DNA of 37,422 bases from a virus. Its lineage: Duplodnaviria > Caudoviricetes. Below are positions 1 to 37,422 of this stretch, one piece after another (the first letter of the stretch is position 1; every line of letters starts with the position of its first letter). The notes below the pieces were generated by a model. It saw only the letters and a program-made list of their open reading frames with translations, had not been told where the DNA came from and made no database searches. The stretch spans positions 1 through 37,422 of IMG/VR virus record IMGVR_UViG_3300033122_000112. The stretch is one strand, 5' to 3'. The translations under genes and the position numbers were made by a program.

Positions 1-1
1 A

Positions 2-319
2 GGTAAAACCTAATCCACCAGTAGTTTGTTCTGGGGAAACCCAGTCAATTCTACGTACCACCTGCACGGTATCTGAAGCCAGCACTCTTTTGAGAGATAC
101 CATGTCATCATAGGAACCAGAAAATTCAGAAAATGAATCCACTGCCTGTGGCGGTGAGTTTTCATTATCCCAACTTTGTGGTCTACCAATGAAAAGATAT
201 AACCTATCTCTTGTTGCACCCGCAACTGTATCACTTTCAGTTGCATTAGGACCTTCAAGTGCCTTTATGAACTTTTGTGCTGAAAAAATTCTAAATTGGT
301 CTGTTAATAGAGCTGCCAT
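2..319 (-). CDS. gp8: Baseplate wedge subunit gp8, 5' part only (runs off the window edge; not in the ORF track)
   Basis: Manual translation from ATG at 319 gives MAALLTDQFRIFSAQKFIKALEGP...RLYLFIGRPQSWDNENSPPQAVD...DMVSLKRV...VVRRIDW, with no stop to position 2. This is the typical T4-like gp8 N-terminus and sits in a baseplate context. Confidence 0.85.
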   Translation of the reverse strand, partial: MAALLTDQFRIFSAQKFIKALEGPNATESDTVAGATRDRLYLFIGRPQSWDNENSPPQAVDSFSEFSGSYDDMVSLKRVLASDTVQVVRRIDWVSPEQTTGGLGFT

Positions 320-346
320 TTTCTAGTGACTATTTGTCCTCCTGTT

Positions 347-353
347 TATTTAT
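347..353 (-). promoter_or_regulatory. T4-type late promoter (ATAAATA) upstream of gp8
   Basis: Minus strand reads GGCATAAATAAACAGGAGG in the short intergenic gap before the gp8 start; matches the gp55-type TATAAATA consensus. Confidence 0.65.
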
Positions 354-355
354 GC

Positions 356-3300
356 CTATTTCGATCGAACTATTGCAGAATATTCGATACTCTTAATTCT
401 ATAAGAGGCACCGCCATTTCCGTTGATGAGTTCTCCACCTAAAACTGCCTGAGCAGATGCACCAGATCCAGTTGTATCACTGGCATTATTAGTGAATGTG
501 ACTGTAGGATGTAAGGCATATGTTCCATCTACAGTTTGTGGAATACCATATCCACCATTATTGATAGTAATTGATGCAACTTGGTCTCCTTGAGGAGTCA
601 TAACCACAGTACCAGTTGCTTGTATATCACCTGTGTTCTCTATTGCTACAGTCGGAGCAGCAGTATAGTTAGTACCAGGATTAGTTATAACGAAATCAGT
701 AATAGTATTCTTTGATGAAAACTCATAAAGATAACCTGCAATACCAACATTTATATTATTAGTATTGAAAGGTATAACATCCTTGACTTGTAATACACCT
801 GTTGAAGGTATCCAAGAAACAACAGTTGCTTGTACACCAGACACAGAACCACTAACTATCTCATTAGTAGAGAAGTTCTGACCATTACCAGTTGTTTGAT
901 CTAATGTAATATTAATTAATGCAGTATGCTCAACACCTTCAGATAATCCACCTGCAGTAGTAATTGTTGCAAACTTAAATGGTATATCTCCATCTTTAAT
1001 ATTATCACCAACTTGGAATAAAGTTGTATTAGTACCACCCTGTGTTTCTTCAATACCATAAAGTGAATTGTAAATACCACCATCTAGTGATATTTGATTA
1101 GCAAATGTTGTATTAGCATTACTCAAATCTGGAATACCATCAGGTGCACCAGTTGGTATAATATCTTCAAAAGATCTATCTTGTAATACAGATAAAGGTT
1201 CAGTCAATAAATCTATGGTAGAACCTGCAGTTGTAAGAATTACATGTGGTAATACACCTGCAGCAGAACTATCTGCAACACCACCATCAAATTGTACGAT
1301 AGCATCCTCAGTTGCTGCTCTACCACCATCAATAAATGCTAACTCATCAACTTCAAATGTGACAAGTAGTTCTCTTGTATTTGGATCCCAATCATATACT
1401 TTAGCAACTTTATTATTTTGATTTTCAACTCTTCTAATAACTCTATCACCTACAGTAAATTTGTAAAGTGATACACCGTTAGAATCATTTTGACCAGGAT
1501 CTAATATAACTCTTTGATCATAATTAAAGTTTACACCACGAGTTAAACCAGTAAATTTACCTGCAGATTTAGAAGTATAACTTATTGTCTCTCTATTAAG
1601 AATAATAGATCCAGAACCAGGATATGCATCAGTAGAGTCAACATATATGTTTGCATCATTAGCAGTGACACTCTTGATTAATCCAGTCAAGTAAATTGCA
1701 GAAGAGTTAAACGCTTGTCTTGCTCTCGTCTTACGTTTTAATTGTACTAATTTTGTAAAGATAACATTAGGTACAGAAGTATATCCTACGCCTGGTTCAG
1801 TAACAGTTATACCTGTAATAGCACCTTGATCAATAGTTGCTACTGCTTTTGCACCGATACCTCCACCACCAGTGATAAGAATAAAAGGAGGTTCTTGATA
1901 AAATTCACCTTGATTTACAATATTGATATTTGTAACTTTTCCTAAGATGTCTATTTCAGCAGCACCTTGTGCACCCTGTCCACCACCACCTTCAAAGATA
2001 AGTGTTGGAGGAGTAGCATAATTTCTACCTGCGTTTAATAGTGATAAACCTGTCACTGTCTGCACTACAGGACTACCCAAAGCACCACTACCTTGACCAC
2101 CTAAAATTCTTGCTTGTGCAGGACCAAAGTAATTATCACCAAACTTAGTCATTCTAATATAATCAAGTTGTCCTGCATTAGTTGTACTTAAGACAACTTC
2201 TGCCTCAGCACCCTCTGGGAAATTAGTTGTTAAAGGAGGAACAGTATCACCTTCAAATAAAGGCACACCATAATATTTGGGACCTATAGCATAAGGATAT
2301 TTTGGAGCACCTGAAGCATCCTCAGTCATATAATATGCATAAGTTCCGTTTGGATATTCTGGTGTGGTAGAAAATCTACCATTATAATAGTCTAAAGTTC
2401 CTACAACGTCTAAGTATTTCCAATTACTTACAGTGCCACTTGTATGTGTAGGTGCAGTACCACCTGCACTTATTGATGCAGTTGCTTCATAGATATATCC
2501 TGCGTTTCTTACAGTGTCATACTGAACAAAACTCGCTGTACTTGACCATGCAGGTGATTCATCAAAAATATAATCATTTACAAGATCTCCTAATTGATAA
2601 CCTCTAGTGACTAATCTTAATCCTGCACCTGCAGTCACATAAGCAAAGAGATATAAAAGACCAGGTGAATCTACAGGAACTGTAAAACGCACTTCTCTTT
2701 GTGTGGTAGCAGTATTAAATAAACTTACATAAGTTTGATATGGTCTTTGTGAACCATCAATCCAATATTCTACTCCCTGTCCTGAAAAGAGATAATTTGT
2801 ATCACCAACTAAACCTGCATGCCAACCATCATCTGTTGGAGATATGAAGATATGATTAGATGGAGCATTAGATGAATCTAATTGATTAAAGATATATGTT
2901 TTTCCTCTGTCTAAAGTTAAGAATGTAGGAGATGCTCCATCAAATAAAAATTTATTATTTGACATTGTCACAGCATAAGTCACTGTACCAGATGTAGTGA
3001 CTACAGGTCTAGCACCTTGTAGTTCAGGAACTGTTCTCAGTCTATAACCTGATTTTTCTCTTGCAATAGTATTACCAATTTTTCCATAAGGTCCGTAAAT
3101 AGGATAACCATCAAATGACATACCTATGATTCTAGAATGTCCATTTGCATATCTTGAATAATCTAATGTTCCTGCTGCAGCAGTCCCAAAAAATCCTTCA
3201 ACATAATAGTTGTTCATATTTACTTCATCTTCTTCCTCAGCAGAGGTATCAAGAATCATATATCCTTCATCACCTGCATATCCAGACATATAACGATGAT

Positions 3301-4687
3301 TACCACAATAGTAATATATTTTTTGCGTTTCATCCGCATTCATTATGAATATTGGTTGTAATGAAGCTTCGTAATCTGCAGCATATGCACCAGAAGAACC
3401 TGTACTATTGTAATATAATGTTCCACCATTTAATGTGCCATCAGCAGTTGTAGAGAACCGCATAGGGTGTGGTGCATTACCTTGCTGATTAGAAGCGTCA
3501 GATTGATCCCATATAATTACATAATTCTTTTGTACTTTAATATTTTCTGGAGAGAAGTAATATACACCTGGTGTAAAAGCACCAAACTCATGTGCCTCTT
3601 CACCAAACTCAATATAAAAAATACCATTTGGGAATGTTATTGGTGCACCATTTATTTTAAATGAAAATCCATTAGATCCTAGACATAGATCATCTTGTGA
3701 GAAAGCATCTCCTGAAAGACTTCTTAGATATATTCTTACTACAACATTTTGACTGTCTTTTACTATTTTTGAAATTATACCTCTACCTGTCCCACCAACT
3801 TCATCAACTATTCTACCAACTTCTACTTGTCCTAATGTTTCATCTACATTAGTGACATTAAACATCACATTATCAAATTCTACCTTAACTTTCCATGTGA
3901 ATAATTCTTGATTACCCCATTCAAATACACCGTTGGCATCATCAAATTCATCTATAGTTTTACTTGTCTGATAATAATGTACATTATTATGAATTATAGT
4001 ATCATTTGCACTGGTATTTTTTACATAGTCATATTTGACTGTATCAATAGCAAAGTTTATAGGTGCTCCACCAACGTTATTACCCCATTCTGGTGTATGT
4101 AAAAGACCACCATTTGCTAATATACCGAGTGATTTATTTCTTTGAAACTCTCTAGTACCTGGATTAGGAACATCTTTACCACCTCTGTATATAAAGGTTT
4201 GATTGAATGTTCTATCTACAAGATCTCCTGAACCACCAGGTTGCCTTTCATTAGCATAAACCTGTGATGGTTTAGGATGATTATCTGATACAATAGTTAA
4301 TCTATCTGTTAACTTAGCTGGAGTTCCAGTAGTTCCAAATGTTGCAGTGGTAGCACTATTTGGATGAGATTGAAATATCCTTGTGAAATTAAAAGAATTT
4401 ACGACATTAGGAGTTTCCTGTTCAGGAATAATTTGTACTCTTAATGGATCATAACCTAAACCTCTATCAAGAACACGAACATGAATAATCTGTCCTGAGT
4501 CTTCATCTATTATTGGATATAATATTGCTTCTCGTGTTGGAGTTCCACAACCAGTCACAGTGAGTCGTGGTGGGTCTGCCTGTGTATATCCAGATCCACC
4601 ATTTACAACTCTTACCGCACGTACACCAAATACTTCGTCAAAAATAGGTTCAATGTCGGCACCAGTACCAGGAACGGTTCTTGCCAT
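356..4687 (-). CDS. 1443-aa probable virion/baseplate structural protein with a split YHYH-type domain, cupredoxin-like domains, a CBM5/12-like module and Gly-rich GxGY repeats
   Basis: YHYH-family motifs [19 protein letters not shown] and [22 protein letters not shown]; HPMRF...YYCGNHRYM; PAWSSTASF...NWKYL; repeats G.GY...P.V...GGGG.GA shared with gp7; located between the gp9-like gene and gp8. Confidence 0.75.
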
Positions 4688-4690
4688 TTA

Positions 4691-5920
4691 CTAACTCACT
4701 ACGTTTATAGTTCCTTGCATTGCAGCATGGAGAGTACACTGATAATACAGCGTAGAAGGAGCGTCCAAAGGAACAGTCCAATATAATATAGTAGTTCCAC
4801 TACCAGATTGACCAGTAGTGTAAGGAGTACCAGTCAATCCTTGAGATGACTGAATCCTAAATGGGTGTCCACCACCCTCAACACTATTATCAAATGCATA
4901 AGTGAAACCTCTATGCACATATAATGTTGGGTCTCTAACTTCTCCTGTAAGACCAGGACCTGATATTAAGAAATCACTACTTGCATCTTCTACAGGTGCA
5001 CCTATTTCATACCATATTATAGGACTTCTTGTGACCACCCATGAAGTTCCATTATAGAATAGTGAATCACCCTGAGTTATACCAGCTGTATTAGTATCAG
5101 TTAAAGCTGCTAATGTAGTAGTTAAAGTACCAGAGAAGTTGACTGTGACTGTGTCTCCTGAAACTGCAGTGGTAATATTTGTTCCACCTGCGATTGTTAA
5201 GGTATCAGTCTGACTGTCAGCAGTCGTAGATCCTGAATCACCTGCAACCGTAGCAAACAAGTTAACAGAACTAACACCTGCGTTATCATCAGCAGGAACC
5301 CAGTTAGTCCCATTCCATTTTAGAGTTTGGTTTAAATTTGGTGCAGTAGTTGTGACATCAACGTTTGCAAGATCATTTATACCTGAGTATTCTGTTAAAA
5401 GTTTTGCTCTTGTATCTCCTACACCACCTGCAGTTATATTAATGTTTACATATGGATTATCATCACCATCTACTGTGAAAAAATATCCAGTATATGATGC
5501 TGCAGCAGGAGCAGCAGCAAGAGAAGCATATTCGTTTTTATATTTTACTGTCGTCGGTAAGTTAACTGAGCCATCAGTGCCAGAGAAAGTGCTAGTAATG
5601 GAACCATGACCAATAGTAAGACTTCCAGTTCCGTTGGGAGCGAGAGCAATGTCTCCATTACTTGAGGATACGATAGAATTTCCATTTACATTAAGGGCAG
5701 ATGTAAGGTTTGAGTAATCAGAGGGGATAAAAGATGATCCATCATAACGTAATACCTGACCAGATGCAGGGTTAGTAGTATTTACTGTTAATGTTGTACC
5801 ATTTCCTAAGGCAGTATATAATTCGTTAAAATTATCATTTATCTTGTCGCCACCAGCTCTCAGGGTATCACCTGTGTTATCGTTTGCTACTGTACCAAGA
5901 TCTAGTGCTTGTTTTGCCAT
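4691..5920 (-). CDS. gp9: Baseplate wedge tail-fibre connector, gp9/gp10-like, with a C-terminal cupredoxin-like domain
   Basis: N-terminus MAKQALDLGTVANDNTGDTLRAGGDKINDNFNELY is the T4 gp9/gp10 N-terminal motif; three fibre-type repeats of the GQ.L.(W/Y)(N/D)G..W type; C-terminal GHPF...YYQCTLHAAM. Confidence 0.75.
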   Translation of the reverse strand: MAKQALDLGTVANDNTGDTLRAGGDKINDNFNELYTALGNGTTLTVNTTNPASGQVLRYDGSSFIPSDYSNLTSALNVNGNSIVSSSNGDIALAPNGTGSLTIGHGSITSTFSGTDGSVNLPTTVKYKNEYASLAAAPAAASYTGYFFTVDGDDNPYVNINITAGGVGDTRAKLLTEYSGINDLANVDVTTTAPNLNQTLKWNGTNWVPADDNAGVSSVNLFATVAGDSGSTTADSQTDTLTIAGGTNITTAVSGDTVTVNFSGTLTTTLAALTDTNTAGITQGDSLFYNGTSWVVTRSPIIWYEIGAPVEDASSDFLISGPGLTGEVRDPTLYVHRGFTYAFDNSVEGGGHPFRIQSSQGLTGTPYTTGQSGSGTTILYWTVPLDAPSTLYYQCTLHAAMQGTINVVS

Positions 5921-5946
5921 CTTTTTAGAGGTTTTTTGCTATAAGT

Positions 5947-5953
5947 TATTTAT
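5947..5953 (-). promoter_or_regulatory. T4-type late promoter (ATAAATA) overlapping the gp7 stop codon
   Basis: Minus strand ACATAAATAAC; its TAA is the gp7 stop; about 27 nt upstream of the gp9-like ATG. Confidence 0.6.
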
Positions 5954-8900
5954 GTGATTATCTCAGGGTCTACTACTTCTTCACCATATTGACTTAAATC
6001 TGGTGCAGTCCAATCATCTGGAACTGAAGTTTCAACTGCGATGTCTGGATTTTGATATCCAGTACCTGTATTACTTAAGGTCACTCCACCAACACCAACC
6101 AGTGCTCTAATATTACCCTCAAAACCAGATATAGAGTCAACCCTTACAGTTGGTCTTGTAGTATATCCAGAACCACCACCAGTGACTTGTACCTGTTTAA
6201 TAAATCCAGTCGTTAGTGCTGCAGTTGCAACTGCGTCTTGACCAAATACAGATCCAAGATAATCAAATGTAATTAATGAGTTGGAAGATTCAATAACAGC
6301 AACTGTTCTATCTTCAGTCTCACCCTGTATTCTAATATCATCGCCTGGTTCTACAGGAGGTACAATCTCAGCAGCGTCTACGTCCGCTTCAGAACCAACG
6401 TATGAGAACGCAACGAATGTAGATCCTACACGAGGTATTTCTGAGAATATAATTCTAGAACCAACAATCTCAAAACCAATACCAGGTTCCTGTATAACAC
6501 CATTCAATGAACAAATAATATTGTTCTCTGGTCTAATTGATGATGACTGTACACCATCGGTCAATGTCAATGAGTAGAACACCTCATTACGTTTCAAGTT
6601 GAATGACTGACGCAATGAATCAAACTCAAATGATATATCATCTAACTGTCTAAGTTTACCAACATAGAATCCTGTAAATGATGCTCCTAACTCAGGTGCT
6701 TCAGTAAATTGAATCTGATTAGAGAACGCTGTGTATGCGTTTGTAGCACCTGGTGGTTGTAGAATACCATTGATGAATATTAGTAGATGTCCTGCAGGAT
6801 CTGGTAGATATGATATACCATTATTCTGAGATAAATCAAAGGTTGTTTGAACACCATCAAATCCTTTGAATGATCTCTTAACACGTGCTTTAAGATCACC
6901 CTTAGCAGAGATTGCTGCTTTATAGTTATCAATACTCTTGATAGCATCATTGACATCAAATGTTCCTGCAACATCACTTAGATATACTCTCTTCAAAGTA
7001 CCAACAGTTTTGACATCTTGAACAGTAGCAGAAGCAGAACCTGCAGTCACAACCTTAGTTGTAATATTTGCATAACCTTGTGGGAAACTTCCTACTCCAT
7101 AATCACCAACTTGATCACCATTTGTTAATGTTCCTTGGAACTCTTGTGCGTAGATAAAGTTATTTGCAATATCTACACCAGTGATTATTGCATAAGTATT
7201 CAAATCTTGAGTACCATTAGCAATCTTATAAAGTCTATTACCAACTTGGAATGTAGCAAGACTGGATATGATACTAATACCAAATCTTACATTTCCAGTA
7301 GATGCAATCTTAGCACCAACTTTAAGTTCTAATCCATCATACTTAATAACATCAAGGAATTGTCTAGATGCCTCAGGATAAACAACAGAGTTAGTTTCAA
7401 ATGTTCCATTTAAGGTTGCAGTATCAACAGTCAATGTACCACCAGTATTATCTGTGACAGCAGCTTCGTTCTTTAAGAAAGCTCCTGCAGGTTGTGCAGT
7501 ATTTCCAGATGTATAACCTTTGAATGGAATGTTATCTACAAAATTACCTTGTAAGTCAATAATATGAAGACGACTCTCGATTGCACTTATTTGAGCAGTT
7601 GTAGAGTTATTTGCACCAACAACATTATCAGTGATTGCCCAAGGACCTGCAGTCACCTTAACATCAAGATACTTATAGTTTGCATCTTCAAAGAATCCGT
7701 AAACAACACCATTGATAGAAGCATTACCTTGTTTCTGTACAGTCTCGTTCATAGTATAAGGACCATCTGTTATATCACCATCAATTCTAAATCTTTGATA
7801 TACCTGAACAACTTTACCTGAGTTTTCTGCGATAGATTCAAGTTCACCATATACATTACTTGATAAACCGTACATGTAGTCGGCATTGTTTAATCCACCA
7901 CCAAGAGCAACTGGTAGAGATCTTGTTCCATATAGTTTAGTAGGAACAGAAATACCATTCTGAGATGTAATTTGTGTATAGTAGGTTCCTGTCTTAATTT
8001 GATTTCTAATAATATCAATGTTAGATCTTATAATTCTACTCATTGATTTTGTATTATAATTTGCAGCTTCAGATGAATCATAGAACTTATAGAATCCTGC
8101 ATTAGGTGAAGGTTCTGTAAGTGTATTATCAAGTGCTGCTTGCATGTATGTTTGAAGTGTGTTCAAGGCATATTGTTTAATGTTGTATTCATTATCTGAG
8201 AAGAATACTGTACCATCTCCAGACTGATAAGGATCAAGTGCACTCTTAGTAAGTTTAACACCCCATACGTAAATACCATCTGTACCATTACCTGCATAGT
8301 TTTGAGAACCAGATGCATTATTGATAATGATCTTATTCTGTAATGTTGCGAAACCAAAGGAGAATGTAGTTGTAATAAATGCTCTATACCAACCATTACC
8401 TAGAGGAACTACTCCTGCAGAATCATTACTCATACCACCCTGAGGTGTGAACACAGAACCAATAGTTCCTGTGGTTAAGTTAAGATCAAAGAAGATTCTT
8501 TGTACAGCAGAGGTTCCTTCATCAAGTGACATTTGGAAACGAACTGATGTATATCCACCTGCCTTGATAAATGCTGAGAATGTAAATGTCTGATTTGCAT
8601 CTGCAGAAATTGAACCAGTGTCAAATGACTCGTTAGTAGTGTCAAATTTAACTACACCAGAGTCGAAGGTTTCAAAAGCAGTCAGACTGAAATCTCTGTT
8701 AAGTGTATGAAGTGCAAGATTAGTGCTTGGTACAATTTTCTCAGAAGTAATTGTAAGATCGGGAGCAGCAATTGAGTTATTTGTAATGGTTGCTTCAGTT
8801 GCAGTCCAATCACTTGCTATTGCCTCTGGATTACTGAATAAGTTTGCACCTGCAATCTGACCAGTAATATTAGATGTTAATGTTCTAGCATGTGCAATAG

Positions 8901-11900
8901 TTTGTACATTTGTTGGTTTGTTATACCAGTCATAACCTGCAGCAACTGTATTGACTACACCTACTGCCTTGGATGTTCTACCAACAATAGTATTACCATT
9001 TGCCCATTGTGTTCCTACAAATGGAGCAACAACTAAGTATGTTGTATCTTCATTCCATTCTAATACTTTTGCATAAGCACCATTACTTGAATGTATTACT
9101 TCACCAACTGTATAATTTCCAATATTACTTGTTAATGTGATTTCGTATGCAGTTGTCTTATCTGTAAGATCAGTTGCAACAATATCATGCACCATATCAT
9201 CAGTGATATTTGTAAGGAATTGATCGTATATCCACTGACCAGTACCAAATTGTGAGTTGACCTGATTAGTAATTTCTTCCTTATAATAGTTGTAGTTGTA
9301 AAGAACATGTTTAGCAGCACTTCTACCTGCAAGTTTAGCAGGTGATAAGAAGTTAACTGCAATTTTAATTAACTCTCTAAATCTAGTAATTACATTAGAA
9401 ATGGTAGTTGGTGATTCAGAATCTCTAATTGCAGTTTCATCAGTCTTTGTCGCAGCATATCCAGTTGGTAAAGTAAATCCACTATTGAAATCTTGAAGTA
9501 TATTATTAAGTGCATGCTCACCAATAACTCCAACTTGTTCTATAGCAAATATAAACGCAAGTAATTCATCTTCTATAGTTTGAATTTGTAAACTAGCATT
9601 GAGATATGTCTCCATAGCAGTTATTGTGCTACTTTGACCACCAGTTTGTAAGTCAGATATCATAGCAAGTAAGATATCTTTTAAATTATTTTGAACTACT
9701 ATTTCTGTTCTTCCAGTACCAGGATAACTAAACGCAGTATAAGATACACCATTGAGAGTGTAGTTAAATTCTGATGATGTTAAACCAGTTGCTTCTTCTA
9801 CAATATATTGTCTATTAAAGTATAATCTATCTCCACCGATATCAAAATCATTATCGGTAGGTGCAATCATGTCATTGATCGTCGTGATAAGAGCGTCAAC
9901 CTCAGTCTTAACAGCATCAAAGTAAGTAGAAACGTTATTGCCAGTAATATCCCAGTCACCTGTAATAATATCATTTGTGTTGTCATAAGTTAAATCTCCT
10001 GTAATTGCTTCTTTAATGTAAACTGCAAGACGATCATGAGCATATATTGACTGAACAACTTGTAAACGAACTCGTCTTATCTCATTATTATTTCCGAGAT
10101 AGAAGTTTGCTGTCTCTACAATTTTTGCATTACCACCATCTTCAAGATCATCAGCAATCGCTTGAACAATAGTTGTTAGATCAGTCTTCTTCTGTAATGT
10201 TCCTGCATCAGATAAACCATTATTATTTCCTGGTAAATCTAGTACTAGATCAGGATAACGTTGTAGCATATCATAAGTTGCCTTATCAACGATAACACTA
10301 GCATTTTGTCGAATTAGATATGCAGCATCTCTATATCTGTATTGTCCATCAATATCAATTTGATTTGTGTATATAATGTCAGAAGTTCCATCGTGATATG
10401 ATACTGGGAATGGTACTTCTTTAAATCCATTTACTCTACCACCAATAAATTCAGCAGCAGGTGATACAGAGGTCACTGTAGCAAGATGATCTGTAGGAGA
10501 TGCTAGTATAGCATTGTTTAATGTATCAGTTAATATTGTGACTAAGTTATTTTGAGTAGTGATAACATCAGAACAATCTGATAATGAATAGAATACCTTA
10601 GTGACAGCATTTGTTGCAGATGCAGTCCATGTATGTGTGTATTGATCATCTGCCTTAGATGCACCAACATTTATTGTAAATGTATTTGCATCATGTGCTG
10701 TTAGTGGTAGAACTTGTGCAGATGCAGGGTCAGTGGATCTTGGATATGTGTGAGTTGTAGCATTACCATCTTTAGTACATGTAAATGTTAGAGAGTTATC
10801 TGAAATAATTACAGAATCACCTGCAACATCAATTCCATTGGTTGTAGCAGAAACAAATGTATGTGTATAATTACCACCTGTAGATACACCATTAGAAAGT
10901 CCAGATGCAAACTTATGTGTATAATTACCGCCAGTTTGAACAAGTGCTCTTTGAACTCCATTACTTGATGCAGATACAAATGTATGTGAGTAATTACCAC
11001 CTGTTGTAATTGCGTCAGTAGTAGCAGAAACAAATATATGATTAGATGTATTTGTAGAAGGTGTGCTTGCTAAAGTCTGAACAGTAATTGTGTCATCAGT
11101 GACATCAGTGATTGTGACTGCAGTGTTATAGTTAGGATCAGTAGTTCTAGGATATGAATGGTCTGTAGCATAATCGTCTTGAGCACATCTGAATGTTATT
11201 GAGTTTGTTGCTATCTTAACTGCAGTTCCTCTTCTTAAATTATGACGACCTATTGTAAGTGTCATAAATCCAGTTGTAGGATTATAATCAGCATGTGTAG
11301 GTGTGAACTTTCTTAATGGAGATTTACCAACGTTGATACTTAGTTTGTTATAATCAACATTGAATACTTCCATCCACTTACCACTGATAGGATCAGTAGC
11401 ACGAGGATATGCTTTATTAGAACTATTACCATCCATTGAGCAACTAAATGTCACTGCACCATCTGCCAATTTGATTCTTTCGTACTCTTTAATTTGATGT
11501 CCATGCTGTACAGCATTAGTTGATGCAGATACAAATGTATGAGCAGATAGATCTGATATTGGAGTTCCGTCTCCATTTACATTGACTGTAATTGTAGTTG
11601 CAGTTTCATCAGTGACTGTTAGATCATAATTATACGCATAGTCATTACTGCTTGCTCTTGGATATGTCTTCTGAGCAGTATTGCCATCTAATGTGCATGT
11701 AAACGTAATTGAGTTAGGTTGAATTCTGACTGTATCACCAATTTTTAAAGTATGTGATCCAATAGTCAATACCATATCACCTGTAGTAGGATTGTATGTA
11801 GCGTTAGTTGGAGTAAAGTTGGTGGTTGCAAATGTCAATTCCATGACACCAGTTGTTGCATCATAAGTTGCACCATTAGGTGTGTACTGATGACTTACAA

Positions 11901-14900
11901 CTCCAGATAATGTATGAGTAGTTGTGTTGGAAGGTGTATATCCATTAAGAACATTTATAGTGACAGAATTACTTGTAACAGCATCAATAGGGATTGCCTC
12001 AGCGACTGCAGGATCACCTTCTATAATTCCACCCTTAGTAGCAGATACAAATGTGTGAGTTGTTGTATTTGTAGAAGGAATCTTATCAAGTACTTGAACT
12101 GTAAATGTGGTTGTAGTTGGAATAGTTTCTACAAACAACCATCTATTACTTGCATAATCTGTAGATCTTGGATATGGATGATTAGTTGCGTTATTATCTT
12201 CATTACATGTAAATGTGAGAGATAGATCTTGGAACATAATTGGAGTTCCTACTCTAAATCCATGAGCAGCAGCAGTTGTGACTGTCATTATGCCAGTTAC
12301 AGGATTATAAGATGTACCAGTTGTAGCAGTATGTCTATCTTGTTCAGATCTAGGATATAAATGTTCTGTAGCATTACTATCTTGTGTACATGTAAAGACT
12401 AGAGAATTAGGTGCTAACTTAATAGTTGAGTTTGCTTTACTTACACCACCAGATGTTGCACTTACAAATGTATGAGCAGTGACGTTAGTAGAAGGAATAT
12501 TATCTAAAACCTGTACATCAAATGTGTTTGTTGTGACATTGAAAATAGGAATCCACTTATTACTTACAGCATCAGTAGATCTTGGATAGTCATGGTTTGT
12601 AGCATTGTTATCTTGTGCACAAGTAAATCTCAATGAGTTATCTGCAATCTTAACTTTCTCACCATTAGAGAAGTTATGACCTGCAATAGTCAATGTCATG
12701 ATACCTGTTGAAGGCACATAGACTGCATTTGTGACTGTATGGGTTGTTGGAGCAGGAAGACTATGGTTTCCAATAGTTAACACAAGTGCACCTGTGGTAG
12801 CATTATATGATCCTTGTCCAGTAGGTATGTAAGCAACTGTTGGTGATTTACCAATATTAACTGTAATTGTATTATCTCTCTTAATAATGCTGTGCTCAAG
12901 AGCAGATACAAATGTATGAACATATTGATCGGCAACAGCACCAATACCTACATTAACTTTGACTGTATCGTCTGTCTTTTCTTCAATTCTTAACCATCTC
13001 TGTGCAGCAGGATCAGTTGCTCTAGGATAAGAATGAGTTGTTTTATTACCATCTTTAGTACATGCAAATGTTAGAGAATTTAATTCAATTCTAATTTCAT
13101 TATCAGTTGTTAATCCATGACTAGGAATGGTAATAACCATATCACCTGTTTGTGCATTGTAGCTTGCATTAGTTGCAGTTAGAGGTGTACCATTAGTCCA
13201 GATTGGGAGTGATGTATTATAACCAGGATCATCAGTTCTTGGATATGAGTGTATAGTTTTGAAGTTATCTTGTGAACACTTGAATGATACCGCATCTTTA
13301 GAAAGTCTGAGTGTTTCTCCAGAACGAACCATAGAGTTAGGTAGTGCATACTGGAATGTATGAGTTGTAGTATTACTTGAAGTACCTACGTTAACATCAA
13401 ATGTATTTGTGGTGACATTGCTTATTGCTAACCACTTATTGTAATAAGGATCAGTAAGTCTAGGATATGGATGATCTGTAGCATTACTATCTTGTGCACA
13501 TGTAAAGACTAATGAATATACATCAAACATTACTCTATCACCGACATAGAATCCGTGATTAGCGATAGTAATTGTCATTACACCTGTTGATGGATTATAA
13601 GCAGCTCCCTCAGGTGTATATTTCCAAGCAGTTCTTAGATCATTATCACCAATGTCCATAGTCATGAATCCAGTCTGACCATTATAAGTGGCATCAAGAA
13701 CTGTGTAATTTACAGTTGGTGATTTACCTACATTAATACTAAAGTTATTAGCATCAATTCTGGTGACTTCCATCCAACCTTGTCCAGCTGGATCATCAGG
13801 ACGAGGATAAGATTGTGATACTGTATTACCATCTGATGTACATGTCATGGTAATAGAGTTTGGTTTCAACTTAATTCTATCACCAGTCTGAAGATTATGA
13901 CCATTAGATGTGATTCCTAAAACACCAGTGGTAGCAGTATATGTGGCATTACTTGCAGTTATTTCACGAGGTGAAAGTAATCCATGACTGTTGCTAGTAA
14001 GAACCATAGCACCAGTAGCAGGATTATATGTTGCACCTGTAGGAGTAAAGTTTACAGCAGATGGATAATCAGAATCTTTTAGAGTTCCATCATATACCTG
14101 TGTGAATGAATGACTTGTATCTTGAATATCCCAAGGAACATTATTAATAACAAATTTAGATATTTTCTCTACAATTTCAGTTGCATATACTTCTTGTGGA
14201 ACATCACCCTCAATAGTTCCTGTTGCTATTGATATTGGATTTGTTGTTCTATTAATGTATGATGCAGATGTAATCCAGATATGACTATTACTACCATTAC
14301 GAAGGTCGTCTACTAATGCTTGTATGAGAACTTCAAGTCTTGCTAATTGAGCACTATCTCCACCTTTAACAGTATGTGCAGGGAATACCTGCTTCATGAT
14401 ATATAGTGCTTCTGCTTTTATAAGTTCTTTATTTGTTAAAATATGATCAGCAGCATTTAAGTATCTGTGTGTTCTACCAACAAATCCAGCTGGTGCACCA
14501 GTTGTACGAGATGTTGCTAGTATAGAATCATTATTAAATTCGTCTCCGATAGCAGGACTAACAAAACCAGACCAATCTTCTGTATATGTTTGACCATTAG
14601 ACCCATCAAAGTGAACTAATAATTTAGTATTTGTATCACCCTGATGTATTCCAGTTTGAGAAGTAAATGCTGAACTATAACGATTACTATTAGATACCCT
14701 TAATTCATCAATATATCCTGTAAATCCATTAGCACCATTATAATCCATACCAACTCTAATTGGTTTAGTAGCAAAATTACTACTATCAGTTCCAGTTCCT
14801 ACCTCAACACCATTCAACCAAATCTTAGTGGTTGAACCAGATCTAACAATAGCAACATGATACCATGTAGCATTATTAAGAGTAGTAGCACCAGATGTGA

Positions 14901-17900
14901 CAAGATCTGATCCATTTACATTATAACGAATCTGAGCTGCTTGTAGATATACTCTAACAGCAACTTCAGTTGCGTTTTCTCTTTGATCTAATAAAGTTGC
15001 AGTTCCAGATATTGCTGCAGAGTCAGGATTGACCCAGAACTCTAAAGTAAATGCACCAGTCCCCCAAGCAAATTCACTAGAAGCAGCGATATTTACATAA
15101 TCTCCTGTGCCATCTAATAATAGTGATGATCCACCAAACTTAAATGATCCAGTAGATATTTGTGCATTACCTGCAAATGTAATAGCATGTATATCTTGAC
15201 CATTATACTGACATCTACCAATCTTACCAAGATAAACTGTTTTTCTTGCTTGACTGTATCCAACAACTTCTGCTTTAGTTCCTTCACCTTCTGCTAGAGA
15301 ACCAATTCTAATAGTTTGACCCGCTACAAAGAATCCAGTTCCTTTTTGATTTGTAAATGTCAACTTACGTATCTTAGCATCTTCTGCAGAATCAAAATCT
15401 CCATTGGAATTACCATATTCTATCTTGTAATTTCTAATATCTTCACCCTCTGCTAAAGCACCACTAGCATTATCATAGGTAATTACATAGTTGTTAATTT
15501 GTTCAGTAGCAGGGAAGTTTTCATTAAATGGAGTATTGTTATCTGTAAAGTCAACAATATTAACTGAAGAATTAGCAATATTATCAAGAACAACGTTTGG
15601 ATATGTCTGTGATGTAATTCTGTTGAATAGTAAACCGAAGAATGATGATCCTGGTGATATATTAACCTGACCAATAAACTCATTAGTTGTAGGATCTTGG
15701 TATACACTTGAGGCAGTGACCTGTGCTACAACACCTGACTGTGCAGCAATAATATAGTCATTAAGTTGAATGTCAAATAAACCTGGTGTAGATTGATATG
15801 TACCTGCAGTCTTACTTAAAGTTAATTGATCTGTGACTAATATATCAGTACCGTAAACAGGAACATCTTCTTGATGTGAAACTGCAGTAGTACCATTCTG
15901 TGCTCTGGTCACAGTAAGAGTTGTAGACTCACTACCTTGTGTGATAGCAGACACTAATACAATTTCAGATCCAAATTGATAGTTTTTACCTGCTGTAAAT
16001 GTTCCAGCTGGGACTGCAGCATCAGCAGCAGTATTATCAGTTCTATATGCTACTACTTCTATAGAAGTTGTAGATAAACCAACAGTATAACGAAGTTGAG
16101 CAAGAGGTATTTCCTGACCTGTCTGTAAGTTAACTTGTTCAACTTTTGCAGTATCACCATCAAAGTTAGTGACTTGCTCACCAAATATGAATAATCCACC
16201 ACTAGCAACACCACCAGTTACAGTATAAGTTGTACCAGAGAACGCTGCTCCACCAGATAAAGTAGCAGTTATAATTTCATTTGTTTGGAAATTACCTAAA
16301 GTAACTGTTCCTGATATTGTAGTACCAACAACTTGTGTGATTGTTAACTGAGCACCAGATGTTGCACCTGTAAATACTGTACCTGCAGTCACATCTGCAG
16401 CAGCAGGGAAGTTTCCAGTAGTGACATTATTGATGTTTATATCAGCAGTTCTTGTAGAAATATTAGCAGAGAATCCAGTAGCACTAACTGTACATAATTC
16501 ACCACCGCCACCTGCAGTAGGTAAAATAAATGTTCCTTGAGTTATAAAACCAGTGATAGTATTACCAGTGACTTTTGTTACTGTTAAGCGAGCATTGGAT
16601 GAAGTACCTACGACAGTATTACCAACATTAGGGAAAATACCACTGATATTAGTAAATGTAAGATCAACCGTTTGTATAAGATTAATAGTGACGTTTACAT
16701 ATTTGACACTAGCAGGAGGTTGTGGTGGTTCAACGAATACTATTGAGTCCTGTTGAATTGAGAATGCAGTACCAGGTGTTTGTACAACACCGTTAAGTAC
16801 GATCATTAACTGGTTTGCGTTAGCAACAATATTAGTTTGATTAACTTGTAGTGGGAATGAAGTTCTTTCACCATCAAACAGAGATGATATATCATCAATT
16901 CTTTGTACAACAGATGTTAGAATATTCTCAGAAGAAGTTAATCGTTTCTGTCTGAATAATACCTCAGTATTATTGAATGCAGTATAAACAGGTTCTACAA
17001 GAGCAAAGTTTTGTATATTAGGAACTATCGCTTCTTGTGCTAATTCAACAGATTTAGTTAAAGAGAAGAATGTTTCTTTGTTAGGAATAAATCCATACTC
17101 ATTTAAGTTAAGTTCACCAAATACTTTGAATGATGCAGGGTGAACGTTCTTAATAAGAATCTCTTTCCATTCACTGATAGAAGTAGAAGATTTAACAGCA
17201 TAAGAGAAATCCTGATAATAGTAAGAGTCTTGAATCTTCTGAATAATCTCAGATGGTTTACCAACGTCATCAATAAACTGACCAGTAGTTCTAGTGATAG
17301 AACCAATTTCAAGAACACCACGAGCAATTTTAAGATCAGTAATAATACCAGAAGATTTAGATATAACACCAGTGATTCTTTGATTCTCTGCAAAGTCTCC
17401 AGTGTAGTCAACAATCTTAAGAATTCTAGGTCCTACCTGCCAACCAGAGTTTGTAGATACAAATCCTTGGGCAGTTGCAGTAGCAAGAGAATCACCTTGA
17501 TATACAAGTTCTCCTTCTAAGAAAGTAGAGGTAATAACATTTGCTTCAGCAGAACCACCGAATGATTCAGTCAATACTTGCTGACGACCTGTACCTGCGT
17601 TAGAGAATGATAAAGCATCACCAAGTTCAGCGTTAGCAGCAGTAATAGCAAGTTTTAATTGATCATCTTCTAGTGAGTTTGCAGTACCAGATATCGCATA
17701 GTAAGTTGTGCTTCCATTTAATCTACCAACAGCACCTGCAGATAGAGGGAAGTCAGCACCATCACCAGTATCAACAACATTTAATGTGACTGCAGCACCA
17801 TTTGCAATACCGTGTGGGAAAGCAAACTGTAGTAATCCTAAGTCAAGGTTTATAACATAGTTAAATGAAGATCTTAATGAAACTGTAGGAGTTGATGAAT

Positions 17901-20900
17901 ATCCTGCACCAGGATCTTTAACAATAATAACATCTAGTCTACCATTCTTAATTGTTGCTTCAGCAACAGCACCAGAACCTCCACCACCAGTGACTATAAC
18001 AGCAGGTGCTTGTGAATATCCAGTACCTGGATCTGTAATGGTAATACTATCAAGTATACTTGTAGAAGTAAGCTGTGCGTTTATTGGGAATGATATTTCA
18101 GGGCGTAGTGTGTAGTCATGTGGATAATCATAACCAAAATTATTGTTCTTAAGTTTCTTAATCTTACCAACATTTGCACCCTTAGTAAATACAGATGCTC
18201 CTGTACCTGCTGATGGTATAACAACCACTAACTCAGCACCAGATCCAGTCAATCCAGTTCCAAGTATGCCAGGTATAGCGTTAATATCAATCGATGCAGT
18301 AGTATAATTTTTACCTGGTGATGTGACAACTACATTATTGATTTGACCAGGAATTGTTGATCCTTCTGCATCAGTTCCATCTGCAACAGTGATAGAAACA
18401 AATCCACCTTCACCATCACCAGTAATAGGAACGCCATTATAAGTTCCAACTGCATATTCAGTACCTGGTGCATTGATCTGCACTCTTTCAATTTGTCTAC
18501 TTGATGTAATACCGCTAACAATAGGCAACTTAGTATAGAAACCACCTGGATTGACAATACGAATATCACCAATAGAACCAACTGCCTTAGTAGAACTTGT
18601 TGTGTAAGATGCTTGAGATATAGTTGCAGCAGCTTCTGGTTCATTAGCGAGTGGAAACTTAAGTATATCAGCACCTTTAGTAATGGTAGCACCTGCAACA
18701 GAACTTATCTCAAATGTTCCGTCATATGGAGAATTTACAACATCAAGATAACTACCAGGTACCACTGGGCTATCATCACCAGTTCTTGATGGATCAAAGT
18801 AATATGATATATTTGTTACTATATTTCTATCAACTTTAAGCTTTACTGTAGGTGTTGGTTGTCCACCACCAGTGACACCAGGTGTACCAACTCTTTCTAT
18901 AGAGTTGAATGAATATTCTAGTTTGTATAGATTATCTTTTGCAAATGATAAGTTTCCACCTGCCATAGATGAATGACTAAGATCAAACAAATACTGATGA
19001 CCATAGTACATCTTTAATGTTGGTGATTTAACAAAAATACTTACATCAGATGCATTTGTAGCAGGAGCAGTGAGAGCTGCTTGATCTAGTTTGTATGTAA
19101 ATTCTAAAGGACTAACAACTCTTTCTACAGCAAATGCACCATCATACTCATCATATGAGGTAGCCCCTATAGTTTGTGTTGGGTTTCCATCAACATAAAC
19201 CATATCACCCTTATTTAAGTAATGGCTTGTATTTGTAATTACATAAACCTCATCACTATTTGCTACAGCAGTTGCTTGAAGAATCTTAGTTAGATTAGCA
19301 ACTAGGGTAATCTTAAGAACACCTGTTAATCCACTAATTGTTGCTTGAGAGTAATCGCTATTCCATGTAATTGCACCAGATCCTATAGTGACTACAGATC
19401 CAACAATATATGCAGATGATCCAGAAACTTGATCTATTCTTACAGAGTAGTCAGCATCAGCATATGGTTTAAATGTTGCGAATGAATCTAGATTACCTGT
19501 GCAAGAGTTAATAGTAAACTTGGCATCACCATTACCACCACTAACTACTACTTCGTCTCCAACTTTATATCCAGATCCTGCAGCTCCACCCGAATCTATA
19601 GAAATAGATTGTATAACACCACCAGATGCAGTGTAGTCAACTAACAATCCAGATGCTTCGCCATTGGTTGTAGTTGTTGCAACACTATCACCAGTATTAG
19701 GATAACCTGTACCTGCTGCTGTTAAAGCAATAGTTGCAGGTATATCTGCTATTGTACCATCTAAATCAAAACCATCTAGGTTGATAATAAATGTACCAGG
19801 TGTTTGATTATTGATTTCTGCAAACGTGTAATTTGATATTTCATTGATATCATTAGGTATTGCACCAGTAATACCATAATTACTTTGCTCATTAAACTGT
19901 TCTGTAGATAATTGACCAGTGTTTAGATCATTACTCCATGCATTATTATTAACTGCTAAGTATACAATGTTATTTGCATCATCTTTTCTAATAATATATC
20001 CACTATTAACAAATTGACCAGAATCATTTTTTAGAACTAACTTAGAACCAACAGAGAAGTTAAATGCCTGATTGATAGTCAATGCTTGAACATTATCAAT
20101 CTTAATTGTAGGTGTAACTTTAAAGTAGTATCTGTCCTTAACAACTGCAGTCACTTTTAATTTTTGTGAACCTGGTGAAGGAACAGTAGCAGTTCTAGAA
20201 CTCCAAATATCTTGAACATGAGATAATGTCTCAGTGTCCTCAGTCATAGTTGTAGTACTGTCATCAAAGTCTAATGACTGATAACCTGCCTCTCCAAGAG
20301 CATAACCATTTACATTGATAGTAAGAGGTGAACCAATAACAGGAGTCACAGCAGTTCTTGTGAAAGTTATACCAGTATTAGCTTTCTTACCTTGGTTCCC
20401 TAATCTTGTTGCATCAGCATTCTTATCACTCTTAAGACCAAATCCTGCATATTCAATGTAATCATAACGACTCATATGATCTGCAAACCATGCATCATCA
20501 ACCCAATTAAATGTAAGACCATATGCACCTGCAGTAGGTAATGCAAGGATATCACTAGGAACTGTTGGTGTGATTGCTCTATTTCTTAAGCGTAAGTGAT
20601 CTATATGATATTGACCTTGTTCGTTAGATCTAAACTGACCTAGTGTACCATTTGCACCAGGTATATTACCAAAGTATAAATCTTTAGCACCTAATGAAGT
20701 TCCTGATATAGTACCAGTAAGAACCTCAATTCCGTTTACGTATGCCTTAAATGTATCACCACTCTTAGTGACTGCAATTGCTTGCCATGTATTATCAGCA
20801 TATAAGTTTGTTTGTGATGATGTTAAAGAACTACCTGCAGAGTTAATACTTGTAGTACTATTAGTAATAGTCAGAGTCAAAGGACCACTCGGACCTGCAG

Positions 20901-23900
20901 AACTCTGATCATAATATAAATGTAGTCCACCAGTAGATACTGTGGCATCACCTATAGCAAAAAGTGTTTCTTTAGGTTGGGAAAATACATTACTGTTTGT
21001 GGCATCCTTGAATATAAAGAATTCTAGAGTCCAATCACCTGCAAGTTTCTGTCCTAAATCTGTACCTGCAAATTTTATGTTAGTATTAGTCCAAACACTT
21101 GGTGCTGCAGTTGTGGCACCTAATATCTTACCCCATCCACCAGAGGTATCATAACTAAATGAATCACTTGTGCTTGTGAGAGCAGCAGTATAATGTGTTG
21201 TGGTATCTGTAAGAGCACTAGATGTAAATGGTATTACAAACTCATTTCTATTCCAATATGTTTGACCAAATGTATGAACATCACCAGATGTATCAACATC
21301 CAATCCATGAATTTGTAGACCCTCTATATTATCGGCAGTAAATTCTGTAGTTGTATGATTTTTAATTGTACCATTATATCCGATCTTTAATACATCAACA
21401 GTCTTATATTCATTAGTATTATTATCTCTAGTATATGCAATATTAAGATCACCAAATAAATCAATAGCAGACTTACCACATGATGTGACATCTCTACCAG
21501 GTGTTAGATAACGATAGTTCCATATTAGTGCTCCTGTACTATCAATCTTACCAACCCAAATACTATCTCTATCTGTATCATTTGCTTTTTGTCTACATGT
21601 AGCGTTAATATAGATTTCATTAAACTCATCTATAGCAATGCTAGTGTCTATCATAGAATGTAGAGAATTAGCATAAGTATTGATCCAGTCAACAGTAATA
21701 GCATTGACTCCAATCTGACACTTACCAACAGCAACATCAACATCTAAAGCATTAACTGTAGATGCAGTCTCCATACAGAAGTAAACATCCTGTCCACCTG
21801 TTGCTGAGTTGTAATTACAAATAATATCAGTAATTCTTTCAGATTTATTTGCAGAAGCAAATTTTCTCTTAATGGCAAAATTACCCGATGTATCAATAGA
21901 TGCTATGAATGCATCATCAGGGTTTGCAGAGTTTGTATTTGTGTATCCACCGATTATATAACGAGTATCACTATACTTCTTAATTATTGTGATATGATCA
22001 GCACGAGTACCACCAGATATACCTGCATATGCTTTTTGGAAAGCAAGTGTTGCACTTAGACCGTTTGCTGCCTGTGTATACTTACAAAGTATAACGTCAG
22101 GATTATATGCATTAAGAATACTACTATTTGGTTTATTAATACCTACAACCCAAACATCATTACCATCAACATATAATGAATTAAATTCTGCGTAATTTAA
22201 CCCACTACCGAGTTCAAGAGTTTTAGACCATTCTTTAACACCAGTTGCTGATAATTTTGAGACGAATGCGACAACGTTGCCACTTGCATCTTTTGTTTTA
22301 CCACAGATGAATACTTCTTTGTTATCATTGACGAAAGTATCATTGACTTTGACATAATTGTTATTATTAATGAATGATAGATAATAATCTGCTTTTTTAA
22401 AGATCTGTGGATGTGAAAGTATAACTCTTGGGTTAGATGTATACCCAGAACCAGAGTTAATAATATTAACAGTATCAATAGAACCTACACTTGTCACAAT
22501 TGCCTCTAGTTCACCATCTTGACCGCTAGTGCTATCAATAATAATTGTAGGAGGAATATCAGTATTATATCCAGAACCAGTCTGTGTAATTTGTATTTCT
22601 TCTATACCTTTATATTGACGAACAGTAAACTGTTTGTTTGTATTGTCCATCACAGGTGTATAGTCAACGAATATACTATCACCTGCAACTAGATTATGAG
22701 GACTAGAAGTTGTTAGAACACCAAAGTTATTACCACTTATACTCTCAAAAGTATATGCTGAGACTGTTTCTCCTTTAATACGAGAAACACGTGCAGATGC
22801 ACCATCACCACCAGTTCCTGTATTATCAAAGACTAATCTATCATTTACCTGATATGATTGACCTGAGTTTTCAATAGTAAATCCAGTGACGTTAGCATCT
22901 TCAAATTTATTAGTTGTTTCTACTTCAATATCAACTTTCGAGTCAAATCTAACTTTAGGGAAGTAATCAAAGAGTTGTAGAGGTGATTCTTCAAATAATT
23001 GACCTAGATTAACTTCTGCTGATTCTTCAGCATCTATCTGTCCATCTCTATTAGTATCTTCTGGATCAAAGAGTAATATTGCACCATCTTCAGTTGTTAG
23101 AGCATTTGTAGAAGCATTAGGTGCTCTTTCAACATCAATATCAACATTCTCATATGGATCACGATATCTTACAACACCAGTTGGAATATTTTGCTGCACT
23201 GCACTTGTGCTTAAGTTCCATGTATCAACAACAGAGTTAAAACTAGGACCTAAGACATAAGGGAATTCTGGATTACCTGCCTCTGTAGCATCTATAGTGA
23301 CAAAGTAGCAGTATCTACCTGTAGGGTAGTCAGGTGTCTTACAAAATCTACCATTGTACTGATCTAGATCACCAAGGTTGAAAACATACTCATAATCTTC
23401 AACAAAATTACCTGCTGCCTCAACAGATAGTAGAGGACCTGCAGTTCTTACAGGAGATGGATTATTTGAAGTTTGTACAAGAGCAGGTTTAACTCTATAT
23501 GAAGTTCTTAATCTTGTAATTTCAGATGACTGGTCGGTAGGATCAGTATATCCATAAGGACCGTAAATTGGGTTTCCGTCAAATGCCCAACCAATGATAG
23601 GAGAGTGTTGTAGTTGTGTTTCTTGTTCAGTAATAGTTCCTACAACTGCCTCTTGTAAGTTATCACCTAGAATGAAACGTAGTTTTTGTGGATTTGATAG
23701 GTGAGCATATTCTCCACCATACTGATTATTATATCCTTCAAATACTCCACCTTTAGCAGCGTCTAATACAGATGTTGCTTGTAAGTTATATGTCCACTTG
23801 AATACTGAAGGTGTAAAGACTGCATCCTGACCAACAGATGTCATATTAATAAGAGTAGTTCCTTGAACGTATCCAATACCACGGTTAATAATGGTGATAC

Positions 23901-26900
23901 TTGTCACTCTTCCTGCATTTTCACCATCAGTGTCTATGGTAGCACGAGCAACAGCACCAAATCCAACACCCTGAATACTAACTTCAGGTGCTGTAGTATA
24001 TCCTGAACCTGCAGAGATGATAGCAATAGAAATGATTCTACCATTTTGTACAATCGGCTGTGCCACTGCTCCTGAACCAGAAGATAGACTTACAGTAGGA
24101 GCACTGGTATAAGAACTACCACCATTGGTAATATTAACAGTATTAATAGGACCTCTAACACTGGCGGTGCCCGCAGCACCCGTTCCGCCTCCACCAACAA
24201 TAGTAATTGAAGGTTGAGAAGTATAACCTGTACCACCAGAGTTAATCAAAATACGGCTTACAGCACCTTTAGTAATAATAGCGGTCGCTGCTGCTCCTGA
24301 ACCGCCTCCACCAACGATTGATACTAGAGGAGAAGATGTATAACCAGAACCACCTGCTGTGACTGTAATCTCAGAGATAGAACCATTAACTACAACATTA
24401 GCAGTAGCACCTGTACCTCCACCACCAGAAATAGTGATAACAGGAGGAGATGCAGCATCATAACCTTGTCCCGCATTAGTAATAGCAATATTAGTGATTG
24501 CACCGAAAGTTTTACTTTGTGTTGACTTATATGACCATACAGAAACACCATTTACCCATGTACCAATAGGACCTGAAGAAATTTCAGACTTAGTTGATAT
24601 TGTAGTAGGGAGTGTAGGGAATCTGTTTAATTTACGTTGGTTGCCAGGTAAAAGAGCAGAACCAGGAAAAGGACCTATAGAATAGTTTGGTATACCAGTT
24701 GATGCAACGTAAGTATAGTTGTCATTGAAAAAAGAGTTCTGTATATTAGTAGTGTAAGGTCCGATTGCATTTAGAATCGTAGTAGTATCAGACTTACCTT
24801 TGTTCAAGTCAACTGATACTAGAATATTACCTTGTGGTACGATTGCTGCAGGTTGTGGTAGTGCATACTGGAATACTGTCTCACTATCTCTTGATGTGAC
24901 AGTAAATGTACCATTATAGATGATTGGGTTTGCACCATAAACTGTGACCTGATCACCAACCAACAAACCGTGATTATTAGAACATGTGACTGTTGCGGAT
25001 TGATTATTTACACCACCAAATGTGATACCACTAACAGTAATCAGTTTCTTGACGTTATATAACCAAGTTGTAAGTAAAGGAGATGTTCCAGTACCACCTA
25101 ACTTAGAAACTGTTAGTTTATCACCTTGTAAGTAGTAAGAACCTGTATCAGTTAATGTTGTTTGTTGTGCATCAACAATACCAACAACATTCATCACAAC
25201 TTCTTGTGGTGTATCCTTATTAATTTTTACTTGGAAGTTTGATGAGACTTCAGTAGCAGAATCCCAGTCCTCTACAACTCCGTTAACAGAACGAGTACAC
25301 TCAATAAACTGGTTAAGTGATTTTTCCTTATATTGTACTAATTCTGCACCAGAACCTGTGCCAATTACAAACTCTCCGTTTCTTTCTGGCCATCCAATGG
25401 TAGAGTCAACTGTAATGATTGAATCTGTTTGACTTAATGGTTCAGCAAGTTTTGTCTTATAAGGTACGGTAAACGTTCCTGTAATAGTTTCTTCAGATAG
25501 AACAAGTTCAAATATCTCTACTGTAGATGTTTTAATTGAAATGTAGTTTTCAACAAGTGCAGATGCTCCTTTTACATTAGGATCTGCAATATCTGCATCT
25601 TGTTGTAGAAGACCATCTTGAATGTCTGTAGCAAGTCCAGAAACCTTAGTTGCTCTTAAAATAGTATCAATAGACCATGTTGCTGCAGATGGTTTGATAA
25701 TCTGGTCTTTTGGATATGATATACTTACCGTTTCACCATATAATAACTTGAATAGATACGCAATACTGAATGATGTACCTTTTGCGGAGTAGAAATCCTT
25801 AATAGTTTTGATTGCTGTACGAACATCAATCTTCTTATAGTCTAGTTCTGGTACATCAGGTAAGAACTGCTGTGTATACTTGTCTAGTAAACGTTTTACA
25901 AATAAAGCATCAAGACATTTTACCTCAGTATCAACAGTGGCAGATGCAGCAGTAGTATCATTAGAAAATACTGCATTACCATCTTCCGTGTATTCTACGA
26001 TACCAGATGCAGCACGTGCACATCCTGTAAACTGTGCTTTATTATATCCTTTACCTGATTGATTAACCTTAAACCCTGTGACCTCATTTAAACCTATTTC
26101 CGCAGATGCTTCAGCACTTGTAGGTGCTTGAATTACAACAGAAGGAGGATTTGCAGCAGAATATCCACTACCAAACGCACTTACGTTAATATCTGTAATC
26201 GCACCGTTGAATATTGCAGCAGTTGCGGTAGCACCTGTACCACCTGCGTATGCTCCTGTACCATCTACTCTATTATCAACGATATAAACGGAAGGAACTT
26301 CATCATATCCGCTTCCTCCGTCAAGTATATCAATACGGATAACTCTTCCGTCTCCATCAACTACAGTTTGTAATACTTGTGCACCAACAGGATCTACTAT
26401 TGCTACTCTTGGAACGGATGTATAACCTTGCCCTGCGTTAATTGTAGTAATAGATGCAATAGTTCCGTCAGATGCTAGGACTGTTTGAAAAGATGCTCTG
26501 ATTGGATTATTACCAGTTGGTTCATCAACATACACTACAGGAGGGGTTGTATATCCAAATCCTGCATTTGTTATTGTTAAACCACCACTAATAGATCCAT
26601 TAGATATCGTAGGAGTGGCGACTGTAGCACCACCAGGCTGTCGGAAAGTGATTCTAGGTGTAAATGTATATCCAGAACCTGATCCCTGTAATTCTACAGC
26701 AGTGACAGAACCATTTTCAACTGTTGCTTTTAATGTTGCTTGTATAGAACCTGTTTTTGTAGGAGATTCAATTTGAACAACAGGAGGGTTTGTATCGCTA
26801 TATCCTTTACCACCATTAAGTAGAGTCACGGTCTTAATACCGTTTACTAATGCTTGTGCAGCACCACCTGATCCTACAGTTGTACTAATAGAAACTTTTG

Positions 26901-27888
26901 GAGGATATTCAAATCTATAGTTGCTACCATTTACGTTAGTTGAAATGCTAGTAAGTTGACCTAAATCATTTACTCGTGCAAAACCTTCCGCACCACTACC
27001 AAAAGAAGGTACAGGTGCTTCTATAGAGTGTAATGATAAAAATCTACCGTTTGTAGGTGCGGTAGCAAATATAAAGTCTGCACCATCAATAAAGTAATCT
27101 ACTTTGGGTATTAATAATCTTTTGTCGTATATTGCAACTACATACTCATCTACAATTGGTTCATATGCTATACCACTACGTGTTATTCTAAATTGTGTCT
27201 TACCTTCACCAAATGAGTTAGAAATATTATCGAGTGGAACAATCTGATTCTCTACAAAACCATCTAGGTATGTAATAAAGGTGTTTATAGCATCATCAGA
27301 AGGAATCTTTGTTCTAGGAGCACTTGCATAGGTAATAGTGGTTCCATTGACCGTATAGTCCGTACCAGGTGTCAATACCTCACCATATACAGAGACAATC
27401 AAATGTTGTGCAGATGGAGGTGCAATAGGATTGTCTTGAGATACTAAATTAAACTGAGTAGTAGTGCCATCAAAGAGATCGATAGGACTAAAAAGATTTA
27501 CCCACTTTAATTTTACCTGATCATATGAAATACCTGGTGAAAGAGCAATGTTTGGAGAACTGGTTGTACTCTCATAGTAGATAACTTCACTACCTATGAG
27601 AATAGATCCAGATTTTTCTAAAAACTGGTCAATCGATTCTACAACGATTGTATCGCTAGTTGCATCTATTGCTTCTACTAATTTTGTCTTACCATCTAAT
27701 ATACCTACGTCTAACCTATCAATATCAAGGTATCCAAGAAAATTGTTTAAGATATTCTGCCCAAGACCAGTCTTCTCTTGAGACTGATAGTAATACTCAA
27801 GAAATCTGTTAAACAGAGGATAGTCAGACTCTATAAATTCGGGAGTCTGGGCAACAATTGCCGATGAGACTTTGTTGATATTTGTCAT
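5950..27888 (-). CDS. gp7: Giant baseplate wedge initiator gp7 (7312 aa), multi-domain
   Basis: gp7 core motifs QTPEFIESDYPLFNRFLEYYY, IKDFYSAKGTSFSIAYLFKLLYG and IQDSYYYQDFSYAVKS...HPASFKVFG; directly follows gp6. Also contains a YHYH-type domain (~23245-24712), beta-propeller-like repeats (~21260-22380), two LamG/ConA-like domains (~20580-21050, ~14600-15190), helical repeats and YPR repeats. Confidence 0.88.
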   Translation of the reverse strand: MTNINKVSSAIVAQTPEFIESDYPLFNRFLEYYYQSQEKTGLGQNILNNFLGYLDIDRLDVGILDGKTKLVEAIDATSDTIVVESIDQFLEKSGSILIGSEVIYYESTTSSPNIALSPGISYDQVKLKWVNLFSPIDLFDGTTTQFNLVSQDNPIAPPSAQHLIVSVYGEVLTPGTDYTVNGTTITYASAPRTKIPSDDAINTFITYLDGFVENQIVPLDNISNSFGEGKTQFRITRSGIAYEPIVDEYVVAIYDKRLLIPKVDYFIDGADFIFATAPTNGRFLSLHSIEAPVPSFGSGAEGFARVNDLGQLTSISTNVNGSNYRFEYPPKVSISTTVGSGGAAQALVNGIKTVTLLNGGKGYSDTNPPVVQIESPTKTGSIQATLKATVENGSVTAVELQGSGSGYTFTPRITFRQPGGATVATPTISNGSISGGLTITNAGFGYTTPPVVYVDEPTGNNPIRASFQTVLASDGTIASITTINAGQGYTSVPRVAIVDPVGAQVLQTVVDGDGRVIRIDILDGGSGYDEVPSVYIVDNRVDGTGAYAGGTGATATAAIFNGAITDINVSAFGSGYSAANPPSVVIQAPTSAEASAEIGLNEVTGFKVNQSGKGYNKAQFTGCARAASGIVEYTEDGNAVFSNDTTAASATVDTEVKCLDALFVKRLLDKYTQQFLPDVPELDYKKIDVRTAIKTIKDFYSAKGTSFSIAYLFKLLYGETVSISYPKDQIIKPSAATWSIDTILRATKVSGLATDIQDGLLQQDADIADPNVKGASALVENYISIKTSTVEIFELVLSEETITGTFTVPYKTKLAEPLSQTDSIITVDSTIGWPERNGEFVIGTGSGAELVQYKEKSLNQFIECTRSVNGVVEDWDSATEVSSNFQVKINKDTPQEVVMNVVGIVDAQQTTLTDTGSYYLQGDKLTVSKLGGTGTSPLLTTWLYNVKKLITVSGITFGGVNNQSATVTCSNNHGLLVGDQVTVYGANPIIYNGTFTVTSRDSETVFQYALPQPAAIVPQGNILVSVDLNKGKSDTTTILNAIGPYTTNIQNSFFNDNYTYVASTGIPNYSIGPFPGSALLPGNQRKLNRFPTLPTTISTKSEISSGPIGTWVNGVSVWSYKSTQSKTFGAITNIAITNAGQGYDAASPPVITISGGGGTGATANVVVNGSISEITVTAGGSGYTSSPLVSIVGGGGSGAAATAIITKGAVSRILINSGGTGYTSQPSITIVGGGGTGAAGTASVRGPINTVNITNGGSSYTSAPTVSLSSGSGAVAQPIVQNGRIISIAIISAGSGYTTAPEVSIQGVGFGAVARATIDTDGENAGRVTSITIINRGIGYVQGTTLINMTSVGQDAVFTPSVFKWTYNLQATSVLDAAKGGVFEGYNNQYGGEYAHLSNPQKLRFILGDNLQEAVVGTITEQETQLQHSPIIGWAFDGNPIYGPYGYTDPTDQSSEITRLRTSYRVKPALVQTSNNPSPVRTAGPLLSVEAAGNFVEDYEYVFNLGDLDQYNGRFCKTPDYPTGRYCYFVTIDATEAGNPEFPYVLGPSFNSVVDTWNLSTSAVQQNIPTGVVRYRDPYENVDIDVERAPNASTNALTTEDGAILLFDPEDTNRDGQIDAEESAEVNLGQLFEESPLQLFDYFPKVRFDSKVDIEVETTNKFEDANVTGFTIENSGQSYQVNDRLVFDNTGTGGDGASARVSRIKGETVSAYTFESISGNNFGVLTTSSPHNLVAGDSIFVDYTPVMDNTNKQFTVRQYKGIEEIQITQTGSGYNTDIPPTIIIDSTSGQDGELEAIVTSVGSIDTVNIINSGSGYTSNPRVILSHPQIFKKADYYLSFINNNNYVKVNDTFVNDNKEVFICGKTKDASGNVVAFVSKLSATGVKEWSKTLELGSGLNYAEFNSLYVDGNDVWVVGINKPNSSILNAYNPDVILCKYTQAANGLSATLAFQKAYAGISGGTRADHITIIKKYSDTRYIIGGYTNTNSANPDDAFIASIDTSGNFAIKRKFASANKSERITDIICNYNSATGGQDVYFCMETASTVNALDVDVAVGKCQIGVNAITVDWINTYANSLHSMIDTSIAIDEFNEIYINATCRQKANDTDRDSIWVGKIDSTGALIWNYRYLTPGRDVTSCGKSAIDLFGDLNIAYTRDNNTNEYKTVDVLKIGYNGTIKNHTTTEFTADNIEGLQIHGLDVDTSGDVHTFGQTYWNRNEFVIPFTSSALTDTTTHYTAALTSTSDSFSYDTSGGWGKILGATTAAPSVWTNTNIKFAGTDLGQKLAGDWTLEFFIFKDATNSNVFSQPKETLFAIGDATVSTGGLHLYYDQSSAGPSGPLTLTITNSTTSINSAGSSLTSSQTNLYADNTWQAIAVTKSGDTFKAYVNGIEVLTGTISGTSLGAKDLYFGNIPGANGTLGQFRSNEQGQYHIDHLRLRNRAITPTVPSDILALPTAGAYGLTFNWVDDAWFADHMSRYDYIEYAGFGLKSDKNADATRLGNQGKKANTGITFTRTAVTPVIGSPLTINVNGYALGEAGYQSLDFDDSTTTMTEDTETLSHVQDIWSSRTATVPSPGSQKLKVTAVVKDRYYFKVTPTIKIDNVQALTINQAFNFSVGSKLVLKNDSGQFVNSGYIIRKDDANNIVYLAVNNNAWSNDLNTGQLSTEQFNEQSNYGITGAIPNDINEISNYTFAEINNQTPGTFIINLDGFDLDGTIADIPATIALTAAGTGYPNTGDSVATTTTNGEASGLLVDYTASGGVIQSISIDSGGAAGSGYKVGDEVVVSGGNGDAKFTINSCTGNLDSFATFKPYADADYSVRIDQVSGSSAYIVGSVVTIGSGAITWNSDYSQATISGLTGVLKITLVANLTKILQATAVANSDEVYVITNTSHYLNKGDMVYVDGNPTQTIGATSYDEYDGAFAVERVVSPLEFTYKLDQAALTAPATNASDVSIFVKSPTLKMYYGHQYLFDLSHSSMAGGNLSFAKDNLYKLEYSFNSIERVGTPGVTGGGQPTPTVKLKVDRNIVTNISYYFDPSRTGDDSPVVPGSYLDVVNSPYDGTFEISSVAGATITKGADILKFPLANEPEAAATISQASYTTSSTKAVGSIGDIRIVNPGGFYTKLPIVSGITSSRQIERVQINAPGTEYAVGTYNGVPITGDGEGGFVSITVADGTDAEGSTIPGQINNVVVTSPGKNYTTASIDINAIPGILGTGLTGSGAELVVVIPSAGTGASVFTKGANVGKIKKLKNNNFGYDYPHDYTLRPEISFPINAQLTSTSILDSITITDPGTGYSQAPAVIVTGGGGSGAVAEATIKNGRLDVIIVKDPGAGYSSTPTVSLRSSFNYVINLDLGLLQFAFPHGIANGAAVTLNVVDTGDGADFPLSAGAVGRLNGSTTYYAISGTANSLEDDQLKLAITAANAELGDALSFSNAGTGRQQVLTESFGGSAEANVITSTFLEGELVYQGDSLATATAQGFVSTNSGWQVGPRILKIVDYTGDFAENQRITGVISKSSGIITDLKIARGVLEIGSITRTTGQFIDDVGKPSEIIQKIQDSYYYQDFSYAVKSSTSISEWKEILIKNVHPASFKVFGELNLNEYGFIPNKETFFSLTKSVELAQEAIVPNIQNFALVEPVYTAFNNTEVLFRQKRLTSSENILTSVVQRIDDISSLFDGERTSFPLQVNQTNIVANANQLMIVLNGVVQTPGTAFSIQQDSIVFVEPPQPPASVKYVNVTINLIQTVDLTFTNISGIFPNVGNTVVGTSSNARLTVTKVTGNTITGFITQGTFILPTAGGGGELCTVSATGFSANISTRTADININNVTTGNFPAAADVTAGTVFTGATSGAQLTITQVVGTTISGTVTLGNFQTNEIITATLSGGAAFSGTTYTVTGGVASGGLFIFGEQVTNFDGDTAKVEQVNLQTGQEIPLAQLRYTVGLSTTSIEVVAYRTDNTAADAAVPAGTFTAGKNYQFGSEIVLVSAITQGSESTTLTVTRAQNGTTAVSHQEDVPVYGTDILVTDQLTLSKTAGTYQSTPGLFDIQLNDYIIAAQSGVVAQVTASSVYQDPTTNEFIGQVNISPGSSFFGLLFNRITSQTYPNVVLDNIANSSVNIVDFTDNNTPFNENFPATEQINNYVITYDNASGALAEGEDIRNYKIEYGNSNGDFDSAEDAKIRKLTFTNQKGTGFFVAGQTIRIGSLAEGEGTKAEVVGYSQARKTVYLGKIGRCQYNGQDIHAITFAGNAQISTGSFKFGGSSLLLDGTGDYVNIAASSEFAWGTGAFTLEFWVNPDSAAISGTATLLDQRENATEVAVRVYLQAAQIRYNVNGSDLVTSGATTLNNATWYHVAIVRSGSTTKIWLNGVEVGTGTDSSNFATKPIRVGMDYNGANGFTGYIDELRVSNSNRYSSAFTSQTGIHQGDTNTKLLVHFDGSNGQTYTEDWSGFVSPAIGDEFNNDSILATSRTTGAPAGFVGRTHRYLNAADHILTNKELIKAEALYIMKQVFPAHTVKGGDSAQLARLEVLIQALVDDLRNGSNSHIWITSASYINRTTNPISIATGTIEGDVPQEVYATEIVEKISKFVINNVPWDIQDTSHSFTQVYDGTLKDSDYPSAVNFTPTGATYNPATGAMVLTSNSHGLLSPREITASNATYTATTGVLGITSNGHNLQTGDRIKLKPNSITMTCTSDGNTVSQSYPRPDDPAGQGWMEVTRIDANNFSINVGKSPTVNYTVLDATYNGQTGFMTMDIGDNDLRTAWKYTPEGAAYNPSTGVMTITIANHGFYVGDRVMFDVYSLVFTCAQDSNATDHPYPRLTDPYYNKWLAISNVTTNTFDVNVGTSSNTTTHTFQYALPNSMVRSGETLRLSKDAVSFKCSQDNFKTIHSYPRTDDPGYNTSLPIWTNGTPLTATNASYNAQTGDMVITIPSHGLTTDNEIRIELNSLTFACTKDGNKTTHSYPRATDPAAQRWLRIEEKTDDTVKVNVGIGAVADQYVHTFVSALEHSIIKRDNTITVNIGKSPTVAYIPTGQGSYNATTGALVLTIGNHSLPAPTTHTVTNAVYVPSTGIMTLTIAGHNFSNGEKVKIADNSLRFTCAQDNNATNHDYPRSTDAVSNKWIPIFNVTTNTFDVQVLDNIPSTNVTAHTFVSATSGGVSKANSTIKLAPNSLVFTCTQDSNATEHLYPRSEQDRHTATTGTSYNPVTGIMTVTTAAAHGFRVGTPIMFQDLSLTFTCNEDNNATNHPYPRSTDYASNRWLFVETIPTTTTFTVQVLDKIPSTNTTTHTFVSATKGGIIEGDPAVAEAIPIDAVTSNSVTINVLNGYTPSNTTTHTLSGVVSHQYTPNGATYDATTGVMELTFATTNFTPTNATYNPTTGDMVLTIGSHTLKIGDTVRIQPNSITFTCTLDGNTAQKTYPRASSNDYAYNYDLTVTDETATTITVNVNGDGTPISDLSAHTFVSASTNAVQHGHQIKEYERIKLADGAVTFSCSMDGNSSNKAYPRATDPISGKWMEVFNVDYNKLSINVGKSPLRKFTPTHADYNPTTGFMTLTIGRHNLRRGTAVKIATNSITFRCAQDDYATDHSYPRTTDPNYNTAVTITDVTDDTITVQTLASTPSTNTSNHIFVSATTDAITTGGNYSHTFVSASSNGVQRALVQTGGNYTHKFASGLSNGVSTGGNYTHTFVSATTNGIDVAGDSVIISDNSLTFTCTKDGNATTHTYPRSTDPASAQVLPLTAHDANTFTINVGASKADDQYTHTWTASATNAVTKVFYSLSDCSDVITTQNNLVTILTDTLNNAILASPTDHLATVTSVSPAAEFIGGRVNGFKEVPFPVSYHDGTSDIIYTNQIDIDGQYRYRDAAYLIRQNASVIVDKATYDMLQRYPDLVLDLPGNNNGLSDAGTLQKKTDLTTIVQAIADDLEDGGNAKIVETANFYLGNNNEIRRVRLQVVQSIYAHDRLAVYIKEAITGDLTYDNTNDIITGDWDITGNNVSTYFDAVKTEVDALITTINDMIAPTDNDFDIGGDRLYFNRQYIVEEATGLTSSEFNYTLNGVSYTAFSYPGTGRTEIVVQNNLKDILLAMISDLQTGGQSSTITAMETYLNASLQIQTIEDELLAFIFAIEQVGVIGEHALNNILQDFNSGFTLPTGYAATKTDETAIRDSESPTTISNVITRFRELIKIAVNFLSPAKLAGRSAAKHVLYNYNYYKEEITNQVNSQFGTGQWIYDQFLTNITDDMVHDIVATDLTDKTTAYEITLTSNIGNYTVGEVIHSSNGAYAKVLEWNEDTTYLVVAPFVGTQWANGNTIVGRTSKAVGVVNTVAAGYDWYNKPTNVQTIAHARTLTSNITGQIAGANLFSNPEAIASDWTATEATITNNSIAAPDLTITSEKIVPSTNLALHTLNRDFSLTAFETFDSGVVKFDTTNESFDTGSISADANQTFTFSAFIKAGGYTSVRFQMSLDEGTSAVQRIFFDLNLTTGTIGSVFTPQGGMSNDSAGVVPLGNGWYRAFITTTFSFGFATLQNKIIINNASGSQNYAGNGTDGIYVWGVKLTKSALDPYQSGDGTVFFSDNEYNIKQYALNTLQTYMQAALDNTLTEPSPNAGFYKFYDSSEAANYNTKSMSRIIRSNIDIIRNQIKTGTYYTQITSQNGISVPTKLYGTRSLPVALGGGLNNADYMYGLSSNVYGELESIAENSGKVVQVYQRFRIDGDITDGPYTMNETVQKQGNASINGVVYGFFEDANYKYLDVKVTAGPWAITDNVVGANNSTTAQISAIESRLHIIDLQGNFVDNIPFKGYTSGNTAQPAGAFLKNEAAVTDNTGGTLTVDTATLNGTFETNSVVYPEASRQFLDVIKYDGLELKVGAKIASTGNVRFGISIISSLATFQVGNRLYKIANGTQDLNTYAIITGVDIANNFIYAQEFQGTLTNGDQVGDYGVGSFPQGYANITTKVVTAGSASATVQDVKTVGTLKRVYLSDVAGTFDVNDAIKSIDNYKAAISAKGDLKARVKRSFKGFDGVQTTFDLSQNNGISYLPDPAGHLLIFINGILQPPGATNAYTAFSNQIQFTEAPELGASFTGFYVGKLRQLDDISFEFDSLRQSFNLKRNEVFYSLTLTDGVQSSSIRPENNIICSLNGVIQEPGIGFEIVGSRIIFSEIPRVGSTFVAFSYVGSEADVDAAEIVPPVEPGDDIRIQGETEDRTVAVIESSNSLITFDYLGSVFGQDAVATAALTTGFIKQVQVTGGGSGYTTRPTVRVDSISGFEGNIRALVGVGGVTLSNTGTGYQNPDIAVETSVPDDWTAPDLSQYGEEVVDPEIIT
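7987..14469 (-). repeat. About four ~170-aa predicted helical repeats in gp7 (R..DAA..I..N / I.A...DL..GGN), two interrupted by insertions
   Basis: Units begin at HRYLNAADHILTN (~14469), YRYRDAAYLIRQN (~10341), NDFDIGGDRLYFN (~9853) and LAGRSAAKHVLYN (~9334). Confidence 0.65.
10590..14060 (-). repeat. Eleven copies of a ~100-aa beta-rich protein repeat (A.YN..TG / FTC..D.....YPR / VNVG / HTFVSA), nested within each other
   Basis: 11 Y...TG motifs, 11 C..D.....YPR motifs and 11 HTFVSA-like motifs counted by hand in the gp7 translation. Confidence 0.9.
23870..24495 (-). repeat. Tandem ~37-aa Gly-rich repeats (I.I...G.GY...P.V.I.GGGG.GA.A.A) inserted in the gp7 YHYH-type domain
   Basis: Five to six consecutive units visible in translation; the same unit recurs at ~26060-27000, ~17870-18060 and in the 1443-aa protein. 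Confidence 0.8.
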
Positions 27889-27896
27889 TTAACCCT

Positions 27897-29885
27897 TTAG
27901 GTCACACTCACTATTGTTGGTGTTTGGTCGAACACTGTAGGACTCAAACTATTTAGTGGGATTGAAGGAGGTGGTGCAGTTCCAATTGGTGAAATTGTCA
28001 CTTCAGGACTTACCAAGTTAATAATCGTACCTGGTGTTGAAGCAGGTATGGTAGAACTGTTAGCAGGAATAAACTGAACTGGTAATGATAATGATGTTGG
28101 AAGTCCTGCAGGATCAGTTATAGAACCCGCACCAGTTGTTGAATCAGTAATTGTTATACCAGTGGTAGGAATATTTGAACCTGTTCCAATAACAGCAATA
28201 GGACCAAAGGCAATTTCTCCTGTGTCATAGTTGACAGTACCTGCAGAGGTGTTTGTAAATACTTTTCTTGTACCTGTGTTATAGAATGTTCTAAGGTTTC
28301 CATATCCATCATCCTCAAATTGTTGATCAACACCTGGTCTATCTGCTGTACGGAACTGTCCAGAGAGTAGAATTGGTTCTTTTGCTCCATCTACAGACAA
28401 GGATGTTTTACTTGGTGCGGAATTATACAAAGCAGAACCAGTAGATATTGTATATGTGTTAGTTTGGTTAACAACAGGAATAATATATCTCAATAGAGTG
28501 ACCTGTAGAGATACGTCTGTAATAGCATTATTTGACAGTGTGATCGCTTTCTCGTATGCTTGTGATCTAAATGTACTATTGAAGTTGTTTATCTGGGTTT
28601 GTTGTGCCCACTGACTGATTGCAGTCTGTACATTTGTTTTGATTGTTGATGTATCAGAACTACTACCAGTGTCATATAGAACAAATACCTTAGTATAGAT
28701 GTAAAGGTTCTCTGGATCAATGATCACAGGATCAATAGATGCCATCGCATACTTTCTTAGGTCTGCAGCAATGTTCTTTTTAGTTTGATCGTTCAATGTA
28801 GCACCTGTAGCAGTCTTTACCGCAACAAATACTTTTCCATACACAGGAGGATTTAAAGAGTCTCCACCGTATGCTACCACTGCATCTGCATTAGGATATA
28901 CCTTTTTAGTAAGAATAGCATAGTCTCCTGCAGTCACAGCACGATATTGTGAGGAATAGAATCTTGGAGCATTATATTTAATAGACTCAATAGTCTCAGC
29001 AGCAGTTCCGTTTTGTGATCTTGCCACTTTTGTGAGTGTCACAGCAGCAGGAGAATAACTTTGACCTAGTGTATCCGTCATTCTACCAGTGTATGAGAAC
29101 CTATCTACGTCATTTGCCTCTTCACCAGAAGTCACAAGGTACTCAAACATTACAACTTCTCCGTCTTTTAATGCTCTACCTACAGAATCATCTCCAAATT
29201 TTACCTCATACCGCATATCTTCACCCTCTGATAGGAAATATACCCTAGTGGATGCGGTAAGTCCTGTGATTGTGTCCACTAAATTGTACAAATCAGAGGT
29301 TGTAGAGGATTCGTTTGCCTTTACTCTTACGGAAAGTGTGTTAATGTCCGCATCTTCTGAAGGAACTTTGTAATTTTGTGTTGCAAATGTATTAACAACG
29401 TATTGGAATGTGACTATAGATCCCTCTTTTAGTACAAGATTACTAAAAGTTGCTATACCAGTTGTAGAATTTACCTCAGCAGTAGTATCAGAAAGAACAT
29501 TCCATATATAATTTCCACCAGTTGCCACTGCACCTTTCTTAAGTGTGACTGTAGAAGGGTATGATCCGCTACTTTGTATAGTCTGTACAGTTAAATTGAC
29601 AGTTGCTTGACTTGCATTTATTGATCTTGGTACATAATTTAAAAGTTTTGCTATATTAACTACATTATCACGCACTGTGGAAGAGGGTAGGAACGCCTCA
29701 TTCATTGCCATGTTCGCATTAAATGAACTATAGTAAGTATTATATGATAATACATCTATCAAGTAGTTCAATGTTGCACCATCAAACTCATAGTCTGTAA
29801 ATTCTCTCCTAGTTCTTAGGTAAGATTTTATTGACGCTTTGATGTCATTGAAGTCTAGTGCTGTTAAATTATTTGGTGTTGACAT
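27897..29885 (-). CDS. gp6: Baseplate wedge subunit gp6
   Basis: LDFNDIKASIKSYL...FTDYEFDG..LNYLIDVLSYNTYY...NEAFL, YEVKFGD...G and ETIESIKYNAPRFYSSQYRAVTAGDY are T4 gp6 hallmarks; TAATG overlap with gp25. Confidence 0.93.
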   Translation of the reverse strand: MSTPNNLTALDFNDIKASIKSYLRTRREFTDYEFDGATLNYLIDVLSYNTYYSSFNANMAMNEAFLPSSTVRDNVVNIAKLLNYVPRSINASQATVNLTVQTIQSSGSYPSTVTLKKGAVATGGNYIWNVLSDTTAEVNSTTGIATFSNLVLKEGSIVTFQYVVNTFATQNYKVPSEDADINTLSVRVKANESSTTSDLYNLVDTITGLTASTRVYFLSEGEDMRYEVKFGDDSVGRALKDGEVVMFEYLVTSGEEANDVDRFSYTGRMTDTLGQSYSPAAVTLTKVARSQNGTAAETIESIKYNAPRFYSSQYRAVTAGDYAILTKKVYPNADAVVAYGGDSLNPPVYGKVFVAVKTATGATLNDQTKKNIAADLRKYAMASIDPVIIDPENLYIYTKVFVLYDTGSSSDTSTIKTNVQTAISQWAQQTQINNFNSTFRSQAYEKAITLSNNAITDVSLQVTLLRYIIPVVNQTNTYTISTGSALYNSAPSKTSLSVDGAKEPILLSGQFRTADRPGVDQQFEDDGYGNLRTFYNTGTRKVFTNTSAGTVNYDTGEIAFGPIAVIGTGSNIPTTGITITDSTTGAGSITDPAGLPTSLSLPVQFIPANSSTIPASTPGTIINLVSPEVTISPIGTAPPPSIPLNSLSPTVFDQTPTIVSVT

Positions 29886-30304
29886 TATTCGGGTCTCTTA
29901 AGTACAAATGATACTGTTTCAACTAGAGGTTGCCCTACTATTACATAATCTATAGTGACATTAAATTGATTTGCATCGTACTGCTCTCTTACAGCAACGT
30001 TTTCAATTGTAATTCTGGGTTCGTGTTGTCCAACAGTAGATAGAATGTCGTCTCTAATAGCATCTGCTGTAAATCCATCCATAGGTTCAAACAATAGTTG
30101 TCTAACTCCAGAACCTATTTGGGGTTGAAATAACTTTTCACCAGGCTGAGTCATCACAAGATTCTTTAATGACTGCTTTATTGAGTTGTCATTAGAAACT
30201 GCAGATACATCTTTTGTGAAAGGGTTTCTTGCAAAGTCCACTTTTATATCTTTAAAAGCACGACTTAGGTTTACATCCTTTCCACTTATTGATTTTAACG
30301 CCAT
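29885..30304 (-). CDS. gp25: Baseplate wedge subunit gp25 (GPW/gp25 family)
   Basis: SIKQSLKNLVMTQPGEKLFQPQIGSGVRQLLFEP...HEPRI is the gp25 family signature. Confidence 0.93.
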   Translation of the reverse strand: MALKSISGKDVNLSRAFKDIKVDFARNPFTKDVSAVSNDNSIKQSLKNLVMTQPGEKLFQPQIGSGVRQLLFEPMDGFTADAIRDDILSTVGQHEPRITIENVAVREQYDANQFNVTIDYVIVGQPLVETVSFVLKRPE

Positions 30305-30408
30305 TTGCTAAGTGGTTTTACATCCTTTTCTTTTTTGGCAGGATACTCACTAATCAAGACTTTGCCACTTTTGACAAATTCTTCACTCTTGTCTACTTTT
30401 ACGACCAT
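30295..30408 (-). CDS. 37-aa hypothetical protein (not in the ORF track)
   Basis: MVVKVDKSEEFVKSGKVLISEYPAKKEKDVKPLSKWR; GGAGG Shine-Dalgarno just upstream; lies between a late promoter and gp25 and overlaps the gp25 start. Confidence 0.6.
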   Translation of the reverse strand: MVVKVDKSEEFVKSGKVLISEYPAKKEKDVKPLSKWR

Positions 30409-30427
30409 AATACCTCCGTCCTAAAAG

Positions 30428-30434
30428 TATTTAT
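30428..30434 (-). promoter_or_regulatory. T4-type late promoter (ATAAATA) heading the gp25-gp6-gp7 operon
   Basis: Minus strand GCATAAATACTTTTAGGACGGAGG, intergenic. Confidence 0.65.
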
Positions 30435-30435
30435 G

Positions 30436-30519
30436 CTACTTCTTGAATACTTTTAACTTTGTAAGGATAAAAAGTCCTAAGATAACCCAAAATGCTATTT
30501 CTAATCCGTAATTGTTCAT
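30436..30519 (-). CDS. 27-aa single-transmembrane peptide (not in the ORF track)
   Basis: MNNYGLEIAFWVILGLFILTKLKVFKK; ATGA overlap with the oxygenase stop; hydrophobic core followed by a Lys tail. Confidence 0.6.
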   Translation of the reverse strand: MNNYGLEIAFWVILGLFILTKLKVFKK

Positions 30520-31070
30520 TTCATAAAGTTGAGATTGAGTAGAATACGATTAGCATGATGTAATGGAGAGTGACCTGTATGCATCTGATCACCATCAAAA
30601 ATGACTAATCGGTTCTTTCTAGGTTCTACTGTGTGTAATATAGTTAGTTCTTCTGCACCTTTGTCTTCATTATATATTACGGTATCACCATCACTGTCTA
30701 TTAGATATAGTATACAAGACCAGTGAGGATAGTTCTGATCTGTATGTGGTGTGTGTAAGGTCGTTTTAGGTGCTTGCAACGTCATATCTAGTCTTGCTCT
30801 TGTCAAACTACCCTTTTGTGCTCCCAGTTCCTTTTCTATCTTCAAGACAGCAGGTATCCATGCGTTGTTGGTAAAACCCAAATTGTTCTGATTATCAAAG
30901 AGAACGTTAGATAGACCAGACAAAAACTCCTGATCACGAAGAGATGCGTGGTTAGGGGGTATGAACTTAGAAATATTATTATGGTATCGCCACTCAAACA
31001 TAGGATTGGTGACAGTATCAGAAAGATAGTCTATATAATAGTCATCTAAAAAGTTGTTAATGACTTGCAT
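30516..31070 (-). CDS. 2OG-Fe(II) oxygenase superfamily protein
   Basis: HxD (PHTD), ILYL..SDGDT, VEPRKNRLVIFDG..MH and distal R (NRILLNLNF); the family is common in cyanomyoviruses. Confidence 0.85.
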   Translation of the reverse strand: MQVINNFLDDYYIDYLSDTVTNPMFEWRYHNNISKFIPPNHASLRDQEFLSGLSNVLFDNQNNLGFTNNAWIPAVLKIEKELGAQKGSLTRARLDMTLQAPKTTLHTPHTDQNYPHWSCILYLIDSDGDTVIYNEDKGAEELTILHTVEPRKNRLVIFDGDQMHTGHSPLHHANRILLNLNFMK

Positions 31071-31543
31071 TATTCTCCAAGAGTGTGAACAACAGGTTTT
31101 TCGTGTTTCAATATCTCATACAACTTCTTATTCTCAGCAGCAGACACAGGTATAAACTCTTTATCATGATCAAATCCCTCAGTTCTACTGGATTGATTGA
31201 TTACGATCGACCCCTCCTCCCCAGATATCGACCTGTGGAAGGTTTTTGTGGGTATAACGAGGGCACCAGACGACCGATTTAGGTGTACAATATGATATGG
31301 GTACTTCCAATCGAAGTTTACTAACTCAAATTGTCTCTCTCCCTGTACTACTCTGTTGAAATCTGTCTGATGATAGTGTATGTAGAACTGTTTTGCACCC
31401 ACCAAGTCGTTTGGAGGAGAAATCGCAGCACCAGTGTGCACTACTAGATCAGAGGCATTCGATTCTTCAACAGAAATATCGAAGAAGATTACGTCTTGCG
31501 TCTCTCGAAAGACTCTATGCTTCCGAAATAACACGTCACTCAC
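31070..31543 (-). CDS. Cupin-fold protein of cyanobacterial type (recalled as historically labelled hemagglutinin-neuraminidase-like)
   Basis: Cupin-like motifs YIHYHQTD.NRVVQGER.FEL and LVIP..TFHRS.SG; GTG start overlaps the upstream stop. The family label is from memory. Confidence 0.65.
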   Translation of the reverse strand: MSDVLFRKHRVFRETQDVIFFDISVEESNASDLVVHTGAAISPPNDLVGAKQFYIHYHQTDFNRVVQGERQFELVNFDWKYPYHIVHLNRSSGALVIPTKTFHRSISGEEGSIVINQSSRTEGFDHDKEFIPVSAAENKKLYEILKHEKPVVHTLGE

Positions 31544-31677
31544 TTTCCTTGACCTCTATAGGGTTTCTTTTTCTTGTTTCTAGAGGTTGCAGAGTACTTA
31601 GTATGTGCTCCGTTTCCTTGTCTTGTCTTCTTAGGTTTTGATTCGATCTCACTGAGACCCATTTTATACATTGCCAT
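31540..31677 (-). CDS. 45-aa highly basic protein (the likely real gene here rather than the track's 71-aa frame)
   Basis: MAMYKMGLSEIESKPKKTRQGNGAHTKYSATSRNKKKKPYRGQGK; stop forms a GTGA overlap with the cupin start; resembles a small basic protein recalled from T4-like cyanophages. Confidence 0.75.
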   Translation of the reverse strand: MAMYKMGLSEIESKPKKTRQGNGAHTKYSATSRNKKKKPYRGQGK

Positions 31678-31707
31678 GATTTGTGGTCGCTCGCGGGGTA
31701 ATTTGGA

Positions 31708-32043
31708 CTATTTTCGGACAAATCGATATAAATTATCGACTTTTTTGTCAATTATCTCGATTTTTCGGTATAAATCGTTAATTATTGCAAAAAAATTCAA
31801 AGTTTGGTCAGAATCTTTCGGAGTATACTGTATTTTATCCAAAGTTTGTGCTTCTGAGACAAATTCTTCTATTATTTGCGTCCTTTCTGCTAATTTTACG
31901 ATGCATTCATTGACAGTATTCAATGCTTCTGCATATGGGTCAGAATCTTCTTCAGAATAGTGCAATCCATCGTTTCCGTTCTGTGCGATGACGTTCATTC
32001 TTTTATCTGACTCTTCTTCGTTCCAAAGTTCTTGTTCTATCAT
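31708..32043 (-). CDS. Hypothetical protein with coiled-coil-like segments, 111 aa
   Basis: ORF track; overlaps the upstream stop; contains IAQNGNDGLHY. Confidence 0.75.
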   Translation of the reverse strand: MIEQELWNEEESDKRMNVIAQNGNDGLHYSEEDSDPYAEALNTVNECIVKLAERTQIIEEFVSEAQTLDKIQYTPKDSDQTLNFFAIINDLYRKIEIIDKKVDNLYRFVRK

Positions 32044-32255
32044 CTATTCATAAAATAATGGTTAATAACTTCGATACGTTCATGTGCTTTCGCAATATTG
32101 TCGATCTCACTCTCAATCGCTGCCATGACATCGGGATGTTCCCCAATACCGACAGGTTGGTTGAGATAGATCTCTACGTTCTGTTGATGTTTGCAAATCA
32201 ACCCTTGATAATAGTTTATCTGTGATTTAAGGATGTCCTCCCTTAAATTTCTCAT
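32040..32255 (-). CDS. Conserved hypothetical phage protein (PVGIGEH family); probable start at 32255
   Basis: NVEIYLNQPVGIGEHPDV is a motif I recall from marine T4-like phages; the track's start at 32285 lies inside the promoter, so ATG 32255 is preferred. Confidence 0.75.
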   Translation of the reverse strand: MRNLREDILKSQINYYQGLICKHQQNVEIYLNQPVGIGEHPDVMAAIESEIDNIAKAHERIEVINHYFMNR

Positions 32256-32276
32256 ACTGTATCCTATACTGTAATT

Positions 32277-32305
32277 ACTATACACTATCTATTCGTAGTT
32301 GTCAA
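32277..32305 (-). promoter_or_regulatory. Sigma70-type promoter TTGACA-17-TATAGT
   Basis: Minus strand TTGACA ACTACGAATAGATAGTG TATAGT; the -35 box lies in the last codons of the upstream CDS. Confidence 0.7.
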
Positions 32306-32525
32306 GTATATCATCAAAAAATTTATCTATTGCATCTTGTGGGTGACCCCATTGTACACCTGAGTCAGAACCTTTGCATGGGTTCACACATTTAAAGTTA
32401 GGATGTATGACATTACATACTAATCCTGCGAGGTCGTGGGGACACGCTTCGCGTCCTGTATTCCAATATAACTGACCTTCTAACCATCTAGCATCACAGA
32501 CAGGACAGATTTTTGGATCATCCAC
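32289..32525 (-). CDS. Cys-rich hypothetical protein, possible zinc binder, 78 aa
   Basis: CPVC...LAGLVC...CVNPC; GTG start with AGGAGG upstream. Confidence 0.75.
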   Translation of the reverse strand: MDDPKICPVCDARWLEGQLYWNTGREACPHDLAGLVCNVIHPNFKCVNPCKGSDSGVQWGHPQDAIDKFFDDILDNYE

Positions 32526-32664
32526 GTTTGCGTCCCCTCCTTTTTTTAAAGAACTTTTGATAGATAGGTCTAATTATAAACAGATCTATTGCTTCGATTA
32601 CGAATATAACTCCGAATCCTATGATTACTCCTGCTAGGACTATTGCTTCAAATATTTTTTTCAT
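32518..32664 (-). CDS. 48-aa membrane protein (not in the ORF track)
   Basis: MKKIFEAIVLAGVIIGFGVIFVIEAIDLFIIRPIYQKFFKKRRGRKRG; fills the gap and overlaps both neighbours. Confidence 0.65.
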   Translation of the reverse strand: MKKIFEAIVLAGVIIGFGVIFVIEAIDLFIIRPIYQKFFKKRRGRKRG

Positions 32665-32800
32665 TTTTTCTACCACGTATAGGAGGAAGTACTACACGAT
32701 GAAACTCTTCCCAGAGTTCTTGTGGGTTTGGGTGATATAACCTTTCTTTATCAGAAACCTTTACAAGGTTATTTAGTGTTTTCTTTTTTTCACTTTTCAT
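32648..32800 (-). CDS. 50-aa hypothetical protein (not in the ORF track)
   Basis: MKSEKKKTLNNLVKVSDKERLYHPNPQELWEEFHRVVLPPIRGRKNEKNI; ATGA overlap with the upstream stop. Confidence 0.55.
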   Translation of the reverse strand: MKSEKKKTLNNLVKVSDKERLYHPNPQELWEEFHRVVLPPIRGRKNEKNI

Positions 32801-32970
32801 TCTATTATCTCGAAATGCCATTTTATACCTTTAATGTAATCAAATGTGCATGAGATATCTTTATCACAGTCATGTTCGTACTTTCTATCACAAAGATAGT
32901 TTCTTAGTTCCTGTATAGAAGAGAAGGAACCTTGAGGGACAAATTCTTCGTTAAAGAGAACGTACTTCAT
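32797..32970 (-). CDS. 57-aa hypothetical protein (not in the ORF track)
   Basis: MKYVLFNEEFVPQGSFSSIQELRNYLCDRKYEHDCDKDISCTFDYIKGIKWHFEIIE; ATGA overlaps at both ends. Confidence 0.7.
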   Translation of the reverse strand: MKYVLFNEEFVPQGSFSSIQELRNYLCDRKYEHDCDKDISCTFDYIKGIKWHFEIIE

Positions 32971-33131
32971 CTTTCCAGAGGTTTAAAGTGTATAGAACCA
33001 TCATCCGACATCTCGTACTCGAACTCTGTAGTCTGATCCCAACCAAACTCTTCACATATATCGTAAGGAATAGTAAGTTGGAGGTCACCAAAGTCATCTT
33101 CTAGCAGAGTGGTGGTGAATCTTTTTGACAT
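32967..33131 (-). CDS. 54-aa AbrB/MazE/SpoVT-like swapped-hairpin protein (not in the ORF track)
   Basis: MSKRFTTTLLEDDFGDLQLTIPYDICEEFGWDQTTEFEYEMSDDGSIHFKPLER fits G.L.LTIP..I...(L/F)GW......E....DG.I...P. Confidence 0.7.
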   Translation of the reverse strand: MSKRFTTTLLEDDFGDLQLTIPYDICEEFGWDQTTEFEYEMSDDGSIHFKPLER

Positions 33132-33145
33132 ATTAAGTGTATCCA

Positions 33146-33340
33146 TTATAGTCTATTATGAGGTATTCTTGTTGAAAAGCATTCCCATGACTTATATAGT
33201 TTTTCTTTATCTTGTAAATCACCCCATGTATCAGTGTATTGTTGGGCACATTCATACATGCTAGTGTACAAACACCCTTCCTTCTTTATGAGTGATTGCA
33301 TTGCCCATGTTCTTGTTTCTTGGTGGGGTATTTCAGTCAT
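33146..33340 (-). CDS. Hypothetical protein, 64 aa
   Basis: ORF track; co-oriented first gene after a non-coding gap. Confidence 0.65.
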   Translation of the reverse strand: MTEIPHQETRTWAMQSLIKKEGCLYTSMYECAQQYTDTWGDLQDKEKLYKSWECFSTRIPHNRL

Positions 33341-33539
33341 TTTTTTTCTGGGAATTTTTTTTATTAAGGATGAAATTGAAGTTGGAATAATATACTGCCT
33401 CTGGGGAACCTTTGTAGGTTAGGGTAGTGATCGGTTTTATATAGTGACCGCCCGCAGATACCGCGAGAACCCTTACAGTGACTGCGATCTCGACTGTTAT
33501 TGTTTATATTTAGTAGGCAAGTCTTAAGTCATAAGTAAT

Positions 33540-33563
33540 AAAAAAGGGGGTGTATTTACCCCC
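33540..33563 (-). terminator. Rho-independent terminator
   Basis: Minus strand GGGGGT-AAATAC-ACCCCC-TTTTTT, 12 nt after the stop of the 76-aa ORF. Confidence 0.8.
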
Positions 33564-33592
33564 ATTATAGTATATTTAAGCAAGGTTGTCAA
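33564..33592 (-). promoter_or_regulatory. Perfect sigma70 consensus promoter TTGACA-17-TATAAT
   Basis: Minus strand TTGACA ACCTTGCTTAAATATAC TATAAT, directly abutting the terminator stem. Confidence 0.75.
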
Positions 33593-33806
33593 GTACTGAC
33601 TGTGGAACTGTTTTTGTCGCTTTTGGATTTAGTCCCCCGATCCACTTATTAATGTGACGAGATGTAGTGACCGAGAAAAATTCCTCTGATCTTACAAAAC
33701 CCTCTCCAAAGATGTAAGCAGCAACAGGTGTTTTATAAGAAAAGAAAATGCGAGCGTCTGCTGTTTCGATTTCTGTCTGGTTTGCTGCGATTGGTGTAAG
33801 TCTCAT
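33576..33806 (-). CDS. Conserved phage hypothetical protein (FSY.TPVA...S.TTSRHINKW family), 76 aa
   Basis: ORF track; motif recalled from many phage early regions; has its own promoter and terminator. Confidence 0.8.
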   Translation of the reverse strand: MRLTPIAANQTEIETADARIFFSYKTPVAAYIFGEGFVRSEEFFSVTTSRHINKWIGGLNPKATKTVPQSVLDNLA

Positions 33807-33837
33807 TTTAAAATGTTCCTTTGTTTGTTATGTACTT

Positions 33838-33896
33838 ATTATAACAACTGTTACCAGTGTGTGACCATACCCTGTGACACTTATTTCACTGGCACA
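33838..33896 (-). promoter_or_regulatory. Early-type promoter element, copy 1 (TGTGnCAST-N7-STGTC box plus TGnTATAAT)
   Basis: TGTGCCAGTGAAATAAGTGTCACA...TGTTATAATA; box starts 53 nt before the -10. Confidence 0.75.
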
Positions 33897-34066
33897 TAAT
33901 AACAAAATCCTTCTTCCAGGAAGTAATTACAATAACGATCAATAAACTCATTATAACCTGTCTGCTCTGTGTCTAGTAGAAATTGACATAACTCCACTTT
34001 TTTAACATTTGGAACTACTGGGAAGTTATCCCAAGTTTCTCTATACTCATCAGGCAACGTTAACAT
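33881..34066 (-). CDS. Hypothetical protein, 61 aa
   Basis: ORF track; downstream of a consensus promoter. Confidence 0.7.
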   Translation of the reverse strand: MLTLPDEYRETWDNFPVVPNVKKVELCQFLLDTEQTGYNEFIDRYCNYFLEEGFCYYVPVK

Positions 34067-34095
34067 AATTTACCTTTGAACCTCTTACAAGGTTT

Positions 34096-34124
34096 ATTGT
34101 ACCTTATTTTGGGATATATGTCAA
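34096..34124 (-). promoter_or_regulatory. Sigma70-type promoter TTGACA-17-TACAAT
   Basis: Minus strand TTGACA TATATCCCAAAATAAGG TACAAT, 30 nt upstream of ATG 34066. Confidence 0.75.
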
Positions 34125-34295
34125 CTGTCTCAAAGAAATGTGTCGATTTACTCAAAGTGCTTGACAGATGGGTATTCACTCGCTAAGACCTCAATAAAAA
34201 CGCTATAATAATAAGGATACTATCCTATAGTATAAAAACACTATATGATTTAATTATACATTTATTTGAATACACTAATTAAGCGGATTTGTGGG

Positions 34296-34448
34296 TTATT
34301 CCTTATTATTGTCTCTCTTATACTTCCCTCGCATATACTCCCATAATATTATTACGATTTCTTTTAATGTCACATAGGCATATAATACGTCCTCCCTAAG
34401 TATTATCTTAGATCGCTTATTATCACTTGAATTGTTATTATTTTGCAT
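34296..34448 (-). CDS. 50-aa hypothetical protein (not in the ORF track)
   Basis: MQNNNNSSDNKRSKIILREDVLYAYVTLKEIVIILWEYMRGKYKRDNNKE; overlaps the upstream stop by 11 nt. Confidence 0.5.
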   Translation of the reverse strand: MQNNNNSSDNKRSKIILREDVLYAYVTLKEIVIILWEYMRGKYKRDNNKE

Positions 34449-34674
34449 ACCTATTCTTTCGCCCTTCGATAACATTTAATTCATCCCAATTACTCCTATA
34501 AATTAACAATAATACTTGACGATATGGTAGGCGGGAATGTTCCGCATATTCCTTATTATGTGGGATTTCATGTAAACAAATAGTGATGTAATCTTTACTT
34601 ATAAAGTTAATATAACCTTCCCCTTCTTTGGGAACTAAAATATAACTTCCTAAGATAAATTCACCATATTTCAT
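34438..34674 (-). CDS. Hypothetical protein, 78 aa
   Basis: ORF track; G.INFI...YITIC motif. Confidence 0.75.
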   Translation of the reverse strand: MKYGEFILGSYILVPKEGEGYINFISKDYITICLHEIPHNKEYAEHSRLPYRQVLLLIYRSNWDELNVIEGRKNRYAK

Positions 34675-34679
34675 TTACA

Positions 34680-34919
34680 TTATATCCCGATATATATCTT
34701 GCCTTTATTGTTAATTAGTTCATTATCTGCTGTTGAATAATCATCAACATGTTTATCATATATGCTAACAGTTTGTGTTAGTTCATCTGAGTTAAGTTCA
34801 GATAATTGTTGATACAAATCAAGATAAGTCATTGTTTCTTTATTGTTATCTATTGCCTGTAATGTGTCAATAGAAGTTGTTAGTTCATTCCAAGGAATTA
34901 ACGTCCATGTTGTTGACAT
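34680..34919 (-). CDS. Hypothetical protein, 79 aa
   Basis: ORF track; contains MTYLDLYQQLSELNSDELTQTVSIYD. Confidence 0.7.
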   Translation of the reverse strand: MSTTWTLIPWNELTTSIDTLQAIDNNKETMTYLDLYQQLSELNSDELTQTVSIYDKHVDDYSTADNELINNKGKIYIGI

Positions 34920-35009
34920 AAACCCATAATTACATTGTTATGTTATTACTTATAATGGTAAAAAAATCGGGCGAGCAACCACGATCGGGGGAATTTACTC
35001 GGATAAGTG

Positions 35010-35150
35010 TTATCTACGAGAATTAAATATGTCCTTAGAATAATAATCTTTTGGACGTAATTGTCTCCGATCTAGTTCATCTTGCTTAATTAATGCTTCA
35101 TAAATTTCTGGTTTTAATGGTAGCATCTTAGTAAATTGACGATTGCACAT
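35010..35150 (-). CDS. 46-aa hypothetical protein (not in the ORF track)
   Basis: MCNRQFTKMLPLKPEIYEALIKQDELDRRQLRPKDYYSKDIFNSRR; starts 2 nt after the upstream stop (TAATTATG). Confidence 0.55.
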   Translation of the reverse strand: MCNRQFTKMLPLKPEIYEALIKQDELDRRQLRPKDYYSKDIFNSRR

Positions 35151-35152
35151 AA

Positions 35153-35320
35153 TTAAAAATCCTCTAGTGTTAAATTGTTTACTGCATCAAATACCTTATC
35201 CTCCATTGAGTCAAATGTATCTGTGTCAAATAAATCACTCCTATATTTGATGCTTTTAGGATGACTTAAAAGTCTTGTAAGTGATTGATGCTCTTCGATT
35301 GTGAGATTGATTTGTGGCAT
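35153..35320 (-). CDS. 55-aa hypothetical protein (start corrected to MPQINL at 35320)
   Basis: The track's 92-aa version overlaps the upstream gene by 109 nt; ATG at 35320 follows the upstream stop (TAATTATG). Confidence 0.65.
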   Translation of the reverse strand: MPQINLTIEEHQSLTRLLSHPKSIKYRSDLFDTDTFDSMEDKVFDAVNNLTLEDF

Positions 35321-35322
35321 AA

Positions 35323-35580
35323 TTAAAAAATAGCGTAAACTGTGTTTAGGTTTTTGTCCTCGACTTGAACCCGACCATACTCTTTTGACCACTCCCTTGC
35401 CGATTGCTTTGCAACTTCTAAGTCCATACAATAGTGTTCATGATACCCAAGCGGATGATTTGGAACTACAACCGCATAGTCAAATTTGTTTCTGGGATGA
35501 TTTGGTTCTCTTTTAAAGTTCTCACGTTGACATGCTTTGAGATACTCTAATTTTGCTTCTAGATCGCTTTTGAATGTCAT
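35323..35580 (-). CDS. Hypothetical protein, 85 aa
   Basis: ORF track; TAATG overlap with the upstream gene. Confidence 0.75.
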   Translation of the reverse strand: MTFKSDLEAKLEYLKACQRENFKREPNHPRNKFDYAVVVPNHPLGYHEHYCMDLEVAKQSAREWSKEYGRVQVEDKNLNTVYAIF

Positions 35581-35798
35581 TATGCAACCTCCCTTACATA
35601 TCCGTTTTCTGCGTGTATAAATGCGTCTAGCATAGGGACGTTTAACTCTGGGTCATCAAAATCAATTTTTGCACATCCATCAACACCCCACTCTGCTAAC
35701 TCTTGTACAAATTCATCCCAATTAGCACAACAACATGCCATATTTTGAAAGTTGTCAACTTGAACGATTCTGTTCATGATTGTTTGAGTTTTTGTCAT
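35580..35798 (-). CDS. Hypothetical acidic protein, 72 aa
   Basis: ORF track; GAGG SD; first gene after promoter copy 2. Confidence 0.8.
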   Translation of the reverse strand: MTKTQTIMNRIVQVDNFQNMACCCANWDEFVQELAEWGVDGCAKIDFDDPELNVPMLDAFIHAENGYVREVA

Positions 35799-35827
35799 GT
35801 GGTTTAATCCTCGTTTGTTATACTAAT

Positions 35828-35887
35828 ATTATACCATTGAAAAATACCGAAATGGTTGCAATAGTGGACAGTAATAAAAGTGACACA
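35828..35887 (-). promoter_or_regulatory. Early-type promoter element, copy 2
   Basis: TGTGTCACTTTTATTACTGTCCACTATTGCAACCATTTCGG...ATGGTATAATATTA; near-identical to copy 3. Confidence 0.8.
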
Positions 35888-35890
35888 ACC

Positions 35891-36112
35891 CTAGTTGACA
35901 TTTTCAAATCCTTCCTTTAATTTGGCGATACGTTTATGGATTGCTTCCCTATGAAATTCTGGGAAAAATAAATCTATCATTAAATTATATGTTCCATAAT
36001 CAAAAACATGACCATCAACTTCTACATCACTAGGTAAGAATCCATAATGTACATAATGGTCAAGTGCATATTCTCTTACGAGATCAGCACTTGTCTTATT
36101 TGAGTCTAGCAT
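35891..36112 (-). CDS. Hypothetical protein, 73 aa
   Basis: ORF track; GGAGG SD upstream. Confidence 0.75.
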   Translation of the reverse strand: MLDSNKTSADLVREYALDHYVHYGFLPSDVEVDGHVFDYGTYNLMIDLFFPEFHREAIHKRIAKLKEGFENVN

Positions 36113-36259
36113 TTAGTCATCCTCCACTATGATGTTTGTTTGGACTTCAAATAAAAATGGGGTTTCGTTAGTCTCTCTAACGTATGCTTCCATTAAGAGA
36201 TCTGTGATTGTTTCTCTCTCACGATCGGTTAAAAAGTCATAAACGTCAACTGTTTTCAT
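36113..36259 (-). CDS. 48-aa acidic hypothetical protein (not in the ORF track)
   Basis: MKTVDVYDFLTDRERETITDLLMEAYVRETNETPFLFEVQTNIIVEDD; TAATG overlap and AAGGAG SD; exactly fills the gap. Confidence 0.7.
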   Translation of the reverse strand: MKTVDVYDFLTDRERETITDLLMEAYVRETNETPFLFEVQTNIIVEDD

Positions 36260-36516
36260 TATGCGATCTCCTTAACAAGTTGATCGAAGTCCTGATTGAT
36301 TGCTCTAGTCTCGATAAGAATATCTCTAACTCTCTCACGATCTAAAGAATCACCCTCTCCCCATGTCATATCACCATCACATGATGCGATTAGGTCAAGA
36401 TAGTTGAGAGTAGCAAGTGCTAACTCTTCTCTGGTTAGTCCATCAATAGGATATAATCCATTATAAGGATTGTAGAATGACATGCAGTAGTCTAAAAATT
36501 CTCTGAAGTTGGTCAT
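36259..36516 (-). CDS. Phage hypothetical protein (WG.GDSLDRERVRD type), 85 aa
   Basis: ORF track; first gene after promoter copy 3. Confidence 0.8.
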   Translation of the reverse strand: MTNFREFLDYCMSFYNPYNGLYPIDGLTREELALATLNYLDLIASCDGDMTWGEGDSLDRERVRDILIETRAINQDFDQLVKEIA

Positions 36517-36539
36517 AGTTGTTTGTTGCTTATAGTAAT

Positions 36540-36599
36540 ATTATACCATCCACTATTATCAAAATGGTTGCAATAGTGGACGGAAATAAAAGTGGCACA
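36540..36599 (-). promoter_or_regulatory. Early-type promoter element, copy 3
   Basis: TGTGCCACTTTTATTTCCGTCCACTATTGCAACCATTTTGA...ATGGTATAATATTA. Confidence 0.8.
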
Positions 36600-36605
36600 A
36601 AGTGA

Positions 36606-36815
36606 CTAGACAAGATTCTCGTCATGTATGTTAAACTCGAACATATAATAATTAAACTCAATTCCAATATTATTGCAATGCTTAAGGCATTGTTGATAAA
36701 CCTTTTTTGAAATAAAGTCAACTTCAAAATACTCTGTTTCTACCTTATAGAATTTTGGTTTTCTATTCTTCTTTGGTAGGTTTGGAAGTTTTGGTTCTCT
36801 TTTGTTTTTTGCCAT
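36606..36815 (-). CDS. Hypothetical protein with a basic N-terminus, 69 aa
   Basis: ORF track; ends just before promoter copy 3. Confidence 0.65.
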   Translation of the reverse strand: MAKNKREPKLPNLPKKNRKPKFYKVETEYFEVDFISKKVYQQCLKHCNNIGIEFNYYMFEFNIHDENLV

Positions 36816-36850
36816 GATGATTAGTAAGTAAGGTTTTCAATTAGTGGGGA

Positions 36851-37312
36851 TTATCTCAAATAGAGATAACCACCCGCCCATCCTGTATTGTTTGGATTAT
36901 GTACAAAATTTCTCTCGGATATAATCCTCATGTCAAATCTGACATGCTTTGCAGGTTTTGACCAACCCGCAGGTTTGAAAATTTGACCAGTTTTCTTGTC
37001 AACAAATGCGTGAACACTTGCATCACGATATTGTCCATAATACTTTGAACCTTCCCAAGTTTCAAATTCTTGCTGAACTATCTTGTAATACTTCTTACCA
37101 GTTTTAACTTTGAACTTCATTAAGTTTGCTGTTCCGTTTTTAATCTCATCTAATTGCTTTCTAGCATACTCTGGATACTTACCAGATAAATTTCCCTCTA
37201 GAGTTTCAATGTGGTAACGTCTATAATTTTCTGTTATTGTATCAGCATAAGTTTTGACCCAACCAACTACTCTTGTTTCAATATCTTGTTTTGTTTGAAG
37301 TGATGTTGTCAT
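36851..37312 (-). CDS. Conserved phage hypothetical protein (KYYKI...VHAFVDKKTG..FKPA.W..PAK.VR family), 153 aa
   Basis: ORF track; motif recalled from phage early regions; function unknown. Confidence 0.85.
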   Translation of the reverse strand: MTTSLQTKQDIETRVVGWVKTYADTITENYRRYHIETLEGNLSGKYPEYARKQLDEIKNGTANLMKFKVKTGKKYYKIVQQEFETWEGSKYYGQYRDASVHAFVDKKTGQIFKPAGWSKPAKHVRFDMRIISERNFVHNPNNTGWAGGYLYLR

Positions 37313-37337
37313 AGTAGAATAATTTGCTTATATGGCT

Positions 37338-37395
37338 ATTATAATCGAACAAGATGCTAATTCAATTAAAATTAGACACTAATCAAACTGTCACA
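37338..37395 (-). promoter_or_regulatory. Early-type promoter element, copy 4
   Basis: TGTGACAGTTTGATTAGTGTC...TTGAAT-16-TATAATA. Confidence 0.7.
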
Positions 37396-37422
37396 TTGAA
37401 TCAACTAATTTATCAACACATT

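Follow-up and report, generated by a model that had tools for sequence, protein, structure and literature searches.

Residues 4614-5762 of the giant gp7 protein encoded in the window (the whole 37,422-nucleotide stretch of viral DNA analysed here) contain eleven copies of one domain of about 104 amino acids, which are inserted into one another in the order 1[2[3[4,5,6[7,8,9[10,11]]]]]. This nested-tree architecture is given a probability of about 0.93. The full explanation that we regard as best, a tree of predicted barrels that would have been built and trimmed by recombination and would provide a weak multivalent grip on the host surface, is considered quite probable, with binding proposed by analogy. 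Table 1 provides an overview of the features.

The gene was identified as that of a T4-like gp7 baseplate wedge protein by its position in the gene order gp25-gp6-gp7-gp9 and by its match to the Pfam family Baseplate_wedge (35.1 bits, cut-off 27), and its length equals that of the annotated gp7 of P-SSM4, a Prochlorococcus phage. The source of the window is a marine cyanobacterial virus. The gp7 of T4 has a length of roughly 1,000 residues; the protein described here shares its place between gp6 and gp9 but is about seven times longer and contains YHYH, LamG, helical repeats and the barrel tree. In S-TIM4, the gp7 orthologue is a virion protein according to mass spectrometry (PMC6224464, Supplementary Table 3).

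Table 1. Features of gp7 and of its domain tree (window positions; aa, residues of gp7; L numbers, orthologous inserts).
Feature	Position	Strand	Remark
gp7 ORF (host of tree)	5950..27888	-	7,312 aa; baseplate wedge initiator
N-side flank of helical host domain holding tree	14050..14460	-	anchors orthologous inserts
Copy 1 part A	13963..14049	-	aa 4614-4642; tree root; one barrel alignment spans model 6..1165
Copy 2 parts A-C	13708..13962	-	aa 4643-4727; ends in VGKSP loop
Copy 3 part A	13621..13707	-	aa 4728-4756; joined to B3 in L015, L017, L020
Copy 4, contiguous leaf	13330..13620	-	split host in L056 and L107
Copy 3 part B and start of C	13183..13329	-	aa 4854-4902
Copy 5, contiguous leaf	12886..13182	-	HMM tiling
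Copy 3 end of C and VGKSP loop	12832..12885	-	aa 5002-5019
Copy 6 part A	12742..12831	-	aa 5020-5049
Copy 7, contiguous leaf	12442..12741	-	HMM tiling
Copy 6 part B through YPR	12334..12441	-	aa 5150-5185
Copy 8, contiguous leaf	12025..12333	-	HMM tiling
Copy 6 part C and first half of D	11887..12024	-	aa 5289-5334
Copy 9 first part of A	11818..11886	-	aa 5335-5357
Copy 10, contiguous leaf	11509..11817	-	HMM tiling
Copy 9 rest of A, B, C to VGKSP	11308..11508	-	aa 5461-5527; joined to own D in L056
Copy 11, contiguous leaf	11008..11307	-	split host in L107
Copy 9 closing part D (first GGNY segment)	10954..11007	-	parse, orthologues, tiling
Copy 6 likely last strand (depth six)	10939..10953	-	extra predicted strand aa 5650-5652
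Copy 3 closing part D (second GGNY segment)	10885..10938	-	joined to C3 in L015, L017
Copy 2 closing part D (third GGNY segment)	10828..10884	-	tiling; fold matches
Copy 1 parts B-D	10603..10827	-	aa 5688-5762
C-side flank of helical host domain	10279..10602	-	anchors orthologous inserts

Parsing of the eleven copies

The domain consists of four ordered parts, A to D. For the parse, a hidden Markov model (HMM) was trained on the contiguous copies only and applied in a jump-Viterbi procedure without any knowledge of nesting. It returned the same fragments in the same order as the bracketed parse of the first-pass annotation, with the sole exception of the five-residue tail of copy 6, which was assigned by hand. 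Copies 4, 5, 7, 8, 10 and 11 are contiguous leaves and copies 1, 2, 3, 6 and 9 are split, again as proposed, and together the eleven copies cover the 1,149 residues exactly once (window 14049-10603). The motif YPR occurs 11 times in the entire gp7, every time between residues 4694 and 5715, which agrees with the number of copies claimed earlier. Pairwise identity among the copies is 30-60%, and a single HMM fits all of them: the six leaves score 122-152 bits and the five rejoined split copies 75-117 bits, compared with at most 14 bits in a related glocal score for gp7 outside the domain copies. Rejoined copies 1, 2, 3 and 9 span model positions 1-100 and rejoined copy 6 spans positions 6-94. 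The five discontinuous hosts are complete once rejoined and do align with the contiguous copies, an alignment on which the earlier reading had been made to depend.

The inserted domains are homologous to their hosts, and inserts themselves serve as hosts over several levels, with branching. Copy 1 breaks off at residue 4642 and picks up at residue 5688, with 1,045 residues in between (about 1050 had been estimated). The three GGNY segments, which start at 11001, 10932 and 10878, had been read as the closing strands of copies 9, 3 and 2; the tiling bears this out, as do the orthologues for copies 9 and 3 and the fold matches for copy 2. Part D is degenerate in copy 3 and itself split in copy 6. 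The six levels stated originally are likely and hinge on the short last strand of copy 6 coming after copy 9; otherwise the depth is five, the value obtained by the automatic parser, which takes copy 6 as closed at model position 91. The linker type at this likely last strand is found together with a copy whose D hairpin has been opened.

Predicted structure and pairing of the split copies

In an AlphaFold model of 1,166 residues (pLDDT 84.4, pTM 0.70), the split pieces form strands. Seven of the 50 listed fold matches are single-barrel PDB domains spanning model positions 36-38 to 1086-1088, which corresponds to copy 2 together with the third GGNY segment, and one spans the two pieces of copy 1. 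For copies 1 and 2, pieces separated by about 1,000 residues are predicted to align as single barrels, paired as in the parse; these partners were read from the model, and the pairing of copies 3, 6 and 9 rests on the orthologues. In a truncated model that lacks the distant closing parts, copies 1, 2 and 3 lose their first strands, copies 4 and 5 keep theirs, and all 50 listed fold matches are centred on copies 4 and 5; pLDDT, used as a test for the loss of a partner, does not drop (86.9). Parse and model are in line with the adjacent N- and C-termini and the branched polypeptide that had been suggested, and the region is predicted to be a fairly rigid branched tree of small beta-barrels.

A nested history could also have led to a folded protein that is partly domain-swapped, with A1, A3 and A6 or D2, D3 and D9 exchanging partners, as in some domains of the Si3 insert of cyanobacterial RNA polymerase, for which the available excerpts report swapping (PMC11515920). 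The fragments are homologous and in principle interchangeable, and fragment completeness judged by sequence alone allows 36 pairings. Covariation between fragments, a weak test, places the nested pairing first for A-B and second for D (0.36 vs 0.37 for a swap between copies 2 and 9), which makes D2/D9 ambiguous. However, swapping is judged improbable, since the model pairs copies 1 and 2 as the nested parse predicts, the linkers are short, and A3-B3, C3-D3 and C9-D9 are contiguous in orthologues.

The best or second fold match is the phi92 endosialidase barrel (PDB 4hiz; Z 8.1-8.2, rmsd 1.9-2.5, 77-84 aligned, 19-21% identity), also a small barrel in a phage tail protein, and the E1 FCCH domain (PDB 4p22, 2v31) reaches Z 7.9-8.2. 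For this shared fold (Z 7.9-8.2, rmsd 1.9-2.6, 75-84 aligned) the model is a predicted one and Z is modest, a value of about 8 being near the level where a shared fold tells little. E1 FCCH together with reductase, riboflavin-synthase and elongation-factor barrels gives Z 6-8; endosialidase, FCCH and reductase barrels stand on top of the fold lists, with no HABAS entry among the matches listed. In the endosialidase, a single stretch of about 85 residues is matched, as opposed to eleven nested barrels in gp7, for which sugar binding is putative. The gp7 barrel remains below the Pfam cut-off of PF12195 (End_beta_barrel; 14.2 bits, gathering threshold 35, E 0.042, on one of the six leaves, copy 4), and PF16190 (E1_FCCH) matches none of the six. 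Among the named ESM Atlas clusters, a phage E1_FCCH cluster lies nearest (0.92). Searches of the tree region against Pfam, PDB sequences (best E 0.001, judged chance) and PHROGs (whole-protein families only) named no domain, and Foldseek against the PDB with a 415-residue model returned nothing useful. A profile comparison with the plain barrel at gp7 residues 945-1028, for which the template was shallow, extended over 19 columns with a probability of 57%. The nearly invariant Cys, YPR and His of the tree barrel distinguish it from E1 FCCH and define a family of its own.

Orthologous inserts

The same gp7 site holds between 1 and 25 domain copies in 91 distinct orthologous inserts, whose length follows 105.4n + 15 (r = 0.999), n being the number of copies. 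Single-copy inserts account for 14 of the 91, and the automatic parse reaches a depth of up to 9 in relatives. In the small trees, whole subtrees are missing. Comparison of the nesting among orthologues, proposed as a check, yielded both empty and filled states. In L015 and L017, A3-B3 and C3-D3 are contiguous; L056 has copy 9 without copy 11, and C9-D9 is contiguous; in L107, copies 4 and 11 are split (filled). In an unguided MAFFT alignment, copy 4 and most of the copy-6 subtree fall into gaps. Over 75,714 residues, the parsing cost is 2,906 for last-in-first-out order, 9,063 for first-in-first-out order and 14,565 for shuffled orders; last-in-first-out is better than first-in-first-out in 52 of 72 architectures, tied in 16 and worse in 4.

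Two greedy procedures were rejected. With a greedy stack parser, resumes matched the top of the stack in only 339 of 536 cases and, among the 467 that were informative, in 298 (177 expected), because missed short pieces cascade, and its shuffle figure of 0/20,000 was set aside, as the real order failed the same strict criterion too. Greedy peeling stripped the region to its flanks, yet copies 1-3 came out as chimeras. These errors and the repetitiveness of the region would fit a merely apparent nesting, produced by a linear tandem array that has degenerated or by faulty assembly. This explanation is regarded as refuted and retains hardly any probability: the cultured phages P-SSM4 and P-RSM3 match all 1,155 residues of the tree region at 99.7% identity, the DNA repeats inside it are short, with identities mostly of 66-90%, and the exact tiling and the orthologue series argue for nesting.

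Copy number is stable inside clades. In a quick, midpoint-rooted tree of the host flanks, the sister lineages of the 11-copy clade have 15-25 copies, which suggests that the 11-copy lineage probably lost branches. The tree had originally been described as grown; growth would be part of its history, and the tree in the window is probably a pruned one. Such trees were also observed elsewhere in gp7 and in further virion proteins.

Growth and pruning of the tree

The first and last strands of the barrel are predicted to pair, so that a whole barrel could stand in for a loop, joined by linkers only a few residues long. The insertions use about six different loops, in accordance with the several insertion loops claimed before and recovered in the parse. 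The chain would enter a barrel, make all barrels nested within it and then close the open barrels in reverse order. A GG-type closing linker is found at 47 of 61 VGKSP-site junctions, and the GG.Y.H pattern in none of 422 contiguous copies. Many nodes share one small set of junction linkers, which suggests a handful of original insertions that were afterwards copied between barrels by recombination. The same recombination may also take branches out cleanly. Five copies with 63-72% identity are dispersed across one tree, and between close relatives identity is distributed in patches. Around junctions, the excess identity amounts to only +0.10, immediately upstream of the VGKSP site, and sharing an insertion site does not make hosts more similar outside that site (39.7% vs 39.5%). 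In laboratory evolution, repeats of another S-TIM4 structural gene underwent intragenic conversion (PMC6224464, supplement 1). Growth and pruning by recombination among copies is the somewhat favoured model; it draws chiefly on the linkers, whose likeness may also have arisen by convergence.

The first-pass annotation had suggested possible growth by repeated in-frame self-insertion. Taken strictly, each insert would be a local duplication of its own host, for instance by template switching. This strict form is not supported and is considered about as improbable as swapping. Parent and child are 39% identical, other pairs within a protein 40%. For 10 of 193 domains (22 expected), the closest copy in the protein is the parent or a child, none of the 17 pairs with at least 62% identity is a parent-child pair, and the L243 family suggests recent insertions that resemble a distant copy more than their host. 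One parent-child pair of L056 does have common distinctive motifs, and the signal of old events may be lost. Since an insert resembles its host no more than it resembles other copies, the donors are likely other copies.

Function and selection

The barrel tree may hold on to the host surface through weak, multivalent contacts, by analogy with the endosialidase barrel, which, according to the available excerpts, binds polysialic acid and influences host discrimination (PMC12632334). Host-surface binding by such a putative arbor is a tentative proposal, at somewhat less than even odds. An equally serious contender is that the same tree is a structural brace or spacer of the baseplate or a largely neutral elaboration, in which recombination gains and loses barrels, selection merely keeps them folded, and binding takes place elsewhere (LamG domains, fibres). 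Selection on the barrels is purifying at the average of gp7, as judged from substitutions (dN/dS 0.07-0.45 per copy, similar to 0.15-0.24 for the rest of gp7, in 11 non-independent relatives). This fits a brace, as do the sufficiency of one copy in the single-copy inserts, the stable copy number within clades, the occurrence of barrels of the same type in phage tail and neck structures (9jlf, 9lc0, 9n71, 8iyk), and the lab-evolved mutation sites in S-TIM4 ORF101, the gp7 orthologue, none of whose 11 lie in barrels (about one expected). The retention of up to 2.7 kaa of well-conserved sequence at one site, the trees elsewhere in gp7 and in other virion proteins, and a glycan-binding barrel among the top fold matches speak against it. 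For marine cyanomyoviruses in general, single-chain baseplate dendrimers, in which a six-loop barrel would be copied, grafted and pruned via inherited linkers to give a tunable, putative glycan-binding arbor of 1 to about 30 barrels, are a rather doubtful extension.

Comparison with known systems and significance

In agreement with the first-pass annotation, no description was found for gp7, and the open-access literature on phages yielded none of recursive same-domain nesting, nor of such nesting in a virion. The type of architecture is, however, already known from the Si3 insert of cyanobacterial RNA polymerase beta' (RpoC2), which the available excerpts describe as recursively inserted HABAS/hybrid-motif domains (PMC13114784, PMC11515920). 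In these excerpts, Si3 resembles the gp7 tree in that one family is inserted into its own members over six levels with branching nodes, the discontinuous hosts being closed in reverse order, and it comprises 8-10 domains, compared with 11 here and 1-25 at one site in relatives. Si3 belongs to an RNA polymerase subunit and gp7 to the virion, the best fold match differs, and gp7 trees show gain and loss of subtrees between related phages.

A 2026 survey of 2.7 million classified domains presents, in its available excerpts, the six-level nesting in cyanobacterial RNA polymerase as a complex case (PMC13114784). The gp7 barrel family equals this depth here, if the likely six levels apply, and exceeds it in relatives. 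The natural series of 1-25 copies at one site offers a stepwise view of domain insertion and loss. It makes testable how deeply discontinuous domains fold, as the second half of copy 1 follows only after 1,045 residues, and what role the giant gp7 proteins play in abundant marine phages. The barrel with its linkers is a ready scaffold for branched single-chain proteins, and the dendrimer reading, if true, would represent a new viral way to vary the attachment surface and a natural design kit for branched proteins.

Gene context and integrity of the repeat

The gp7 gene is a single open reading frame, flanked in the window by gp6 and gp9 homologues. Its region of nested copies, here called the tree, is 99.7% identical over all 1,155 aa to Prochlorococcus phage P-SSM4 gp7 and cyanophage P-RSM3, and since both match the full region and the P-SSM4 gp7 is equally long, an assembly artefact as the source of the repeat was ruled out. 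Some match to the tree region was found in 365 phage records. The endonuclease V (denV) label of another window gene is likely a misannotation.

Features of the window and of related barrel proteins
Feature	Window position	Strand	Protein position (aa)	Remark
gp7	5950-27888	minus		single ORF, 7,312 aa
Tree			4614-5762	11 copies
Plain barrel in gp7	24810-25062	minus	about 943-1026	weak End_beta_barrel hit, E 0.005
denV by P-SSM4 annotation	30516-31070	minus		Pfam above cut-off: 2OG-Fe(II) oxygenase
L020 main ORF			3466-3570	permuted copy, D-A-B-C
L035			3422-3525	permuted copy, D-A-B-C
S-TIM4 ORF101 (L300)			4079-4182	permuted copy, D-A-B-C
L020 main ORF			3778-3846	glycine-rich-type, non-barrel module inside barrel loop

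Parsing of the nested copies

A barrel HMM was trained on contiguous copies only, starting with the six leaves of the window (copies 4, 5, 7, 8, 10 and 11) and extended to 161-165 and then 422 distinct copies, and was used in a Viterbi parse with free jumps between model positions. The first-pass annotation had read the tree as 11 copies with ordered parts A to D, nested as 1[2[3[4,5,6[7,8,9[10,11]]]]]. This observation is confirmed, as the parse returned the same fragments in the same order and the copies tile the region exactly once, including a 5-residue tail of copy 6 which the parse missed and which was positioned by hand. Each fragment resumes close to the stop point of the innermost open copy (HMM positions, resume after stop: 24/29, 69/67, 25/24, 57/57, 20/20, 90/86, 88/81 twice, 26/30). 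The five split copies align with the contiguous ones once rejoined, with 75-117 bits across nearly the whole HMM as opposed to 122-152 bits for the leaves. Parses from an initial greedy parser and from two peeling approaches contained errors and were left out of the support.

Because parts A1, A3 and A6 of the copies so numbered share a stop near HMM position 24, and parts D2, D3 and D9 a restart near 88, 36 complete pairings are possible, only one of which is non-crossing; it was chosen on the basis of orthologues, parse statistics and structure prediction. In 72 architectures (75,714 aa), which are related and hence not independent, the parse cost was 2,906 for last-in-first-out, 9,063 for first-in-first-out and 14,565 for shuffles, with 52 wins, 16 ties and 4 losses of the first against the second. 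As a point against, a covariation test did not separate D2 from D9. Regarding depth, five of the six proposed levels are borne out as a floor, and the sixth, which requires copy 9 to sit within the D hairpin of copy 6, is likely. Such a position is suggested by an extra strand at aa 5650-5652 in the AlphaFold2 model and by a RAV-type linker, which is absent in 7/7 small architectures, none with a copy opened in the D hairpin, and present in 10/10 larger ones, in nine of which such a copy was detected (author's filter).

Orthologous inserts

Anchored on both host flanks (the helical gp7 domain around the tree), 91 distinct orthologous inserts carry 1-25 copies at the same site, and their length follows 105.4n + 15 (r = 0.999), although the automatic parser counts eight 4-copy rows as 3. 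A single contiguous copy is present in 14 of them. Both filled and unfilled states of copies 3 and 9 occur: the related loci L015 and L017 read 1[2[3[5]]], with A3-B3 and C3-D3 contiguous, and L056 contains copy 9 and lacks copy 11. The window's leaf 4 acts as a host in L056 and L107, as does leaf 11 in L107. In an unguided MAFFT alignment, the gaps fall at copy 4 and most of the copy-6 subtree.

Predicted structure and fold

The AlphaFold2 model (1,166 aa, 37 rows) reached a pLDDT of 84.4 and a pTM of 0.70, with the split pieces predicted as strands. Of the 50 rows of a wide VIA search, seven align a single-barrel domain to model positions 36-38..1086-1088, which is copy 2 with the third GGNY segment as its closing D part, and one aligns such a domain to 6..1165, which is copy 1; in this prediction, the separated pieces of both copies appear to pair across the distance as the nested parse says, each as one barrel. 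When the modelled sequence ended at aa 5019, copies 1, 2 and 3 lost their first strands, leaves 4 and 5 retained theirs, and all 50 fold matches centred on the leaves. Counting against the nested pairing, removal of the distant partners caused no drop in pLDDT (86.9 versus 84.4).

At Z 8.1-8.2, the phi92 endosialidase barrel was a top fold match together with the E1 FCCH domain at Z 7.9-8.2; phage neck/tail and reductase-type barrels followed. The nearest named ESM Atlas cluster is phage E1_FCCH. The gp7 barrel is similar in shape to the endosialidase and E1 FCCH barrels but outside these families by Pfam score, the sole hit being End_beta_barrel below threshold. Model positions 22, 41, 44, 52-54, 57 and 90 stood out across the copies; Cys41, His90 and His22 (100%, 99% and 96% of 422 contiguous copies) could possibly form a metal site.

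Distribution of the barrel

A profile search returned 707 representatives of 1.84 billion at E <= 0.001. Among 304 barrel-containing ORFs in the collected loci, 221 are gp7-like and the remainder are other long proteins; of the latter, L129, L118, L090, L087, L086 and L101 contain nested trees of 8 to about 25 copies. The gp7-like ORFs have four main host sites (gp7 aa about 4250, 4450, 4600 and 5950), one in a LamG region, and the window occupies the 4600 site alone. The circularly permuted copies (Table) fit adjacent termini. Glycine-rich-type modules are frequent in the N-terminal half of gp7, and the one in L020 lies inside a barrel loop; barrel loops therefore accept foreign domains too. 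The lab-evolved S-TIM4 change G969D sits in a motif matching the plain barrel of gp7.

Probable growth and loss of branches

The 17 representative architectures comprise 213 domains, 141 of them split, and their insertion points concentrate in about five loops and also in the D hairpin. The interpretation in the first-pass annotation is partly supported: the bracket parse, adjacent termini, grafting into several loops and a branched tree hold up, and strict self-insertion of copies does not. Parents and children share 39% identity versus 40% for other pairs, a domain has its parent or child as nearest neighbour in 10/193 cases (22 expected), and 0/17 pairs at >= 62% identity are parent-child. 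Judged by these identities, inserts are not copies of their own hosts. At the VGKSP site (a loop before part D), a GG linker closes 47 of 61 junctions; none of the 422 contiguous copies contains the GG.Y.H pattern. Since these linkers are stereotyped, a few original insertions have likely been disseminated among copies through recombination; they could alternatively have arisen by convergence, and hosts using one site show no greater likeness away from it.

In a quick host-flank tree (48 rows, midpoint root, recombination possible), the 11-copy clade is placed, at 99% support, among forms with 15, 17 and 25 copies, adjoined by 21-copy forms; given this placement, the window's lineage probably lost branches. 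In L151, L225 and L226, gp7 identity to the window is patchy (copy 6 100%, copy 1 87%, host C flank 81%), a pattern that suggests recombination among closely related phages.

Precedent and function

Recursive insertion within one domain family is already known from cyanobacterial RNA polymerase Si3, where HABAS domains are reported to lie inside HABAS domains at six levels, branched and partly swapped (PMC13114784, PMC11515920). For phage gp7, we found no earlier description in the open-access literature; the passages covered of the P-SSM4 genome paper do not mention it (PMC1079782).

The S-TIM4 orthologue ORF101 is reported to be present in virions and to have acquired 12 mutations at 11 sites in laboratory evolution (PMC6224464), none of these sites being in its barrels, with about 1 expected. 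As dN/dS per copy (0.07-0.45, 11 relatives) also resembles the rest of gp7, the tree seems to be maintained in a folded state, without indications of an arms race. A brace or neutral elaboration is rated just as probable as weak multivalent surface binding. The endosialidase barrel is described as binding polysialic acid and affecting host discrimination (PMC12632334); this likeness is no more than a lead. The tree may provide weak multivalent surface binding (probability about 0.4).
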